In this document: positions 1 to 64,000 of the stretch, in pieces
Layout: every line of letters begins with the position of its first letter
Numbering within the stretch: the stretch's first letter is position 1
Virus record (IMG/VR): IMGVR_UViG_3300020205_000565
Span: 18,030 to 82,029 of that record
Length of the DNA stretch: 64,000 bases
Reading direction: 5' to 3' (one strand)
DNA from: a virus
Notes under the pieces: model-generated
Databases searched by the model: none
Seen by the model: only the letters and a program-made list of their open reading frames with translations
What the model was told of the DNA's origin: nothing
Translations under genes and position numbers: made by a program

Positions 1-3000
1 TGCTAAGTATTCTTCTAGCTGTTCTTCCGTAGCCTCTTTAAAAGTTACAGTACTTCCGTCAAATGCCACAAACGATCCTTTGTTGGATCTTGTCTCGTCA
101 TATAGTTTCTCTCTTTCTACACTAGTCAAGAACATCTGTGTAAAGCCATGCCATGCTTCGTGGTATAGATCAGAGTAATCCGATCCTTTAAACAGTGTAA
201 TACCGTTTACATCCCAGCGAGCAATACCGTTTTTAGTAGCAGTATTGATAGCATTGAACATTACCTTAAATGGTATATGTTCCTTAAGCGGACTGTTCTC
301 GTACCAGGTTTTAGCTAAGGCAATCTGTTCTCTAGTTGCTTTAAGATTACCCTGAATACCTAACTTGTTCTTACCGTTCTTATTGATGAAGTCATCATCG
401 TTCATCAAGTCATCTAATGCGCTGCTATCAGCACTTGATCTTCCCCTACGGAATATCTGTTGAGCCTCTATCTTCTGTACAACCTCTTCTGCTTTTTGCT
501 CTACTGGCGTAATATCAGTAGGAGTTTTAGTTCCCTCTAAAATAGATAGTTCTGTATCATAGTTTACGGATTTACCTAATTGATAATAGAACGGACTCTG
601 TATAAGAAATGAATCAACAACATCTTTTAATTCTGATTCACTTATATTACTCTTATCTAACTTACCTATTTCTTTTAGCGTACGATCAATGAGACTTAAA
701 GTCATATCATCTTTACCTACTGGTGTATACACAGTAGATGCTTTTTTAAGTACGGCCTCAATTGTATTAATTGTAGAAAGTGGAGTACCCTTAGCAAGAA
801 GTTCTTTAAATGCCTTACGAATATTCTTTCCTCTAACACCTATAAGTGCAGTAATACCACGAAAGTCAACTTGCAGCTCGCCTGCTGCTACAGCTTCTTG
901 TCTCTCCGCTCTTTGTTTTATTAAACTTTCATCATTTTTTGTTGCACCTTCTATTTGAGATTTAAATGCCTTAACTGCCTCAGATCCTGGTAGATTAACT
1001 TCTTTTGCAGCTTTAGGAGCTTGCTTAGTCTTGCCAAAAGTTTTTTCGTATACTTTACGTATAGCTCTTGAAGCAGCCTCCTCTTTTTCTTTTCCCTTAT
1101 ATTTTCCAGTATCTGTGGTAGTACCCCACTTAGTTACTTTACCACTAGCGTCTTTTTCTAATGGCATAGGGTATGATTCAATATCTCTTGATCCTACGCC
1201 TGCAAAGTTCTTAGTAAGGGTTGGAACTTCAGTATTTGTAAATTTAGTTCCGTCCCATTTTGTCCAGCTCTCACTTGTAATATCCCAAACATAAACAGGT
1301 TTGTTTAACTTAATACCGAGTTGTACTGCCGTATTAGTTCCGCCTGTTACAGCATCTCCTTTTTTATTTAAAGTAGCAACCGCAAATACAGAATCTGAAT
1401 TAGCAACTTGGTAGTAGTTTCTTACTTGTAAGTTTCCTTCAGTAGTGTTTGGATATCTTTTACCTAATAACTTTTCTACCTCATCTCTTGCAGCTTCCAT
1501 TTGTTCTTCTGTAAGAACAGTAGCTTGCACACCGGCAGCTTTAAGTTGTTTAGATAAGGTAGTATTAGCTTTTTCTCTATAGTGTCTATGTTGTATAACA
1601 CCGAATTCTCTACCAACTAAATCCCAAAAAGTATCTCCGCCGTATGCTCCTCCAGAATGATTAACAAACTCTTCTGGTTTATTTTCTGTAGTAGGTTTAG
1701 TTTCTTTTAAAGCAGCTAGTTCTGCATTGTATTTAGAATCTAACCATTCTTCAGCAGCCTTGTATGGATCAGGATATTCATTGATATCAAATGATTTTTG
1801 TTCTCCGTGATTCTTAATTATATACGAGTCCTGTGCAATTGGCTTTACTGCGTCTAACTCATTATAATTAAAAGGTCTTACATAAGTAACAGTAACAGCA
1901 GTTACTTGATCTGTTTCATTATCTACCCTCTCTCGTAAGCTAATTAAATTTTTTCTTCTTTCTATATCAGCTACTCTAGGATCTGTAGGTTTAGTTCCTT
2001 GTAAACGGCTAATTATTATATCATACTTATCATAAATAACTTTATAGATACCATATAAAACACCTGGCATGTTACCCTGCTTTTCACCATAGGTATCAGG
2101 ATAGTCATCTATATTAGGTATTGCTTTACGAAGATCTATTTGTTCTTGCGCTCTAAGCTTAGTTACTTTTTCATCGTTAGTTTCTTCAATCTCTTCCTCT
2201 ATATTTTCCTCATCTAGTAATACCTTGTCGCCATTGCTAGGATCAATAAGTAGAGTAAAGTATGGGTTATATCTTTTAAGTTCCCCATCTTCGTCTAACT
2301 CCACATTCATGTTTGTGTTCTGCTCCAAGTAAGTCATGTAAGGAACAGAGTCTATATTGAATGTACCATTAGGATTTCTAGAAAACACTGTAACATTTTT
2401 GTTGCTGTTAGCAAGTGGTAATGCTATAATACTCTTTCTATTAAATCCGTCAGGTTGTTTTAAGAAGACACTCTTTAAAGTTTCGGCTGCGTCGCTTGCT
2501 GAAAGCATGAGGGGTTGACCCTCTAACTTAACATATATTGCTCCGCTACTTTTATCTAGACCATACTGGATATCTTTAACTGAGTTAAGTATGTATGTAG
2601 CAAGTATGTCAACCTTCTCTTTGTTGCTTAGAGGTTGGCCGTCAGTTTTATTAACGGATTTCGTTAACATTTCTGCTAGGTTTGTTGCAACTTCTTCTGA
2701 TATATTTTTAGGCGCTACTAATACAGGGTACTTGGATAAAGCTGGAGTAACGTATACTCCTGAAAAAGCTCCCGGCTTTAATTTATCCTTACTATAGAAA
2801 GCAAAGCTTAACGGTTCATTTTTAAAAATTCTAGTTTGAAACGGAACCATTTCAGGATTCTTATCTACTATAGCACCGTAGCTTCCTCCAGCAATAGAAT
2901 ACATGATGCTATTACCTTCTCTTGCTTTAATGTAATCATAAGCTTTCGCTAGTTGCTCAAATCCACCTCTTAGGTATTCTCTTGCTTCTTCAAGAGACAT

Positions 3001-3909
3001 TCCTAAGTTCTTAGCTACCTCTGCAGCAGTTTGGGTATTGTTAACGTTATCTACATCGAATAACTTGTTAGGCCCTCTCTTAGGTAAGAATCGAGTATTG
3101 TAATAAGCTAAAGTTCCATTTTTGGTAACTTCTGCCTTATCGTTAAATCGAAGCTCGTTACCATTTTTGTCAACTAATACGTAGACAAAAGCATTATTAT
3201 AGTCTTCGATTATATAGTCTTGATCAACACCAGATTCAATAACTTCTTTTACATTAGGGAAGGTATCGTTAATAGCGATTTTATTATATCGCATCATCTT
3301 AACAAAGATTCCTCCAACTACTCCAGGGTATTCAGTTCCTTTTGCTAATATAGCTTTAGTAATTGTGCTATATATTTTCATTCTAGGATCTCTTGGTGAG
3401 CCGGGCTTACCAGATAATATCTCCTGCATACTTGTTGACACAGGATCAAATGGTTTTCTTGTCTCCTGATAGATCGTAGAATTAGCAGCATTTTTTTTTG
3501 CTACGTATTCTTGCTGTTGTTCTTTCTCAAGATCTTCTTTTACTTCAGCAAGGTTCTTAGCTGGATTAACAGTAACGCCTAAGTAATCTACTACGACTTG
3601 GAAACCTTTCTTATCGTCTCCTGCTAGTCTAGCTGTCTTATATAATTCAGCAATATCTAATCCTTGCTCAGGTAAGTTCTCAAGAGTACTATCTACTCCT
3701 AAAAGCTGTTTGATGAAAGGAAGGGATACTCTAGCATAGTCCAAAGCTAAGTTCTGGTTCTGCGTTGCAGTATTAACTTGATTGTAGAGACCAGATAGAT
3801 AATCTTTGAGATCAAAGTTATTCTTGTTATCTACATAAGTCAAAAGATCCTTCGCGATTTTAGTACGAAGGATCCTTAATTGTTTATTACTTAGGGTACA
3901 GTTAATCAT
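1..3909 (-). CDS. Giant virion cargo/ejection protein, 5' part only (>1303 aa, open at left edge), with SLOG-like and zincin domains
   Basis: Not in the ORF track because no stop lies in the window. ATG at 3909 overlaps the upstream stop (TAATG) and reads MINCTLSNKQLRILRTK. Segments I translated stay in this frame to position 1 (...LEEYLA). Motifs: HSGGAYGGD, GGTNTAV and GVGSRD (about 1180-1660), and HEAWH at 148-162. Confidence 0.85.
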   Translation of the reverse strand, partial: MINCTLSNKQLRILRTKIAKDLLTYVDNKNNFDLKDYLSGLYNQVNTATQNQNLALDYARVSLPFIKQLLGVDSTLENLPEQGLDIAELYKTARLAGDDKKGFQVVVDYLGVTVNPAKNLAEVKEDLEKEQQQEYVAKKNAANSTIYQETRKPFDPVSTSMQEILSGKPGSPRDPRMKIYSTITKAILAKGTEYPGVVGGIFVKMMRYNKIAINDTFPNVKEVIESGVDQDYIIEDYNNAFVYVLVDKNGNELRFNDKAEVTKNGTLAYYNTRFLPKRGPNKLFDVDNVNNTQTAAEVAKNLGMSLEEAREYLRGGFEQLAKAYDYIKAREGNSIMYSIAGGSYGAIVDKNPEMVPFQTRIFKNEPLSFAFYSKDKLKPGAFSGVYVTPALSKYPVLVAPKNISEEVATNLAEMLTKSVNKTDGQPLSNKEKVDILATYILNSVKDIQYGLDKSSGAIYVKLEGQPLMLSASDAAETLKSVFLKQPDGFNRKSIIALPLANSNKNVTVFSRNPNGTFNIDSVPYMTYLEQNTNMNVELDEDGELKRYNPYFTLLIDPSNGDKVLLDEENIEEEIEETNDEKVTKLRAQEQIDLRKAIPNIDDYPDTYGEKQGNMPGVLYGIYKVIYDKYDIIISRLQGTKPTDPRVADIERRKNLISLRERVDNETDQVTAVTVTYVRPFNYNELDAVKPIAQDSYIIKNHGEQKSFDINEYPDPYKAAEEWLDSKYNAELAALKETKPTTENKPEEFVNHSGGAYGGDTFWDLVGREFGVIQHRHYREKANTTLSKQLKAAGVQATVLTEEQMEAARDEVEKLLGKRYPNTTEGNLQVRNYYQVANSDSVFAVATLNKKGDAVTGGTNTAVQLGIKLNKPVYVWDITSESWTKWDGTKFTNTEVPTLTKNFAGVGSRDIESYPMPLEKDASGKVTKWGTTTDTGKYKGKEKEEAASRAIRKVYEKTFGKTKQAPKAAKEVNLPGSEAVKAFKSQIEGATKNDESLIKQRAERQEAVAAGELQVDFRGITALIGVRGKNIRKAFKELLAKGTPLSTINTIEAVLKKASTVYTPVGKDDMTLSLIDRTLKEIGKLDKSNISESELKDVVDSFLIQSPFYYQLGKSVNYDTELSILEGTKTPTDITPVEQKAEEVVQKIEAQQIFRRGRSSADSSALDDLMNDDDFINKNGKNKLGIQGNLKATREQIALAKTWYENSPLKEHIPFKVMFNAINTATKNGIARWDVNGITLFKGSDYSDLYHEAWHGFTQMFLTSVEREKLYDETRSNKGSFVAFDGSTVTFKEATEEQLEEYLA

Positions 3910-6900
3910 TATTCGCAGCCAAATGAGTTAGTAAATTCATCATCTATATCTTCGGCAGAATTGTTCTTCGCCTTTTCCATATCTTCTTTGATAACATCGG
4001 TATTGTTGATGTCTGTTGCTGTCTCCATATTAGAATTGGAGTTCTGTTTTTCATCTGCCGTTATGGTAACAGTTGGTTCAAGCTTCTCAGTACCAGCACG
4101 ATACATGTACTCGGCACCATTTTCGAATTCGTCATTTGTGATATTCATAACTTCGTCTGAATTAAGTCGTTTGAATTTAACGGTCCCATTAGTAGTGTTC
4201 TTTCCGAGAATTTGTACAATACCGCTTCGGCCGTACGTTTTTCTATCTTTCATTACCACTAAATCGTTCTTCTCTACTTCTTCAAAGGTAGGAATTTTTG
4301 AGGACAATTCCTGCATTTTTCTGTCCATAAGTTCTTTAAATTCTTCAGCAGTCATGTTCTCATCCTCAAGAACTAAAGAACTAGTTTCAGTATTGATGTC
4401 ATCAAGTTCCTCCATAGATTTAGCATTCTCAATGCTCTCTCTTACTTTGCCTTTGTACTTCTCTTTAAGAGTTGTAGCTTTAGCTTTTCCTGTAAGTACA
4501 TCTACAATAGGGGAATCAATCTCTAGGATCTGGATGCTTCTTTTAACCTTTGTTTTCTTAGCGGCTGTCTCGTATGCTCGTATTCTAGCTACGGCATCTT
4601 TACCGGCTTTATCAACAATAACATTATCATTAGTGTGGATAAGTACCATATCTGCCTTCTGAGCAAATCTACCAATAGTTGTAACTACAGTATCTCCCGC
4701 GTTAACAGCGGCTTCCATTTTAGCTAAAGCATCGTCGTAAATCTTTTCGGCTAATTTCTTATCCTTCACGAACATCTTATACATGACTGTATCTATCTTC
4801 TCGCCCTTAAGATCAACGCCGTTATCGGCCATAGCTTCTGCTAGTAAGGTGTCTCCGTTAATAACGCCTTCTTTCAGGCTATCTACATCATCTACGCTAC
4901 TTGCTAAAGTGGTGTATATTAAAAGACCTTTAAACTTATCCTTAAGTTTAGACTTAGGTTTTCCACCCTTCTTATGTAGTTCTATAGCCGCAAGTGCCTC
5001 AGCTTCAGTACTTAATGCAATTCCTATAATCTCTCCATCTTTTGTTACATCTATAATACCATTATCATAAGTAGTGACTTCATAACCGTCTACCATTTTC
5101 TTAGATACTACGTTAGACGTACTCGTACTTGTAGGAGTACCTGTGAGATTATTTCTTTTATTATAACCTTCGATAACCTTTTTAGCTCTTTCACTTTGTT
5201 TAATAAACTTTGTAATCGCGCTATCTGGGATAATTGGTTTATTATTAGTAATCTGCTCTTGGTTAAATATCTTAAGTTCTGCACGTAATATCGTTTGCAG
5301 ATCTTTCGGCATATCGTTGAATGGTGTATCTACAGTAATTGCAGCAGCCCCAGTATCAGTTGGAGTAATTCCTGTGTCATCCGTGCTACCTATAATAGGA
5401 TTGTTTTCAACCTTATTAGAAATAATACCAATGGCCTCAGTTAAAGCTGTATTAGAAGAACTGTTAACAAATCCTAATATCTTAGCTATGAATTGTCTGA
5501 TTCCATCTAAGACCTCCTGCCACATATTCTTGTTTGTATTCTTATAAGGAATAGCTTCTAGTTCCATCTGAGCAACCGGATTGGTTAATGCTTCAGATAA
5601 AAAGGCTTGTGGACTAGACAACATAAATCTAAACATTGCCTGCAGATTAGGATCCTTTATAGAATCTTTATTTGCTTCATAATATTCTCTTGCCGCATCC
5701 ATAAGATTTGTAGTAGCCTTACTAAACTTGTCGTCTAATAATCCTTCATCTACAACTTTTTGAATCATCGGATTTAATACAGAGTATTCTAAAGATACCT
5801 GAGCTTCGCCATAGTCCTTTGAAGAATATCTTAAATCTATCGTTATACCCGCAGTTTTAGAATACGTAAATGCTTTAGATGCAGTAGAAGCAATTTCTAT
5901 TTGATCTGTATCTTTAACCGTAGTCAGCATTCGTCGTGCTAATGCTTTGGCCCCAGGCTTACTAAACTTATTCTTAATGATATAGTTTAGTAAGTCTTTA
6001 GTTGCCACCATTTGACTCTTAAGCTTAGGATCTAATCCTAGAGCTTTCATAAAGTCTTTGTATGTTCTAGTATCGTCTTTTTCTGTAAAGTCGTAAGGTC
6101 TTTGGAAAGACTCTGCACCTTCCTCAGCAATTTGTTTTCCTGCTAACGTAAATCCATTAGCCTCTTCAAACTCTTCTAAGAATTCTAAGATTTCTCTATA
6201 TTTAAGACTACTTGGTTCAATAGCTTTTTTACTACCAGCATCTATAAACACAGAAGGAATACTTTCTCCCTTTACAAGTTTATCAATTTCCTCTGGCATA
6301 AAGAATACATTGAACTTTGTATAGATCTCACTAAGAAGTTTGTTAGTTTGCATACGAGCACTATAAGTGTTCCAAGCTTCCTCTAACTTCTTAGCTGCAA
6401 TTTCTTGTGCAGCTTTAGCAGCAGCACTAAACTTTTTAGACGCTTCTGCAAAATACATAGGATCGTTAAGTAAGTTAACGTTCATACTAGCTGCTCTTGC
6501 ATCTACTCCTAATTCTAAATAATCTTCTAAGTATGAGAATACTCTATCTACATCTGTAGATATAATAGGTTGGCCACCGTCTTCTGAATTCTCAGCAAGT
6601 ACTTTTAAATACTCTTCTAGGTCAGCCTTAAGTTCTTTTTTAAAATAGTCTACACTACGAGAAGCTGGATCCGATCCTTCAAAGTCTATTTCTAGCTGTT
6701 GAGCACTCGTTCCTATCCCTTTTAAAGTCTTAGCGTTTATACTAACAACTTTAGTTTTTACTTCCCCGTTCTTATCAGTATACTGGATCGTTACTTTGGT
6801 ATTTGTCTTTTTAATTACTTTACCAGAAATAGGTAATCCAGATTTTGGTTGGTAACTAACTGTTGAACCTACCGCAATACTTTCATTTGTTGTAACATCA

Positions 6901-9542
6901 TTTTTAATTTCATCAGTTCTTTCTGTACTAGTTGCAGCTTTACGAGCTCTCTCTACCTCAAGACCATGATTGATCATGCTGTTCTTAATACGCTCTAAAG
7001 AATCAAACTGCTTTTGTTTCTTAGCAGAAATCTCTTTCTGTTTAGCATCACCTTGAGCATAGATCTTAATTTCATCTTTAAGTGTCTCAAGCTCTGCATC
7101 TAATTGAACCTCATTAAAAATACTTGTTATTCTTCCCGCTTTAGCTTTTGCTAATACAGGATCTGCTGCCACAGCCTCCAGCAAGGAAGCCATACGACTT
7201 TGTGCTCTGTCATATGTATATTCATTATATATAGCCTGTTTTCTAGCTTCTTCAAATCCAAAGTAATCTAATCTTTCGACAAAATCTTCAGCCTCTGCCG
7301 AAAATGGATTTTTAATGCTAGAATATTTTTCGTGACGAGCTTTAATATCATTAGTTTTCTTTAGGATAGAATCTAATCTTCCTCTTAGATCTTTATTAAA
7401 CTCATCTTTATTTCCCGACTCTGACGTATAACCAAATGCTTGAGAAAGCTCGTCATCATTTAGTTTCTGGTAATCTTCAATTTGATTTGTAAATAAATCA
7501 ACATACCCTTTATCTAAAAGGGTTTGTACATTACTAAATATTGAATCTTGTACCGCGTCCCCGTGTTCTTTTTTATCGCCGTTTGCTTCAGCACGATCCA
7601 TAATTTCTGAAAAGTCTTTCTGAGCTTTAATGTTAGCGCTCATAGGATCAAATACTTTTTTAGGATCTGCCGCAACATCATTCATGAAGCTCGTGATCTT
7701 AGCTCGTTCTGTTTCTCTTTCAGCTTTTTGTCTAGCGTATGCCTCAGGATTTTTACGTTTATTATAAATATCTTGTGCAAGTTGTGGAGCAGCCTGTGTA
7801 AGAAGAGACTGTGGTCCTTGTACCAAACCTCCCATTAAGAAACCTGATAAGAATGTTTCAGCTCCTTGTCCACTTAACTGTGATCCAAATCCTTCAGATA
7901 ACATTTGCTTATAATAAGCTGTTCCAGCTATCTCCGGGCTAATGTATGAGTTAACATAGTAATCGGTCATAGCCTTAGAGATAGACTCTTGATATGATTC
8001 TTGTAAACCTTCTGCTAAGTTAGCTGCCATATAACGCATACCATTCTTAGCTAAGTTTGCTGGCTTAAACTGATTAATAGTATGCTTAACATACTTTTTA
8101 GTAAACCAGCTCCTAGGGTTAGCTGTATCTATAAATCCTGAAAATTTATTCTTTCCTGCTTTCTGAACTACATTTTCTACCATTGTGCCTAAACCACCTT
8201 TAGTAAGTTCTCTAAATGGTTTAAATCCGCCTAGGGCTTTTTCAAATACAATCTTGTTAGAAAAAAATATAGCAGGTACGTTAGCAAGTGTTGTATTAAC
8301 TCCAGCCTTCTTAGCTTGAGCCATAATATTATTAAGGTCATCTCCTACTGGAGCTTGTCCTGTTTCGCTAATGTGATTTTGAATTAGTTTATCAAATGTT
8401 TCATTCTGAACCATTCCTCCTTCTAAACGTGATTCTGCTAAAGCTGTATTCATCATACGGATATCCCTATAGAATGCTCCAAATGTTTTAGACGTTTTAG
8501 CAAAGTCCGTCATCTTATCAAAACCATTTGCTCCAGTACGTAAGTTTTTTACAGTCTCCGTTAAGTCACCAAAAGGATTTACAAAGTTACCTACGCCATT
8601 CCAAAACTTCCGTGCTCCATTAACATCATTAAGTGAGTTACTGGCAGTACTTAATGAATGACCAACCTGTTCAACAGTTTTACTATTTTTAATTGCATCC
8701 GCAGACTTATCAGCAATATTACCCAAGTCTTTAAGTCTATCAAAATTCTTTGCTGTACGCAGTAATGCTACTTCACCTAAAGCCCCTTCAGTAAGAGCTG
8801 TTGCTCCCCATAACGCTACTTCCTCTGCTACAATTTCTCCAATAACTCCAAAGGTATATGCAGAGTTTGCAAACTGATTAGTTACAAATCCTCCTACACC
8901 TCCTCGAGTTGATGCAGCAATCCCCATTGCTTTAGACATTTCTCTAGCTGCTTTTGTATCTCCGTTTGCATTTAATGAGAATAGATCATCCCAGTTATTA
9001 AATGTTTGTGATGCCCCAATACCAGCAAGTCCCATCCATTGTCCTGCAGCTCTACTAAAATCATCAGTCCAAGTACTATTTTTATTATAGTATGCTTCGT
9101 TATCTGCAGATGGATTCCAACCTAACTCTTTAAACTTAGGGTGGTTATAGTATCGATCAAAATTAAATTGTTTTCCTGTTCCGCTTGCTATTCCCCAAAC
9201 CTTTGCTTGTTCAAGACCTCTGACTTGAGGATATGCTCCAGGCTGATAGTTATTAGCAATAAGTTTATTAACATAATCAGACGTACCCGCAGCTTTACTA
9301 GGTGGAGCTTGGTTAAAATTAGCGTAGCCACTTTTATACGGTTCGTAAGCATTGGTGCCTAAGTTCTGTGGTATTCCATTAGGTATTTGTTTACCCATAG
9401 ATGTTCCCATTATTTGACTAATGCCCGAATGAATCCTTGGCATATTTTGATCTATGTAACTTTTAGCATTAGCTAAAGCACCTAGATATTGATCTATTGG
9501 ATCTTGTTTAACATCCGGTTGTATATCAGAAGCAAATCTCAT
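3909..9542 (-). CDS. Large virion cargo/ejection protein (1877 aa) with degenerate zincin, degenerate P-loop-like and two SH3-like segments
   Basis: Long ORF in the cargo cluster, coupled by TAATG at both ends. It has Gly/Ala-rich hydrophobic stretches, an EGLQESYQE helical region, and a zincin-type tail (FLSEALTNP...WQEVLDGIRQFIAKILG). Confidence 0.7.
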   Translation of the reverse strand: MRFASDIQPDVKQDPIDQYLGALANAKSYIDQNMPRIHSGISQIMGTSMGKQIPNGIPQNLGTNAYEPYKSGYANFNQAPPSKAAGTSDYVNKLIANNYQPGAYPQVRGLEQAKVWGIASGTGKQFNFDRYYNHPKFKELGWNPSADNEAYYNKNSTWTDDFSRAAGQWMGLAGIGASQTFNNWDDLFSLNANGDTKAAREMSKAMGIAASTRGGVGGFVTNQFANSAYTFGVIGEIVAEEVALWGATALTEGALGEVALLRTAKNFDRLKDLGNIADKSADAIKNSKTVEQVGHSLSTASNSLNDVNGARKFWNGVGNFVNPFGDLTETVKNLRTGANGFDKMTDFAKTSKTFGAFYRDIRMMNTALAESRLEGGMVQNETFDKLIQNHISETGQAPVGDDLNNIMAQAKKAGVNTTLANVPAIFFSNKIVFEKALGGFKPFRELTKGGLGTMVENVVQKAGKNKFSGFIDTANPRSWFTKKYVKHTINQFKPANLAKNGMRYMAANLAEGLQESYQESISKAMTDYYVNSYISPEIAGTAYYKQMLSEGFGSQLSGQGAETFLSGFLMGGLVQGPQSLLTQAAPQLAQDIYNKRKNPEAYARQKAERETERAKITSFMNDVAADPKKVFDPMSANIKAQKDFSEIMDRAEANGDKKEHGDAVQDSIFSNVQTLLDKGYVDLFTNQIEDYQKLNDDELSQAFGYTSESGNKDEFNKDLRGRLDSILKKTNDIKARHEKYSSIKNPFSAEAEDFVERLDYFGFEEARKQAIYNEYTYDRAQSRMASLLEAVAADPVLAKAKAGRITSIFNEVQLDAELETLKDEIKIYAQGDAKQKEISAKKQKQFDSLERIKNSMINHGLEVERARKAATSTERTDEIKNDVTTNESIAVGSTVSYQPKSGLPISGKVIKKTNTKVTIQYTDKNGEVKTKVVSINAKTLKGIGTSAQQLEIDFEGSDPASRSVDYFKKELKADLEEYLKVLAENSEDGGQPIISTDVDRVFSYLEDYLELGVDARAASMNVNLLNDPMYFAEASKKFSAAAKAAQEIAAKKLEEAWNTYSARMQTNKLLSEIYTKFNVFFMPEEIDKLVKGESIPSVFIDAGSKKAIEPSSLKYREILEFLEEFEEANGFTLAGKQIAEEGAESFQRPYDFTEKDDTRTYKDFMKALGLDPKLKSQMVATKDLLNYIIKNKFSKPGAKALARRMLTTVKDTDQIEIASTASKAFTYSKTAGITIDLRYSSKDYGEAQVSLEYSVLNPMIQKVVDEGLLDDKFSKATTNLMDAAREYYEANKDSIKDPNLQAMFRFMLSSPQAFLSEALTNPVAQMELEAIPYKNTNKNMWQEVLDGIRQFIAKILGFVNSSSNTALTEAIGIISNKVENNPIIGSTDDTGITPTDTGAAAITVDTPFNDMPKDLQTILRAELKIFNQEQITNNKPIIPDSAITKFIKQSERAKKVIEGYNKRNNLTGTPTSTSTSNVVSKKMVDGYEVTTYDNGIIDVTKDGEIIGIALSTEAEALAAIELHKKGGKPKSKLKDKFKGLLIYTTLASSVDDVDSLKEGVINGDTLLAEAMADNGVDLKGEKIDTVMYKMFVKDKKLAEKIYDDALAKMEAAVNAGDTVVTTIGRFAQKADMVLIHTNDNVIVDKAGKDAVARIRAYETAAKKTKVKRSIQILEIDSPIVDVLTGKAKATTLKEKYKGKVRESIENAKSMEELDDINTETSSLVLEDENMTAEEFKELMDRKMQELSSKIPTFEEVEKNDLVVMKDRKTYGRSGIVQILGKNTTNGTVKFKRLNSDEVMNITNDEFENGAEYMYRAGTEKLEPTVTITADEKQNSNSNMETATDINNTDVIKEDMEKAKNNSAEDIDDEFTNSFGCE

Positions 9543-12500
9543 TATTGTTGCGGTTGCGGTTGGAAAGCGTTAACATCTTTTATTTTATTTGTGCTTGCAT
9601 TAGAAAGGTCTCCCTTCATTTGCATATTTGCCTGGCCTACATTAGATATTGTTCCTTTCCATGTGTTATAAACTGAATTAATATTTTCATTATATACTGT
9701 ACCGAAAACAGGAGTATTTACAGTTTCACCATTTGCGTTTATAGACGGGATAGATCCATTAAGACTAATTCCCCCTAGAGCATCTCTAGAGAATTTAATG
9801 CTACCTCCATTAGGATCACTAACTTCTAGTTTACCGCGCTCGTATAGAAATTCTTCCATTGTGCTTTGCATACTTCTAAATGGAGCAGACTCTGCTTTAT
9901 CAGAATCAATAAAGAATGTTACTTCAGGTAATTCACCTTTTGACATTCTTGTTGCTAATTCACTAGTAATGCCGGGACTATCACCGCTCCCTTTATGAGC
10001 TTCAACAAATGCAGGATTAAACGTAAAAGTTGCTGCTACTTTGTTACCATCATTAGCTGCTACATTGTAATAAGTCCATTTACCTGACGGACGTTTTGCG
10101 GCAGCTTCTGTATCATTCTTACCGCCATAATTTAAAGAGGCGGCTTGCATAGCAAAGTATACTGATGCGGCTGCTGTTTTACTATTTTCGGTATCCTCGT
10201 AAACGTCTCTAGTAATATTAAAACCATTACCAAACATAAACTTGGCACCCTTTTGATTTCTAAATTGATCAGATGTAGCAGCAGGACCTAGATCTTTTGC
10301 AAATAAAGACATTGCATCTTTAAATGGTAATTCGTTATAGAAGACAGGATCAAACTTAGCGCTAAGAGCTTCACCAACTAAAGCGCTAACTCCTTCAGCA
10401 CTAGACATTAGGTTAGGGTTAAATGTTGTAATACCTACGTATGCATCTGGATTTTTAGAAAGAGTTTCATATGCTTCTTGTAAATCTTCATAGTGATCAA
10501 TTGCATCTTCTCGCATATCAGCAAGACGTTCTTCTTCTGGTATAGCATAAGTATCAGCTCTCTGATAACCGCCTGCTTTACTTTTAGGATAATATTGTTC
10601 GTTGTCTTTATATGTTGCAAGGAAGTCGCTTACATATTCTTCTTGCGTTTTTATTCTTGATTTATCAGCAGTAAAAAATTGACCAGCGTTGTATGGATCA
10701 ACTCCTGATTCGTTTGACAAAACTGGAATTAATTTATTATGATTTTCTACAGTTACCGCCTGCATTTCAGAAAGAACTTTATTTACAGTTCCTATTCTAC
10801 TATTATTATCATTAATAACTTTAAGGGCATATTGTGCAGCAGGATTAGATTTATCAGTAATACCTATTGTTCCTGTTCTTGATGCAATACGATCATTTAC
10901 TTTCTGCCAGTAGTCTCCGCTATTTGGATCAGTTATACCTATAGATTGGTCAAATGAAATTAATTCATATTTACCATCTGCTGTTTGTTTAACAAGTCCC
11001 GATTGAGATTTAACTTTATCAGGTACTGTTATCGTTTGGTCTCCTGCTAATCCATAATACAAGTCTGAACCTCCCTTAGCTCCTATTGTCACACCTGCTG
11101 CAATACCTGCTGCTGCTACTGGAGTAGCTGCGCCAAAACTAAAAACTTCTCCTGCACCAGATAAAGCTGTTAAACCAATTCCTCCTATAGTTTCTAGTAA
11201 GCCCATTCCGGCTTGTCCCCAATCTGTGGGAGCATCTTGACTATAAGTATATCCTTTTTCTACAACCTCGTTATATAAACCTAAGTCTTCGTTGACTTGC
11301 TGACGGATCATATTTTTTTCCTCTTCCGTCTTAGCCTGGTCTATTCTATTATTTTGTAAATCAAGATAGGCTTTAGCATTTGTCTGTGTACCTATTCTAC
11401 CAGCTTGTGATACAGAAGATTGTGCGGATGCATTCTGGTCCATTACTGCAATATCTCCGGCAACATTTCCTCCACCGGTACCAGATTCTTTAGTATATCC
11501 AGAATATTCTCCGCCGGTAGTAAAGGGAGCTTGTCCTGGTAAGCCTCCGCCATTTTCTTTTATCATGGCCAGCATGACATCAAGTTCTGCTAACTTCAGG
11601 TCGTATCCAAACTTCTGAGCATTTTCTGCTACGCGGAAAGCATGCTCTTGGGCGTTAACGGCAAATGGATCTGCTTCAAACTTTAAGATTTTCATCTTAG
11701 CGTTAGCATAAGATCTAGCTGTTTCATTAACTAGATTATCCATTAGGAAGTAGCTCATGGCATTGTCTACTCTGTAGCGTAATCCTTCTATATCTTGTTC
11801 GTCAAAGTTTATAGCATCTGTTTGAGATAGTACTTCTTTGTTTACTTGATCTACAGTAGCCATTACCTGTTCATCCTTAATACTATTTTGATATAAGGCA
11901 ATAAGGTCTTTATCAAGATCTGGGTCAACCCCTTCAGTTCTAATTTTATTCTCTAATACCTTCTTAGTACTTTTGGCATTATCATTACTTTTGGTAGTAA
12001 CTGTATTTCTCTCTCTGTAGTAAGCGTTAATCTCGTCTACTCTAGTTTTTAAGTATTCTTTTTCTGCAGCTAATTCATCTCCGCCGTACTTTTCAGCTCC
12101 TGCCTTCATAGCATTTTTACGGTCTACGTAAGCTTGCGTTGCAAACATGTCTTTAATACGAGGGTCTCCTGCTACAACGGATCCAAATATATCTTGTAGT
12201 TTAGGAATAGCTGCCTCTCCATTGGCATATACAATATTGTACATTCCAGTTTGGGTAAGAGTCTCTGGGTTAATGTCGTTATCTTTACCAAACTTATAAA
12301 GCTTTTCTGCTGCATTTACAAATGGTACATATCTAGGAGCTGAGAATCTAAGTGACTGCTCATCAGTAGACTTAGCAAAGTCTTCTCTCTGAAACTCTAA
12401 TCCTCTATCTCCTTCTGCCCACCATTTAACTTCTGTTTCTTTTGGATCCGGGTTATCTCTAAGGGCCTGGCTTTTCTTTCTAGCGTTACCATACTGCTTA

Positions 12501-12835
12501 GTATAAGATAAGTCAGCTCTAAAATAATCGTTATCGATAAGAGGTTGAAATAACTTATTAGCTTTCTGGACGTTCTCAGGTAGAGATAAGTCTACTCCTG
12601 ATAAACGTTTAATTTCATTGTCTATCCCTGTAAAGAATTCGTTTCTTCTTTGTACGTTAGGTTCTCTAGTTAGCTCAGAATTAAGTAGTTGACCATAAGC
12701 CGCGCTAATTTTAGCGTAGCCGGCATCGTACTGTCCTTGCTTGGTCTCTAGGGCCTTTTGAAAGAAGTTAAAGTCCGGCTGAAAAGGCTGGAGCTTAGGG
12801 ATGTAATCTGTTATTCCTTGTATGTAGGTTGCCAT
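9542..12835 (-). CDS. Virion cargo/ejection protein (1097 aa) with a putative membrane-inserting hairpin
   Basis: Position in the cargo cluster, helical N-terminal half, and a Gly/Ala hydrophobic segment GMGLLETIGGIGLTALSGAGEVFSFGAATPVAAAGIAAGVTIG. Confidence 0.65.
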   Translation of the reverse strand: MATYIQGITDYIPKLQPFQPDFNFFQKALETKQGQYDAGYAKISAAYGQLLNSELTREPNVQRRNEFFTGIDNEIKRLSGVDLSLPENVQKANKLFQPLIDNDYFRADLSYTKQYGNARKKSQALRDNPDPKETEVKWWAEGDRGLEFQREDFAKSTDEQSLRFSAPRYVPFVNAAEKLYKFGKDNDINPETLTQTGMYNIVYANGEAAIPKLQDIFGSVVAGDPRIKDMFATQAYVDRKNAMKAGAEKYGGDELAAEKEYLKTRVDEINAYYRERNTVTTKSNDNAKSTKKVLENKIRTEGVDPDLDKDLIALYQNSIKDEQVMATVDQVNKEVLSQTDAINFDEQDIEGLRYRVDNAMSYFLMDNLVNETARSYANAKMKILKFEADPFAVNAQEHAFRVAENAQKFGYDLKLAELDVMLAMIKENGGGLPGQAPFTTGGEYSGYTKESGTGGGNVAGDIAVMDQNASAQSSVSQAGRIGTQTNAKAYLDLQNNRIDQAKTEEEKNMIRQQVNEDLGLYNEVVEKGYTYSQDAPTDWGQAGMGLLETIGGIGLTALSGAGEVFSFGAATPVAAAGIAAGVTIGAKGGSDLYYGLAGDQTITVPDKVKSQSGLVKQTADGKYELISFDQSIGITDPNSGDYWQKVNDRIASRTGTIGITDKSNPAAQYALKVINDNNSRIGTVNKVLSEMQAVTVENHNKLIPVLSNESGVDPYNAGQFFTADKSRIKTQEEYVSDFLATYKDNEQYYPKSKAGGYQRADTYAIPEEERLADMREDAIDHYEDLQEAYETLSKNPDAYVGITTFNPNLMSSAEGVSALVGEALSAKFDPVFYNELPFKDAMSLFAKDLGPAATSDQFRNQKGAKFMFGNGFNITRDVYEDTENSKTAAASVYFAMQAASLNYGGKNDTEAAAKRPSGKWTYYNVAANDGNKVAATFTFNPAFVEAHKGSGDSPGITSELATRMSKGELPEVTFFIDSDKAESAPFRSMQSTMEEFLYERGKLEVSDPNGGSIKFSRDALGGISLNGSIPSINANGETVNTPVFGTVYNENINSVYNTWKGTISNVGQANMQMKGDLSNASTNKIKDVNAFQPQPQQ

Positions 12836-12899
12836 ATCTTATTGTAAAAATACGAAAAAAAATCTTTAAAGTTTAATAAACTTTTTAAGTTTAAATTTA

Positions 12900-15779
12900 T
12901 TATAGTAAACCAACTATATAACTATAAGGAACACTTCCTCCCTCTTCGAAATAGTAATTAGGATTATTTCCTACCCCTGGATCTACTGAAGCGGGCATCA
13001 TACCGTTGTAAGCATTATAGAAGTTAGCATCCATAGGATTTCCCATACCTACATTACCTTTACCTTTTGTCCAAACGTTTGATAAAGGTCCGGCGTATTC
13101 TCTAGCTAAGTCTGGGTTATCTCTTAAGAACTCTGCAAACTGTTGAGCATCATTATGACTAAGCATTGCATTTTGGTTAGCTACCATTTCTCTATTTGGA
13201 GCAAAGAATAGTTCACCGCCAGCCGCAGGATTAATTCCATATTCTGGATACATCGTATTCAGGGTTTGTGCTTTAGCTCTATTAGTAATTCTATTAGCTT
13301 CAGCTTGAGCATATGCATCACGAGCCTCACGTTTAGCGTTATCGTAGTTCTGGTTGGTTGTATTAACTTTATCTACGTAAGCCATCATCTGGCCGGCATT
13401 AAACTTCTGAGCGTCGTTCATTATATCAGCTTGCTTGTAAGCAAATTCGTTAGCTGTTCCAACGTTAAGATTATTATACTTACCCATTATCTTAGCAACG
13501 TTATCTGCCAAACTTCCAGATGCTCCTGCTATTCTAGCGCCTAATGATTGTGAAGATCCCGATGTACCTCTAAATGCATCGGACGTTTCTGTAAGCAAAG
13601 CATTGTTAGCTTGAATTTCTTGCTCTGGATTATAAGGAGTTGGCTCAGGTAACATAGGTTCGTATGATGAAAGAGACGGATAATATCTGTTGATATTAAA
13701 CATGTTTCTTCTAGCATTACCTTCTAGTATGCGGTCCTGTATAAAGTCTGGCGTAGGTTTTCCTGTTTGATACCTTGGAGATTCTCCAGCAGTAGGGTCT
13801 AATAATCTTTCGGTCTCTTCTACTGTATCTTCAAGAGGATTTACTTTTCTATCGTATGTAAATGCATCAGCATGCTCTAATCCTAATTTCTTATCATCGC
13901 TTAATCCTGGACGGAATTGATCTGGTTTAAAGAAATGTTCTACAGCATCTACATAGTTAAGATTAGGTATAACGTTACCGTCTTTATCTTTAATCTCCCT
14001 AGCCGTTCTAACTCTCTTATTACCTTTAACAAATGCAGGTGTGTACAAGAGATCAGGATTATTAATATTAGCAGAAATATGTGGATCATTTATATCCATA
14101 CCTAAAGAGTAGAACATATTTTTTCTGTTCTTTAACTTATCTTCTGCTGATGCCGCATCCCAATCATCTGCCGTCTTACCAGGATTTCTAGCTTGCCAGA
14201 AACGGTACTCATAAAACTTAGGGTCTGTATAACCAAAGAAACCTGTATTCTCAGAAGACTGTAAAGCAATCTGGTATTCTTTTTCACCAGGTACGCCTAG
14301 TACATTATCCTCAGCGCCGTAAGATAAAAACTTAGTTAGGAAATCTTTTTCTGCAGTAGTCATCTTATCACGTGCAGCTTTAAAAATATGCCATCCTGGA
14401 TCTTTATCTGCTTTGCCATCGTTGTCTGAATCCCATCTAGTAGCATGGTATTCTGCTCCTCCGGCCGCTGCTAATTTATCAAGAATTACTTTGGCTTTTT
14501 TCTTATCTTCTTCAAGATTTCCAGTATAGTTTGTTTTACCAGACTTAGTTGAAGCAATAGGTTTAGTCACATCATACTCTTGAACTTGGTAGTACTTACC
14601 ATCCTCTTCGTAAATATCTCCTTTGGTTACAGCTTCAATTTTAGGCTTAAGCTTAGTCTTATCAGCTACAGCAGGTTTAGTAACTTTCTTTACTATATAC
14701 TGTTTACCGTTCTTTGTTATAAGCTTTTCTCCTTCTTGTAATGTATAGTCCTGACTAGTATTACTAGTTGATATATTATTAATATCATTTATACGAACAC
14801 CTCGGCCGTCCTCATAGTAAGTATTGCCATTAGCATCTTTACGAAGATAGATACCAGTACTTGCATCTGGTCTAGGTCCTCTGTTATTATTTGCAGCATA
14901 GGTAGGTTGATTTCGAATCTGCTCTAACAACTGAGTATAATAGTTATTATAATACTCTCGTTCAGCAGTTCTTTGTGCTCTACGCTGCATCCGTCTTTCC
15001 ATTCTAGGATTATATACATCCTGTTCAGGATCAGTTTGACCTCCAGGTGCATACTGTCTTAAATGATTCATCTGTCCCCCGTGTCTAGCCATAGGCATTT
15101 GCTGAGGCATCATTTCAGATTGTTGACCTTCCATAGCGCCTTGTTGCATAGCCATCATTTCTTCTTGCCCAGGTTGAGGTGCTCCCTCAGGCTGTGGATT
15201 CATATCTCTTGGTAAAAACATTGCGGGATCTAAGTTATACTTAGCCATGTATGGCATAGATGCTGTAGCTATTCCTCCCGGAAATCCTTTCATTGATTCT
15301 TGGATCATAGCTAGCTTACCTAACTTAACGTTATAGTTAGCAATAACCATCTCCGCTGTATTAACTTGTAATGCATCAGAATTAGGATCTTGTAATATCT
15401 TACGGTAAGTATTCATGTCGTACTTCTTTGCAATCTCTGCTGGAGTATAACCTCCTTTTTTTGCCGGTAACCCAAATTCTGCAAGTAATACGTCATCCTT
15501 AATTCTCATAGATCGTGTATCACTAAAGATAAATGATTCAGGCGGGACAGCTAAAGCAACTCCCCCTTCAAAGTGACGCTTACCTCTAATGTTATAGTGT
15601 GCAGGTCCTCCTTGTTTATTAGGAATGTAAACTGTTTCGCCTCCTTCGGCTTCTAGATTAGCAGCATCCCTAGGTACTGCACTTAACGTATTACGAACTT
15701 CTACTTGTTTTTTACCAAGCTTATTCGGAATATACTGTGGGGCCATTTGGTTCCCCGTCTTTATGTTGTTACCGTACAT
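12900..15779 (-). CDS. Virion cargo protein (959 aa)
   Basis: N-terminal EAEGGE...GKRHFEGGV...FIFSD motif of a type I recognise from Bacteroidota phage virion proteins; Q/M-rich linker; xxxGG motifs; Asn/Ala-rich coiled C-terminus. Confidence 0.6.
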   Translation of the reverse strand: MYGNNIKTGNQMAPQYIPNKLGKKQVEVRNTLSAVPRDAANLEAEGGETVYIPNKQGGPAHYNIRGKRHFEGGVALAVPPESFIFSDTRSMRIKDDVLLAEFGLPAKKGGYTPAEIAKKYDMNTYRKILQDPNSDALQVNTAEMVIANYNVKLGKLAMIQESMKGFPGGIATASMPYMAKYNLDPAMFLPRDMNPQPEGAPQPGQEEMMAMQQGAMEGQQSEMMPQQMPMARHGGQMNHLRQYAPGGQTDPEQDVYNPRMERRMQRRAQRTAEREYYNNYYTQLLEQIRNQPTYAANNNRGPRPDASTGIYLRKDANGNTYYEDGRGVRINDINNISTSNTSQDYTLQEGEKLITKNGKQYIVKKVTKPAVADKTKLKPKIEAVTKGDIYEEDGKYYQVQEYDVTKPIASTKSGKTNYTGNLEEDKKKAKVILDKLAAAGGAEYHATRWDSDNDGKADKDPGWHIFKAARDKMTTAEKDFLTKFLSYGAEDNVLGVPGEKEYQIALQSSENTGFFGYTDPKFYEYRFWQARNPGKTADDWDAASAEDKLKNRKNMFYSLGMDINDPHISANINNPDLLYTPAFVKGNKRVRTAREIKDKDGNVIPNLNYVDAVEHFFKPDQFRPGLSDDKKLGLEHADAFTYDRKVNPLEDTVEETERLLDPTAGESPRYQTGKPTPDFIQDRILEGNARRNMFNINRYYPSLSSYEPMLPEPTPYNPEQEIQANNALLTETSDAFRGTSGSSQSLGARIAGASGSLADNVAKIMGKYNNLNVGTANEFAYKQADIMNDAQKFNAGQMMAYVDKVNTTNQNYDNAKREARDAYAQAEANRITNRAKAQTLNTMYPEYGINPAAGGELFFAPNREMVANQNAMLSHNDAQQFAEFLRDNPDLAREYAGPLSNVWTKGKGNVGMGNPMDANFYNAYNGMMPASVDPGVGNNPNYYFEEGGSVPYSYIVGLL

Positions 15780-15781
15780 AT

Positions 15782-18700
15782 TTATAGATATGAAAGTTTA
15801 CCACCTCTTTTTATAATCTGGTTTATTTGATCTTCTGTCAAATATACCTCGTCTCCTTCTTTTAAGTTCTCCATCATGCTGCCGCCCATCTGAGCATAAG
15901 TATTAAATCCAGAATGGAAAGCGTCATTACCATCAGGGTTTCTCTTACCTCTACGGAAGTCACCAGATAAAATATCATAGTTTCCTTCTGTGCTTCTCAT
16001 AGGATTAAAGTTATTAGACGCTTGACTCCTTGTTTTGTACTCAGTTTCGGCATATGCTGCATCTCTTCTTTTAAGCAAGTTAGTTGCAAAGTTAATAGCT
16101 GCAAGATCTTTCTCAGGATTACGAACTTTTTTCTTTTTAAACTTTGATTCTACATCAAAGCCATCGCCCATAGCTGTATCCTTATCTTCACTTTTCATTT
16201 TTCTTGAAAGATCACTTAAATCAGTAACTATAGGCTTTCCATTAAGGTCTTTAACGCCTAGATCTATTTTATCTGTCGAAAAATCATGCGACATAGGTTT
16301 ACCAAACATATCTGTAACACCTAGGTCAAGTTTGTTATCATATAAGCTATTCATATGATTCTGTATCATTTCTTGTGAACTAGGTAATGACCAATCCATA
16401 ATAGGAGTTGTACCAGGTTGTGCAGAACCAAATGGTCCACCATCATCGTATCTTCTCATAAATCTATGTAAGGATCCGCCTTCTTTTTTAAAGTATTGAG
16501 GTGCAGTATAACCAGTAGCTGGGCTAAAGTAAGTCTGATCTATGTAGTCTTGTACAGCACCAGATCTTCCTGACCAAGCGTTATACTGAGTACCCGGTCC
16601 ACCACTATTACTAGGAAAATCTGTTAGTACCCCACCCGCTAAATCATCAGTCCTAAGATTAGCATAAATAACTTTTCTATGATCTGTTATAGAAGATGTA
16701 AATGCTTGAGGATCATCCGCATACTGTTGATTAATAAGATCTTTGTTATCCTTCCATAACTGATCAGCATTTGTTTTTAACCAACTTCTATATTCAGGAT
16801 TACTAATTACTGGACTACCTTTTCCTGTATAACCTTTATCTACACCAGCAGCTCCTAACACCATTACTCTAGGATCATAACCCGCATTAAATACCTGATC
16901 CGCAGCAATCTCTCTAATTGGAGCAGGCATGTCATTAAAAGATTCCCACAGAGCTTTCTTTTTTGGATCTTTGGCCATTACCGAATCCCAATCTTGTTTT
17001 ACCTTATTAGCATCAGGGTACATGAATTGTCCAGCACTTTTATCTACGGCATAGTTTTTCCAGCTTGGATCATAGTTATCCGGAAGAGCAAGTCCCGCAG
17101 GTTTAGTGCCAAACCACTCACCTTCTGTTTTAACTATTTGATTTTGCGTTCTGTTTAAATCAAAATCAGGAGGAGTATAAGAAGGTGTTGATGGATTAGA
17201 AGGAGTTGATGGAGCCGACGGATTTTTACTAACAGTATTTCCTGGCTTTTGATTAGTACTATTAGCTGTATTAGTACTATTAGCTGTATTAGTAGTATTA
17301 GTAGTATTAGTAGTATTAGTAGTATTAGTAGTATTAGAACTGCTACTAGGATTTGCAGTGTTATCGGCATTTCCATTATAACTAAAAGTCATTGACTTAA
17401 GTCTATTACCCGGATCCCTTGCTATACGAGTTTTAATCTCAGATACACCAAGTAACTGTGGATTACCATAACTACCAGCTAACATCTTTTCTCTAAAGTC
17501 TTTTGTAAGTCTGTTCTTAGAGATAACTCCTAAGTTTCTACCTCTCATGCTTCCGTAAGCAGCATAGGGATTATATCCACCGTAAGGATTATAATTGTCA
17601 TAATCCTGAGTTCCTCTTGAAGATTGGGGATTATATCCTAGAATTTCCCTTGTGACAGGATCTACAGCATATCTTACTCCGTTAATTACTGTTGTATTCT
17701 CATTAGTCGAGTTATTATGACCATCATAAAGTATATTACGATTGTCAGTTCCAATGATCTCAGATCCGTTTGGAGCAGTTTTTTTCTCTGTTTCTTTAGG
17801 AAGGTTATTTGGTTTATACCAACCCCCATTAGGGTTTTTAACATACCCTTGATCAGTAAACATTTTATCTTCTTCTGGACTACCAGTAGTAGTTAATGTA
17901 TTATTAGCAGTAGTACTAGGCTCTTTATCTCCTTGATACTTTTTTAAAGCTCCTCCGTCTCTATAAGGGATTTGCTCATAGCCAATACCTTTATTAAATC
18001 TATCTAAAGCATTTCTTTGTCGGGTATTATCTAAATTAGGAACAGACCATCCTGGTCCTTCTTTAGGGTATATATACTCTGTGCCAGCAGAATTATCAAG
18101 AGAATCGCTATAAGCACCTTGCATCATATCTCTAAACTGAGCACCATACTGGGGACCAACTCTATTAAATATATTATACGCCCCTATTTGTTGTTCAGAC
18201 ATAGCCTCCTCATTAGCAAGATCTCTGTTGTACTTATCTAAAAACTGATTGTAGGCAGCATTTTCTGGATGCCCTAAAACATTCCTTTCGAGGTCCAAAG
18301 TACGTTTTCCATAAAGTTTATGTTTCTTCATGTCAATTCCGGAGTTATCTAAATCCACCCCATAAATGCTTTTCATAGGAAAACCATGGTAGTCTAATTC
18401 TGTCCAAGGGTAGACAGTACCATAACCATTATAAGCTTGTCTTCTAAGAAGTTCATCATTGCCATATCCTAGTCTAATAGCTTCTTTATCTTTTTCGGTT
18501 TTAGCAAAAGCCATATCATATGCCGCACCCCTATTTTGAGGATCGCGATAATCTAAAACATGACCGTAGTTAGGATCAGTTTTTCCTAGATTTGATTCTT
18601 GAAGAGCAATAGACATTAATTCTTGAGGACTCTGACCATACTCTCTAGCCGCTCTTGCAATCTCACCTATTACGCCTGTATGATAATCACCACTTTTTAG

Positions 18701-19657
18701 ATCCACATTTGGATTAATAGGTTTACCCGAAGTAGCATTAATAGTACGAGGGTCATTGATATGTACACGACTTGGATAACTTGGTGCTTTATATTGTGGA
18801 TGTTTCTTACCATAACCCCAATTAGACTTTCTATAACTATCAATATCATCGTGCCCCATTTCTAAGGCGCGTTTATATACATCTAGGTTCATTGCATTCT
18901 CAAGTACCCCACTTAAACCGTCCTGAGCTCTTGGTAAAGCTCCTCCATCTCTTTTAGTAAAGAGTAAGTCATCTCCAAAGTTGTTAGCGTAGTTAGGATC
19001 GTTTGGTCTAAAAGGTTCTTGAGGATATGTGCTTGTAGGGGGTTGTGAGGGAGGAGTAGGTTTTTTAACGCCCGGTCTATCCCTATAGATATTCTTTTCT
19101 TTATAGTAATAATCATTAGGACCTAATGCTCCCATTCTTTGCACATAACCGGATACAGCATTTTGGCTTAAACGATTAAGGTAGTTAGAATTTTTTGCGT
19201 ATGCGTTTAAGTTTCCGGGATCATATGAATTCATAGGGTCGCTGCCCATACCCATACCATACTGAGCCATAGGCTGTTCTTGGTCTTGTTCCATGACGGC
19301 TTTCTCAAGATTTTTCTCAGCAGCATCGCGAATCTTTTGAATAAAAGTATTCATTCGATCACTATAAAAGCTCGTGTCTTCGTCCTCTTCTTCTACTGCG
19401 TTTGGATCGCCTCCTTCTTGCATCATAGGAAAACCATTGCTATAGTAATGGTCAAAGTCCTGCATAGTTTTTTCGTTTACTCCTCCTAAGTTTGCACCTG
19501 TTTGGTATTCAGGTAATCCCATAGGAGAAGCTCCCATAGATCCTACCGAACCTCCGTCAGGCATCCTTAAGAATAAATTACTTCCGCCATTCTGGAATCT
19601 TAGAGGAATCATTGTTCCTCCTTCCTTAGACTTATATCGATTGATCATTTTATTCAT
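15782..19657 (-). CDS. Modular cargo protein (1291 aa) with two lysozyme-fold-like domains
   Basis: SIALQESNLG...QAYNGYG resembles transglycosylase (SLT) motifs I and III. IVKTEG...DQVFNAG...AWSGR resembles GH108. Many xxxGG motifs. Confidence 0.6.
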   Translation of the reverse strand: MNKMINRYKSKEGGTMIPLRFQNGGSNLFLRMPDGGSVGSMGASPMGLPEYQTGANLGGVNEKTMQDFDHYYSNGFPMMQEGGDPNAVEEEDEDTSFYSDRMNTFIQKIRDAAEKNLEKAVMEQDQEQPMAQYGMGMGSDPMNSYDPGNLNAYAKNSNYLNRLSQNAVSGYVQRMGALGPNDYYYKEKNIYRDRPGVKKPTPPSQPPTSTYPQEPFRPNDPNYANNFGDDLLFTKRDGGALPRAQDGLSGVLENAMNLDVYKRALEMGHDDIDSYRKSNWGYGKKHPQYKAPSYPSRVHINDPRTINATSGKPINPNVDLKSGDYHTGVIGEIARAAREYGQSPQELMSIALQESNLGKTDPNYGHVLDYRDPQNRGAAYDMAFAKTEKDKEAIRLGYGNDELLRRQAYNGYGTVYPWTELDYHGFPMKSIYGVDLDNSGIDMKKHKLYGKRTLDLERNVLGHPENAAYNQFLDKYNRDLANEEAMSEQQIGAYNIFNRVGPQYGAQFRDMMQGAYSDSLDNSAGTEYIYPKEGPGWSVPNLDNTRQRNALDRFNKGIGYEQIPYRDGGALKKYQGDKEPSTTANNTLTTTGSPEEDKMFTDQGYVKNPNGGWYKPNNLPKETEKKTAPNGSEIIGTDNRNILYDGHNNSTNENTTVINGVRYAVDPVTREILGYNPQSSRGTQDYDNYNPYGGYNPYAAYGSMRGRNLGVISKNRLTKDFREKMLAGSYGNPQLLGVSEIKTRIARDPGNRLKSMTFSYNGNADNTANPSSSSNTTNTTNTTNTTNTTNTANSTNTANSTNQKPGNTVSKNPSAPSTPSNPSTPSYTPPDFDLNRTQNQIVKTEGEWFGTKPAGLALPDNYDPSWKNYAVDKSAGQFMYPDANKVKQDWDSVMAKDPKKKALWESFNDMPAPIREIAADQVFNAGYDPRVMVLGAAGVDKGYTGKGSPVISNPEYRSWLKTNADQLWKDNKDLINQQYADDPQAFTSSITDHRKVIYANLRTDDLAGGVLTDFPSNSGGPGTQYNAWSGRSGAVQDYIDQTYFSPATGYTAPQYFKKEGGSLHRFMRRYDDGGPFGSAQPGTTPIMDWSLPSSQEMIQNHMNSLYDNKLDLGVTDMFGKPMSHDFSTDKIDLGVKDLNGKPIVTDLSDLSRKMKSEDKDTAMGDGFDVESKFKKKKVRNPEKDLAAINFATNLLKRRDAAYAETEYKTRSQASNNFNPMRSTEGNYDILSGDFRRGKRNPDGNDAFHSGFNTYAQMGGSMMENLKEGDEVYLTEDQINQIIKRGGKLSYL
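17252..17337. repeat. 9-bp tandem repeat encoding a (NTT)n/NTANST linker
   Basis: About five agtagtatt units plus two degenerate 18-bp units are directly visible. Confidence 0.9.
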
Positions 19658-19697
19658 AATGTGCTAAGATAAGCATTATACTATAAGATACTGATTT

Positions 19698-22600
19698 TTA
19701 CTTGGTTTTCCAATTGTTAGGTAAGGCGTTTATTTTTACGCGTTTAGTCTCTCCTCCCTTTTTTTGTTTAGGATAAGTTGGACCATAAAGCTCACGTAAC
19801 TTAGTTTGTAAATCGGATAGGTATTTTGCTTGATTAGGGGTAAGCTCCCGCATTTTTACAGTTCCTGCGGCATCATCCCAGTATTTCATGCTGTTATTAA
19901 AATCACCTATTTCAGATAAAAGTCTTTTACGTACATTCGATACATGTTGTGTAGATGTGTAATCTAATAGACCATGTGACATAAATGGTTTTCCAATAAA
20001 TTTATCAAGCTTAACTGTAAAACCCCTTGGTGTTTCCATAGTTTGCGGTAGATTTGGATTTGTTGCACCTGTAGGAATGGTTTTCATAAAAAGTTTGTCT
20101 TGTACTTTTGTAGGGAGTAACCCTTGTATTTTTTTGGGAACTAAATCTGAAAATTTTATGAATGGTTCTATGTCCCATATGTCATTATATTCTAAACCAT
20201 TTTCCATTAATCTTTGGTTATATCCGCCCAGCAGGTAGTTATCTCTATGTAATGTTATAGCCTTGTCTAAAGGTTGCATAACCTCAGAAAACTTACTAGA
20301 TCCTTCGCCTGTAAGTCCTCTAGACATCCTATCAACTACTCCTGCAAATACTTTATCTTCAGGAATATTATAAATATCCATTCCTCTTAAAGATCCCGGT
20401 GGATAAGCAGCATGCAGGCTAGGAGCAGTATTCGCCATATTAAAAGTTCCGAATTGTTGGGGCATACCTAGATATGCTCTCCATCCGTCACTTCTTATTT
20501 GATTTTCAGCAAGTCTTTCTTCCCAAGCAGCCTTACTCATTTGAGTTCGTAAATTATTTTTCCAACCACCCCCTCTAATATTACTTATCGTCTGCTGAAC
20601 TTTATTTTGAGCTGGACCGAAACCCGAATATCCAATAGGTGTGAGATAATGATTAGCTAGTTCTGAGAATATTGGTTTATATCCTTGTCGTTGATTAGAT
20701 GTTATACCTACTTCAGCAAGTTGTCTCTGAGCAATTTCAAAATCAGTTAAACCTGCCTGTAGTCCTTCATTTTGAATTTGAGCTAATGCTCTTCTTGTAT
20801 TATACGATTCCATAAAAGCCGAAGTAATAGGCATTGCCGCCTCTACTCCTGTTTTTATTATAGCTCCTGCAAAAGGCGCTATTTCTAAAGCAGTAAATAA
20901 ATTCTTAGCAACAGCATCTGCATAATCAAGCGGATTACCTGTAGAGTTAGCATGTTTCCAAGGTTCCGAAACTCCTCCGCTCATTATTGTATTTGCCCCC
21001 TTTACTCCAAATCCGTAAGTTAAAGCATTACCTGCATTAAGCCAAGGAACAGCTTTTGGGGCTGCATTTAGGAGTTGTCTTACACCAGCCCCCGTAGCTT
21101 GCATAAGGGGGGATGATGATGTTGCTCCGTAAAGCATTTCTCCAAGACCTGCTAATCCCGCTTCACCAAGAGCAACAGGGGCCATTAATAAACTTTCAAA
21201 AATAGGCACACTAGGTAAACCTGCCGGATCGTTAGGATACGGCATCTGCCAGTCCGGATCTCCCGGTTGAGGAATCCTAGGTGTTAAACCATTTACCTGA
21301 TCCCATTTTGCAACAAATTCATCTTCTGCCATTCTTCTATCAGCAGCAGCATTAGCGTCAGCTTCTTCTTTAAGTTGTTTAAAATTAGCTGGTAACTTTT
21401 GTGTAGGTACTTTAGTAGACTCTGATACTGCTGTAGGTCTAGCAACTTTCCTTACATCTCCAACAAGATTTTGTTTTACAGGAGGAGCTGCATTTTTATA
21501 GTCAAGTATGTTTCTCCAATCTGGTGGGCCGTACTGAGCTTTAGGTAAACTATTTATCTTAACTCTTCTTAGATCTGGTACAGAGATACCTCCTCCGCTT
21601 TTATACTTAGGGTATTGACCGCTTTTTAACAAATCTATCTTTTGTTCTAAGTCAAGAGCTGGTCTATAGTTACGTCCAACTGATGGAGAGGCTGAACCAA
21701 AAGGAGCAATTTGATTCAGTTCAGTCTGAAGTGCTTTTGACAAATCGTCAACATACATGGTTGATGTATAGTTTAGGTTACCGTGCGACATGAATGGCTT
21801 TCCAACAAATTTACTTACCGGAATTTTCATTTGTCTAGCTTGTGTAACAAAGAATGGTTGATTACTATAGCCGCTAGAAGTATGGCTAGGATGTGTTGAG
21901 GCACGTGATATAGGAACCTCCTTATAAAAAAGTTTTTCTTTCCATTTTTCCGGCATGACCCTTTTAACGCTTTTTGGTACCAAGGATGAAAAATTAATTG
22001 TCGGATCTAAATCCCATATATCGTTATACTGTAATCCATCTTTTGTTAGTACTTTATTATACCCTCCCATAAGTATAGGATCCCTATCTAATAATATTGG
22101 TTTATCTAAGGGGCCCATACCATCTTCGCGTAGGCCGTATCTTGGCCCAATTGTATTAGTTACTTCGTCAAAGCCGGTACCAAATATTCTGTTTTCGGGA
22201 ATATTATAAATATCCATTCCTGCTAAAGATCCAGGCTTATAGGCCGGATGCATTACTGGAGCAGTATTTGCCATATTAAAAGTAAAATTTTTCTGAGGCA
22301 TACCTAAATAAGTTCTCCATGCGTCATCTCTTATATTCAGATCACGATTTGCCTGACGTATAGCATTTGCTTCAGCTGCAGATGTTTCTGCAGTTATGTT
22401 TCCCATAGCTGCTCGTCTTGGAGCTTCCCATCCATTAGTTTTAATATTACTCAAGGTTTGTGCAATCTTTGACTCACCTGCTCCGGTGTATCCAAAAGGC
22501 GTTACATACTTATTAAATAATTCTGATGCACCTGGGAAATACCCCCTACGTTGATTAGCTGTTATACCTACATCTGATAATTGTTTTTGTGCAATTTCAA

Positions 22601-25600
22601 AATCGTTTAGTCCTAGGGCCCTACCTCTTCTTTCAATTTCAGATAGTTGTCGTCCTACTTTTGTAGTATAATTACTAATCTGATTAGGGAGTCTAGGTAT
22701 ACCCCTAACAGCAGGAACTGCTGCAGATAAATCTAAATAATTACTTACTGCGTGATCTCTATATTTAGGGTCAAATAATCCTAAGGTTTGTCCTAATAAA
22801 TATTCACCCGGATGATCTACAATTTGTTCTCCTTGCCTATAAGCAGCGTTCCCTAAAAATCCTGGTAGACCTGCTGCCATATCTACTACAGAAGTCATAG
22901 GCGATCCTACACCATAACCTTCATAAGGATTATGCATTCCCATGTATCCACTTGGAATATCATAACCTCTATTAACAGCAGCTATAGTTTCCATAGGATG
23001 GCTTATAGCAGTCCATGCTCGTCTTGCAAATTTCTCAGTATCACTTCTAGTATCTGCACTAAGTTCATCCCTGCGTTTCAGTGCCTCCGGTAAAGCATCA
23101 TAAGCTGCTTTTTCTTTCATCATATCTAAAATCTGCGGACCACTTAAACCTTCCCAATCTATAGGGGCATTAAACATATTAGCAGGCCTTGTAGATTCTG
23201 CTACGGCTGACCCTGATATTAGATCCTGATTCATTTTTTTGAAATCAAAATCTGAAAAAACATTTTCATTTGCTGGGGCTGCTGATGCAGTCTTAGGTCT
23301 TGGTCGGAGATCAAATGTATGTTTATATTCATCAGGGATATTAATCCCAAGTTGAGGTTTAAAGTTAATACTAGGAGTAGGTAGTTTCTTTTGTTGGAGA
23401 TTAGCTGGAATATTTAATTTAACCTGCCCTTTAAGTTGATACTTATCTAGTTCTCCGCCTTCCTGTAATTTAAAACTTTCACTTGCTTCGTTCTTTCTCC
23501 TTTTTTGTAATCGTTTCTGTTGTTCTCTAAAGTCCTCAACTTCATTGATAGCATCCTTTACATCAGTATACATTTTAATATCAGGATTATAATTTACACG
23601 AGCTGTACCCCCGCTTGGACTATAAAATTGATTTTGTTGCGCATCATCTAACCATTGTGATGTAAGGGTAGCACCTAATAATTTTGAGGTATAAGTACCA
23701 TCGCCATTATCTTTCTTGTAATGCAAATAAGAAACACCAGGATTACCACTATCTTGTAATGTATAATTTTCACTGGAATCCTGAAATGTCTTAGAGTCTT
23801 CTTTAATATCTTCCGGTTGACCTTTTACTTCTACAGGTTTATCTATTACAGGTGTTTCTTGTTGTTTAGGTGTTTCTTCTTTTTTAGGAGGATTAAGTTT
23901 TGCTTTTAATTCTTTAATTGCGGAAGCCTTATCTTTATAAGGACTACCGCTTGTTCCAAACTTTTCTAAACGTTGTATCCTTTGTTTAGTAGTAAGTTTT
24001 TTCCAAGGAGTTACTGCAAGTTTATCGTAAGTATAAATAGAAACCTGGTCACCTGATACTAGATCTTCCATGCCCTTTAAATACTGAGGAGATATTCTAG
24101 TGTCATATAGCTGCATAGGTGAATCCATATTAAGAATAGTATTTGCGTTTTCCCTCTGTTGAAACTTATAATCATCTAACTTTTGGTATGCGTCAGTATC
24201 CCAAACGGGGTCTTGAAGACCATTGGTTGTCATGACTTCACCATTTTTGTATTTAGTTCCAGGTATTGATTTACCAGGAATAAGTCTAGAAATTTTCATA
24301 TTGTCATATATCCATTCTCTATCCTCTGGTTTAAACTGAACAGGTCCGCTATGAAAGCGTTTAGTATATCCAGCAGACTTATAAAAATTCATTATATCAT
24401 TTGCATGGTTTGCTACCATACTAGAATCTGCTGCCGTTGCTAATCCTCTTTGTGCTTTAGGTAATTCACCGCCCTTCTTACCCATTGGTATAGCATATGG
24501 ATCTTTTTTATTACCCGTAGATACTTGAGAGTCATGAATCTTTTTTAGTAAGTCTCCTCTACCACGAATTAATTTGTATAGGTCAAAACTTGTACCATCG
24601 TTATTTTTAATATCAGCATCAATGATGCTTTGTATTTCCTCATTAGTATAATCTTTTACAGGATCAATATTATTTTGCATACGCCATTCATTTAGTCTGG
24701 CTCTTATTTCAGTAGGATTATAATAATAGTCTGTTAATTTCTGCTTTTCACCAAAAAGACTTCCTAAACCACTTGATGAGTCCATGTCCTCCTTATTAGC
24801 AAAGGGTAAATAAACACCGCTTGCTTTATTAACTTGATCGGTACCTTCAGGACTTGGTTGTTTATATTCCTGCGGAATAATATTATCTAGTACGGCATCT
24901 TCTTTATTGTATGCTGGAGTTAACATTCCAGCAGGATTTTGAGGATGATTATAATCTAAATAGTGACTCTCTTCATGAGCCATTACACTTGGATTTTTAA
25001 ATCCACTTGGTGGTATGAATATAGAATTCATTAACGGTAATATGTTTACAGCGCGCGAAGCCATGTATACCCCTCCTGTATCAGGATGATCTTTGTCATA
25101 CTCTTCTTGAGAACCATAAGGCTGAAAGTCTACATTTGGTAGTCCCGCAAGTCTTCTATTAGCAACTTCTGTAAATTGCGGAAGTGCTGCTCTTTTAGTA
25201 TACCAGTCCCTATAAAAATCATTAACCTGATCCCTACTTTGAAAATAGTCATTTCTAAGTTCAGGATCATAACTATTCCAATCAATGTAATTCTGTGAAT
25301 GTCTTACTCCTGATGGTATTCTTGCTTCTGGTAAATCACCTGTAAATCCTAAACCCGGATATAACCCATATGGGTTATATCTTCCAAGATAAGGAACCTC
25401 ACCGTCGTATGAATATTGAATATCAGGTGATGGACCTAATTCAGCATCTACCTGACTCATAGAAGGTACGTTATCCATTCTAAAGGCAGAGGAACCATCA
25501 GGGTCATTTATGTGGCTCATGAAATAGTCAAGTCGTTTTTCCCCCAACTTCTGATCTCTAAAAAACCTATCTTGCTCTTCTAAAGGAAGTTGTTCTTTTT

Positions 25601-28478
25601 GAAGTGGTGTTAATTTCATAAATTTATCCCAATCATCCCACGTAGGTGTGCCCCCGTTTTGAAATTTAGCAGGTGTATATTTAGTATCAGGAGCTTTCGT
25701 AGGTTTAGGTGCTCCTGTAATAAACCCTTTTAAAGTTCTTCTAACTGAGCTGTTAGCATAATCTTGAATAGCATTAGTTCCTACTCTGTTATAAAGGTAG
25801 TTACCATCTTTAGATTTACTTTTATGTCTCCAAGGTTTTTCAGGATCTACAGCTCCACCATATGCATAGCCTCCTGCTTTTTTCTCCGCTTCTATTTCTT
25901 CTTGTACTTTTTTCAGTCTTGCTTTTTCTTGATCTCTTTGTTGCTGTTGATATTGTTCATAGGCAGCTTTTTCAGCATTTACCTCATCAACATTTCTCTT
26001 TTGCATTTCTAAAGCTTTTTTTCTAGTCCCGCGTCGTTCTTCAATAATATCAAGAGGTTGTCGTAAGTCATGCCACATCCGGGCATTGGGATTAAAGTCC
26101 ACACGTGCGGTACCTCCAGCTATGCTATCAAATTCTTTTTGTTGGTCAGGAGTTAAATAGTCTTCTGTTAAAACAACCCCCATGTTGCCACTTTTACCAT
26201 GGACAACCTCGCCATTCTCATCATAAACTGTTCTATACAAATAAGCAGCACCTCCCCCATTACCTGTTTCATGTAATGAATAATTTTCTCTTGCGCCACT
26301 CTGTACAGTTTGTTCTGACTTCTTCCCAGTATTACTTTTATTATCTTCCTGACCTACCTGCTCTTTTGAATTAGAGGTTGACGTAGTGGCGCCGCTACTT
26401 GTACCTGTGTTAGAAATAACATCTGTTGTTTTACCGGAAAGAAGATTTATTACAGTCTCTCTAGGATTACTTTCAGATTTAATCTTATTAAGCAATTCTA
26501 TGTTTTGCTTACCGGTACCACTATAATCTTTTATTCCGTATTTCTCAGCTAGTTTTTTCCTTTCGGAATAGCTACTTTGTTTTTTATCTAATCCTAATTC
26601 GGTTCTCATATAGTAACCTATATCAGTATTAGCGTTTGGTTCTTTTTTAACTATATTAATAGCTTCGTAAACACCATTTCCGCTAGTTGAATTACTACGA
26701 GTTTTTGGTTTTTTGGCCCACTTATTTTGGTCATATTCAGCCGCCCCCGACTGTGTAGCAGGGTACCCAGACTTAGCAGCATTAGCTATTGTCTGTGCAT
26801 CATATACCATAGGGTTTTTACCCCATTTATTTTTTTCGTATAGCGCCGCTCCTTCTTGTGTTGCAGCATATCCTGATTTAGCAGCATTACTTATGGTTTG
26901 TTTATCATACCCTTCAGCACGTCTTCCGCCATGAGCCATAGCAATGTCTGGATAATTTTGGATAAGTCTTGGATCATTCCAATCTTTAAATGGAGTACCG
27001 TCCAATATGCCATACTCTAATCTTTTTCTTTTATCTTCAGGACTTAGTATAGACCAAGGAGCCGTATAAAATTTTTCATATATCGGCATGTCGACAATAT
27101 CCGCGTTACCTGAAAAATATCCCGGAGCCGTACCTTGCAAACTAAAAGTAGATCTTGGATCTATTCTGATGTCGTATAATGCTTTTGGGGCATCTGTATT
27201 AAGAATTTTCTTATGGTCATCAGCATATTGTCTAAATCTATACGCGTTTTCCCATTCGGCAAGACTTTCGTTAGTTAAATTTTGTACACCTCCAATAAGA
27301 TTAAGTCCTCCTGCTAGCGCCATTGCCCCAGCTTCCCCTAAACTAAGAGAAGGTATTTCAACGTCGAACTTAGGTAAGTCTATTGCAAGACCGCCCTGGC
27401 CTAAATCATCTGATCCTATAATTGTTTGTCTTCCTCCCACATGCAAAGTTGTCGGAGTAGTGGATTTATCTGCAGCTTTTTTAATCTTATCCATACCTAT
27501 CATCCTCACACCATTTCTAGATCTGGCTGGTTCTTTATCTCCAACTTTAGATCCTCCATAGTAACCTTGAGAATTATACCAATCTATGACTTGTTGAGCA
27601 GAGTTTGCTACATCAAGGGAATCTTGAAAACTAGCAGGGCCACCAGGACCACCAGGGCCACCAGAGCCTCTTCCATACTGTGCTTTAGGTAATGAATGTA
27701 TCTTAACTCTTTTCATTGCCCCGCCATTTTTCTTATTTGGAAAAATAGATGAGTTACCCTCTTTTATATATTGCTCATATTGTCTAGCCTCCCCCTCTAA
27801 TGTTGATGGATCTGCATATTGTAAATTTTCAGCACCAACAAAAGATAAGTGACCATTCTCGTCTGGTTCAGAACCATTTCTTAGTTTATCCCTAGGAATA
27901 AACTGTAAACTTGGATCTTGCGCAATCATGTTATCTATAGTTCTATTTACGTCATTATCTCTTCTATTATAGTAACCTTCAATTGCTTCATTAGATGCTG
28001 TAGTCAAATTAGGTCTTTTACCTAATGGACCTAGAGAACTCATTCCACCGCTTAAATTTTGCAAGTGATGTAATAGTTCATGCTGCATCCACCAATCATT
28101 ATTCTCTATTGAGCCTGGTCTTGTATCTTGATTAATTTGACCTTGTACTGGGTTATATCCTGTATACTCATCTGTTTCATTTATTCTAGGATAAACAAAA
28201 TTTTGTAAAGCCTCTCTATATTGTGGAGGTAGTTGGTAGGATGGTCCTCCCATTTGAGCCATAGGAATTTCGTAGACCGAATTACCCGGAAACTGATAGT
28301 CTGCGCCAGGCATCATAAGTTTCCGGTTGCCAAAGTTATCAATACCTAGTATGGGTCCTTTTCTTAAAGGTGTTCCATCATCTTCTTTCATGGTAATCAT
28401 GCCAGAAGGAATTTGAAGATAAGGTTCGTTCTTGTCCTTAGAATTTTTTTTATAACCTTTGGTCGAAACTTTAGCCAT
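19698..28478 (-). CDS. Giant modular (polyvalent) cargo protein, 2926 aa: two zincin domains, a peptidoglycan-binding-like domain and three duplicated domains
   Basis: HELLH at 28068-28082; HEESH at 24963-24977 followed by TEIRAR; SSYSERKKLAEKYGIKDYSGTGKQNIELL (DUF3597-like); internal duplications; RVKIxxLP linker occurring three times. Confidence 0.7.
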   Translation of the reverse strand: MAKVSTKGYKKNSKDKNEPYLQIPSGMITMKEDDGTPLRKGPILGIDNFGNRKLMMPGADYQFPGNSVYEIPMAQMGGPSYQLPPQYREALQNFVYPRINETDEYTGYNPVQGQINQDTRPGSIENNDWWMQHELLHHLQNLSGGMSSLGPLGKRPNLTTASNEAIEGYYNRRDNDVNRTIDNMIAQDPSLQFIPRDKLRNGSEPDENGHLSFVGAENLQYADPSTLEGEARQYEQYIKEGNSSIFPNKKNGGAMKRVKIHSLPKAQYGRGSGGPGGPGGPASFQDSLDVANSAQQVIDWYNSQGYYGGSKVGDKEPARSRNGVRMIGMDKIKKAADKSTTPTTLHVGGRQTIIGSDDLGQGGLAIDLPKFDVEIPSLSLGEAGAMALAGGLNLIGGVQNLTNESLAEWENAYRFRQYADDHKKILNTDAPKALYDIRIDPRSTFSLQGTAPGYFSGNADIVDMPIYEKFYTAPWSILSPEDKRKRLEYGILDGTPFKDWNDPRLIQNYPDIAMAHGGRRAEGYDKQTISNAAKSGYAATQEGAALYEKNKWGKNPMVYDAQTIANAAKSGYPATQSGAAEYDQNKWAKKPKTRSNSTSGNGVYEAINIVKKEPNANTDIGYYMRTELGLDKKQSSYSERKKLAEKYGIKDYSGTGKQNIELLNKIKSESNPRETVINLLSGKTTDVISNTGTSSGATTSTSNSKEQVGQEDNKSNTGKKSEQTVQSGARENYSLHETGNGGGAAYLYRTVYDENGEVVHGKSGNMGVVLTEDYLTPDQQKEFDSIAGGTARVDFNPNARMWHDLRQPLDIIEERRGTRKKALEMQKRNVDEVNAEKAAYEQYQQQQRDQEKARLKKVQEEIEAEKKAGGYAYGGAVDPEKPWRHKSKSKDGNYLYNRVGTNAIQDYANSSVRRTLKGFITGAPKPTKAPDTKYTPAKFQNGGTPTWDDWDKFMKLTPLQKEQLPLEEQDRFFRDQKLGEKRLDYFMSHINDPDGSSAFRMDNVPSMSQVDAELGPSPDIQYSYDGEVPYLGRYNPYGLYPGLGFTGDLPEARIPSGVRHSQNYIDWNSYDPELRNDYFQSRDQVNDFYRDWYTKRAALPQFTEVANRRLAGLPNVDFQPYGSQEEYDKDHPDTGGVYMASRAVNILPLMNSIFIPPSGFKNPSVMAHEESHYLDYNHPQNPAGMLTPAYNKEDAVLDNIIPQEYKQPSPEGTDQVNKASGVYLPFANKEDMDSSSGLGSLFGEKQKLTDYYYNPTEIRARLNEWRMQNNIDPVKDYTNEEIQSIIDADIKNNDGTSFDLYKLIRGRGDLLKKIHDSQVSTGNKKDPYAIPMGKKGGELPKAQRGLATAADSSMVANHANDIMNFYKSAGYTKRFHSGPVQFKPEDREWIYDNMKISRLIPGKSIPGTKYKNGEVMTTNGLQDPVWDTDAYQKLDDYKFQQRENANTILNMDSPMQLYDTRISPQYLKGMEDLVSGDQVSIYTYDKLAVTPWKKLTTKQRIQRLEKFGTSGSPYKDKASAIKELKAKLNPPKKEETPKQQETPVIDKPVEVKGQPEDIKEDSKTFQDSSENYTLQDSGNPGVSYLHYKKDNGDGTYTSKLLGATLTSQWLDDAQQNQFYSPSGGTARVNYNPDIKMYTDVKDAINEVEDFREQQKRLQKRRKNEASESFKLQEGGELDKYQLKGQVKLNIPANLQQKKLPTPSINFKPQLGINIPDEYKHTFDLRPRPKTASAAPANENVFSDFDFKKMNQDLISGSAVAESTRPANMFNAPIDWEGLSGPQILDMMKEKAAYDALPEALKRRDELSADTRSDTEKFARRAWTAISHPMETIAAVNRGYDIPSGYMGMHNPYEGYGVGSPMTSVVDMAAGLPGFLGNAAYRQGEQIVDHPGEYLLGQTLGLFDPKYRDHAVSNYLDLSAAVPAVRGIPRLPNQISNYTTKVGRQLSEIERRGRALGLNDFEIAQKQLSDVGITANQRRGYFPGASELFNKYVTPFGYTGAGESKIAQTLSNIKTNGWEAPRRAAMGNITAETSAAEANAIRQANRDLNIRDDAWRTYLGMPQKNFTFNMANTAPVMHPAYKPGSLAGMDIYNIPENRIFGTGFDEVTNTIGPRYGLREDGMGPLDKPILLDRDPILMGGYNKVLTKDGLQYNDIWDLDPTINFSSLVPKSVKRVMPEKWKEKLFYKEVPISRASTHPSHTSSGYSNQPFFVTQARQMKIPVSKFVGKPFMSHGNLNYTSTMYVDDLSKALQTELNQIAPFGSASPSVGRNYRPALDLEQKIDLLKSGQYPKYKSGGGISVPDLRRVKINSLPKAQYGPPDWRNILDYKNAAPPVKQNLVGDVRKVARPTAVSESTKVPTQKLPANFKQLKEEADANAAADRRMAEDEFVAKWDQVNGLTPRIPQPGDPDWQMPYPNDPAGLPSVPIFESLLMAPVALGEAGLAGLGEMLYGATSSSPLMQATGAGVRQLLNAAPKAVPWLNAGNALTYGFGVKGANTIMSGGVSEPWKHANSTGNPLDYADAVAKNLFTALEIAPFAGAIIKTGVEAAMPITSAFMESYNTRRALAQIQNEGLQAGLTDFEIAQRQLAEVGITSNQRQGYKPIFSELANHYLTPIGYSGFGPAQNKVQQTISNIRGGGWKNNLRTQMSKAAWEERLAENQIRSDGWRAYLGMPQQFGTFNMANTAPSLHAAYPPGSLRGMDIYNIPEDKVFAGVVDRMSRGLTGEGSSKFSEVMQPLDKAITLHRDNYLLGGYNQRLMENGLEYNDIWDIEPFIKFSDLVPKKIQGLLPTKVQDKLFMKTIPTGATNPNLPQTMETPRGFTVKLDKFIGKPFMSHGLLDYTSTQHVSNVRKRLLSEIGDFNNSMKYWDDAAGTVKMRELTPNQAKYLSDLQTKLRELYGPTYPKQKKGGETKRVKINALPNNWKTK

Positions 28479-31400
28479 TAGCGAGGGGAGTTAAGTAGTT
28501 TATTATTAGTCACCTTAAGTAGCATCTTCACATTATCAGATACAGTTCTTATTAACACAACGTGATTAGCGTAATGTCTAAACTTCTTTCTTTCGAAAGG
28601 TGACTTATTTAAGTTAATGTTGTTATTATTTAATGTACGAATATAACCGTTAAGTTCTGTATTCCAAATAGGTTGTTGTACTAAAATTCCTCCGGCCTGA
28701 AATTCTCCACGGTTTCTAGTGAAGTCCCAGAACTGATTGAATCTATACTTTTGTTCTTCCTTAGAGAATAAAATGTTTATGATGCCTGTTGTTGCATCTA
28801 TCTGAGGATAGTTTACAATTATCGGGGCATTGTTTTTAGGACTAAGATTTAATCTTAGGTTACCGGAAACTTGCTCGTTATTATAAACGATAGCTCTATC
28901 AAAGTTAAAGTCTAATACCTCGTAACGATCAATACCATCTTGGTCATAAACATAGCATTCAAGTAAGTACTCTATGCTTCTTGTTGTAGTAACAGTTTGA
29001 CCAGTAGCAGAAATATAATCTATCTCAAATGGATAGTCTGCCCCATAGTAGTTACAGAACTTAGATGTATTATTATAGTGCTTCCAGATCTTACCAATTC
29101 CGTTATCGGTCTTAGTAGTAAGGAATCCTTTAATGTTAGATATACCAAGTTCCGGATGCCAGTCGTGGAAGGATAACCAAGCTTTAATTTTAGGATCAAA
29201 GCTTATTGTCCAGGATACGTTATCGAAGTAAATCGGATTTCCTAGTTCGATAGCATTATTACCATAGTAAAATTGATCCCCTTTCCGAATAGTAACCACA
29301 CCAATAAACTCGTCTTTAACTTTATAGTCAGTTTTAGAGAAGTATATAATTTGGTTTTCGTTATCAAACGTTGTTTGACATCCGATACCCATTATGGGAT
29401 TTCCTACCAGCGGGAAGTCTGGGAACTGATCTAATAGGAAATAATGTAGGTACTTAGAGAACCACCACTTCATTCCTAAGTCTGAGATAGGCTGCATTCC
29501 TTCTGCTACTGTAAAGATCTTACCTTGAGAAGCGCTCATCCAGTATACACCGGCCGGAGTATTAATTACTGATAGTCTATCCTGGCAAGAGCCATGTTGG
29601 AATTCTATATCAGCGTTACTTAAAGTTTGTAACGGTTGGCTAAATAGGCCACCGTCTCCAATAGTAATCTTTGTACCTGATGTAGTTTGTAAACTATCTA
29701 CAGCATTAAACATTACCGGGCTAGCTTTCTCTTGAAGAATAATAGCACCGTTTCTATTGATAGATTTAAATGCCGTTACCTTACTATCGAAATCATAGTA
29801 GTTATTTACTAAGAATATCTGCCAGTAATCTTTCTTGTCCTCCTGACTATTTGGTAAGGAGTAGATTACTCTATACGGATAATACTGATAGCATGTCTCG
29901 GCAACATATGGATCGTAAGATCTATTCTGCATAGATCCCCATGTTATATAATTATTCATCGTACGAGATACTCCTAGGGAGATGTCGTAGTTAAAGTAAT
30001 TACCAAACTTGATTATACTTGTATCAAATAATCCTTTAAGATCTTTAGTACCATAAGGATTGTAGAACTTCTCTTCTGGTAATTCTCCTTCATCTCTTAA
30101 GTCAATATTATATTCAGATTCTACAAAGAAGTCTCTTACTCCAGATTGGAATAAATACATTGTTCCGCGTAAAACACCTATGATGCCTTTATTTAAGCCT
30201 ACACCACCTGTATCATCATTTACAGCTTCTGTTGTTTGTGCACCTGCATACTTATCTAGATTATATTTTCCAGAAGGCATTGCGTCCCTTATATTACCAG
30301 CAGATATACCTAGTATCCCGTTTGAAACGTTTTGCATAAACTCACTTGCTGAAAACTTAGTAAAGTCTGCCCAAAAACGAGGATAGCTTATCATGTACTT
30401 GAGCGTATAGTCTATCTCAGTTCCTGCGGGAACATCATATAACCAGTCATAGAAATAGAAGAAAGTATTTTTCTCTGTATAACGACCTACATACGTATCG
30501 CCTCCAAATACAGCTGGGGATTTTATAACTACTACCTGCCCAGCATCAGCTTGAGTAAGTTCCTGGTTGAAAGACGTTTTAAATCTATTAACACAACCTG
30601 TAGTAATTTGATTAGCTGATTCTATTTGACCATACTGATTACGAAGTCTAATTTTAAGAGCTCCATACATACAAGATGTTGTAGCAAAGAATTTACCTGA
30701 TGTTGGATTGGCCGTAGTTATATCTCTGTTTATAACATCGTATGGTGTATTATCTCCCGGATCGCCACCATTTATTCCAGCATAAGCTCCTGCGTAAATG
30801 CTATTCTGAATAGCGGAACCAACAGTTTGTATAGATCCATCTGTGACAGTTGGCGCAAAAGCATTCTGCATGAAGATAGGATTATCTACAATAGAACCAT
30901 TAAGATTTTTACCTAGATGAATTGCTACGCAGTTAGGTCTAAATAAATTATTAACTTTATAGTTACCTATAAACTGGAACTGACCTTTTAAGTAAGAAAC
31001 ATCATTAATTAATCTTCGAGTATTACCGCTTCCTTGATACGCTGTTTTAATATTACCCGGCTGCAGTTTATGTAGATCAAGATGACTAACAGTACGAAGA
31101 ACAAAATCTCTATACGGTGCTAGAGCATACATTAAATCAAGTATACTATCTATACCTTGTGACCAGTAGTATGCAAAAGTTACAATACTATTTCCGGCTA
31201 ATACACCTGTTGGAACATATTGATAATCTCCATACGTAAGAGATCTACTTAAAGAAGGTGGTGCTAATCCAGCTGATGATGTACCCGATGTTGCTGATTG
31301 GGCTATTATATAAGCTGCTAATGCTTCATTCTCATCGGCATTAAGAGATGGATTTAATCCACCTAGTGCAGCAGCAAGTAAATGCACCGATGTCGCTGCA

Positions 31401-33823
31401 AGCGCGTCAATTCCCGTTATTCCTAAAGCAATAATTGCAGACTGTACTGCTGTAGCAGGAGATGCAACTGCGGCATTTACCGGTATAGCCTGATTTGTAA
31501 TTCTTTGACCACGAACAGCTTTTGCAGCAATACCTAAACCAGCAACAGCTGCTATAATAAAGGCTCTATTTGTTAATAACTTCTCTCGTGGATGATCGGG
31601 CACAGATTCAAACTGACCCTCCATATTATATTTATCTCCTAATTGGCCATATAATTTTAATTCATTTACAGATAAAAATGGATACTCTAAATTTGTATCA
31701 GGGGAATGAAATGTAAGATACGATGACTCATATGGTACTACATTTGAATTATAACCTAACCAACTAGAAGGTTTATTCTGCTCACTACCTTGCATGGAAT
31801 CTAGTGGCACAGCATCATTATAATTTGTTAAGGTAAAGTCGATACCTAAATAATTACCAACGTAGTTAGGATAGAGAATCTTATCTCCAGTAGCAATACC
31901 AAAGGGTGCTCCACTTCCTGTTGTAGATGCGCCAGCTTCTCTATAAGAACGCATGTTATTAACGGCTCCTTTTGCTACAACCGTTTTATTTCCTTGTCTT
32001 GAAGCACGGAGTATTTCATATCCTACAATACCCGGAATAATATTTCCTTGATTATCTCTAGGAGCTTTTATATTTCCAAATCTAACACCTAGTAAACGAA
32101 TTGCTTTAGGTTTAGCTGGAGTAAGATTTCCGTTTGTTGCAAGAAAATAATCATCTACACGGATGTGCGTAGTATTCTGGTTAACATAAAGATCGCCAAA
32201 CTGACTACCGTTCGAATTTAAAAAATCAGAAGGCATCTTGTGATGTCTTATCTGTTTACCGCATAAATCATATGCTGGATTATTTCCAGAAATTGTAAAC
32301 AAACTAGGATTAGATGATGCGTCCCATACCTCTGGATTATTATTTGGATACTGCTCAGTTGATTCCCAGTAACCCATTTTACCTGATGCTATAATCTGAC
32401 CAGGAGTTACTGCAGAATTATTTAGCGGTAGCCCTTGTAAGTCTAATGGATAAGCAGTATTAATTACTTCCCATACTTTTGTTTGGTAGTCATTATCTTG
32501 AGCATATTCAATATTGTCTAGATCACTAGGACTATAATTTTGTAATTCCCAGTCAAATGCTTCTCTCCCAGGTATATGATATGAGCTAGATTTCTTACCA
32601 TCGTTGTATACAAATCTTATCCAGAATGCATATACTTCATCTCGCATGTAACCAACTGTACTACCACCTTTACGGTAATAGTCCCAAGGCTGCTCTACCA
32701 TAATCCATTCAGTATCAATCTGATTAGCAAATGGTTGGTAGTTAAAGTCAAACTTTTCTGTTGGCGCTACACGAATAAGATATCCATTAACATCGTACAT
32801 TGCCTCAGATTTATCATAGCCCGGAGTACGTAACGGAATGTATTCTAATGGAATAGAAGTTAATGTAGCTGATACATAGTCAAAACTTATAGAATGTGTT
32901 TGGGTACTATAGAATCCTACTTGAGATGCGACAGTTTGCTGATCAGTAGTATGTACTACAACTAACTGAAACTCAGTAAAGTTTTCTGTATCTAAATTAG
33001 TAAAGCTTACATCTAAAGAACTACCTGCCGTATTAGGCGAAAACAAAGCTTGTATATTAGACGGAGAAAAATAATCAGTAACTCTTTGCTGATTATCTGA
33101 GTAAGCAATTACCGCATAGTATGATCCGTTTCGTAATTGACCCCCTGACAAACCCTTACTAACTGTAACACAAGGGATTAGCATGCGTTTATTTAAACGT
33201 ATTTTTTCGCAGTCTAGAGCAAGCGGGATTTGGTTTTGGCATATAGTGCAGTCGGCATTTATTCCGGCCTGTACATTATCGCAGATATAAGGAACTCCTG
33301 GCCAAGGTTCGTTAATATATATATCAGGATAGCTAGCTAGTTCAACCGGGCCAATGTTTAATTTACGACTTACATTTAGACCATCGTCCCAATATAGATC
33401 CCAACTACAGTCAAATTTAGTTTTAGCATCTCCAATAATTAAGTTCTCCCTATTGAAGTTTAGACACTGATCATTTACTATAGGTATATAAGTACAGCTT
33501 GGTTCGTGAAATAATCCAATCTCTGAATTAGTATCATCAGTAGAAAAGACTGCAAAGTAATCTTGATAAATAGGAATAGTACCTATTATGGTATACGGGG
33601 CCTGTGTACAGAACTCGTTTGCTGGCTCATTGCCAAGCAAACCTATATCTCCGGACTTACTATTATTAGCAGCATTTCGTGCATGATTCCACGTACCCTC
33701 AGGAGCATACGTGACATCATAGTCTTTAACCATGCCTTTGTTAAAAGCATTGGTAGTTCCATCAGACGTATTAGCCTGAGGTGTGCTATCAGCACTAGCT
33801 TGGGATGCTCTTTGTTTAGCCAT
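28478..33823 (-). CDS. Tail muzzle / stabilisation protein (P22 gp10-like, crAss-type)
   Basis: N-terminal FNKGMVKD, C-terminal WTISF...WLSFHDWHP, beta-rich sequence, and position between ring genes and cargo genes as in crAss-like phages. Confidence 0.75.
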   Translation of the reverse strand: MAKQRASQASADSTPQANTSDGTTNAFNKGMVKDYDVTYAPEGTWNHARNAANNSKSGDIGLLGNEPANEFCTQAPYTIIGTIPIYQDYFAVFSTDDTNSEIGLFHEPSCTYIPIVNDQCLNFNRENLIIGDAKTKFDCSWDLYWDDGLNVSRKLNIGPVELASYPDIYINEPWPGVPYICDNVQAGINADCTICQNQIPLALDCEKIRLNKRMLIPCVTVSKGLSGGQLRNGSYYAVIAYSDNQQRVTDYFSPSNIQALFSPNTAGSSLDVSFTNLDTENFTEFQLVVVHTTDQQTVASQVGFYSTQTHSISFDYVSATLTSIPLEYIPLRTPGYDKSEAMYDVNGYLIRVAPTEKFDFNYQPFANQIDTEWIMVEQPWDYYRKGGSTVGYMRDEVYAFWIRFVYNDGKKSSSYHIPGREAFDWELQNYSPSDLDNIEYAQDNDYQTKVWEVINTAYPLDLQGLPLNNSAVTPGQIIASGKMGYWESTEQYPNNNPEVWDASSNPSLFTISGNNPAYDLCGKQIRHHKMPSDFLNSNGSQFGDLYVNQNTTHIRVDDYFLATNGNLTPAKPKAIRLLGVRFGNIKAPRDNQGNIIPGIVGYEILRASRQGNKTVVAKGAVNNMRSYREAGASTTGSGAPFGIATGDKILYPNYVGNYLGIDFTLTNYNDAVPLDSMQGSEQNKPSSWLGYNSNVVPYESSYLTFHSPDTNLEYPFLSVNELKLYGQLGDKYNMEGQFESVPDHPREKLLTNRAFIIAAVAGLGIAAKAVRGQRITNQAIPVNAAVASPATAVQSAIIALGITGIDALAATSVHLLAAALGGLNPSLNADENEALAAYIIAQSATSGTSSAGLAPPSLSRSLTYGDYQYVPTGVLAGNSIVTFAYYWSQGIDSILDLMYALAPYRDFVLRTVSHLDLHKLQPGNIKTAYQGSGNTRRLINDVSYLKGQFQFIGNYKVNNLFRPNCVAIHLGKNLNGSIVDNPIFMQNAFAPTVTDGSIQTVGSAIQNSIYAGAYAGINGGDPGDNTPYDVINRDITTANPTSGKFFATTSCMYGALKIRLRNQYGQIESANQITTGCVNRFKTSFNQELTQADAGQVVVIKSPAVFGGDTYVGRYTEKNTFFYFYDWLYDVPAGTEIDYTLKYMISYPRFWADFTKFSASEFMQNVSNGILGISAGNIRDAMPSGKYNLDKYAGAQTTEAVNDDTGGVGLNKGIIGVLRGTMYLFQSGVRDFFVESEYNIDLRDEGELPEEKFYNPYGTKDLKGLFDTSIIKFGNYFNYDISLGVSRTMNNYITWGSMQNRSYDPYVAETCYQYYPYRVIYSLPNSQEDKKDYWQIFLVNNYYDFDSKVTAFKSINRNGAIILQEKASPVMFNAVDSLQTTSGTKITIGDGGLFSQPLQTLSNADIEFQHGSCQDRLSVINTPAGVYWMSASQGKIFTVAEGMQPISDLGMKWWFSKYLHYFLLDQFPDFPLVGNPIMGIGCQTTFDNENQIIYFSKTDYKVKDEFIGVVTIRKGDQFYYGNNAIELGNPIYFDNVSWTISFDPKIKAWLSFHDWHPELGISNIKGFLTTKTDNGIGKIWKHYNNTSKFCNYYGADYPFEIDYISATGQTVTTTRSIEYLLECYVYDQDGIDRYEVLDFNFDRAIVYNNEQVSGNLRLNLSPKNNAPIIVNYPQIDATTGIINILFSKEEQKYRFNQFWDFTRNRGEFQAGGILVQQPIWNTELNGYIRTLNNNNINLNKSPFERKKFRHYANHVVLIRTVSDNVKMLLKVTNNKLLNSPR

Positions 33824-33825
33824 GA

Positions 33826-34779
33826 TTAAACACCGTTATTTACTCTTAGGTTACTCATTGGACTAGGATATGACTTAAACATATCATAGTACTTACCATA
33901 CATTGCTTTACGGTTCATAGTCCATACTTTCTCCATCTCAGAGAAGTTAGGAGTATTAACTACTGTAAGTGCATTGTTTCTTGCTGCACGATATTCTTGT
34001 GCAACTAGCTGAACTTGATTTGTTACGTTTACCCCATCCATTACCAAGTTCTCTAGAATACGTTTCTTTAATCCATATTCGTAATACTCGTTAAGATAAG
34101 GATGATCAGGAACCATTAAGTGCCCTTCAGCATCCTCTAAAGTTCCCTGGTAGTTTATATAAATTTTAGCTTCATCAGTACAGTGATTAGTACCATCATT
34201 ATTTCTACGGTCATGATTATTATGCGTATTAAGATAAAGCCAACCGTCTTTAATATAAGCTTCATCCCTTGCCATAGATTGAAGATTCGGACAATCGCAA
34301 TCTATAAATTGTGAGTTTCTAAATCTAATTGGGGCAAATGTTTTATAAGTTCTCGTTTGATTATTAATTACTTGAATCAACTGGTATTCAGTTCCGCACT
34401 GTGTTAGACATACAGGTTGAGATGGTAAGGATACATCTGAACAATAGTTAGCCTCTACCCACGGTCTCCATTTTGGAGTAACATCTTGAATATTAGTACC
34501 TTGCGGCATTGACACATCCTCTGTGTATTCTCCGCATATCAATGCGAAGTTCATTACATAGAAGTCATCTGGTAAGCGTACGCGACCCTTTTCTACGTAT
34601 AATAATCTTTCTTTAGTCATGTATATACGTAGGCCAAGATCATAATTAATACGTGTAGCTACTTTGAGTAGCTGCGAAGGATCTACGCTTCCGTCGGTAA
34701 CTAAACTTTTTAAATCAAGCTTGACATCTTCAAGTAGTGATTCAAAAGTTCTATATTTAAGAGTGTAATTATAGTTCAT
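33826..34779 (-). CDS. Tail ring/tubular protein
   Basis: RVRLPDDF...YIKDGWLYLN...IYINYQG...GHLMVPD pattern; immediately upstream of the muzzle gene. Confidence 0.65.
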   Translation of the reverse strand: MNYNYTLKYRTFESLLEDVKLDLKSLVTDGSVDPSQLLKVATRINYDLGLRIYMTKERLLYVEKGRVRLPDDFYVMNFALICGEYTEDVSMPQGTNIQDVTPKWRPWVEANYCSDVSLPSQPVCLTQCGTEYQLIQVINNQTRTYKTFAPIRFRNSQFIDCDCPNLQSMARDEAYIKDGWLYLNTHNNHDRRNNDGTNHCTDEAKIYINYQGTLEDAEGHLMVPDHPYLNEYYEYGLKKRILENLVMDGVNVTNQVQLVAQEYRAARNNALTVVNTPNFSEMEKVWTMNRKAMYGKYYDMFKSYPSPMSNLRVNNGV

Positions 34780-35444
34780 GATCTATATACGGATTGTTTA
34801 TCTGAAATAAATTGGTCTTGAGGTATTTGAGCAGACTTCATGAAGTCAGCAACTACCTGCTGCTCTATCTCTGCAAAAAGTTCAGGTGGTACCCCTAATA
34901 ATTCTTGTTGACGCTGCATGCATGGATCTTCACAACTAAAGCCCATAACTCCAGCATCAAAGATTCCTTCTACGGATAATCCTTCCCATTCAACATTTGG
35001 AATATAGATATAGTTATCCATAAGCCAGAAGTAGGTATTCTTATTATATCTAAAAGCGGATGTCTTACTCATGCTATTATATAACGTAGGAGTTGTCCGA
35101 TAGGCTTCTGTAAAGCCGTCCATAGAAGTTACAGTACGTAGCAATGGACCCTGAGGTCCTTCCATTATATTTGGTATTCTAGTTTGTGTACGTTTAATTG
35201 TACAACCTGATTTAGGCTCACAGCAGGCTTCTACTTTATCTACGTCTATTAGTGGTATGCAGGGTAGACGTTTAAACATACTAGAGAACTTTGTTCCTGT
35301 TCCCTGGTTACTTTGACGTTTAATATACATCCCAGCGTATTTCATTATAAGACTATAGATAACACGGTCTGTGATAAAGTCATCCATGTCTACAGCCTTA
35401 ATAATGTTTCTAACACGAGATACTGCTTCTCCTACTGTTTTCAT
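34776..35444 (-). CDS. Tail ring/adaptor protein
   Basis: Size, synteny, and the ITDRVI...YFWLMDNYIYI...VEGIF pattern. Confidence 0.6.
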   Translation of the reverse strand: MKTVGEAVSRVRNIIKAVDMDDFITDRVIYSLIMKYAGMYIKRQSNQGTGTKFSSMFKRLPCIPLIDVDKVEACCEPKSGCTIKRTQTRIPNIMEGPQGPLLRTVTSMDGFTEAYRTTPTLYNSMSKTSAFRYNKNTYFWLMDNYIYIPNVEWEGLSVEGIFDAGVMGFSCEDPCMQRQQELLGVPPELFAEIEQQVVADFMKSAQIPQDQFISDKQSVYRS

Positions 35445-35446
35445 AA

Positions 35447-36034
35447 TTAATCTTTTAGATCAAATTCGTTATATTCTATTAACTTCTCTTTTGTTTGTCT
35501 AGCTATTCGATTCTTCATGCAGGCTTTATCAAATAGTTTTGATACAGTAAACATCTTATCTATTACTATAAACTTCTTCCAGTTGTCCCGGAACTCTTTA
35601 GTAACAGCTCGTTTAAAATATCTGTTAGCAGTAAATCCCCATAGAACCCTGTCTCGTAGTTTGTATCGAGACTGATAGTTGCTGTAGAATATCTTACTAA
35701 TGTAACCATCTGTATCCCAGTTCTTATGAGTAACCTTAACGCCATACTTAATGGACTTACCATAATCTATATTTTCTTTAATAGGTTGCTGACAAGCTCC
35801 AATAAAAAGGTAACCTAGATTCTCTGGTAACTCTATACCGTCTCTGTTTTCAATCGTTTCTCTCCAAAGCTTTTCGTTAAAAGCCTTTACTATTTTTTTA
35901 GTTAACGCTAGGTCAACATCTTTGTGTTCTGGATACTTAGCTTTAAAGTCTTTAATATACTGTTTAGTAATTAACTTAACTTTTGGGGCTCTATATCTCG
36001 GGGCATTTAAGTTTGGTTTTTTGAAGTTCTGCAT
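35447..36034 (-). CDS. HU/IHF-like DNA-binding protein (crAss tail-module type)
   Basis: Basic protein with helices followed by GIELPENLGYLFI, resembling the IHF beta arm. IHF-like genes are typical of crAss-like tail modules. Confidence 0.6.
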   Translation of the reverse strand: MQNFKKPNLNAPRYRAPKVKLITKQYIKDFKAKYPEHKDVDLALTKKIVKAFNEKLWRETIENRDGIELPENLGYLFIGACQQPIKENIDYGKSIKYGVKVTHKNWDTDGYISKIFYSNYQSRYKLRDRVLWGFTANRYFKRAVTKEFRDNWKKFIVIDKMFTVSKLFDKACMKNRIARQTKEKLIEYNEFDLKD

Positions 36035-36109
36035 ACGCCTTAGTACAATTTACGAAATTTATTCTAGCTTTAAAAGTAATACATCATTGAATACTAAACA
36101 AATATAGTG

Positions 36110-36138
36110 AAAAACCCCCAAGCCATTGCCTGAGGGTC
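36110..36138 (-). terminator. Intrinsic terminator
   Basis: Minus strand reads ACCCTCAGGC-AATG-GCTTGGGGGT-TTTT: a 10-bp stem with G:U pairs followed by a U tract. Confidence 0.75.
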
Positions 36139-36177
36139 TCTCTTGTTTAGTCACGCTAAACCAACAAACGTGGACTA
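36110..36177 (-). ncRNA. Candidate 3'-UTR small RNA (hairpin with UGUUGGUUU loop plus terminator)
   Basis: UAGUC(C)ACGUU-UGUUGGUUU-AGCGUGACUA hairpin directly before the terminator. The loop is complementary to AAACCAAC motifs at gene starts. Confidence 0.45.
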
Positions 36178-36741
36178 TAATGCCGGTAGTGTCTTTATAA
36201 TTATAATAGCGCTGGTAGAACTTGCTGCGTCATCTATACAATTTGTTCTTACTTGAAAATAATAATTAGTATTAGGAGTTAGCAAAGTAAGCGTATAACT
36301 ATTCGTAGTTAAGTTAGCCGTAGACGTCCATACCCCGGGGATAGTTCCGTAATCTACATTATAATAATCAGCTCCAGTAAGTTCCCACGTAAGTATAATT
36401 GTAGTTGTACCTACATAAGTAGGATGTACATTAATAGGGGGAAGACAGTCAGTATCCCAGCTTTGTACAGACATGGCCTGATAAGCGTTCTCTAGAGATG
36501 CTCCTGCAGGTAATGCTGGATAGTAACCATTATCTGAAATAGTATTACCAAACTGATATATAGAATATAGAGAACTATGTTTTACACAAGTATCCTGGAT
36601 AGTTTCATAACACGGAGTTGGATCCGGGCAAGTTATATCTGGAGGACATGTGAAAACAGCAGCAGTTGTAAGGGGTAAATCCTTACAACCGCATAAGTTA
36701 GTTGATGATACTGTATTAGAACCGCAAGTTGTGCAAGCCAT
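36175..36741 (-). CDS. Cys-rich virion protein with a C-terminal FN3 domain
   Basis: CTTC...CGC N-terminus; ILTW...YNVDY...LTPNTNYYFQVRT is an FN3 signature. Confidence 0.65.
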   Translation of the reverse strand: MACTTCGSNTVSSTNLCGCKDLPLTTAAVFTCPPDITCPDPTPCYETIQDTCVKHSSLYSIYQFGNTISDNGYYPALPAGASLENAYQAMSVQSWDTDCLPPINVHPTYVGTTTIILTWELTGADYYNVDYGTIPGVWTSTANLTTNSYTLTLLTPNTNYYFQVRTNCIDDAASSTSAIIIIKTLPAL

Positions 36742-36753
36742 ATTTTTAGTTTA

Positions 36754-38229
36754 TTAAGCCGTCTCTACTGATTGATAATCACAATCCTTAATGATACCGC
36801 CTACGATTACTCTTACTCTAACATTATAGGTAGTACTTGGTGTAAGCCCCGTTAACGTTCCAGTTATGGCACCAGATGCAGGATTTACAATAGTAGCTGT
36901 TGTTACTACAGCAGTTATACCGTTGTTCCAACATTCTACTATGTAAGTTACACCTGCACTAATAGGGTTAGTAAAGCTAAAATCTATATAGTCCCAAGGC
37001 GACCCTACAGCGTAGCTCATAGCGGGGCAAGTATCAAAGTTCTCTACTCCTACAGTTAAACATTTGTTACATGTAAGGTCTCCGTCAGAAGCACATACAT
37101 CTAATTTAACTGTATAGTCTGTATACAAGTTTAATAACGATACTGATAGATCAATAAGTTGCGTAGCTCCACCAAGGTTAGGTATAACCGATACCTGTGT
37201 TGTATATGTTAGGCCGAAGGCATCTGTAATAGTAACAAACATACCTCCCGCAAAACAGTCTACAAATGATCCAGCAGATCCTGTAAATGCTAGCTCTATA
37301 TTAGGAGTAGAAAACTGAGCATCCATTATTATTTGAACATCGTCACAAGTAGTATTGCAACAGTTTGTAACTATGTTTTGTACAGCAGATCGCATATCAC
37401 ATACAGTAACCCATAGGTTATTTACAGCTGCTGCCATAGTATTTACATCTCCCGCGTTGAGCCAACCTGGTAAACCAGCCATAGAAATGGTAGGATTACT
37501 TAAGGTAGGTGAAGTATCAAGATTAATACACTGTTGTCCAATTGCTGAAGTAATTTCTCCAGGATTTCCAGTAGCGGTTCGTAAATCACAAAATGCTGCC
37601 TCAAGCTCTTCTACAAAATCTACTATAGGAATATTTGTAGCGCCTGTTATACATACACTAGACGGTACAATTATCTGATCTTTTATAGACTTAACTAAAC
37701 CTCCCGCTGGAAATACAACTTGAGATATAGAGTCAATTTCTTTAGTATGTAAAGTAAGAGTTTTATTTATAGTTACTGTGCCATCTATAATTCCACAAAT
37801 AGTGTTTCCGATTAATGTAGCAAAGTCAGTAACTGAAAGTTGAACAACCATATCCCCTAAAGGATTAGGAAATTGCAAACATTCAGGAACTGGTACTAAG
37901 CAAGCTAATGTTGCAGCACAGTCCGCTGGTGAATTAGTGGACGGAGTACTTTGCATAGCACAAAGCTGATCCAAAATGAATTGGATAATATCCTTAACAC
38001 TTGTTGGCACAGGTGAGATAGGAGGGAAACAACTTACGTCAAATCCGGATACTTTTAATTCATCAAGAAGTGTACATAGTTCCGTTGCAACTTTATAAGT
38101 TACATCGGAAATACTATCTCCTTTGCATAAGTTAATGCAAGAGATATCTGGACCTTGCCAGATAACACAGTTACTTGATAACGGTGTACAGCCTCTTTGT
38201 GTATTCGTAGGTTCTAGTGGAAGTGCCAT
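36754..38229 (-). CDS. Cys-rich tail appendage protein with a C-terminal FN3 domain
   Basis: SSNCVIWQGPDISC N-terminus, many Cys, and GLTPSTTYNVRVRV (FN3). Confidence 0.6.
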   Translation of the reverse strand: MALPLEPTNTQRGCTPLSSNCVIWQGPDISCINLCKGDSISDVTYKVATELCTLLDELKVSGFDVSCFPPISPVPTSVKDIIQFILDQLCAMQSTPSTNSPADCAATLACLVPVPECLQFPNPLGDMVVQLSVTDFATLIGNTICGIIDGTVTINKTLTLHTKEIDSISQVVFPAGGLVKSIKDQIIVPSSVCITGATNIPIVDFVEELEAAFCDLRTATGNPGEITSAIGQQCINLDTSPTLSNPTISMAGLPGWLNAGDVNTMAAAVNNLWVTVCDMRSAVQNIVTNCCNTTCDDVQIIMDAQFSTPNIELAFTGSAGSFVDCFAGGMFVTITDAFGLTYTTQVSVIPNLGGATQLIDLSVSLLNLYTDYTVKLDVCASDGDLTCNKCLTVGVENFDTCPAMSYAVGSPWDYIDFSFTNPISAGVTYIVECWNNGITAVVTTATIVNPASGAITGTLTGLTPSTTYNVRVRVIVGGIIKDCDYQSVETA

Positions 38230-38257
38230 ATATATAATTTACAAAATTTTTATCTAA

Positions 38258-39058
38258 TTAACTAGGTTCTGGACAAATAATTGGGATTACGGCAACCGGT
38301 ATCGTACAAGCATTTGGATCTGTCATTACAGAATAATCGGATTGCTCTTTCTTAATCCATAGTTTATCTAAGTCTATAGTATCGCAACAGTTACCATATC
38401 CGTTTTTAAGGCCAAGGAATAACTTATAGTATCCGTTAGCAAATTTGATATTAGCATTGATGTCGCATTCTCCTTGAGTAACCTGATAAAATAATCTAGG
38501 GGACTTAGGGATTGTTTCAGAATAAGGTAATGGTAATGTGTCAGGCGAGCTTCCGGGTACTGGAAAAGGATCTGGTGGTGGGGGATAAGGTCCTCCCAAA
38601 CAACAAGGACAGTCCTCAAATGAATTTAAGAATGTTACTGTCTCAGTAGATGCAACTACCGAAATACTTACTTCCCAACAACCGGGGTACTCCGAAATGG
38701 TTATAACTGATCCATCATAGCTAACATCAATCCCATCAACATTTAATATTGTACCGTCTTGACAATTAGTTAATTCAATACTTGATACCGGACAACCCGC
38801 TGCTCCAAAAGTAGCTAAAGCAACATCTGTAACAATAGCTCCTACTTGACAGTTTGCTGCATAATCTCCGCAAGTACCACTGCAACATACGCTATCTATC
38901 AGCCAGGTTCCTGGTAATAGTGGATCAGTCGTACTAAAGTTATTACCAACTTCGGCATCCCATATAGTATACGTTGGAGATCCTTCTAGACCAATATTAA
39001 GCCATACTATAGTTCCAGTTTCACAGTTTACTATTTTTAAACAGCAGATTATAATCAT
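38258..39058 (-). CDS. Cys-rich structural protein
   Basis: LxNC...CxxC repeat shared with the neighbouring 938-aa protein; Pro-rich linker. Confidence 0.55.
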   Translation of the reverse strand: MIIICCLKIVNCETGTIVWLNIGLEGSPTYTIWDAEVGNNFSTTDPLLPGTWLIDSVCCSGTCGDYAANCQVGAIVTDVALATFGAAGCPVSSIELTNCQDGTILNVDGIDVSYDGSVITISEYPGCWEVSISVVASTETVTFLNSFEDCPCCLGGPYPPPPDPFPVPGSSPDTLPLPYSETIPKSPRLFYQVTQGECDINANIKFANGYYKLFLGLKNGYGNCCDTIDLDKLWIKKEQSDYSVMTDPNACTIPVAVIPIICPEPS

Positions 39059-39059
39059 A

Positions 39060-41876
39060 TTAGCAGAGATAAGATAAGCAGGTTGGACAATCGTTATAAG
39101 CTACATCTACAGTTACTACTACTTGTGGTAAGAATGTAAATGTTTCTTCTATAGTAAAGCATATGTCAGGATATTCTACAAATGTTAGTATAGGTAGATT
39201 CTGGTTTGTACCGCCGGTTAAATATGATGACAAATCTGTAGTAGTTTGCAATAGTGGAGTAGTCTCTCCGCACCTTATTAAATTATAATAAGGGGTAACT
39301 TCGTTATCCTGATTACAATCTATACAGTCTGTATATGCCGTAATCTGATCAACGGTAATGTTTAAAGTAGTAGAATTAGTGCATGCGCTATTTAAACTTA
39401 CATATAGACATACTTCAACGCCTTCAATAAATATATACTGGTCTATAAACTGAGCCATAAAATCGTTATCCTGACCCGTAGTATTTACAGAGGCATATAC
39501 TGTATTATCAGCGCAGTTGATTAAATCATAGCAACAGGTATTAAACGGTATTGCCGATACACAGTTACAATAATAAACTAGTGTTGTTGGATCCTGTATT
39601 ATTTGACAAGGGTTCGTACACGTTAAAGACGACTGTGAAATAGCACAAACTATTGACGCCGATATAGATAGGCCTATTCCAGCATATGCACTAGGAATAA
39701 GATCAGTTTGATAATAATCCGGTAAGCCTGAAACAGCATTACTAGGGAATTTATCTGACGTTGTATAACTTCCATTCCAGCTTGGGCAAGTTCCAATATT
39801 TATTTCACCAGCAGTTTGTGAAATGTTATCACCACCATCTTTTAAAACATTTCCAAAAATAGATGAGTTATCTAAATAGCAAGGTGTTACTAAGTCTGTT
39901 GGATCTATTCCAACAAAAGCGCCTTTAGTAATATTTTGCTCTATAGTTTGTCCTGTAATTAATAATGTTATTTCAGTTGATCCTCCACTTCCTACATTAG
40001 GTACAGCAGTTCCCGCTTTAATTTCTTGAGCTAAATCCATTGTAGCAATGTAATCAGCAAGTCTTCTATTTTGATAAGTAGTTTGAATGATGCTGGTAAT
40101 ATCATTTACACCATAGAATCCGCATACCTGATTTGCAGGAGTAGTTCCAAATGATGTTATAATAGCTGGTAATGTAACACCATAATTCGTAAGTAAGGCA
40201 TTAGGATCAATATAATTAGGCCAACCATCTGTCACAAATAAAATCTTTTTATTTGCAGCAGGTCTACTATTTGTTCCCCAAACTACATCATAACCCCTAC
40301 CTAAACCCGCAAAACTATTTGTAAAACCGATTCCCTGCGTAGGAAGTATTCCATATATATCAGGAGTAGTTCCTGAGGCTCCTGCTAAGGGGAGACCCAT
40401 AGCATTAATTGCATTTTTAAGTAATCCCGCATTAGATACAGTACCCGCCGGAGAATTATTAGCTCCTCCTGATTCCCAGGCTGTTGGGCCGTAATTTAAA
40501 CTAACGCCTCCCACTGTTGCATAAGAAGCTGCATCAAAGAATACAACTCCTACTCTAATGTCTCCAGAAGTAATTCGACCTAAGCTGTTCGCAAGAGTAT
40601 TTAAGTTGCCATTAATGTCATATCCCATCTCTAGACCATCAACAATACTCCTAAGCATATTCTTATACTCCGGCATTTCTTCTTGAGTAATAGATCCTGA
40701 GATATCTATAACTATTGCTACATCAGTTTCACAAGCTACAGGATTTGTCCCTTCGCAATCACCTGTTACTGGATTATATACTAACCCCTCTGGACACATT
40801 GGGGTATTACTAATACATTGTTGGGATGTCTCATCCCATGAGAAACCTGGTTCACATCCGCAGCCTACTATAGCCGATACAGCCGGAAACATTGGGAAAA
40901 ATGTAGGATCAGTATTTGTATTATTAATATTACTACCGTTATCAGCTGTATAAAATATATCTGTTCCATTACCTACAGCAAATCCTTTACCACTTAAGTA
41001 AAAATCTATTCCACTAAGATTGGGCCCACCAAAATCATAAACTGTAGTAGGTGTTGTAGCAAAGTCATCTGTAGTAGCATATAATTTTGTACGGCTATTT
41101 ACGTAGAGCGTTCCTTCAGCATAGCTTATGTTTTTAATACTCGTAACTACAAAATGCGCATCAGGAAATGAATAAATTAAAGTAAATGCTGCGGACGCCA
41201 CTGACCTATATACACCGTCTAAAGTAACAGCATACAATGTATCTGTTGCTAGGACATAGTGTAGGGCGCCTACAATATTAGATGCCCCAGGAGTTCCAAG
41301 TAAGGCAAATGACGCAGCATTATCTATACTTTTAAATACTCTTGTTGGATTTAGTGCCGTACCTAAACCTACTGCTGCATATACATTTATATCGTCTCCT
41401 GCTAGCGCATAAATCTCAGGATTTCCTGAACCATAAATTGCTGCTGAAGTAATAGTAGTATTAAATCCTCCGGCAGGATTTGATGTAATACGTTTTAATA
41501 TATAAGCAATAGTTGGTTGGTTGCTTGCTGCCGTATAAGCATTAAGCCCATCCTCTGTAAAAAGAGTAGTATTATAACCACCTATAGATGAGCCGACAGG
41601 TACCGTACTTGCCCAAGTGCCTGGGGCAGGAGCAAACGCTGTAGTACCACCATCGTAAGAAATAACAATACCAGGATGTGTTAATGCAGTTAAATATGAC
41701 GTAGTGCATACAACAGTATTTGAATCATCGGGGCTTACTATTAACCCTGCTATTATCCCATCATACTGAGGAAAGTACGATGTGTAAGTCCAAGTTGCCC
41801 CTAAATCATTAGAGTATTTAAGTTGACCTTTACCACCAGCATCTATTCCCGATACATATACTTTTACTGCAGACAT
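39060..41876 (-). CDS. Appendage/adhesin: Asp-box beta-propeller, Cys modules, vWA (MIDAS) domain and Cys repeats
   Basis: Asp boxes SNDLGATW, SYDGGTT, SIDNAASF and TADNGSN; MIDAS motif IVIDISGS...TNS...LFVTDGWPN; Cys modules CEPGFSWD..C and CPEGLVYNP..C. Confidence 0.7.
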   Translation of the reverse strand: MSAVKVYVSGIDAGGKGQLKYSNDLGATWTYTSYFPQYDGIIAGLIVSPDDSNTVVCTTSYLTALTHPGIVISYDGGTTAFAPAPGTWASTVPVGSSIGGYNTTLFTEDGLNAYTAASNQPTIAYILKRITSNPAGGFNTTITSAAIYGSGNPEIYALAGDDINVYAAVGLGTALNPTRVFKSIDNAASFALLGTPGASNIVGALHYVLATDTLYAVTLDGVYRSVASAAFTLIYSFPDAHFVVTSIKNISYAEGTLYVNSRTKLYATTDDFATTPTTVYDFGGPNLSGIDFYLSGKGFAVGNGTDIFYTADNGSNINNTNTDPTFFPMFPAVSAIVGCGCEPGFSWDETSQQCISNTPMCPEGLVYNPVTGDCEGTNPVACETDVAIVIDISGSITQEEMPEYKNMLRSIVDGLEMGYDINGNLNTLANSLGRITSGDIRVGVVFFDAASYATVGGVSLNYGPTAWESGGANNSPAGTVSNAGLLKNAINAMGLPLAGASGTTPDIYGILPTQGIGFTNSFAGLGRGYDVVWGTNSRPAANKKILFVTDGWPNYIDPNALLTNYGVTLPAIITSFGTTPANQVCGFYGVNDITSIIQTTYQNRRLADYIATMDLAQEIKAGTAVPNVGSGGSTEITLLITGQTIEQNITKGAFVGIDPTDLVTPCYLDNSSIFGNVLKDGGDNISQTAGEINIGTCPSWNGSYTTSDKFPSNAVSGLPDYYQTDLIPSAYAGIGLSISASIVCAISQSSLTCTNPCQIIQDPTTLVYYCNCVSAIPFNTCCYDLINCADNTVYASVNTTGQDNDFMAQFIDQYIFIEGVEVCLYVSLNSACTNSTTLNITVDQITAYTDCIDCNQDNEVTPYYNLIRCGETTPLLQTTTDLSSYLTGGTNQNLPILTFVEYPDICFTIEETFTFLPQVVVTVDVAYNDCPTCLSYLC

Positions 41877-41878
41877 AT

Positions 41879-42025
41879 TTAAGTTGTTTGTGGCAAAGCA
41901 GACTTTGGAGCCGGCTTAGCCTGTAATTGTTTAATACAGTTTGTACATCCTTGTTTTCCGTCAGGTGTTACTCTTTTCTGACATCCGCAGGACATCATAT
42001 TTCCGCAGTTTGAACATTTTGCCAT
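41879..42025 (-). CDS. 48-aa Cys-rich metal-binding peptide (CxxC-CxC-CxxC)
   Basis: Manual translation MAKCSNCGNMMSCGCQKRVTPDGKQGCTNCIKQLQAKPAPKSALPQTT. It fills the intergenic gap and is shorter than any ORF in the track. Confidence 0.75.
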   Translation of the reverse strand: MAKCSNCGNMMSCGCQKRVTPDGKQGCTNCIKQLQAKPAPKSALPQTT

Positions 42026-42052
42026 TGAAGTAATATATTGGTTTTTAACTAA

Positions 42053-42625
42053 TTAGCAATTTCCGCATCCACAGCTACAAGCTAATTTATCTAGTCTCGT
42101 AAGCACATAATTATAAATAGCCATCCCCTGCGATGGAGAATGGCAATATTCTACTTTAGCTTTAGCTGCCTTAAGCATAGTAGTAAGAAGTTGTACTTCT
42201 TGTAGTTTCGCTTTAATAGGAGCCTGAGGCTCGCAGTTTGGTACATCTAGACAACATAGAAGCTCATTGATTTTATTCATCGCCTCTGTAGTCCTCAGAT
42301 GGTTATATTCCACATAAACAAATTGGTGTGGGGCTACGCTATATCTAATAACATAAACTCCATCTACAACATTGTTTCTATAGCTATCGCAGTTAGTAGT
42401 TTGTGTATCTAATCCACAAGCTGTGATATTAACATCAAAGCTGCTTGTCGTACTAACGGTACCAAGGTCTTCAAATACGGAAGCCGTGGTAAAACCAGGA
42501 CAAGTTATCTCTAATCGAGGACATTCAATAGGTACGTTAATATTGTACGTACTTGTATCTACTATACGAATTACGCAAGTAGTTAACGTATCTGGAATAT
42601 CTAAAGATAATAAGTGTTGTGCCAT
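42053..42625 (-). CDS. Tail hub / fibre-attachment-like protein
   Basis: IVDTSTY...LEITCPG...DGVYVIRYSV pattern and synteny. Confidence 0.5.
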   Translation of the reverse strand: MAQHLLSLDIPDTLTTCVIRIVDTSTYNINVPIECPRLEITCPGFTTASVFEDLGTVSTTSSFDVNITACGLDTQTTNCDSYRNNVVDGVYVIRYSVAPHQFVYVEYNHLRTTEAMNKINELLCCLDVPNCEPQAPIKAKLQEVQLLTTMLKAAKAKVEYCHSPSQGMAIYNYVLTRLDKLACSCGCGNC

Positions 42626-42654
42626 AGTACTAAGTTACAAAGATATAGTGTAAA

Positions 42655-42696
42655 AATAAAAAAGGGAAGGAGTTTTTTTTGGCTCCCTCCCTTTTT
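42655..42696 (-). terminator. Intrinsic terminator (possibly bidirectional)
   Basis: AAAAAGGGAGGGAG...CTCCTTCCCTTTTTT on the minus strand. Confidence 0.8.
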
Positions 42697-42713
42697 AAAA
42701 GTATTAGTTAAGA

Positions 42714-44225
42714 TTATCTTTCGTTGTTCTGGTTAGGATCAACTGGTGTGCAAGTCTCTGGACAGTTATAAGGAGTCATGCTCTCACAAGCGCCACAGTT
42801 CTCTAACCAGGTATTTACAAACTTTTCAAAGTCTATCAATGATGGGTCAAAGAATGTGATTAGATCACCTTCTGAATAAGTACTATAATCACCTGTAACA
42901 GTAATTGTAGTACCAGTGATTCCAGCAATGATACCATCATCATCAAATCCAGTACCATCGTATAGAAAACCGACTCCTCCGCCTACGTAAGCACCTAGGG
43001 TAGATTCTACAGTAAATGTAGTTAAACCAGTTCCTGCATTATATGTAGGATTAGATGTAGCAACTGTATTCAATTGTGGAGCACCAGCGATCTCTAACAA
43101 GTACTGCTCATTATCAAATGTTCCAGTTGGGTTGTTAAAGCGAGGTACACTATGTTGGATATAGTAACTAGTGTAGTACGATGTACGGCTAATTGCTGCA
43201 GTAACGTCATTACCGTTAGTGATCTCACGAATACGTAAGTCAGTTCCAGTATAGAAAGGTTGTTGCATGTAACCTTCGGTTAAGATAAGTTCACGAATAA
43301 CATTTTCTCCTGTTCCTTTTAACTGAATTGGTTGACATTTATCATTTTCACAAAGACCTGTAAAAGCACAAGGATCTCCGTTAAGATCTACTTCAGAAGC
43401 ATAAAGCTTAACTGGCTCCAAGAATGATATAATAGAATCATTAGGGTAGAAAGTACAATCTTGGAAACGAGTATCAGCATAAGCTCCAGTGATAATTAAA
43501 CCAGCAAGAGTGTTCTCATCTGTTCCTGGAGGGAAAGCAGCACCTTCTAAAGTATAAGGTAACAATGCTTCAGCAGTTGTGCTATCGTCAGTATTAACTG
43601 GTTCGAATGCCTGCCAAGTCAATCCAGCATCAGTAGAGTAAGTAATTGTTACGTGGATGAATGGGTTAATCAAAATGCTATTCAAGAAGTCATAAGCCCA
43701 TTTAGTGTAAACAATTAAAGGGTTAACAGCTACTGGAGCAATTGCATCATCAGGACAACATCCTGTGTAAGCACCAGAAGTGTAGTAAGAGTTACGAGTT
43801 AAGTAACGTAATGCAGGTGATCCTTTAATATCCAAACGCAAAGAATAAGTTTCTCCACATAAGAATTGCTTAGCGCAAGTTCCTTCATAATTGTCTCCGT
43901 TAGCGCCTACAGTAATCTGTGCTTGCTGTGGAGTACAAGGAAGAACCTTGTAGAAGCGGTGTACATACTTAGGGTTGATAGTCTTAGACTTTACAGACTC
44001 GGAATATCCACCGTGGAATTTACCAATTTTGTCATTTGGATGAATAGATGCAGAAACTAAAACTGCTGGGCAGCATCCTTCAGGAGCTGACTCAAACTGT
44101 TTCCAAGTTTTAGGATCATAAAATGCAAATTGTCCAAGAGTAAGCTCGTTGGTAGCATCACCATTTGTTACGAAACCAGCGGTCCCGACAAAGGTTTTGT
44201 TAAAGGCATGATTAAAATAAGCCAT
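42714..44225 (-). CDS. Structural protein, probably auxiliary capsid protein
   Basis: Has its own promoter-like motif and terminator. VKSKTINPKYV...CGETYSLRLDIKG pattern and synteny downstream of the major capsid protein. Confidence 0.5.
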   Translation of the reverse strand: MAYFNHAFNKTFVGTAGFVTNGDATNELTLGQFAFYDPKTWKQFESAPEGCCPAVLVSASIHPNDKIGKFHGGYSESVKSKTINPKYVHRFYKVLPCTPQQAQITVGANGDNYEGTCAKQFLCGETYSLRLDIKGSPALRYLTRNSYYTSGAYTGCCPDDAIAPVAVNPLIVYTKWAYDFLNSILINPFIHVTITYSTDAGLTWQAFEPVNTDDSTTAEALLPYTLEGAAFPPGTDENTLAGLIITGAYADTRFQDCTFYPNDSIISFLEPVKLYASEVDLNGDPCAFTGLCENDKCQPIQLKGTGENVIRELILTEGYMQQPFYTGTDLRIREITNGNDVTAAISRTSYYTSYYIQHSVPRFNNPTGTFDNEQYLLEIAGAPQLNTVATSNPTYNAGTGLTTFTVESTLGAYVGGGVGFLYDGTGFDDDGIIAGITGTTITVTGDYSTYSEGDLITFFDPSLIDFEKFVNTWLENCGACESMTPYNCPETCTPVDPNQNNER

Positions 44226-44292
44226 GTTTTTTGTTTTTAAGGGTTATAAATATATATTTAATATAAGGAAAGTTTTTGTTCCTTCCAAATTT

Positions 44293-44886
44293 TTACAAAT
44301 AATCTTTCATCTCGTGGTCCAGTAAGCGCATTGCTGTCTTATCTGTACCAAAAGCATTTAACTGGTCAACCCAGTTCTGCATCTTGTTATGCTCCTCTAC
44401 CTGTTCTTTTAAATAAGCTAAAGCAAACTCATATAACATATGGTCCGCTTTCTTCATAGCGTCACCTGCTAAATCTTTGATCTGCTTAGTCACAGTGATC
44501 TCATGATCATAAGACATCTGTATAATTTCAGGAAGACCGTTAAAGGTTTGGTTAGGCGAATCTAGTTTTGGGGTAAGCGGTTGTACTCCCATGGATAATA
44601 AGTAGGTTCTTGCTAAGTCTGAATGAGACATCTCTTCATTAGAGTATCTGCGCCATAGTTTAGCAGCATTAACATAACCGTTGTTATCTAACCACATCGA
44701 CATAGCCAAGTATATTCTACCTGAGTATTCCTCTTGTTGTACACGATAGTTTAGATACTCTACACAGTCATCTGATAAAAGTATGTTCTTACCTTTTGTA
44801 GATGGTGCTTTCTTTATAGTTGATGCGGCAGGACTGGTAATACCTACTACTTCTCGCTTCAATAAATTTCTCGGTTGTTCCGCCAT
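44293..44886 (-). CDS. ftn: Ferritin (non-haem Ftn-like) with an N-terminal extension
   Basis: EEYS..IYLAMSMWL...EEMSH...HE...EQVEE matches the ferroxidase-centre pattern of FtnA. Confidence 0.85.
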   Translation of the reverse strand: MAEQPRNLLKREVVGITSPAASTIKKAPSTKGKNILLSDDCVEYLNYRVQQEEYSGRIYLAMSMWLDNNGYVNAAKLWRRYSNEEMSHSDLARTYLLSMGVQPLTPKLDSPNQTFNGLPEIIQMSYDHEITVTKQIKDLAGDAMKKADHMLYEFALAYLKEQVEEHNKMQNWVDQLNAFGTDKTAMRLLDHEMKDYL

Positions 44887-44898
44887 TATTTCTAGTTA

Positions 44899-45606
44899 TT
44901 AAGTGTTTTCTTCTCCAGATGATTTAGCAATCGAGTATTGATTCATAGACTCAATATCTCCTGCAAGTACCTGTACTGTTTCATCTATAAGTACTTCTAT
45001 AATATTATCTGCAAATTCGCAAATAATATCAGCAGTAGATACCTGTAATGTGTAAGGGTCAGTACAGCCCTCTATCTGAATTAGGACAGGATTCCTATAG
45101 TACATCAGATAACAGTTAACAACTTCAAAGTCGTTATCATTATATATACGTACTCTATCTCCTACAAGAGTACAGAATGTTTCTCCCCATTCAAAACTAG
45201 GCTTACGTAAATAATCCTGTAGGTAAACGGGAACATTCTGTTCTTCAGCAAGATAAGTAACGGTTATACTCTGTGGATCTTCGCAACATCCTTTTCTAGC
45301 ATTAGCGTCTATACGCTTAAACTGTAGATAGTCTGCTGGAAAAAGTTCAGTTTCTTGGTATAGGTTTTTTGGATAAAGTTCTACCAATACCTCTTTTAGT
45401 AAGTTCTGAAGATCATCTACTTTACGGGTAGACTGTTCATCTCCTTGCTTTTCAGCATTCATACCAATAAGTTGGCGACGGACCCATTGAATCTGTGCCT
45501 TATTAAAGGCCTCTACAATTTGCCAGCATTCGAAGTTATCGTAATCATTGCTGGCAAGCTTATTAAGTCGTTGCTTAATCTTAAGCTGTAGAGTAGTATT
45601 GTTCAT
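44899..45606 (-). CDS. Head-tail connector / ring protein
   Basis: AFNKAQ...DDLQNLL...P.DYL...YYRNP...CEF pattern seen in crAss ring proteins. Confidence 0.65.
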   Translation of the reverse strand: MNNTTLQLKIKQRLNKLASNDYDNFECWQIVEAFNKAQIQWVRRQLIGMNAEKQGDEQSTRKVDDLQNLLKEVLVELYPKNLYQETELFPADYLQFKRIDANARKGCCEDPQSITVTYLAEEQNVPVYLQDYLRKPSFEWGETFCTLVGDRVRIYNDNDFEVVNCYLMYYRNPVLIQIEGCTDPYTLQVSTADIICEFADNIIEVLIDETVQVLAGDIESMNQYSIAKSSGEENT

Positions 45607-45803
45607 TATCCGTTAACGCGTTTCAAGTTTGGGTTTGCTTTTTTAGCAGCAGAAGAAGCCTTACGAGCAGCAGAAGCTAAGATAGCTCCAGCAGCTGCTT
45701 TAGACACACCTTGCTTTTTTGCAATACTTGATTGTACTGCTTTAAATCCTGGATGACTTCCTCCTTTTTTATAGGATCCGCCACATTTTGCACAACCTGC
45801 CAT
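45606..45803 (-). CDS. Small Lys/Ala-rich basic protein
   Basis: CAKCGG, YKKGG, TAATG coupling to the next gene. Confidence 0.7.
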   Translation of the reverse strand: MAGCAKCGGSYKKGGSHPGFKAVQSSIAKKQGVSKAAAGAILASAARKASSAAKKANPNLKRVNG

Positions 45804-45815
45804 AGTACTATAGTT

Positions 45816-46064
45816 TTAACATTTCCATTTTCTAAGCGACTTGTTGATTCTGCTATCAGGATCATTAGCCGTTTTTGTGCTAGTAAGCTTCTTCTTCATA
45901 CCAGACATTCTAGCACAGAAGCTTTTCTTTCTAGAACCACCTTCAGGTTGAGGAGCTTTCAGGTTCCCGCCTGTTTCTTTATTATAAGAAGCACGCCCTT
46001 TAGCGTTGAGGCCTCCGCTTGGAGCCTTACCTTCTTTTCTTTGCCACGCTGGACTTTTTGCCAT
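45816..46064 (-). CDS. Small basic phage protein (RKKSFCARM...RKWKC type)
   Basis: Motif type that I recognise as common in aquatic phages. Confidence 0.7.
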   Translation of the reverse strand: MAKSPAWQRKEGKAPSGGLNAKGRASYNKETGGNLKAPQPEGGSRKKSFCARMSGMKKKLTSTKTANDPDSRINKSLRKWKC

Positions 46065-46290
46065 TGTCTTTAGGATAAGGATTTTCTTTATGCCATTTCT
46101 TTGTGGCAGCTACTCCCTGTTTAACAGTCTTAGCTCCCGCTTTCTTAGTAAGGTCTATCGTATCCCATTCGCCTTTATCTTTAGTAGGATGATTAACCAT
46201 GATGTTACCAACCTTACCTTCTCCTTGTTTAGTAGTCTTTTTATAGACTACATGCTTTTCACCGCCCGCAGATACTCTAGCTTTAGCCAT
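46027..46290 (-). CDS. Small basic protein
   Basis: Lys-rich ORF with a TAATG-coupled start. Confidence 0.65.
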   Translation of the reverse strand: MAKARVSAGGEKHVVYKKTTKQGEGKVGNIMVNHPTKDKGEWDTIDLTKKAGAKTVKQGVAATKKWHKENPYPKDNGKKSSVAKKRR

Positions 46291-46436
46291 TACTTCTTAG
46301 CTTTAATCTTTTTTTCTTGCTTTAGCATTTCTGCTGTAGGTTTCTTTCCAGAACCTTTATTAGCACGGATGTTATCCCAGAGACCTCTCTGGGAAACACT
46401 ACCGTCCTTGCGTTTAAGCATTTCTTTTTTAGCCAT
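46290..46436 (-). CDS. 48-aa basic protein (GLWDNIR motif)
   Basis: Manual translation MAKKEMLKRKDGSVSQRGLWDNIRANKGSGKKPTAEMLKQEKKIKAKK; fills the gap exactly. Confidence 0.75.
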   Translation of the reverse strand: MAKKEMLKRKDGSVSQRGLWDNIRANKGSGKKPTAEMLKQEKKIKAKK

Positions 46437-46437
46437 G

Positions 46438-46656
46438 TTATTTTCCTTTTACCATACCGCCAAGCATTTTAATCTGCTCTTGTGCAAACTTCTTTACATC
46501 AGTCATCATCTTAGGATTGCTACGAATTTCTTCGGCACGACGTAAAGTATTCATAGCTGATTCAATTTCCCATTTACGCATCTCCGCTTTATTTGGAGAA
46601 GAAATGCTAATCGAAGCAGTAGATTTTTTAGGAGTAGCTGTTTTTTTTGCTGCCAT
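46438..46656 (-). CDS. Small basic protein
   Basis: ORF track; part of the tightly packed cluster. Confidence 0.7.
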   Translation of the reverse strand: MAAKKTATPKKSTASISISSPNKAEMRKWEIESAMNTLRRAEEIRSNPKMMTDVKKFAQEQIKMLGGMVKGK

Positions 46657-46658
46657 AG

Positions 46659-46781
46659 TTATTTCTTTTTAGGAAGTTCTACTAAACCACATTTAGAAGC
46701 GCCTCCTCCTGAAAATTTAGGAGGAGAGCCCTTCTTATAATGTACTAAATTTTTAGCTTCCTTGTTAGTAAGGATAGCCAT
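46659..46781 (-). CDS. 40-aa basic protein
   Basis: Manual translation MAILTNKEAKNLVHYKKGSPPKFSGGGASKCGLVELPKKK; TAATG-coupled. Confidence 0.65.
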   Translation of the reverse strand: MAILTNKEAKNLVHYKKGSPPKFSGGGASKCGLVELPKKK

Positions 46782-46969
46782 TAACGTCCTGGTTTAGGCT
46801 GTGGTTTATTAACTCCTCCAGATGATTTACCTGCAGATTTCTTAGTAGCAACTGCGTTAGCGTTTACGCCACCAGATGACTTACCAGCAGATTTTTTAAT
46901 AGCGTTAAATACGCCCATACTGTTTGGATTAGATTTTCCACCAATACCTTTTGCGCCTGAATTTTTCAT
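46781..46969 (-). CDS. Small basic Gly/Lys protein with an internal repeat
   Basis: KKSAGKSSGGVN occurs twice. Confidence 0.65.
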   Translation of the reverse strand: MKNSGAKGIGGKSNPNSMGVFNAIKKSAGKSSGGVNANAVATKKSAGKSSGGVNKPQPKPGR

Positions 46970-46996
46970 TTCTTTAAGTGTTTATATATAAGATAG

Positions 46997-48016
46997 TTAT
47001 TGATTCCAATATTTTTCTACTTTTTTTAATAAATCTACTAGAACGTCTTCGTGAAGAGGATTGTTTAAATACTCTACGGCATCTGCTTGATTACGTCCAA
47101 TAAGGATGTTCTTATCAGCAGTGTATACAAATCCATCAGCTTTTGTTACAATAAATTTATAGAAGGTGGCGTCCTTAACAAGTGCCTTTAACTTAAGTAT
47201 TTCCATAGCTAAGTTAGCAGAGTCTAAGAACATTTGTGCAGCGCGGTTAGCATTCTTTTCAGAACCTTGTCCACTAATGAAATTATCCATGTTATCATAA
47301 ACAACATCATTAGGCGTACTCTTTCTATACTGCGCGCTCGCGGTATCTACAATTTTAGCAACGTAAAGAAGTTTATTTGTATTCTTATCAAACAACTTCT
47401 GTAGTTCAGAAAGAGCTTTATTACGTAATTTCTTACTTTCTGTTTTAGTTGAAACGGTTTCAACGTGTCTGTCTAAGAAGAACTTAGGAACAGGCATCTT
47501 TGATCTAGCGTCATCGTAGCTTTTAGCTATGATGCTAAAACCTCCAGCATTAATAGCATAAAGTTTTACCAAGTCATAAGGATCTTTTGGATCCAAGTAG
47601 ATTGGCTCATTTCCAGCTTTAATTTCAATCTTTGACCAAAAAGCATCGTTATCTGGTCTAAGTAATTTTATTTTATTCCAGAATTCTTTATCATCAGGAT
47701 CAACTACGTTAGCAGCTAATTCTTTTTCAAGCTCTGCTACTACCGCTCTGATTTCACGAATCGTGGCTTCTCTTGTTTCAGGATCAGGAATGTTTTTAAT
47801 CTCTGGAGCAAATTCATTAAGTCCTGTTACATATCTCTTGATCCCGTTGAATTCAAGACAGGCTAGCTGTTCCATATGTTTGACTCCTTCGTAAAGAGAC
47901 ATACCATATTTCTCTAACCCCATGTTACTAATTCGATCATCGAAGTAGGGTTTAATTGCGATGGGACTTCTTTTAGTTTCAGAGTACCTCTCGACTTTTG
48001 TAAATGCTGTTGTCAT
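46997..48016 (-). CDS. Conserved crAss-like protein downstream of the major capsid protein
   Basis: YVTGL...FWS...LDP.DP.D pattern and synteny. Confidence 0.55.
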   Translation of the reverse strand: MTTAFTKVERYSETKRSPIAIKPYFDDRISNMGLEKYGMSLYEGVKHMEQLACLEFNGIKRYVTGLNEFAPEIKNIPDPETREATIREIRAVVAELEKELAANVVDPDDKEFWNKIKLLRPDNDAFWSKIEIKAGNEPIYLDPKDPYDLVKLYAINAGGFSIIAKSYDDARSKMPVPKFFLDRHVETVSTKTESKKLRNKALSELQKLFDKNTNKLLYVAKIVDTASAQYRKSTPNDVVYDNMDNFISGQGSEKNANRAAQMFLDSANLAMEILKLKALVKDATFYKFIVTKADGFVYTADKNILIGRNQADAVEYLNNPLHEDVLVDLLKKVEKYWNQ

Positions 48017-48054
48017 TTAGTTGGTTTTTATTAATTGGTTTTTGTAAAGGTAGT

Positions 48055-48084
48055 AAAAAAGGGGGAGATTTTAGCCTCCCCCCG
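48055..48084 (-). terminator. Intrinsic terminator after the major capsid protein gene
   Basis: GGGGGAGG-CTAAAA-TCTCCCCC-TTTTTT on the minus strand. Confidence 0.85.
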
Positions 48085-48104
48085 TTTTTACAGATTATTT
48101 AAGA

Positions 48105-49724
48105 TTAGAATGATCCGCCAGTAACTGGGTTACGCATAACGATTTTCAATACTTTGGTCGGGTCTTTAACCCAGATCGCAGGCATGTTTTGCGTCATGTA
48201 TACGCGGTAACCGTTGAATTGTCCAGAAGACGCGAAGCCTTGGCTACGTCCCATGTAATCCATAGTTCCGTTTTGGTACCACCATTTCAATTGGTTATCC
48301 CAGTTAAGTTTCAACAAGAAGATATTATCGTTAGTGTTATCGGTAATATCAAAGATGATGAAGCTATAAAAAGACAATGGGAAACCATCAATGATTGGGT
48401 TCTCAATATCGTTAGTATGTAAGTTATCGAACGCTGGGTTCAACACGAACTTAACGTTAGCCAAGAATGGGATAACATAAGAAGTGTAAGCGAATCCGAA
48501 GTTCAAATCCATACCCTTACCAGTAATTGCTCCGATGTCAGCAGCTTGGATCAACAATCCTGAAGACATTGCTTCACGTGCGATTGCTGCATTAACCATG
48601 CGCATACCTGCCATACCGGTTTGTACGATAAGCTGACGCTTAGGATCTGGTCCTTGGAAGTCAACTTTACCTGCGTAGAAGTTGTACAATTCAGAACGGA
48701 ACAAATCTAAGTTGAAACCAGCCTTGTTATATACGCGCTTGAACGAGTTGTCCAATTGCTTCCAAAGACCGACTGATAAACGGATATCATCTGGACCGTC
48801 TTGACGAACGCGTCCACCTTGTCCCCACATTAAGTAAGTCTCGATATCGCTAGCTACTTTGCTCAAGTGAGCTGCTTCCATAGTAGTCAAGAATGTACGA
48901 GATAATGAACCATTACCCATAGCGCGCTTAACATAATCCTTACCCATGCGAGAAACCATAGTATCTAGGTTAGCTACAGATGGATCCATGTTCTTGTCAA
49001 AGTTGCGCCAGATTTCAGTAACAGGTACAGTACCGTCAGCGTTCATTCCGCCTTTGATCATAAGATCAGCGCGAGAAGATACAGAATAGTGTACGTGTGC
49101 TTCAGCTCCTCCTACGAAGTTGTAGAATTCACGGAAACCGGTTTGTGTAGTGATGTCAGAGAAACGCTCTCCGTATTCTCCACGAGCAGAACCTTTACGG
49201 AAGATTTTAGTACCTGGTGCAAGATAGTTAGTTGATAAAGCAAAAGAGCTATCATTGTTAACTAATTGTACAGTGTACAAGAAACCATCTCCCAAAGGAA
49301 TAATGTCGTCTACAGTAATGTACATCTCAGCACCGTTATATTTGTCATAAGTGATGATATCACCATGTCCAAATTCGCGACGTGAAATTTTAATTTTGAA
49401 CGTTTGTCCATCAGTACCTACTGTCTCGGCACCATTTAATTCTACATCGTCAACAATGTAAGGAAGATCTAATACAACCGGCGTCTGCCATTTGTATTCT
49501 CCTCTTGCGTTATCGACATTAATTACGTTCTTTCCACCAAAGCTAGACATTTGGTACAAAGGCATTTCTACCTTTTGTGCCATTGCCCAAAGATCTACTG
49601 GTCCTAAATCCATAGGTTCAGAGTTCTTGAGCATGTTAACCAAGTGGTAAGAATCTACGTGTGAACTAGCGGCGTAGTTGGTATCTCGTAGAAATATACC
49701 ATTGTTTAAAACTGGAGTTGACAT
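48105..49724 (-). CDS. Major capsid protein (crAss-like, HK97 fold)
   Basis: Portal-scaffold-MCP synteny; EYKW, GLWKQL, QTGMAG and IWVKDPTK motifs; followed by a strong terminator. Confidence 0.85.
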   Translation of the reverse strand: MSTPVLNNGIFLRDTNYAASSHVDSYHLVNMLKNSEPMDLGPVDLWAMAQKVEMPLYQMSSFGGKNVINVDNARGEYKWQTPVVLDLPYIVDDVELNGAETVGTDGQTFKIKISRREFGHGDIITYDKYNGAEMYITVDDIIPLGDGFLYTVQLVNNDSSFALSTNYLAPGTKIFRKGSARGEYGERFSDITTQTGFREFYNFVGGAEAHVHYSVSSRADLMIKGGMNADGTVPVTEIWRNFDKNMDPSVANLDTMVSRMGKDYVKRAMGNGSLSRTFLTTMEAAHLSKVASDIETYLMWGQGGRVRQDGPDDIRLSVGLWKQLDNSFKRVYNKAGFNLDLFRSELYNFYAGKVDFQGPDPKRQLIVQTGMAGMRMVNAAIAREAMSSGLLIQAADIGAITGKGMDLNFGFAYTSYVIPFLANVKFVLNPAFDNLHTNDIENPIIDGFPLSFYSFIIFDITDNTNDNIFLLKLNWDNQLKWWYQNGTMDYMGRSQGFASSGQFNGYRVYMTQNMPAIWVKDPTKVLKIVMRNPVTGGSF

Positions 49725-49750
49725 GTTTATTTATTTAAGGGTTAATTTTA

Positions 49751-50968
49751 TTATCGCTTAAAGAAGTTCCCATTTCTAGGTATCCTTCTCTGAGTTGTTT
49801 CTTCTTTTTCCACAACAGGAGTACTTGTAGCCATCTTAGCTTGTTCAGTCTTAAGCTGACGTACTGTTTTCTCCACTTGTGCTGCTTTACCTTGTTCCTT
49901 TACTTTCGATTCGTATCCTTCCTCGTCTGCAAGTAACCAAAGTACTTTAGCAATTTTGTTATAGTCAGGCTCAACGTATTGATACTTCTCTAATAGGTGC
50001 CCTAATAGATTAGTTTGCTTACCTGATATAGACGGGTAACTAGGTTGTACTAGTCCTGTATATATCATATTCTGCGTACGTTTGTCTAACTTAATTCCGT
50101 TAAGGTCTGCTGCTGCAACTGTATTATATACATTTTGCATGTAAGCCTCAGAAGCTGCTTGTTGTTGTCTCTTCATTTGTTCTTGCCTAGCAAGTTTTTG
50201 AACTACAACTGACTCCTGCATTTTATCCAACTTTGGCTTAAACTTGTTAGCTTTTGATTCCAAGTCTCCACGGTCTCTCCAACCATCGATCTCTTCTTCA
50301 ATATCTTCTGCTGTACCAAAATTAGTAGCACGTAAATATTCACGTACAATTTGTTCTTGGTCTCTTTCAGAACTTGGATCTAATTCACGAACTTCTTCAG
50401 CTTGTGCAAGGACTTTAAATAATCCTTTTAGATCTTGACCTCCATCAGCTACATATTTAGCAGCGTACTGGAGTTCCCCTGGAAGAGATTCAAAAAATTC
50501 TACTGGAGTTTCCGCTCTTACTTTGTTCTCAATATCAGCAAAATTTGCTTCAATAAGTTCTTCGTAATCTTTAAGCGTATACTCGTCCATAGGTTTTTCG
50601 TCCTCAAACGGAACTAACTTACCTGCTTCTATAAGTTTGTTAACTAGCTCAGCCATTCCGCTTTTGTCAACCTTTGGTCTTCCACCTTTTGGTTTATCAT
50701 CAGCGTCTTCTTTTTTTCTAAAGTCTCCATCAGGATCAACTTCGCTAATTACATCATCTATAGATGCAGTTTCTTTATCATCATCGCCTTCGTTATTATC
50801 GTCGGCCTTGTCAATAAAACTGAGGTCTACTTTAGCTGAACTAAATACATTCGGCTTTTTCTCCTCTTCTGGAAGCATAACGTTTTCTGCTCCCGGGGTT
50901 CCTAGAATCTCATCTAGGTTCATCTCTACTTGTTCAATAGAGGTAGTTTCTGTATTCTGTGTAGACAT
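49751..50968 (-). CDS. Putative scaffolding protein
   Basis: Acidic, coiled-coil protein lying between portal and MCP. Confidence 0.6.
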   Translation of the reverse strand: MSTQNTETTSIEQVEMNLDEILGTPGAENVMLPEEEKKPNVFSSAKVDLSFIDKADDNNEGDDDKETASIDDVISEVDPDGDFRKKEDADDKPKGGRPKVDKSGMAELVNKLIEAGKLVPFEDEKPMDEYTLKDYEELIEANFADIENKVRAETPVEFFESLPGELQYAAKYVADGGQDLKGLFKVLAQAEEVRELDPSSERDQEQIVREYLRATNFGTAEDIEEEIDGWRDRGDLESKANKFKPKLDKMQESVVVQKLARQEQMKRQQQAASEAYMQNVYNTVAAADLNGIKLDKRTQNMIYTGLVQPSYPSISGKQTNLLGHLLEKYQYVEPDYNKIAKVLWLLADEEGYESKVKEQGKAAQVEKTVRQLKTEQAKMATSTPVVEKEETTQRRIPRNGNFFKR

Positions 50969-51075
50969 ATGGTTGGTTTTTTAAATTCTCTACAATATTA
51001 ATATACGCAAATCTATAGTTTAAACTTTAGAAATTAAGACGTTAAAAAAAATATAGTTGACTTTATAGCAAAAGC

Positions 51076-53826
51076 TTACTTTTTCTTATTCTTTTCAGTT
51101 GACTTCTTGTCAAATTTGTTCTTATTTTCTCTAGCAATATCTAATTGTGTCTGCGCAATTCTTAGTTGTGTATTAATTTTCTCCTGCTCAATACCCATTT
51201 TATCCCGATGTTCTGTCATTCTAGAGACTTCTTTTTCTCTTTGAAGGTTAATATTATCGTTCTGTTCTTGGGTACGGGTAATTTCTTTAAGAGCATCTTG
51301 GTAATCGCTCTGCTGATTTTGATTAATATCTACAGCCGCTCCGAAACCTGCAGATTTAATCTTGGCTTCGTATATACGGTTCTGTCTATCTTTCTCATTT
51401 TCAGCAGATTCAAACTCCATCTTCATTCTAGCTTCTTCCTGCTTAGCCTGAATCTGTTGTTCTTGCATCTGCTGTTGTTGCTGCATCTCTTGCTGACGCT
51501 GTTGCTGAGCTTTAGCTTCAGTCTTCTTAAGTATCTGCGTAACGTCAGGAATCGAATCAGCCATAAGTACATTACCCAGATCATAAATGGAAGCACCAGA
51601 AGTGTTATTAGAAACAGCCATTTGTTTGAGCTGGTCCAAAACGGCACGATGATTAGCTTTAGTAGTACAAAAAACATTAAGGTCTCTAAGAAGAAGGTCA
51701 GTGCCATTAATCTCGAAATTTTTTCTTTCATCTGCTGTAGTAATATATTGTAAACGTACTGATGGTTTAGTAGAGTTATAGTACTGGGCTAGATCCGTAC
51801 GCATAGTATGTACGCGAGGCATCAAGTAATCACAGTGCTGGATAAAGTAGGTCTCAGTCTGAGCATAACTAGCATTAACTGATTGTTCAACACCTGTAGC
51901 AGTTTGTTGTCCAATCTGTTGTCCTAGACGTTGTGGAGTAATACCTATTACCTCAAAGGCCTGTGATTTAAAATACTGGGCTAATTGAATACGAGACATC
52001 AAACGATTAGTCTGTTCTAGATCCAACTTTTGATAGTGCTGGAACGCTAAAGGATTCTCCGTATTAGAAATAGTAGTATCTAATGGAAGCATCTGGAAGT
52101 TCTTCATAGCCACATATGCTTTGGCTAAGTTGTTCTTTCCCCAGTCTTCTCCTAGTGAATGTCTTGGTAAAGCATTCTGATCCAGTAAGATAACTGTTCC
52201 TAGTTCATCTACAAGGATGTCGGCAATCTGGTTATTTACAATATTGTATCCAATCTGGAATGGCTTCATTAAGTCTACTAGAGATGTAGATCTTGTATTA
52301 CGATCCGAGAATACAGATCCTTCTACAGGAAGTTTACATCCATATAGGCTATCGTCTCCCTTAAATTGGAATTTCATAGATCCAATTTGGTTCTGATTAA
52401 TACCTAAGTAGATAGGATTAATACCGCCGGGGTTATTAGTTCCCCAATATGTAGGGTGATTAGGTCCGATCTTAACTCCTCCCCATACCTCGTTAATCCA
52501 GATCCAGTCAATGTGTTCTCCGAATAACAAGTTATCCTTAGTCTTATTTTTAAATAAGTCTGTATTGTACAGAGGCTTATCTGTAATCTTATATGATTCA
52601 TCTATAAGGTCTGTAGTAACAGTTCCCATATCATCAATCTTAGTTAAATGCCCCACCTTACGTTGTGACTTCCAGTAAACTGTAGTAACACGAAGTAAGT
52701 TAGTCATACCCATATCGAACCAGTCTTCGCTATCTGAAAGGATCCAGTTAACAATATCTCCTCCGCGTAGAGTATTATCCCACATTGAGGTATACTGACG
52801 ATATCCTAAAGAGGGCATATTAGTATTCCAGTCGTGAGACTTAGTACCGTCATAGTAGGTACCATCATTTTGATAACCTTGAATAGGGTAACCCGCAGAA
52901 CGTACAGGATAAATTTGTTCTAATGTTTCCATTTGTAGCTCTGTCATTAACCATCCGTAGCGGTCAATAACGTCAGCTACCGTCATCATATCGTATTTAC
53001 CAACCCATTGACCCTGAGATATATAACGAGCATCTGGAGATTTATGGTAGAATGTAAGAACCGGATTCCATAACTCTACATCATAGTCATCTTCCATCAT
53101 ACGGAAATGCCAGAACTCTCTATCTGTAATAAGCATGTCGCGGAAGCCACGTTCCTCTAATTCATCCATCTTAAAACGTTCTACGTCTACTTGATGTTGA
53201 TGCGAAGCCCATTGCTCCACTAATGACTTATAAGATTTAGTAAAGAAGTCTTGTATTTCTGGTAGAGCTTTAACACTTTCTGGAGATAGGGCTTGTTGAT
53301 ATTCTTCCGAATTAACGTCTACACCATCCTCAGCAAGTTTCATCATTAACTGTTGTTCAGCACCTTTAGTAAGAGACTCCTCAATTTGGCTTCTCTTAAG
53401 TTCCATCATCTCATTATAAGATGTCTCATCAACAGATCTATATGTTATTGCGCTAGAACGTTTTGCAAATTCTGCTACAAGAGTATTAATAACGTTTGGG
53501 ATAATCGGATAGAATTTAAGTTCTAATGCGGATGCATCCTCTTTTGTAAGCGTTTCCAGTAGATCCGCATACTCATTATCCTCTTCTATAATATAATCAC
53601 CTTTGTCTATAATACCTTTTGCAAGTTTATAGTTCTTCATTAGACGGCGTGCGTTACGACGTACATGCTGTAAGCCCTTCCATTCTAACCAGTCTAGATT
53701 CCAAGCCGCCCAGTCTGTATCTTTTTCACTTCTGGGAATAAACTGAATAGGCTGATTAAGAGTACCCATTTTGTTGTACTCTACTTTGGCCCCAGCCTTA
53801 ATCTGCATTGCGTTATATATCTGCAT
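51076..53826 (-). CDS. Portal protein
   Basis: FYPIIPNVINTLVAE, WINEVWGG, SLVDLMKPFQ, GITPQRLGQ; Gln-rich C-terminal coil; directly downstream of TerL. Confidence 0.9.
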   Translation of the reverse strand: MQIYNAMQIKAGAKVEYNKMGTLNQPIQFIPRSEKDTDWAAWNLDWLEWKGLQHVRRNARRLMKNYKLAKGIIDKGDYIIEEDNEYADLLETLTKEDASALELKFYPIIPNVINTLVAEFAKRSSAITYRSVDETSYNEMMELKRSQIEESLTKGAEQQLMMKLAEDGVDVNSEEYQQALSPESVKALPEIQDFFTKSYKSLVEQWASHQHQVDVERFKMDELEERGFRDMLITDREFWHFRMMEDDYDVELWNPVLTFYHKSPDARYISQGQWVGKYDMMTVADVIDRYGWLMTELQMETLEQIYPVRSAGYPIQGYQNDGTYYDGTKSHDWNTNMPSLGYRQYTSMWDNTLRGGDIVNWILSDSEDWFDMGMTNLLRVTTVYWKSQRKVGHLTKIDDMGTVTTDLIDESYKITDKPLYNTDLFKNKTKDNLLFGEHIDWIWINEVWGGVKIGPNHPTYWGTNNPGGINPIYLGINQNQIGSMKFQFKGDDSLYGCKLPVEGSVFSDRNTRSTSLVDLMKPFQIGYNIVNNQIADILVDELGTVILLDQNALPRHSLGEDWGKNNLAKAYVAMKNFQMLPLDTTISNTENPLAFQHYQKLDLEQTNRLMSRIQLAQYFKSQAFEVIGITPQRLGQQIGQQTATGVEQSVNASYAQTETYFIQHCDYLMPRVHTMRTDLAQYYNSTKPSVRLQYITTADERKNFEINGTDLLLRDLNVFCTTKANHRAVLDQLKQMAVSNNTSGASIYDLGNVLMADSIPDVTQILKKTEAKAQQQRQQEMQQQQQMQEQQIQAKQEEARMKMEFESAENEKDRQNRIYEAKIKSAGFGAAVDINQNQQSDYQDALKEITRTQEQNDNINLQREKEVSRMTEHRDKMGIEQEKINTQLRIAQTQLDIARENKNKFDKKSTEKNKKK

Positions 53827-53827
53827 A

Positions 53828-56041
53828 CTATCTTATGTTTCTAAATGGATTTTTAGGTAACTTCATACCTTCAAATTTATGACCTCCTCCGCCAATATGA
53901 CGAAAAGGGCTCATATTTAATTTACTGAATTTATTGGTGCTTTCCAAGTTTTTTGATGCGGTCGTTTCCTCAAACCGCTTTTTATAACCCCTATTAGCTT
54001 GTTGTACTTTAGCAAAAGCTACTAAAGCTGCAAATGATACGAGTCTATCGACGTTTACTCCATCTCTATATGCCATCATTTCTTTAAGTAACATGATGTC
54101 CGGAATACGTTCTATACCAAATATTGTTTTAACAACTTTACCATCCTCTAAAGTTACTTGATCAAGTTCTTGTCTAACAAACTCGATTGCATAACTTATC
54201 ATATGGCTTTTAAATAAAGTACCTGTATTACGCCATCCGTATTCTTGGAATACATTAGCATTAGCTCCTATATCTTTTAAGAATAATATTTGCTGTCTAG
54301 GTACCAGATACTTTTGCTTCTTCCGGTTAATCATGTGGGTAATAAACTGCGGAATGTTATTCTCCACAATAGTCCATGCATTATACCATTCTATAATAAG
54401 CTCTAGTCTCTCATGTGTTTTATTAATATCATCAAACCGGCCACACCATGCTGCTACTATTTTATCATTTTCTATAAAGGTCTGAATACTATCTACATCT
54501 TTCTTAGTTACCTCTACAGATGTTTTGTAAACATATATAGCGCATAGGGAATCCGACGTGGTAGTTTTTCCTTCTCCCACAGGATCGACCGATGCATAAT
54601 ACATTCCGAACTCTGGGTTTTCTACAGGTCTATCCCATACTACAAGACATCCTGTTTTATCTTCGGTAGTTTTTGTAATAGGAAACTCTGTTATAGGTAA
54701 TTTATTGGTAGAGGTTACCGCCGGTTCACCCTTGTCGTTTCTATATATATCCAAACGTTCTTCAGCATAAAATTTATCTTCAATACGTCGAGTTTGTGCT
54801 GTAATAAGATGGCCCGGAAATACCGATACTGATCTAAAGTCAAAGGCCTCTTTAATAGATCTAGGATGCTGAGATATACGAAGCTGAAATTCTTGGGGGT
54901 CCAGTTCGGATCTCCATTGTGTAAACTGGTCATCTAAGGCAACCAAGGCTTCTTCTACTTTAGAGTTACCAAACTGGTCTATATAAGGCGGCATAGACCA
55001 TTGTTCAGGAATAAATAATCCTGTCATTCCTCTGGCGCCTGTTTCATCTAATAGGGTAGATTCAATAGCATATATATCATTACCCTCAGGTCGCGTAATC
55101 ATTTTCTTTAAAGGTTCGCACTGAGATAAATCTCCTACAGATCCTGCAGCAATAAACATTCCGGTGGTCATAAATCCCGACTTCATAGCAGGGCGTATGT
55201 ACTCGAATGTTGTATTCATCTTAGGGGCAATTCCTGCCTCCTCGTGAAAGAAGTATTTACACGGTCCCCCTACACCATTAGTAGGATCCTTCTCAAAGGA
55301 CATACCTTGCATAACTCCTTTAAGGCCTACTTCAGACTTACGTCTATTTATTCCTGATACTGTTTCAATCTTCTGCTGCCACATCATAACCTTATTAGGG
55401 TTCATTGGTCTATACCAAGCTGTATGTTGATTCAGGAACGCCTCATATTCATTTAAGAATTTCCAGGTTCCCTTCTCATTGATATAGTCTTTAAGACTAG
55501 CTCCCATCTTAAGGGTTACCCCTTCTTCAAACCATATCTGATTAATTAACTTACCAGCATGGTAATAGGATGATGCAATCTGACGTTTCTTTAATATGGC
55601 TACATGTTTATAATGTAGCTCTGCTAGACATTCGTATAACGCCATGTGATACTGAGCATCTCTGACATCGGCAAAACCAAACTTCTGAATCTCTTTATTG
55701 AAGATAGGTAAGAAGTTTAACCACATGTAATAATCACGTGGTATATACCAAGCATTGTTCCCATCTTTATAAATAGCCCCTACACGACATTTATTCTTCT
55801 GGTCATTCCAGTACATAATAAAGTCCTTAGTTCCTTGAGGAGAAGCACAATAGAAGCCACGTTCATTAAATAGACTAGCCTGTTCGTTAAACTTAAGACT
55901 AGTTTCCGTAAAGTTATATAAGCCGGGTTCTTTAAAAATCGATAATACAAAATCTCTGAAGTCTTCTCTAGTATCAAAAGTAGATACTGTCCATACTCCG
56001 TTTTCATATGTAGGAATTTGTATGTCGTTGGTTTTCAGCAT
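53828..56041 (-). CDS. terL: Terminase large subunit
   Basis: LKKRQIASSY (Walker A-like), FHEEAG (Walker B), nuclease motifs SVDPV...DSL and DRLVS. Confidence 0.9.
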   Translation of the reverse strand: MLKTNDIQIPTYENGVWTVSTFDTREDFRDFVLSIFKEPGLYNFTETSLKFNEQASLFNERGFYCASPQGTKDFIMYWNDQKNKCRVGAIYKDGNNAWYIPRDYYMWLNFLPIFNKEIQKFGFADVRDAQYHMALYECLAELHYKHVAILKKRQIASSYYHAGKLINQIWFEEGVTLKMGASLKDYINEKGTWKFLNEYEAFLNQHTAWYRPMNPNKVMMWQQKIETVSGINRRKSEVGLKGVMQGMSFEKDPTNGVGGPCKYFFHEEAGIAPKMNTTFEYIRPAMKSGFMTTGMFIAAGSVGDLSQCEPLKKMITRPEGNDIYAIESTLLDETGARGMTGLFIPEQWSMPPYIDQFGNSKVEEALVALDDQFTQWRSELDPQEFQLRISQHPRSIKEAFDFRSVSVFPGHLITAQTRRIEDKFYAEERLDIYRNDKGEPAVTSTNKLPITEFPITKTTEDKTGCLVVWDRPVENPEFGMYYASVDPVGEGKTTTSDSLCAIYVYKTSVEVTKKDVDSIQTFIENDKIVAAWCGRFDDINKTHERLELIIEWYNAWTIVENNIPQFITHMINRKKQKYLVPRQQILFLKDIGANANVFQEYGWRNTGTLFKSHMISYAIEFVRQELDQVTLEDGKVVKTIFGIERIPDIMLLKEMMAYRDGVNVDRLVSFAALVAFAKVQQANRGYKKRFEETTASKNLESTNKFSKLNMSPFRHIGGGGHKFEGMKLPKNPFRNIR

Positions 56042-56046
56042 GTTAT

Positions 56047-56565
56047 TTACGTTTGGTCATAAGCAAGACCGGCTCCTCCACGAACATGACTTGTCTGTTC
56101 TTCCTGAAGATCTTTATAAGCGCCTTTATAGCTTTCTCGGATTTGTTGGTACTTTGATGCAGCATTTACAAGTGCTGTAATATTACCGTCTCTTCCATCG
56201 GTTATCTGAGTTTTCTCCATATAGGTAGCGAGATTATCCAGCATTTTCTTAATACCATTGTAAGCTCTTGATGTTGGTGTTTCATATAGCTTCTTGCAGA
56301 ACTGTAATGCTCCGGGAATATAGTCATCCTCTGGACTAAAGTCTGCTTCAATTTCAGCTAAGATAATATCTTCCTTATGAATATCCTCAATATAAAAGAA
56401 AGGATTTAGATCAGGATTAGGGCAAGTCATGTAGAATAGGTACTCGTAAATCTTTAAGTACTGTTCCGGATACTTATCCATAATATTCTTTAAAGTACTT
56501 AAAGTATAGCAGTGTTCTGTAGGAATCACTTTGTGATTCTGTATATCGAATAGTTTAACAATCAT
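56047..56565 (-). CDS. Putative terminase small subunit
   Basis: Helical protein immediately upstream of TerL with a C-terminal VRGG; assignment is by position only. Confidence 0.45.
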   Translation of the reverse strand: MIVKLFDIQNHKVIPTEHCYTLSTLKNIMDKYPEQYLKIYEYLFYMTCPNPDLNPFFYIEDIHKEDIILAEIEADFSPEDDYIPGALQFCKKLYETPTSRAYNGIKKMLDNLATYMEKTQITDGRDGNITALVNAASKYQQIRESYKGAYKDLQEEQTSHVRGGAGLAYDQT

Positions 56566-56756
56566 TTTCTATCTAGGCTTATGTTTTTACAAAATCGTAT
56601 TTCTTTATTACTAAGAGTCCATATCTCTCCATCATCCATAGCGCAGGTGAACAGCAGATCGTGCTCCTGAGAGTAATCAATAACTAGGAAAGCATAACCC
56701 TCCATATTATCGGATACCCTTTTAATCGGGAGCATTGGATCTAACTGAAGCATCAT
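56562..56756 (-). CDS. Small hypothetical protein (beta-rich)
   Basis: Overlaps both neighbours by four bases; IDYSQEHDLL motif. Confidence 0.6.
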   Translation of the reverse strand: MMLQLDPMLPIKRVSDNMEGYAFLVIDYSQEHDLLFTCAMDDGEIWTLSNKEIRFCKNISLDRK

Positions 56757-57562
56757 TCTGTAAGGACTTTAATAATGTTAATGACTTCCTCTTTTAAATA
56801 AGGTACATCATATTGTACAATTTTATCTACTACGGGTTCACCAAATTCATCGTATAGCACAACTCTGTTATCATATGCATCTCTGCCGGCCTCTTTAAAT
56901 ATGATGTGTTCTATAATCATCTTTCCCGCGCGCATGCGAGGGTTATGTTTAAGAATCATATACATATACAGACTTAGCTGTAATGCATAATGGTTAAGGT
57001 TACAATCGTCCAAGTGACTAACTGGATCAAGCATCCTATCAGTGATTCCTTCCCAGTTAGTATAACCCGAAATTTTAATTTCTTTATTAGTCTTGTAATC
57101 ATAAATATTTACTACGTTCTTTATTACTTCTACTCTATCTGCTTGACCACAGATACCAGCGCTCTTAAGATAAACCATGTGCTCAGGATAGATACCATCT
57201 ACTAGTTTCTGTTCAGGTGCTGTTTTAATCCCATCAGATTCAATAGGTTTAAAAATAGGAATAGTAAAACCATCTTGTTCAATGTTATCACAGGAGGTAT
57301 AAGCTGCTTCTCTTTGGTTATGGTACCATGTACCTAGATTAACAGCCTTCTGTGATTCGTTCTTCCAAGCTTCTTTAATATCCTCGGGAGACATACCATA
57401 CCATTTACTCTTCTTCTTTTTAGATGTAGCTATAGCTATAGCATCAGCGTCAAAAGATTTCTTAAGCTTTGATATAATACCAGTTACACTAGTCCATGTG
57501 ATGCTCTCACTAGGATCGCTACTTGTATAAGTATGCGTTTCTGGTTTAAATACTATCGCCAT
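56753..57562 (-). CDS. PD-(D/E)xK nuclease (RecB/Cas4-like)
   Basis: SVT, GTWYH, E, GQAD, IYDYKT and YALQLSLY motifs. Confidence 0.85.
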   Translation of the reverse strand: MAIVFKPETHTYTSSDPSESITWTSVTGIISKLKKSFDADAIAIATSKKKKSKWYGMSPEDIKEAWKNESQKAVNLGTWYHNQREAAYTSCDNIEQDGFTIPIFKPIESDGIKTAPEQKLVDGIYPEHMVYLKSAGICGQADRVEVIKNVVNIYDYKTNKEIKISGYTNWEGITDRMLDPVSHLDDCNLNHYALQLSLYMYMILKHNPRMRAGKMIIEHIIFKEAGRDAYDNRVVLYDEFGEPVVDKIVQYDVPYLKEEVINIIKVLTE

Positions 57563-57878
57563 TGTTTCCTAGTTTAGCATTTAATACATCCTCTTCTTCT
57601 TCAGTCATTACCGCAAACCATTTACCCTCAGGGCATTCGGAAGACATACTGCGGATTTTATATTTAAGAGAACAACCGCAAGAACCGCAACAAGGTTGAG
57701 TACCCGGTACTAGACACTTGTCTCCTATAAGATCTAGTAATGGGCAGTTGTTACATATCTCATTACGCCAGTAAGCAATCTTCTCTATTTTTTTGCGGGT
57801 AAAATAGTAGTTAAAAACCCCCTCAAGGATGAGCCATTTAGTGCTCCAAACCGTCTTGATCTTTTCTAAGATTTTCAT
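57546..57878 (-). CDS. Cys-cluster (Zn/Fe-S) small protein
   Basis: R..ICNNC...CCGSCGC....K......CP..KW. Confidence 0.65.
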   Translation of the reverse strand: MKILEKIKTVWSTKWLILEGVFNYYFTRKKIEKIAYWRNEICNNCPLLDLIGDKCLVPGTQPCCGSCGCSLKYKIRSMSSECPEGKWFAVMTEEEEDVLNAKLGNNGDSI

Positions 57879-58233
57879 TTTTAGTTGCTTTAAATTGGTG
57901 TTTCAAACTTAGCTGATCTTCTAGCTTTTGCTTTAAAGAATAGAATCGTTTTAAACGTTGTTGAGCGGTATTATAAAACTGAAATTTTTTTAAGTTGGCA
58001 GGGTTGATAATTCTAACGTAGTCTTCATTCTTTTGTATTTCTCTATGAAGGCATTTGCTTTTTGTATAGAATACTCCAAGATTTTCCACGTCTATAACGG
58101 GTTCATCCATCGATTCTAAATATTTTCTAACGTTGCTCCAGTAATATGAAACAATATCAGAAACTTGTGATTCTGGTAGACCGAGTTCATCGGCTACGTT
58201 TTTATACAGGTTGTTGGACTTCTTTGGGCTCAA
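57838..58233 (-). CDS. HU/IHF-like DNA-binding protein
   Basis: VADELGLPESQV...IDVENLGVF pattern. Confidence 0.6.
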   Translation of the reverse strand: MSPKKSNNLYKNVADELGLPESQVSDIVSYYWSNVRKYLESMDEPVIDVENLGVFYTKSKCLHREIQKNEDYVRIINPANLKKFQFYNTAQQRLKRFYSLKQKLEDQLSLKHQFKATKNENLRKDQDGLEH

Positions 58234-58585
58234 CGTGTACGAATTTATAGTCTAATAAAATGTTTCCTGTAATCTGTATCTTTAAATCAGCACTTAAAGA
58301 TATCTTCTTCTTACTCTTTCCGTTCTTAATTACCAAGCTTTTCTTTTCAGCTTTAGCAATTGCATTACGAACCGATTGGCTGCTACCAAAAATCTTGTTC
58401 TTAGTAGCAGCGTCACAGAATTCCGTAAGTTCTTTCTCTCCTGATAGAGCTAAGAAAGTAAGACAGCTTAAGTCCTGATCAGATACATTTAATGCCTTTA
58501 AGTGGCAATGCACAGCTAGCTGGAACTTGACAATGCTCCACAAGTCCATTCTAACTGTTTTTCGTACCTGATTTACTACTGCCAT
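58202..58585 (-). CDS. Winged-helix DNA-binding protein (putative regulator)
   Basis: LSCLTFLA...SQSVRNAIAKAEKKSLVIK resembles a MarR-like wHTH. Confidence 0.55.
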   Translation of the reverse strand: MAVVNQVRKTVRMDLWSIVKFQLAVHCHLKALNVSDQDLSCLTFLALSGEKELTEFCDAATKNKIFGSSQSVRNAIAKAEKKSLVIKNGKSKKKISLSADLKIQITGNILLDYKFVHVEPKEVQQPV

Positions 58586-58839
58586 TATTTCTCTTTCTTA
58601 AGAGTTCGTGGAGCAGTAGGTTCTTTAGGACCTTCAGCTGGTGATTCAGGAGCAGGAGCTAAGATCTGAGCAGCGCGCATCTGTGCTACTAAAGCACGTA
58701 GACGTTGTTCTTCGATATCAGCAATAAGGGTTTCGTACTTTAACTGCACGATTAACATTTCAGATTGTTCAGCAAATGATGCGATCAATTCTTGTTTTTT
58801 AGCAGCCATTTCTTCTGCTGAAACTTGTTGGTTTTCCAT
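58585..58839 (-). CDS. 84-aa coiled-coil protein (start revised from 58902)
   Basis: The track's upstream start lies within the promoter and terminator region. ATG at 58839 (MENQQ) follows the -7 element. Confidence 0.6.
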   Translation of the reverse strand: MENQQVSAEEMAAKKQELIASFAEQSEMLIVQLKYETLIADIEEQRLRALVAQMRAAQILAPAPESPAEGPKEPTAPRTLKKEK

Positions 58840-58861
58840 GTCTAACTTATTTAGGTTTAGA

Positions 58862-58891
58862 CAAATATATGTAAAAAGTTTAAACTTACAA
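58862..58891 (-). promoter_or_regulatory. Bacteroidota sigma-A-type promoter (TTG-N19-TATATTTG) with palindrome AAGTTTAAACTT in the spacer
   Basis: Matches the -33 TTG and -7 TAnnTTTG consensus with a 19-nt spacer. Confidence 0.7.
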
Positions 58892-58900
58892 CATTTAAAC

Positions 58901-58944
58901 AAAAAAAAGACCCGCTAGCAGATCTTACGGTATGCTAGACGGGT
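58901..58944 (-). terminator. Intrinsic terminator
   Basis: ACCCG(T)CTAGCA...TGCTAGCGGGT followed by CTTTTTTTT. Confidence 0.8.
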
Positions 58945-58960
58945 ACCTAATACTTAAGAG

Positions 58961-59314
58961 TTAAGCTCGTTTACCGTCTTCTTCTCTCTTAGCCTTTATA
59001 TATCCTGTTAACTCCGCAATGTTAGTACTCAATTGAGTCATATGCGTAGTAAGGTTATCCATCTTTAGATCAAGCTTCTCGTGAGCAGCTTTCTGATCTT
59101 CTTTAAGTATTTCCATTCTATTATAGATGCTTGTCTCTTTAGCCATAAGATCTGTTTCTAGGGAGTCCATATCACCCGTAAGTTTATCTACTTTCCCTCT
59201 CAACTTTCCTAGTTCCTGTTTAAGAGCATAATATGCTGATAAACCTGTACCTATTGTCATCACTATCCAGATAACATCTTTAGTGGTAAATATCCACGCT
59301 TCTGCTGATCCCAT
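58961..59314 (-). CDS. Single-TM coiled-coil protein (holin/haemolysin-like?)
   Basis: N-terminal TM segment VIWIVMTIGTGLSAYYAL followed by a coiled coil; has its own promoter-like motif and terminator. Confidence 0.45.
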   Translation of the reverse strand: MGSAEAWIFTTKDVIWIVMTIGTGLSAYYALKQELGKLRGKVDKLTGDMDSLETDLMAKETSIYNRMEILKEDQKAAHEKLDLKMDNLTTHMTQLSTNIAELTGYIKAKREEDGKRA

Positions 59315-59350
59315 AACTTAAATATATATACTTATAATATACGAAATTAT

Positions 59351-59503
59351 TTACTCAGAGCTAGGAACTATTTCTACCAATTCATTTACTTTAGTCAAAG
59401 CTTGTAAAATAAAAGACACATCGTTAAGAGTATATGCTCCTTTTAAAGTTGCTGAGTTAAGCGCTTGTGTAATAGTCTCAATAGCTTGTTCTTTAGTCAT
59501 CAT
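59351..59503 (-). CDS. 50-aa fibre-associated protein (paralogue of 62406-62528)
   Basis: Manual translation MMTKEQAIETITQALNSATLKGAYTLNDVSFILQAL... Confidence 0.75.
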   Translation of the reverse strand: MMTKEQAIETITQALNSATLKGAYTLNDVSFILQALTKVNELVEIVPSSE

Positions 59504-59527
59504 AAGATTATAGTTTCTATTATTCGA

Positions 59528-60145
59528 TTATACTAATAAAATCTTTTGTACTACTCCGTTAATTTTTACGGACCAGGTTTTGCTAGATGATACTGTTGTT
59601 TCTGTAGTTACAGTTCCGCTAGGAGTACTAGCTGTACCAACAACAAATTGATTATTAGCTGTTGCCGTTGCTTGATAACCTAGTATGATACAACTTGAAA
59701 AATTACCTATAACAGTTTGAGATCCAATTACAGTATTAAGACTACCTGTTGTACTGGCACCTCCAGAACTAAGTCCTATAGAGACATTATTATTACCAGT
59801 AGTATTAGAAGATAATGCATTAACTCCTATGGCAGTATTACTAAAACCTGTTGTATTAAATGAAAGTGAGCCATCACCTAATGCAGAATTATTATCTCCT
59901 GTAGTAGTAGCAAGCATACTGCTATACCCAATAGCAGTATTACTAGCTGCTGTCGTACTATTAAATAATGCATTATGACCAATAGCTGTATTAGCTGAGC
60001 CTGTAGTATTGATTCGCAAAGCCCCATCACCATATGTGGTATTTGTTGCAACATTACCTTTACCATTACTCCAAATAGTAAGGTCAGTTGCATTGGTTTC
60101 TACCCAAGAAGGTAGACCACCTTTAATCCCAATTTGAGTACTCAT
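59528..60145 (-). CDS. Fibre protein with NTAIG (YadA-head-like) 14-aa repeats
   Basis: Repeats of NTAIG..AL..NTTG; C-terminus paralogous to that of the 465-aa fibre. Confidence 0.7.
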   Translation of the reverse strand: MSTQIGIKGGLPSWVETNATDLTIWSNGKGNVATNTTYGDGALRINTTGSANTAIGHNALFNSTTAASNTAIGYSSMLATTTGDNNSALGDGSLSFNTTGFSNTAIGVNALSSNTTGNNNVSIGLSSGGASTTGSLNTVIGSQTVIGNFSSCIILGYQATATANNQFVVGTASTPSGTVTTETTVSSSKTWSVKINGVVQKILLV

Positions 60146-60147
60146 AA

Positions 60148-60987
60148 TTATATAAGTGAAATTATTAGTAATTCAGCACCTGCAGTTGTAGTACTATAAG
60201 TTATTGCAGCTAAGGTATTATTAATAGCACCAGCATCAAAATCCATAGTTTCCCCTGGCTTAAGTGTAATACCACCAACCGTAGCATCAGCAGTTCCTAC
60301 ACTAGCAAATGATATAGAGTATCTACCTGCTGGTATAGTACCTGATGTACCTGCAGGTCTAAGGAATGTTGGAGTTCTTTGCACCCCTGTTCCTCCGTCT
60401 ACAGTAATAGAACCTCCACCATCTGCAATATTAACGTGTCCGCTTGCATTTACCTCAACAGTTTGCTGAACTCCACCAGCTGTAACACCCGCTATGACAA
60501 AAGAGTTTGCAGGTGCTGCAGCTCCATCTGTTCCTACACAGTTATCTATAAGCTCAACACTAGTTTCAATATCAGTAAGAATAACATTACTAGCTTGAAT
60601 AGCCCCTAATATAAGTGCTAATACAGCAGAAGGATCCGCATATACTAAACATCCTGGGGTAGCTGCTCCTGGAGGAATTACAGGTGTTGTACTACCTGGT
60701 AGATAATATGTAATTGGACCCCAAGTAGATGTATCAGGATTCCATACCCGCACCTCTAAATATACTGTATCACCATTACAAGTATCTACTGTAAATTTAG
60801 CTTCATACTCTGTACTAGCTTGAAGTGTAGTAAGTATTGATGAAAGTATAAATTCTATATCATCCGTATTACCATCAATAATTTTAAGTTGATCACAAGT
60901 ACATTGAAGCCCTTGTAATACTTTTAGCTCGTAGTTAAAGTTAGAGCCTTTGTCTCCTTCTTTTTTATTTCCGTTACCTAGTGACAT
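60148..60987 (-). CDS. Virion appendage/structural protein
   Basis: Thr/Gly-rich, beta-rich C-terminus; lies in the fibre cluster. Confidence 0.5.
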   Translation of the reverse strand: MSLGNGNKKEGDKGSNFNYELKVLQGLQCTCDQLKIIDGNTDDIEFILSSILTTLQASTEYEAKFTVDTCNGDTVYLEVRVWNPDTSTWGPITYYLPGSTTPVIPPGAATPGCLVYADPSAVLALILGAIQASNVILTDIETSVELIDNCVGTDGAAAPANSFVIAGVTAGGVQQTVEVNASGHVNIADGGGSITVDGGTGVQRTPTFLRPAGTSGTIPAGRYSISFASVGTADATVGGITLKPGETMDFDAGAINNTLAAITYSTTTAGAELLIISLI

Positions 60988-61002
60988 AGTTTTATAATTT
61001 TT

Positions 61003-61185
61003 TTAAGCTTGCTTTGGAGCATCTTGACGATTTGCATAAAGTGCTAACTTAGCACGTGTATCAGGTTCTACCTTATCTTGATAACAGGTTGGTTTGTTAC
61101 CAGGTACAGGAGGTTTGCATCTTGCAGATTTCATACCAGCGACACTGTTATAATAATCTTGTAATGATCCTTTTCTTAGTGACAT
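61003..61185 (-). CDS. Hypothetical protein (60 aa)
   Basis: Fills the gap and has an A-rich leader. Confidence 0.55.
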   Translation of the reverse strand: MSLRKGSLQDYYNSVAGMKSARCKPPVPGNKPTCYQDKVEPDTRAKLALYANRQDAPKQA

Positions 61186-61199
61186 ATGTTTAAGTTTTA

Positions 61200-61850
61200 T
61201 TAGTTAAAGTAAGATAGTACTTGGTTAGACATAAACTCAATATCTATGTATGCTGTGCCTACCCACGGTACTCCAGAAGCTGCTACAATAGATACAAAGT
61301 AGTCATCAAGACCTAATATTGTATTATCAAGTACAATCGTTGCAAATGTAAGCGGTATAGCTGCTCCTGTACTTGCATTTTTTACTAAAGCATTTACTGT
61401 AAACTTACCAGATACGCCACTAAATGTGGTTACCCCCTTTGCACCTATTACAGTGGCATCATTAATTAATCTAAGACCAGTGTCTCCTGAGATTACACCA
61501 ATTAGGTATGAATAAGAAGATTGGCCTGGTACATCAAATCTTACAATACCGCCTAATTTGTAAGTCTTAAGTAGGTCACCGTTATCCGTTGTAATAGTAT
61601 CAGGTAATTCTATAAAATCACTTTCTGCTTCTGGATCTAATATACCCGTTACATAGTTCATTTGAGTACCTGGAGCAGGTACTATTGATGCAGCAAAATC
61701 TTCTACGGTCATACTATAAGACTGGTATTTATCTCCGCGCTTAGCATAAGAAACATTGTTACCAAGAATTACAAGATCTTGTGTAGGATCCTGTACTGTA
61801 GTTTTTACTAGTTTGTTTTTGAGTAGGTATACCCAGTTTAGTATGTCCAT
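61200..61850 (-). CDS. MDILNW-family fibre/appendage protein
   Basis: Shared N-terminal domain MDILNW...DL..LG..V...KRGDKYQSY.M. Confidence 0.65.
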   Translation of the reverse strand: MDILNWVYLLKNKLVKTTVQDPTQDLVILGNNVSYAKRGDKYQSYSMTVEDFAASIVPAPGTQMNYVTGILDPEAESDFIELPDTITTDNGDLLKTYKLGGIVRFDVPGQSSYSYLIGVISGDTGLRLINDATVIGAKGVTTFSGVSGKFTVNALVKNASTGAAIPLTFATIVLDNTILGLDDYFVSIVAASGVPWVGTAYIDIEFMSNQVLSYFN

Positions 61851-61851
61851 G

Positions 61852-62403
61852 TTAGTTGTTTATGGTATAAAGTTCATAATATACATACAAATCACCATCC
61901 CAGTTATTAACTCCAGCTATTGTAGGATTAGCGTTATAAAGATTAAACTCTAATCCGTTTGAAACCCCTGTAGCAATTAAATGAGGAATAGCATTATCAG
62001 TTATAGTATTTTTATAATACACTGAATATTGTACATATATATTATCTCTGTTAGTTATGGTAAGGTCTAGATCTGGGTTATTAATCAAGAAAGAAACTGA
62101 AGTAGCATAAGCTGCACCGGGAGTTAAAGGAGCAGATGTTCCCATACCTGTAATATCAATAATACCACGAATAGTGCTTACTGTTACAGTACTGGTAGCT
62201 GTAATATCTAACTCATAATGAGCAGTATTAGCAACAAGTCCTGCTTGAATAAAATCTTGTGCGGGCATAGCATAAGATTGATACTTATCACCACGCTTTT
62301 GGAATGATACATCAGCACCTAGTACTACTAAGTCTTGTGGACTATCTAGGACAGTTCTAATTAATTGTTGCTTCTTTATATGAAGCCAGTTAAGTATATC
62401 CAT
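61852..62403 (-). CDS. MDILNW-family fibre/appendage protein
   Basis: Same N-terminal domain with a different C-terminus. Confidence 0.65.
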   Translation of the reverse strand: MDILNWLHIKKQQLIRTVLDSPQDLVVLGADVSFQKRGDKYQSYAMPAQDFIQAGLVANTAHYELDITATSTVTVSTIRGIIDITGMGTSAPLTPGAAYATSVSFLINNPDLDLTITNRDNIYVQYSVYYKNTITDNAIPHLIATGVSNGLEFNLYNANPTIAGVNNWDGDLYVYYELYTINN

Positions 62404-62405
62404 AT

Positions 62406-62528
62406 TTACATTTTTAGTTCATTAAGGGCTTGCAAAATAACCTCTACATCTTTTAAAGTATATATACCTTTTAATGTAGCTGCGTTTAAAGCTTGCTCAA
62501 TAGTTTGAATTGCTTTTTCTTTTTCCAT
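62406..62528 (-). CDS. 40-aa fibre-associated protein
   Basis: Manual translation MEKEKAIQTIEQALNAATLKGIYTLKDVEVILQALNELKM; TAATG-coupled to the fibre gene. Confidence 0.75.
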   Translation of the reverse strand: MEKEKAIQTIEQALNAATLKGIYTLKDVEVILQALNELKM

Positions 62529-63925
62529 TATGCAACGTACATTGGGATTTTGTAGTTAACTCCGTTAACACGTACAGTCCATGTTCTAGTAGTAGCAGCA
62601 GGCGTTTCTGTAGTAACAGTTCCAGCGTTTGTAGCAGCTGATCCAACAACAAATTGATTAGATGCAGTTGCAGTTGCTCCAGCCCCTAAAATAAGTGACC
62701 CTACCCATCCTCCAGAAACAGTAGAATGTCCTACAGCTGTGTTACTGCTTCCAGTTGCATCAGTTCCTAAGGAATTATAACCTATAGCAGTATTAGCAAC
62801 TCCTGTAACTGAATTTTGATTTGCATAAGTTCCTATAGCTACGTTTTGTTGTCCAGTTGTTAAATTTACCATTGACGACAATCCTACAGCTGTGTTCTGG
62901 GCACCTGTAGCAGTTGCAAGAGAGCTATGTCCAACAGCGGTATTTCCTGAAGCAGTTAAATTACTAGCAAGAGCACTTTTACCAATAGCTGTGTTGAACG
63001 ATCCTGTAGTATTTGAAGTAAGGCTATTGTGACCTACTGCTGTGTTTTCAGTTCCTAAAGTATTGCTGTTTAAAGCAGAATGACCTGCAGCTGTGTTTTG
63101 ATTAGCAGTATTGCTATACAATGCACCTTTTCCAATAGCTGTGTTTTGATTCCCTGTGGTTGTAGTATACAAAGCTGAATAACCTACAGCTGTATTACCA
63201 TAACCTTGGCTAATATTTGATAAAGAATATGCTCCGAATGCAGAGTTCTCAAAATTAAAAGCATTAGCTGTACTAAGAGCAAATTGACCAAAACTTGTAC
63301 TGCTTACAACGTTACCTAAACCGTTATTCCAAACTGTTTTATCAGTGTTATTCCACTCTAAATGAGGGATCTGTGTTTGATATACAGGAATGTTAATTAC
63401 TCCACCGCCTAATGTTGCAGCACCACCTGTACCAGTAGTAGTTAAGCTATTAGTAGCTCCTGAAGGACCTGTTGCACCAGTTGGACCTTGTAATCCAGTA
63501 GCACCGGTTGCACCAGTAGCTCCTTGTGAAGCAAGTAATGCCCAGTTAGTAGGGTCAGAAGCAGGATTAGTAGCAGATGGACCTACGTTAGCAATACAGA
63601 ACCATGATGCTCCACCGTAACCTACTGCGTCATCAATTACATAAGTTCCTAAAGCAGACCATGATCCTTGCCAGTTTAATCCGGCAGGACCTACAGGACC
63701 TATGGGACCAGCAGGGCCAGTAACACCAGCAACTCCTTGAGGACCAGCTGGACCAGCAGGTAAGATTTGAGCAAATTCACCAATTTCCATTGCGTAGTTC
63801 TGATAAAGATCTCCGCGTTTATTGACTCCTACTTTAGCACCAAAGATCATTAAGTCGCTAAGGCTACCTGGTGTAGTACGTACAAATTTGTTTTTGGCTA
63901 GATAAAGCCAGTTTAGAATGTCCAT
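62528..63925 (-). CDS. MDILNW-family fibre: collagen repeats, carbohydrate-binding-like module and NTAIG repeats
   Basis: G-X-Y runs, a WQGSW...Y..DDAV.YGG.SW module, and about 12 NTAxG-type repeats. Confidence 0.75.
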   Translation of the reverse strand: MDILNWLYLAKNKFVRTTPGSLSDLMIFGAKVGVNKRGDLYQNYAMEIGEFAQILPAGPAGPQGVAGVTGPAGPIGPVGPAGLNWQGSWSALGTYVIDDAVGYGGASWFCIANVGPSATNPASDPTNWALLASQGATGATGATGLQGPTGATGPSGATNSLTTTGTGGAATLGGGVINIPVYQTQIPHLEWNNTDKTVWNNGLGNVVSSTSFGQFALSTANAFNFENSAFGAYSLSNISQGYGNTAVGYSALYTTTTGNQNTAIGKGALYSNTANQNTAAGHSALNSNTLGTENTAVGHNSLTSNTTGSFNTAIGKSALASNLTASGNTAVGHSSLATATGAQNTAVGLSSMVNLTTGQQNVAIGTYANQNSVTGVANTAIGYNSLGTDATGSSNTAVGHSTVSGGWVGSLILGAGATATASNQFVVGSAATNAGTVTTETPAATTRTWTVRVNGVNYKIPMYVA

Positions 63926-64000
63926 GATTAGATTAGATTAATGGATTAGTATATAGTATAATATAAGAAGACTTGTTTAGATATCCAAATTATAACTGGA

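Follow-up and report, generated by a model that had tools for sequence, protein, structure and literature searches.

Genomic context of three giant putative cargo proteins

About 20 short peptides ending in G-G recur in three proteins (2926, 1291, and 959 aa) encoded after the muzzle gene of an uncultured phage, raising the question of whether they mark the places where these proteins are cut, docked, or joined. The window (the whole 64-kb stretch of DNA analyzed here) is a block of structural genes from a crAss-like podovirus, in which the genes for TerL, portal, and MCP lie on the same strand ahead of the muzzle gene and a trio of cargo genes. The muzzle protein (1781 aa; 28478..33823), the first of the cargo block, was recognized by Pfam PF25731 (crAss_MUZ; E 4.4e-29) and phrog_37948, and is followed by cargo proteins 1 (P0001, 2926 aa; 19698..28478), 2 (P0002, 1291 aa; 15782..19657), and 3 (P0003, 959 aa; 12900..15779). 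These genes, and all the features within them described below, are on the minus strand. The trio is encoded directly after the muzzle gene, as crassvirus-type cargo (ejection) proteins are, and the order TerL/portal/MCP/muzzle and then the trio is that of crAss001 with its cargo proteins gp45 and gp46, which counts in favor of a cargo/ejection role. Most likely, P0001, P0002, and P0003 are carried in the particle and then injected.

Pfam assigned no family to any of the three cargo proteins, and Pfam and PHROGs searches with the trio and with six of its sub-regions returned no usable family. The genome set comprised this contig (G000, 68% complete), a relative that is 100% complete (G001; DTR, 120 kb), and a further relative (G002). 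A search for related loci with the P0002 sequence alone yielded 0 loci, and the same search with an alignment yielded 3; a tblastn search with P0001 residues 1-275 (N-module and zincin) found no match among 50,697 GenBank phage records.

Definition and distribution of the Gly-Gly motif

At its core the motif reads either Phi-P-x-A-[QKR]-x-G-G or [KR]-x-G-G, and in many copies x-L-P-K-A-Q-x-G comes after it. All 21 peptides quoted in the initial annotation were found in the proteins to which it had assigned them. The bare GG dipeptide was seen 55 times across the trio against ~38 expected (~1.4-fold; z ~1.9 per protein), a count so weakly raised that x-x-x-G-G by itself is not significant, whereas the extended motif is non-random and enriched ~9-fold in the trio. 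With patterns composed post hoc, when the data had already been seen, P.[AMGK][QRK].G matched 12 times within the trio, compared with 1.3 matches in shuffled sequences and 2 in the contig's other 21.5 kaa; the counts for the remaining patterns were 18 against 3.2 for [KRQ][polar]GG, 6 against 0.1 for GG.[LM].[KR][AFYV], and 4 against 0 for LP[KR]AQ. A cross-trained PSSM over all GG sites, which is the unbiased test, gave a weak separation; a PSSM from the P0003-family seam gave 7 matches versus 1.4 expected, all in the trio but one. That lone outside match is a 339-aa ORF at 46997-48016.

The motif is limited to the three muzzle-adjacent proteins: it is not in MCP, portal (51076-53826), or the 405-aa putative scaffold encoded between portal and MCP (49751-50968), and the RNAP-like giant proteins are also without it. 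Its scarcity in capsid, portal, and TerL, as remarked earlier, holds by pattern counts in the contig and in G001, where the same patterns occur almost exclusively in the three orthologous proteins. Tandem arrays, with copies 6-14 residues apart, are common at N-termini and junctions. Among the sites listed at the outset, weak ones are RYDDGG, kept in 2/13 homologues, and MAHGG and YAYGG, which have almost no homology breakpoints.

Modular architecture of the cargo proteins

P0001 is a chain of ~9-10 modules that occur separately in >1000 database proteins, and its residues 1-80, 79-253, 250-700, 720-944, and 946-1200 each match a separate protein set. It carries internal duplications (231-865 with 1315-1690, and 1934-2312 with 2556-2920), through which four of its motif copies are paralogous. 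The beta-rich N-module (residues 1-78; 28245..28478) ends in I-P-M-A-Q-M-G-G and is N-terminal in >100 diverse proteins, where it always ends E-[IT]-P-x-A-[QK]-x-G(G) and is then followed by unrelated sequence; although no seam is better conserved, many homologues have K, I, L, T, F, or N in place of its second Gly. The next module, zincin module 1 (residues 79-253; 27720..28244), has the motif HELLH (28068-28082) and ends in S-I-F-P-N-K-K-N-G-G. Its fold matches are weak (VgrG2b effector, Z 4.6; ArdC, Z 4.4 and Foldseek E 0.09), as are the zincin and beta-sandwich matches obtained for P0001 1-275 with Foldseek and VIA-align (Z <= 4.6), and the module is missing from G001 and G002. Stand-alone zincin proteins often end S-I-F-P-K-N with no GG, which places the GG outside the fold, as an element needed only if something follows. 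Zincin module 2 (residues 944-1337; motif HEESH at 24963..24977) matched Pfam Peptidase_M10 at a sub-threshold E of 0.048. The ESM Atlas gave weak leads to LPD23, Peptidase_M78, and DUF3920 at 0.87. A "lysozyme-like" domain, also named in the initial annotation, received no confirmation from Pfam.

P0001 contains the linker K-R-V-K-I-H-S-L-P-K-A-Q-Y-G (27672..27713), a further copy at 21528-21569, and a C-terminal variant at 19701-19745. The two internal copies (family D5) share 85% DNA identity over 39 nt and are flanked by unrelated modules, and the homologues P0018 and P0019 begin with this linker peptide. In addition to K-F-Q-N-G-G (residues 938-943; 25650..25667), P0001 seams lie at 28245-28262, 27720-27734, 26925-26939, 25854-25868, 24444-24479, 23436-23471, 21591-21608, and 19752-19769.

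In P0002, seams lie at 19616-19633, 19583-19600, 19550-19567, 19409-19426, 18917-18955, 17930-17965, 16475-16492, 16436-16453, and 15881-15898, and a C-terminal mini-domain ends in K-R-G-G-K-L-S-Y-L (15785-15811). Conservation among aligned homologues runs from 13/13 to 15/15 for the motif GGs at residues 35, 82, 238, 568, 1060, 1258, and 1285, whereas the non-motif GGs at 611, 1008, and 1019 are kept in just 1-2. The architecture of P0002 homologues is mosaic, with modules exchanged between seams; P0014, for example, has an extra module between two copies of the seam G-G-A-L-x-K-Y-Q.

P0003 belongs to a family of >1300 members. A PDB profile search with this family returned nothing, and Foldseek with the whole model returned nothing below E 0.9. 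The AF2 model shows a folded N-domain (30-190), a disordered linker, helical and beta regions, and a disordered tail. The acidic/Gln-rich linker (residues 191-256; 15012..15209; pLDDT <50) holds M-P-M-A-R-H-G-G (15075-15092) and Q-Y-A-P-G-G (15039-15056). Here M-P-x-A-[RQK]-[YF]-G-G is kept in 48 homologues down to 30% identity, and the remaining linker is hypervariable. At the other end, Y-F-E-E-G-G (12936..12953) sits 11 residues ahead of the stop codon in the disordered tail (902-959; pLDDT <50), with its GG kept in 42% of homologues. Across the P0003 seams the second Gly is kept in 42-75% of homologues. The GGs at residues 46, 57, 72, 109, 168, and 854 are within folded domains and are not linker motifs.

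Coincidence of the motif with domain boundaries and breakpoints

The earlier claim that the motifs fall at module boundaries agrees with the AF2 models, in which pLDDT drops below 50 at P0001 residues 76-79 and 250-254, next to an N-module with pLDDT 82-90 and a zincin module 1 with pLDDT 80-94, and across P0003 191-256 and 902-959. Homology breakpoints tell the same story for the partition of the trio into modules: 42% of them lie <=5 residues from a motif GG versus 3.4% by chance and 1% for non-motif GGs, with the qualification that breakpoints are not independent events and that two junctions supply most of them. In some relatives, P0002-like and P0003-like proteins are fused in one ORF (1.7-2.2 kaa) whose junction is a tandem motif array; in others, the gene start lies inside the linker. 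Linker copies in unrelated contexts share 75-87% DNA identity.

The Gly-Gly peptide is genuine, conserved, exposed, restricted to the trio, and coincident with recombination and fusion points. Apparently, it has hitherto been undescribed: in the searchable literature, cargo proteins and their proposed zincin-mediated processing are described, and this motif was not found.

A candidate inter-module joint and recombination seam

We tentatively favor, at a little short of an even chance, the explanation that the motif is an uncut inter-module joint and recombination seam in the first three cargo (ejection) proteins. Each independently folding module (such as the N-terminal beta domain, the zincins, the wall-hydrolase-like modules, and the duplicated C modules) would end in a short exposed motif peptide, in which Gly-Gly would act as a flexible hinge. 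Hinged in this way, the giant proteins would resemble beads on a string, both when stored and when later threaded through the portal and tail. At the DNA level, a conserved peptide with partly conserved DNA could serve as an in-frame seam at which related phages may swap, insert, duplicate, fuse, or split modules. That the peptide stays uncut, and that it functions as hinge and seam, is what we infer.

Two observations in particular sit less comfortably with the joint and seam. First, the 6-8 residues before GG are conserved although they lie in disordered linker sequence remote from folded domains (P0003 228-235), which is typical of a binding or cleavage recognition motif and is not explained by a mere hinge. 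Second, it is the residues N-terminal to GG that are conserved, and this conservation breaks off abruptly past GG, as at a protease site.

Polyprotein processing as a possible alternative

The least unlikely alternative, although we still consider it unlikely, is polyprotein processing, in which the seams would be predicted cleavage sites and the cargo would be cut into separate effectors in the head or after ejection. The candidate proteases are the embedded zincins, the HExxH domains of giant downstream proteins, or a host enzyme. Exposed and disordered sites with one-sided conservation are what cleavage would predict, genes split at a seam have equivalents fused there, and putative zincin-fold modules with an intact HExxH lie inside the same protein; zincin-mediated processing of crAss-like and polyvalent proteins has, moreover, already been proposed in the literature.

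A dedicated enzyme was not found, however. The Ulp1/adenain-type protease that the initial annotation proposed to seek in the rest of the genome was not detected in the contig or in the complete relative: Ulp1 C48 (PF02902) and adenain C5 (PF00770) had no match at E<=1 in G000 (68% complete), G001 (100%), or G002. The C39 peptidase (PF03412) and, as the one prohead protease family searched for, HK97-type S78 (PF04586) are likewise absent from the contig and the 100%-complete relative, and Pfam matched nothing in the 405-aa protein encoded between portal and MCP. The embedded zincins appear dispensable, being missing from loci L001, L002, and L003, all of which keep the motif. Thermolysin-like zincins usually prefer a hydrophobic P1' residue, and the residues past GG are not hydrophobic. 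Room for a trans-acting protease is nevertheless left by HEAWH and HEFAH, which are conserved between the giant downstream proteins (4552 and 1917 aa) and the G001 orthologues of these.

The sites themselves also argue against cutting. Tandem sites 6-14 residues apart would, if cut, release useless tiny peptides; the second Gly is often substituted in homologues; natural C-termini do not end at GG and run 5-17 conserved residues past it; and MCP, portal, and scaffold are without the motif. The cutting at Gly-Gly proposed at the outset has no direct support. Three related signals were also considered and rejected: (i) a double-glycine leader (C39 substrate), as PF03412 is absent and the motifs are internal and multiple; (ii) a GlyGly-CTERM or sortase-type signal, as no transmembrane tail follows the motif; and (iii) a transglutaminase site at the conserved Gln, as Arg or Lys is often in its place.

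Known systems give further measures. Giant virion proteins related to those here are intact in crAss001 and N4, which speaks against cleavage, the crAss001 ones being without the motif. We applied peptide mass fingerprinting to the peak lists published for the crAss001 gel and placed gp47 and gp50 in band 3 (~270 kDa), gp49 (in a ~150 kDa band) and gp44 in band 4, portal in band 5, gp26 and gp22 in band 6, gp22 and gp25 in band 7, gp25 in band 8, and gp23 in band 9. The giant proteins thus migrate intact; for gp45, 1-2 unique peaks per band were too few for band assignment, with bands 11-13 outside the data. The N4 vRNAP, which has a HExxH domain, is packaged unprocessed (PMC5512222).

The adenain (C5) and ASFV pS273R systems resemble the present one in that x-x-G-G sites recur across several virion proteins, or within polyproteins that yield pieces with separate roles, but no clan CE cysteine protease is encoded here, and the motif is longer, tandem, and tolerant of second Gly loss. 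Cleavage here is an analogy only; a strict G-G (or G-x) at P2-P1 is not found in all sites. In T4 and phiKZ-like phages, a dedicated prohead protease cleaves at x-x-Glu, and its substrates include MCP and scaffold. A short recurring motif that marks internal or ejected head proteins is common to these phages and the trio, whereas here no S78 prohead protease was found and none of MCP, scaffold, and portal carries the motif. Neither an S78 protease gene between portal and MCP nor a motif in MCP or scaffold, the marks of HK97 S78-type maturation, was found.

A narrower version, which we regard as quite unlikely, holds that the seams are a true cleavage code and that the trio and its fused forms would be cut after ejection into wall-degrading and channel-forming effectors, the protease being supplied either by the host or by the giant RNAP-associated proteins with their conserved HExxH domains. 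If true, this would be the first such polyprotein processing in a tailed phage without a prohead protease.

A possible docking or packaging handle

We regard as rather improbable a role of the motif in multivalent docking or packaging. As a putative uncut linear motif, it would bind portal, tail-barrel rings, muzzle, scaffold, or other cargo copies; the trio would in this way be loaded into the cargo zones and kept there, perhaps in a condensate of the sticker-and-spacer type. A short conserved motif within long disordered linkers, multivalent tandem arrays at N-termini and junctions, its restriction to the muzzle-adjacent proteins, and its retention at protein ends where no module comes after would all suit such a handle, as would the aromatic-GG sites of crAss001 C1 (gp45) beside its tail-barrel- and portal-binding segments. 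Nevertheless, the bound residues that could be resolved in the crAss001 maps (214-245 and 425-552) do not include the GG sites, most stand-alone zincin proteins have no GG tail, and AF2 does not place the motif on a neighboring domain.

Finally, the motif could be an artefact of chance or of composition, in low-complexity proteins rich in Gly, Lys, and Gln and with internal duplication adding to the count. This would fit the slight GG excess, the weak unbiased PSSM test, the paralogous copies, and the post hoc patterns, but it is very improbable against conservation across families to about 30% identity, an independent complete genome with the motif restricted in the same way, and coincidence with AF2 hinges and homology breakpoints.

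Relationship to crAss001 cargo and polyvalent proteins

The closest counterparts of the trio are the crAss001 cargo proteins gp45 (C1) and gp46 (C2) (Bayfield et al. 2023, PMC10172136), with genes right after the muzzle gene and the closest solved model; for both sets, storage in the capsid and tail and ejection ahead of other proteins are predicted. In gp45, aromatic-x(0-2)-G-G occurs at 209, 263, 332, 427, and 562, flanking its ordered segments, and C1 homologues in other Crassvirales have related [FY]-x-x-G-G-x-L sites. However, P0003 has no detectable similarity to gp45 (BLASTP E 0.46), no Pfam cargo family was matched, gp45 is without the Phi-P-x-A-Q-x-G-G and L-P-K-A-Q linkers, and the proteins here are far larger, mosaic, and enzyme-bearing. 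PMC10172136 describes no junction motif.

The trio also resembles the polyvalent proteins of phages and conjugative elements (Iyer, Burroughs, Anand, de Souza, Aravind 2017, PMC5512222), for which processing by an embedded peptidase was proposed: both are very large, multi-domain mosaics, and the virion delivery and the zincin-like and wall-attacking modules of polyvalent proteins are predicted for the trio as well. Many unrelated, independently distributed domains are found in a single polypeptide here (P0001, P0002 homologues). Toward a candidate MPTase domain, P0001 shows two HExxH motifs and weak ArdC/zincin model matches, with no Pfam match. Unlike in polyvalent proteins, no LPD or MPTase Pfam family was matched here. 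The words "linker" and "glycine" have 0 occurrences each in PMC5512222; relative to polyvalent proteins, the new element is the conserved seam peptide.

Implications for crAss-like phages

The crAss-like phages are among the most abundant viruses known, and each particle has megadaltons of protein to store and inject. A conserved peptide at every cargo joint offers a concrete experimental handle on this process, and a common seam would explain the evolution of giant cargo proteins through in-frame module exchange.

Genomic setting of the predicted cargo proteins

All long ORFs of the window lie on the minus strand, and PHROGs and Pfam identify among them TerL (53828-56041), a P22-like portal (51076-53826), an MCP (48105-49724) with distant likeness to crAss-type and Cellulophaga podovirus capsid proteins, and a crassvirus muzzle protein (28478-33823; PF25731, E 4.4e-29). 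Three putative cargo proteins, P0001 (2926 aa), P0002 (1291 aa), and P0003 (959 aa), directly follow the muzzle gene, with proteins of 1097, 1877, 4552, and 1917 aa beyond them. [quoted passage not shown] The contig is 82 kb in length and ~68% complete, and a search of deposited phages found the N-terminal 275 residues of P0001 in none of them.

Between the tail and fibre genes lies a gene for a 197-aa ferritin-like protein (44293-44886, minus strand; Pfam Ferritin, E 4.7e-21); the structural block is an unusual location for an iron-storage or Dps-like protein. The tail/fibre region (39060-41876 and 36175-38229, both minus strand) encodes a 938-aa protein containing the start of a VWA domain (E 1.1e-6) and proteins of 188 and 491 aa with FN3 domains. 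At 59528-63925 (minus strand), three neighbouring proteins (216, 183, and 465 aa) have the common N-terminus M-D-I-L-N-W-x-Y/H-L/I-x-K-N/Q, and Gly-rich repeats (12-15% Gly) are common to 205-aa and 465-aa proteins; the group resembles a small set of paralogous, fibre-like proteins that share one anchor. Five or six tiny putative ORFs (60-90 aa; 45606-46969, minus strand), basic and Gly/Lys-rich, also lie between structural genes, and several contain K-x-G-G-like peptides.

Definition and conservation of the Gly-Gly motif

The initial annotation had described about 20 x-x-x-G-G motifs in the three cargo proteins, an observation that is confirmed and sharpened here. All of the peptides it quoted are present, but the pattern as written is too loose, because the bare GG dipeptide is only mildly enriched (z ~1.9 per protein) and an unbiased PSSM covering every GG site gives weak separation. 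The actual motif is more extended, Phi-P-x-A-[QKR]-x-G-G or [KR]-x-G-G, frequently continued by x-L-P-K-A-Q-x-G or K-R-V-K-I-N-S-L-P-K-A-Q-Y-G. Relative to shuffles, these extended patterns are 5- to 50-fold overrepresented, although they were composed post hoc with the data already seen, and independent support was therefore sought. They are nearly missing from the remaining 21.5 kaa of the contig; the annotation had called similar motifs scarce in capsid, portal, and TerL. No account of this motif turned up in the literature available for searching.

Within the P0002 family, GGs belonging to the motif (35, 82, 238, 568, 1060, 1258, and 1285) are retained in all 13-15 aligned homologues, and the non-motif GGs at 611, 1008, and 1019 in one or two. 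An alignment of 48 of the >1300 members of the P0003 family shows two islands amid a hypervariable acidic/Gln-rich linker, M-P-x-A-[RQK]-[YF]-G-G and, as the second, [FY]-x-x-G-G. The same peptides occur in three cargo proteins of a distant relative (L003, 28% identity), while in a complete relative genome (G001; 120,320 bp, 114 ORFs) the three post-muzzle proteins hold 8/9, 15/19, 6/6, and 4/4 of the occurrences of the four patterns.

Motifs at module boundaries

The proposal that the motifs mark module boundaries held up, as dips in AlphaFold2 confidence and ends of homology coincide with motif GGs. In P0001 residues 1-275, two confident domains are predicted (1-75 and 80-249); the model drops under 50 at precisely 76-79 and 250-254, the positions of both GGs. 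In the P0003 model, a disordered linker of 66 residues (191-256) contains both internal motifs, and a disordered tail contains the C-terminal one; six other GGs are placed within folded domains and, on this model, do not count as seams. Exhaustive searching with HMMER, using P0001 residues 1-1200 as the query, gave >1000 proteins, with matches beginning or ending at 78-81, 250-256, and 943-946. Of the homology ends internal to the subject (n=229), 42% are ≤5 residues from a motif GG versus 3.4% by chance, and 1% are near non-motif GGs; these ends are not independent events, because most come from two junctions.

More than 100 diverged proteins have the N-module in common as far as E-[IT]-P-x-A-[QK]-x-G(G); beyond that point come unrelated modules of the zincin, Cys-rich, or zinc-ribbon-like kind, or an L-T-x-x-E-I...G-G-Y-I-V-E-D mini-domain. 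The homologue P0014 carries an extra module between two G-G-A-L-x-K-Y-Q seam copies. In many relatives, P0002-like and P0003-like parts are fused in one ORF of 1.7-2.2 kaa, joined by a tandem array of Phi-x-x-G-G; in others, a gene starts inside the linker (M-[KR]-R-V-K-I-[ND]-S-L-P-K-A-Q-T-G). Linker copies from unrelated contexts have 75-87% DNA identity. In a 2286-aa protein of the relative locus L002 (3099-9959) and in the homologues P0018 and P0019, an NlpC/P60- or CHAP-like module (G-D-I-V-Q-F...G-P-H-H-x-A-L-V, Cys upstream) replaces the zincin modules of this phage; the enzymatic payload between seams is therefore interchangeable.

A 9-nt tandem repeat in P0002 (17234-17359) encodes an (N-T-T)n/N-S-T low-complexity spacer whose length differs among homologues. 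Many cargo proteins end in a mini-domain of ~25-35 aa, sometimes in tandem (G-G-x-Phi-x-L-T-x-x-E-I-x-x-Phi-x-K-x-G-(G/Y)-x-Phi-E-(D/E)-Phi), as at the P0002 C-terminus (15785-15898), in the proteins P0164, P0163, and P0199, and in L003 (4477-7677 and 7736-10324). Its GG is probably a turn within a small fold, not a linker.

Cleavage, docking, or an uncut joint

Zincin processing of crAss-like giant proteins has already been proposed (bioRxiv 2020.03.07.982082; PMC5512222), in literature that describes no cleavage site, and the seams could be where the cargo proteins are cut. The GG sites are exposed, conservation lies N-terminal of the GG and stops there, and P0001 contains two HExxH modules, the first with a predicted zincin-like fold (weak matches to VgrG2b effector, Z 4.6, and ArdC, Z 4.4). 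HEAWH and HEFAH are conserved in both genomes, in identical context in G001, within the 4552-aa protein (window 1-3909 and upstream, contig 8280-21938, minus strand; DprA-like stretch, phrog_768) and the 1917-aa protein (contig 2515-8268), respectively; both probably correspond to the giant RNAP-associated proteins of crAss-like phages, which are known to have zincin-like domains. However, the embedded zincins are missing from three relative loci that all keep the motif (L001, L002, and L003), and the Ulp1/adenain-type protease that the annotation suggested seeking was found in neither the contig nor the complete relative, nor was a C39 or HK97-type protease; the small ORFs of the structural block yielded no protease family. 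Motifs frequently stand in tandem at intervals of 6-14 residues, substitution of the second Gly is frequent, and natural C-termini keep 5-17 conserved residues beyond the GG. The giant virion proteins of crAss001 are also intact: on re-analysis of the published MALDI peak lists, the ~270 kDa band is assigned to gp47 and gp50 and the ~150 kDa band to gp49, an assignment that covers these three proteins, themselves without the motif, and not gp45, in which similar aromatic-GG sites flank ordered segments. Cleavage at the seams appears less likely than an uncut joint.

A putative role as a docking handle or binding peptide would suit the tandem, multivalent copies within disordered linkers, their retention at protein ends, and their restriction to the three proteins closest to the muzzle; it is slightly less likely than cleavage. 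AlphaFold2 does not predict the motif docked on adjacent domains, and in the crAss001 maps the resolved, bound segments stop just short of the GG sites.

The most economical reading, which we favour tentatively, is that the motif is an uncut joint of modular, polyvalent-type cargo proteins: it would serve as a flexible hinge between modules and may also provide an in-frame seam for recombination between them.

Follow-up and report, generated by a model that had tools for sequence, protein, structure and literature searches.

The 3′ end of a phage tail-fibre operon carries a hairpin with an invariant loop, UUUGUUGGUUU, that complements AAACCAACAAA exactly, and the 8-mer AAACCAAC is a start-site motif of the same phage. 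The best explanation, to which we give a probability of about one half, is RNA-RNA pairing between the loop of this 3′-UTR hairpin and the leaders that carry the motif. Judged from sequence, the element is a strong candidate for an RNA with which the phage regulates translation through base pairing. The window, i.e., the whole stretch of 64,000 nucleotides that was analysed, is the final 64 kb of an 82-kb contig, a phage genome fragment, and all genes across the region lie on the minus strand.

By its protein content, the source phage is a deeply branching crAss-like phage, uncultured and from freshwater. The assignment is based on TerL, which matches the terminase family, on a 539-aa protein matching the major head protein family, on giant virion proteins encoded in the window, and on the nearest named phages, which are Crassvirales with a TerL identity of only ~25%. 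Complete relatives measure 114-135 kb and have terminal repeats. The phage DNA is present in freshwater lake metagenomes, the GenBank phage collection gave no nucleotide match to it, and a search for tRNA and tmRNA genes found none. Relatives of its TerL were binned in two lake Chitinophagaceae MAGs and in three non-Bacteroidota bins (MAG contigs L414, L415 and L419); the former give a weak hint of the host, and the latter are probably binning errors. The ferritin gene, which was considered as a further host clue, had no bacterial relative. Bacteroidia ribosomes are blind to the Shine-Dalgarno (SD) sequence (PMC7797042, PMC6847099), and the host probably belongs to a phylum without SD recognition.

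The hairpin and its surroundings comprise the following features:

36148 to 36177, minus strand: hairpin 1, whose 5′ arm begins at the stop codon (TAG) of the FN3 gene and whose loop displays UUUGUUGGUUU
36158 to 36168, minus strand: loop block UUUGUUGGUUU, the proposed seed, complement of AAACCAACAAA; invariant columns in the FN3-anchored alignment
36109 to 36142, minus strand: intrinsic terminator, a 15-bp stem followed by UUUUU, with compensatory changes in relatives
36099 to 36106, minus strand: TATATTTG, a match to TAnnTTTG directly 3′ of the terminator, conserved in the alignment
36041 to 36060, minus strand: box AAATTT(C/T)GTAAATTnTA in the leader of the 195-aa gene, conserved and promoter-like, recurring before the 491-aa gene

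The upstream gene, of 188 aa and ending at 36175, has an fn3 domain. The original prediction of a minus-strand hairpin that begins at the FN3 stop codon and is followed by an intrinsic terminator describes the structure correctly: the stem is UAGUC-C-ACGUU / AGCGU-GACUA (36177-36148), the loop is UGUUGGUUU, and a 5-nt linker separates the hairpin from the terminator. The 86-nt fold has a minimum free energy of -32.9 kcal/mol (z = -5.1), which none of 200 shuffles equalled, and the loop is predicted to be unpaired with a probability of 0.7-0.95. The terminator combines a GC-rich stem-loop, a U tract, a position at the operon end and covariation in relatives. No Rfam family matched anywhere in the window at gathering thresholds, and at an E-value threshold the best match scored 19.8 bits, far under its threshold of 114. 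In the contigs of one metatranscriptome run, compared against 34000-52000, pieces of the phage were present and 35803-37004 had no cover.

TAnnTTTG is the Bacteroidota -7 promoter consensus, and by this consensus TATATTTG may be read as a promoter. Boxes of a compact, promoter-like kind, conserved throughout the clade, recur ahead of late genes (50990-51005, 36041-36060 and ~38235-38255, all on the minus strand), with TTTG..TATATTAATATTGTAG before the scaffold gene and AAATTT(T/C)GTAAATTnTA before the 195-aa and 491-aa genes. Unlike the spaced -33/-7 promoter of Bacteroidota, these boxes are compact, and they may be phage-specific late promoters.

Several other interpretations of the structure were rejected. 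A pseudoknot between loop UUGUU and linker AACAA was dismissed because the linker is missing in G006, G016-G018, L237 and L238, and an alternative helix proposed by RNAalifold (UUGGUU/GACUAA) was a product of the MAFFT alignment of near-identical rows. The promoters of N4-type virion RNA polymerases are several similar hairpins upstream of early genes. Such a promoter was rejected here, since each genome has only one hairpin, which closes a late operon and has a terminator behind it.

The hairpin is conserved among relatives. Across ~120 related phage contigs located by protein anchors, it lies just past whichever gene closes the tail-fibre operon; every evaluable relative carries it, and the loop core (U)UUGUUGGUU(U) is essentially invariant. 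All 15 FN3-anchored loci (47-90% identity) contain the element, with an invariant block TTTGTTGGTTT and with stem and terminator varying by compensating substitutions. Four more distant genomes have wholly different stems (GUCU-A-GCUU, AGUCUGGUU and GUCGCAG), and 23 loci from a second anchor set contributed GUCAG, GGAGG, GUCGGAG and AGCGG; at least 12 different stem sequences occur among relatives. As a sample unbiased with respect to the loop, 80 loci were anchored on the downstream 195-aa protein (alignment A2), which at least 447 contigs encode, and 79 of the loci were evaluable. Of these, 71 have the exact 10-mer TTGTTGGTTT, and the other eight are single-base variants at the loop edge. 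By position, 59 of the 80 loci have the exact 10-mer in a hairpin directly upstream, 8 have the loop-edge variants, 12 have hairpin and terminator 1.35-1.5 kb upstream of the anchor with an extra gene inserted, and one has an upstream sequence too short to judge.

If the element is an RNA structure under selection, its stem should covary in relatives while its loop stays the same, as had been predicted. This is the pattern found in all evaluable relatives, the loop being near-invariant. When 38 distinct hairpins were aligned with a covariance model, 98.5% of cells proved to be paired and six of the seven pairs showed double changes; none of 500 shuffles was as good, and slid controls reached 26-65%. 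The fold of each homologue places the complement of the motif in the loop. The loop core is unchanged while flanking proteins drop to 43-57% identity and the upstream gene becomes non-homologous between genomes. The compensating changes in the aligned sequences identify the hairpin as a selected RNA structure.

Exactly one hairpin with terminator is present per genome. A putative second hairpin of G016 and G019 falls within a 140-aa gene coded on the opposite strand and was rejected as an element. The stem begins 0-10 nt past the upstream stop codon, and in most genomes 7-18 nt separate the stop from the loop sequence TTGTTGG. The short gap between stop and stem leaves no room for a promoter of the hairpin's own in most genomes; L327 and L309, with AT-rich spacers of 50-77 nt, could hold one. 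Because the hairpin starts so close behind the stop codon of a hypervariable gene, the element belongs to the operon 3′ end, and the predicted origin from a 3′ UTR fits this arrangement.

The gene upstream of the hairpin (36175-36741 of the window, minus strand, and the homologous positions in L293-L372) is hypervariable, with unrelated C-terminal sequences, and the conserved part beside it comprises the hairpin, the terminator, the promoter and the 195-aa gene. This border looks like a cassette-exchange boundary for receptor-binding genes. The same contrast between variable gene and conserved flank would be expected if the element were a plain terminator within a conserved junction at which homologous recombination exchanges tail-fibre cassettes. 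Such linkers are conserved as sequence, and not as an invariant loop within a compensating stem, and a junction of this kind would leave the complementary start-site motif unexplained; we consider this exceedingly improbable. In one subclade (L373-L399) an extra gene of ~1.3 kb stands between the hairpin-terminator and the 195-aa gene, and the hairpin stays with the upstream operon. This arrangement is found in the subclade at the following positions:

G016, reverse complement, 47524: hairpin upstream of the inserted gene
G017, reverse complement, 45648: hairpin upstream of the inserted gene
G018, plus strand, 51907: hairpin upstream of the inserted gene
G019, plus strand, 52604: hairpin upstream of the inserted gene

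The motif that matches the loop occurs in the window at the following sites:

50972 to 50979, minus strand: AAACCAAC at the scaffold-like 405-aa gene, 3 nt before the ATG; conserved putative target
48020 to 48027, minus strand: AAACCAAC at the 339-aa gene, 3 nt before the ATG; conserved putative target
48034 to 48041, minus strand: tandem upstream copy AAACCAAT in the leader of the 339-aa gene, just past the capsid-gene terminator
58827 to 58834, minus strand: AAACCAAC at the 84-aa gene, in codons 2-5 of the annotated ORF; energy -9.8 kcal/mol
42037 to 42044, minus strand: degenerate copy AAACCAAT at the Cys-peptide gene, 11 nt before the ATG
56027 to 56034, minus strand: AAACCAAC in codons 3-5 of TerL, shared only with relatives that are 96-99% identical
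61088, minus strand: fifth minus-strand AAACCAAC, unlisted earlier, not near a start

The copies claimed before the scaffold and 339-aa genes are in place. At the scaffold-like gene, 22 of 24 distinct upstream regions contain AAACCAAC without a mismatch, and the leader has a duplex plus opening energy of -9.6 kcal/mol. The 339-aa gene (48028-48104, minus strand) lies ~40 nt past the capsid-gene terminator; its copy is present in all six genomes compared (-9.1 kcal/mol), and the second copy expected near 48035 proved to be the tandem AAACCAAT. The order AAACCAAT then AAACCAAC is kept in distant relatives with variable spacing. The copy in codons 2-5 of the 84-aa gene was also found as predicted, and it is a conserved site. 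Most relatives have a second in-frame ATG 5-9 nt after the motif of this ORF (58585-58839, minus strand), and here it follows at 17 nt; judging from this comparison, the downstream ATG is probably the true start. All four 9-mers AAAACCAAC lie within 15 nt of an ATG, in agreement with the original prediction.

Two claimed sites fared less well. The TerL copy is indeed present in codons 3-5, and it fails as a conserved target: the site reads AAAACTAAC at 94% TerL identity, through a synonymous change, and CAACAAAC at ~82%, where the motif is missing even from contigs that keep the hairpin. From this pattern it is probably fortuitous. Of the two copies proposed from a 7-mer, the one at the Cys-peptide gene stands, as the degenerate AAACCAAT, and in relatives this gene has the motif in its exact form, AAACCAAC, 4-5 nt ahead of its ATG. 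The copy at the start of the 195-aa (IHF-like) gene (36012-36019) is coding sequence for K-K-P and has changed to AAACCAGA in relatives. The 123-aa gene of G006 and G007 is preceded by AAACCAAC, its 127-aa counterpart in the window lacks the motif, and a few opposite-strand genes are also preceded by it. The conserved targets predicted from these alignments are thus the scaffold-like, 339-aa, Cys-peptide, 84-aa and 123-127-aa genes and a few opposite-strand genes.

Two further occurrences were noted. A AAACCAAC on the plus strand, at 12907, gives the minus strand a second GTTGGTTT, within the final codons of a 959-aa gene; at 12900-12930 (minus strand) this sits in a weak AU-rich 5-bp hairpin (UAUAG/CUAUA, loop UUGGUUUA), with an AT-rich hairpin behind it. 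Of the relatives, only the nearest, G001, shares it, and it probably arose by chance. The conserved opposite-strand 140-aa gene encodes the motif in frame (AAAAACCAAC..., K-K-P-T), so that coding conservation mimics a motif copy. Its sites are:

G001, 50463: in-frame motif in the 140-aa gene
G002, 45780: in-frame motif in the 140-aa gene
G003, 112761: in-frame motif in the 140-aa gene
G004, 20000: in-frame motif in the 140-aa gene
G016, reverse complement, 116071: in-frame motif in the 140-aa gene
G019, 122026: in-frame motif in the 140-aa gene

The placement of AAACCAAC is not random. The window contains seven copies where 2.1 are expected, a number reached in none of 100 shuffles, and the other 18 kb of the contig contain none. 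Overall, 40-44% of copies stand 0-8 nt before an ORF-opening ATG. The counts are:

80 TerL-anchored loci, 809 kb: 116 sense and 6 antisense copies, 80 copies being 0-8 nt before any ATG
10 genomes, both strands: 97 copies, 39 of them 0-8 nt before an ATG that opens at least 40 codons
4.8 Mb: 281 copies, 123 of them 0-8 nt before an ATG that opens at least 40 codons

Among 56 permutations of the same letters in the same 10 genomes, the median was 1 of 38 copies at starts, and all 24 single-mismatch variants in the 4.8 Mb showed 0-23% start placement. The predicted genome-wide enrichment near start codons is therefore very strong, and by these counts AAACCAAC is a genuine, clade-specific start-site motif, the most start-specific word of these genomes. 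As an SD-type site it was rejected by direct inspection, having zero complementarity to the CCUCC anti-SD. Five named Crassvirales-type genomes showed no enrichment of AAACCAAC. In the candidate host Chitinophagaceae MAGs, AAACCAAC followed by ATG reached only ~1.5x control, and the sampled copies mostly did not lie at gene starts (3 of 20 precede an ORF of at least 60 codons). Many starts of the distant crAss-like Flavobacterium phage FPSV-S29 (L413, 1-50000) have TTTAAA(A) ~10-20 nt before the ATG, which may be a different clade-specific start-site motif.

The gap between AAACCAAC and the ATG is mostly 3-5 nt, whereas the gap from the promoter-like box (TTTG..TATATTAnTAnTGTAG) to AAACCAAC varies from 0 to 14 nt. 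A fixed distance to the ATG and a variable one to the box tie the motif to translation and not to transcription. This bears on the possibility that a phage DNA-binding protein, e.g., the product of the neighbouring 195-aa gene, recognises AAACCAAC/GTTGGTTT in double-stranded DNA, with the hairpin copy as an opposite-orientation site ~55 bp upstream of the next promoter. The conserved copies do all lie in or beside intergenic DNA, and the hairpin copy is upstream of a TAnnTTTG box. A DNA site would, however, need no covarying stem around it, would not be expected to hold its distance to the ATG instead of to the promoter-like boxes, and would not explain motifs in polycistronic junctions without promoters, the strand bias of 116 to 6, or the hairpin remaining with its terminator when an extra gene parts it from the 195-aa gene. 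We therefore regard such a site as highly unlikely.

What the analysis shows is a pair of elements that are conserved, accessible by prediction and exactly complementary. Hairpin-terminator and motif co-occur in all 16 whole or near-whole genomes examined, and both are restricted to the same clade. Following the 8-mer core of the motif, A is found in 76, 72 and 62% of copies at positions +1, +2 and +3, against a background of ~48%, and in 41% at +4. Since the enrichment extends to +3 only, the complementarity reaches exactly as far as the invariant loop. Targets were ranked by the sum of duplex and opening energies; a cofold ranking was dropped because pairing of a loop with a linear strand is a pseudoknot in that model. 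Five initiation regions of this genome scored from -9.1 to -10.5 kcal/mol (opening cost 0.1-2.8), the next best scored -6.2, and the median was -2.8.

The main competing view is that the two elements are independent and their complementarity is coincidental. In that case AAACCAAC would be a phage-private C/A-rich enhancer read by S1, or by a phage RNA-binding protein like RegA of T4, and the hairpin loop would bind another factor or stabilise the 3′ end; for the motif itself, the original prediction had named a protein-binding or translation-enhancer site as its alternative. The motif is needed as the exact 8-mer, with no tolerance of wobble, which fits recognition by a protein at least as well as pairing: across the 4.8 Mb, wobble-compatible variants were at starts in 7.6% of cases and pair-breaking variants in 6.9%, with no difference in enrichment. 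Its presence on genes of expected high expression, e.g., the scaffold gene, suggests a positive role. No covariation between loop and target was found among the clade genomes, where both are invariant, and the rare loop variants GGUUA (G011, G012), GGUAU (G013) and UUAGUUGG (G015, G025-G028) are unmatched by changes in the motif. An alternative loop type, GGUUGGUU, was searched for and not found, and a pattern scan for the loop type UGGUUGGUUU returned only chance matches among the matches listed. A frozen loop and a frozen motif are, nonetheless, what is expected if one reader serves many targets. Independence also leaves it to chance that an invariant loop of 9-11 nt perfectly complements the most start-specific 8-mer of the genome, that the A-enrichment past the core stops exactly at the limit of the loop, and that both features are confined to the same clade. 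The probability of an accidental match is roughly estimated, allowing for composition and the number of conserved loops, at 1e-3 to 1e-2. Independence is thus doubtful, if still a serious contender.

Under the pairing hypothesis, the ~70-nt tail of the tail-fibre operon mRNA, composed of hairpin and terminator, would act as a base-pairing riboregulator, either within the mRNA or as a processed 3′-UTR fragment. Its exposed loop, 5′-UUUGUUGGUUU-3′, would pair with the phage-specific leader motif 5′-AAACCAAC(AAA)-3′, whose end lies 3-5 nt from the AUG in a small set of phage genes (scaffold-like, 339-aa, Cys-peptide, 84-aa and 123-127-aa). Positions from about -14 to -1 would be taken up by the duplex. 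As this lies within the ribosome footprint, occlusion of the initiation site would be the most likely consequence, on a probable host ribosome that ignores the SD sequence and depends on unstructured, A-rich leaders; the outcome would most likely be repression or dosage tuning. It is from the arrangement of the two elements that we infer pairing of loop and motif, accumulation of the RNA and the sign of its effect. Against the pairing hypothesis, the regulator is itself late, as are all its targets, and a 3′ UTR present once per mRNA would need to keep pace with highly abundant targets, e.g., the scaffold mRNA. The original prediction had the RNA shut down head assembly once tail genes are expressed, and nothing supports this specific story.

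Pairing could also be real and act in cis, or positively, stabilising or activating messages instead of repressing them. In the cis form, the 5′ and 3′ ends of the operon mRNA would make contact, with the Cys-peptide gene, which has the motif in relatives, perhaps heading the transcription unit; in the positive form, short leaders would be protected from 5′-end-dependent decay. A precedent for pairing between 3′ and 5′ UTRs is the icaR mRNA of Staphylococcus aureus, in which a 3′-UTR motif complementary to the ribosome-binding sequence blocks initiation (PMC3868564). Here, too, a 3′-UTR motif is complementary to initiation regions; icaR differs in acting on its own mRNA and on a true SD sequence, whereas the present motif is not SD-like and most of its targets are on other transcripts. 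The Cys-peptide gene has a terminator-like site ahead of it (42144-42120), after which the first strong terminator is that past the hairpin, and in several genomes the motif directly follows a promoter-like box and hence would stand at the very 5′ end of the mRNA. Most motif genes (scaffold-like, 339-aa, 123-aa and opposite-strand), however, belong to other transcription units, the Cys-peptide gene of relatives lies only 8 nt past the previous gene with no terminator between them, and the leader of the FN3 gene itself lacks AAACCAAC. A cis or positive role is therefore unlikely.

In another version of pairing, the hairpin RNA would not repress, and would instead be supplied by the phage to read a ribosome-binding code of its own. 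The invariant loop would then play the part of an anti-SD in trans: phage mRNAs that bear the motif would be linked through it to the ribosome, or else to a factor of the phage, and a few virion genes would gain privileged translation. This would explain the frozen loop and motif, the distance to the AUG, which resembles that of a ribosome-binding site, and the presence of the motif on genes needed in large amounts. The likeness to the SD/anti-SD system lies in one invariant RNA sequence facing many short motifs at a fixed distance from the start, with both sides frozen since one reader serves many targets. The differences are that AAACCAAC is not complementary to CCUCC, stands nearer to the AUG (3-5 nt) and marks only 4-6 genes per genome. 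We hold such a reader to be very unlikely.

If the loop does pair with the leaders to mask them, the element would be closest to the 3′-UTR-derived base-pairing sRNAs of enterobacteria, of the CpxQ, SroC, DapZ and MicL type. Shared with these are the location in a 3′ UTR, the use of the intrinsic terminator of the mRNA, a short conserved seed just upstream of it and, as predicted here, several targets in trans that are paired at translation initiation regions. The element follows a stop codon and has the intrinsic terminator of the mRNA for its own, in the same layout in all relatives, and its conserved single-stranded seed is complementary to conserved target sites. Compensatory change between seed and target was not found, both sides being invariant and the rare loop variants unfollowed. 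In contrast to the enterobacterial sRNAs, no Hfq is expected here (Bacteroidota), the seed is in a hairpin loop, and the targets are genes of the phage itself. SRNAs of the RsaE/RoxS type of Firmicutes pair C-rich loops with G-rich SD sequences. GibS of Bacteroides thetaiotaomicron demonstrates that such sRNA regulation exists in a phylum without SD and Hfq (PMC7366714), and 3′-UTR-derived sRNAs have been reviewed (PMC5502269). With RsaE/RoxS and GibS the element has in common a conserved, single-stranded stretch, within a small RNA that ends in a terminator, which is directed at several ribosome-binding regions, the pairing being predicted here; those RNAs are chromosomal, have their own promoters and target host metabolism, and there is no sequence or Rfam similarity. 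In the literature, with a catalogue of structured RNAs from IMG/VR (PMC10690425) outside the comparison, we found no paper that describes the element.

Within a large freshwater clade this small pair of elements is universal. Start-codon calling in the clade genomes benefits from the motif, e.g., for the 84-aa and scaffold genes, and the hairpin marks the end of the tail-fibre operon beside a hypervariable receptor-binding cassette. If the pairing is true, crAss-like phages, which are dominant and poorly understood, would own a riboregulator together with its regulon inside the phage genome, and there would be a defined, sequence-specific start signal other than the SD sequence in a phylum whose start selection is still being worked out. 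Because the host phylum probably lacks SD recognition, a private start code and an RNA that reads or masks it would be an interesting possibility.
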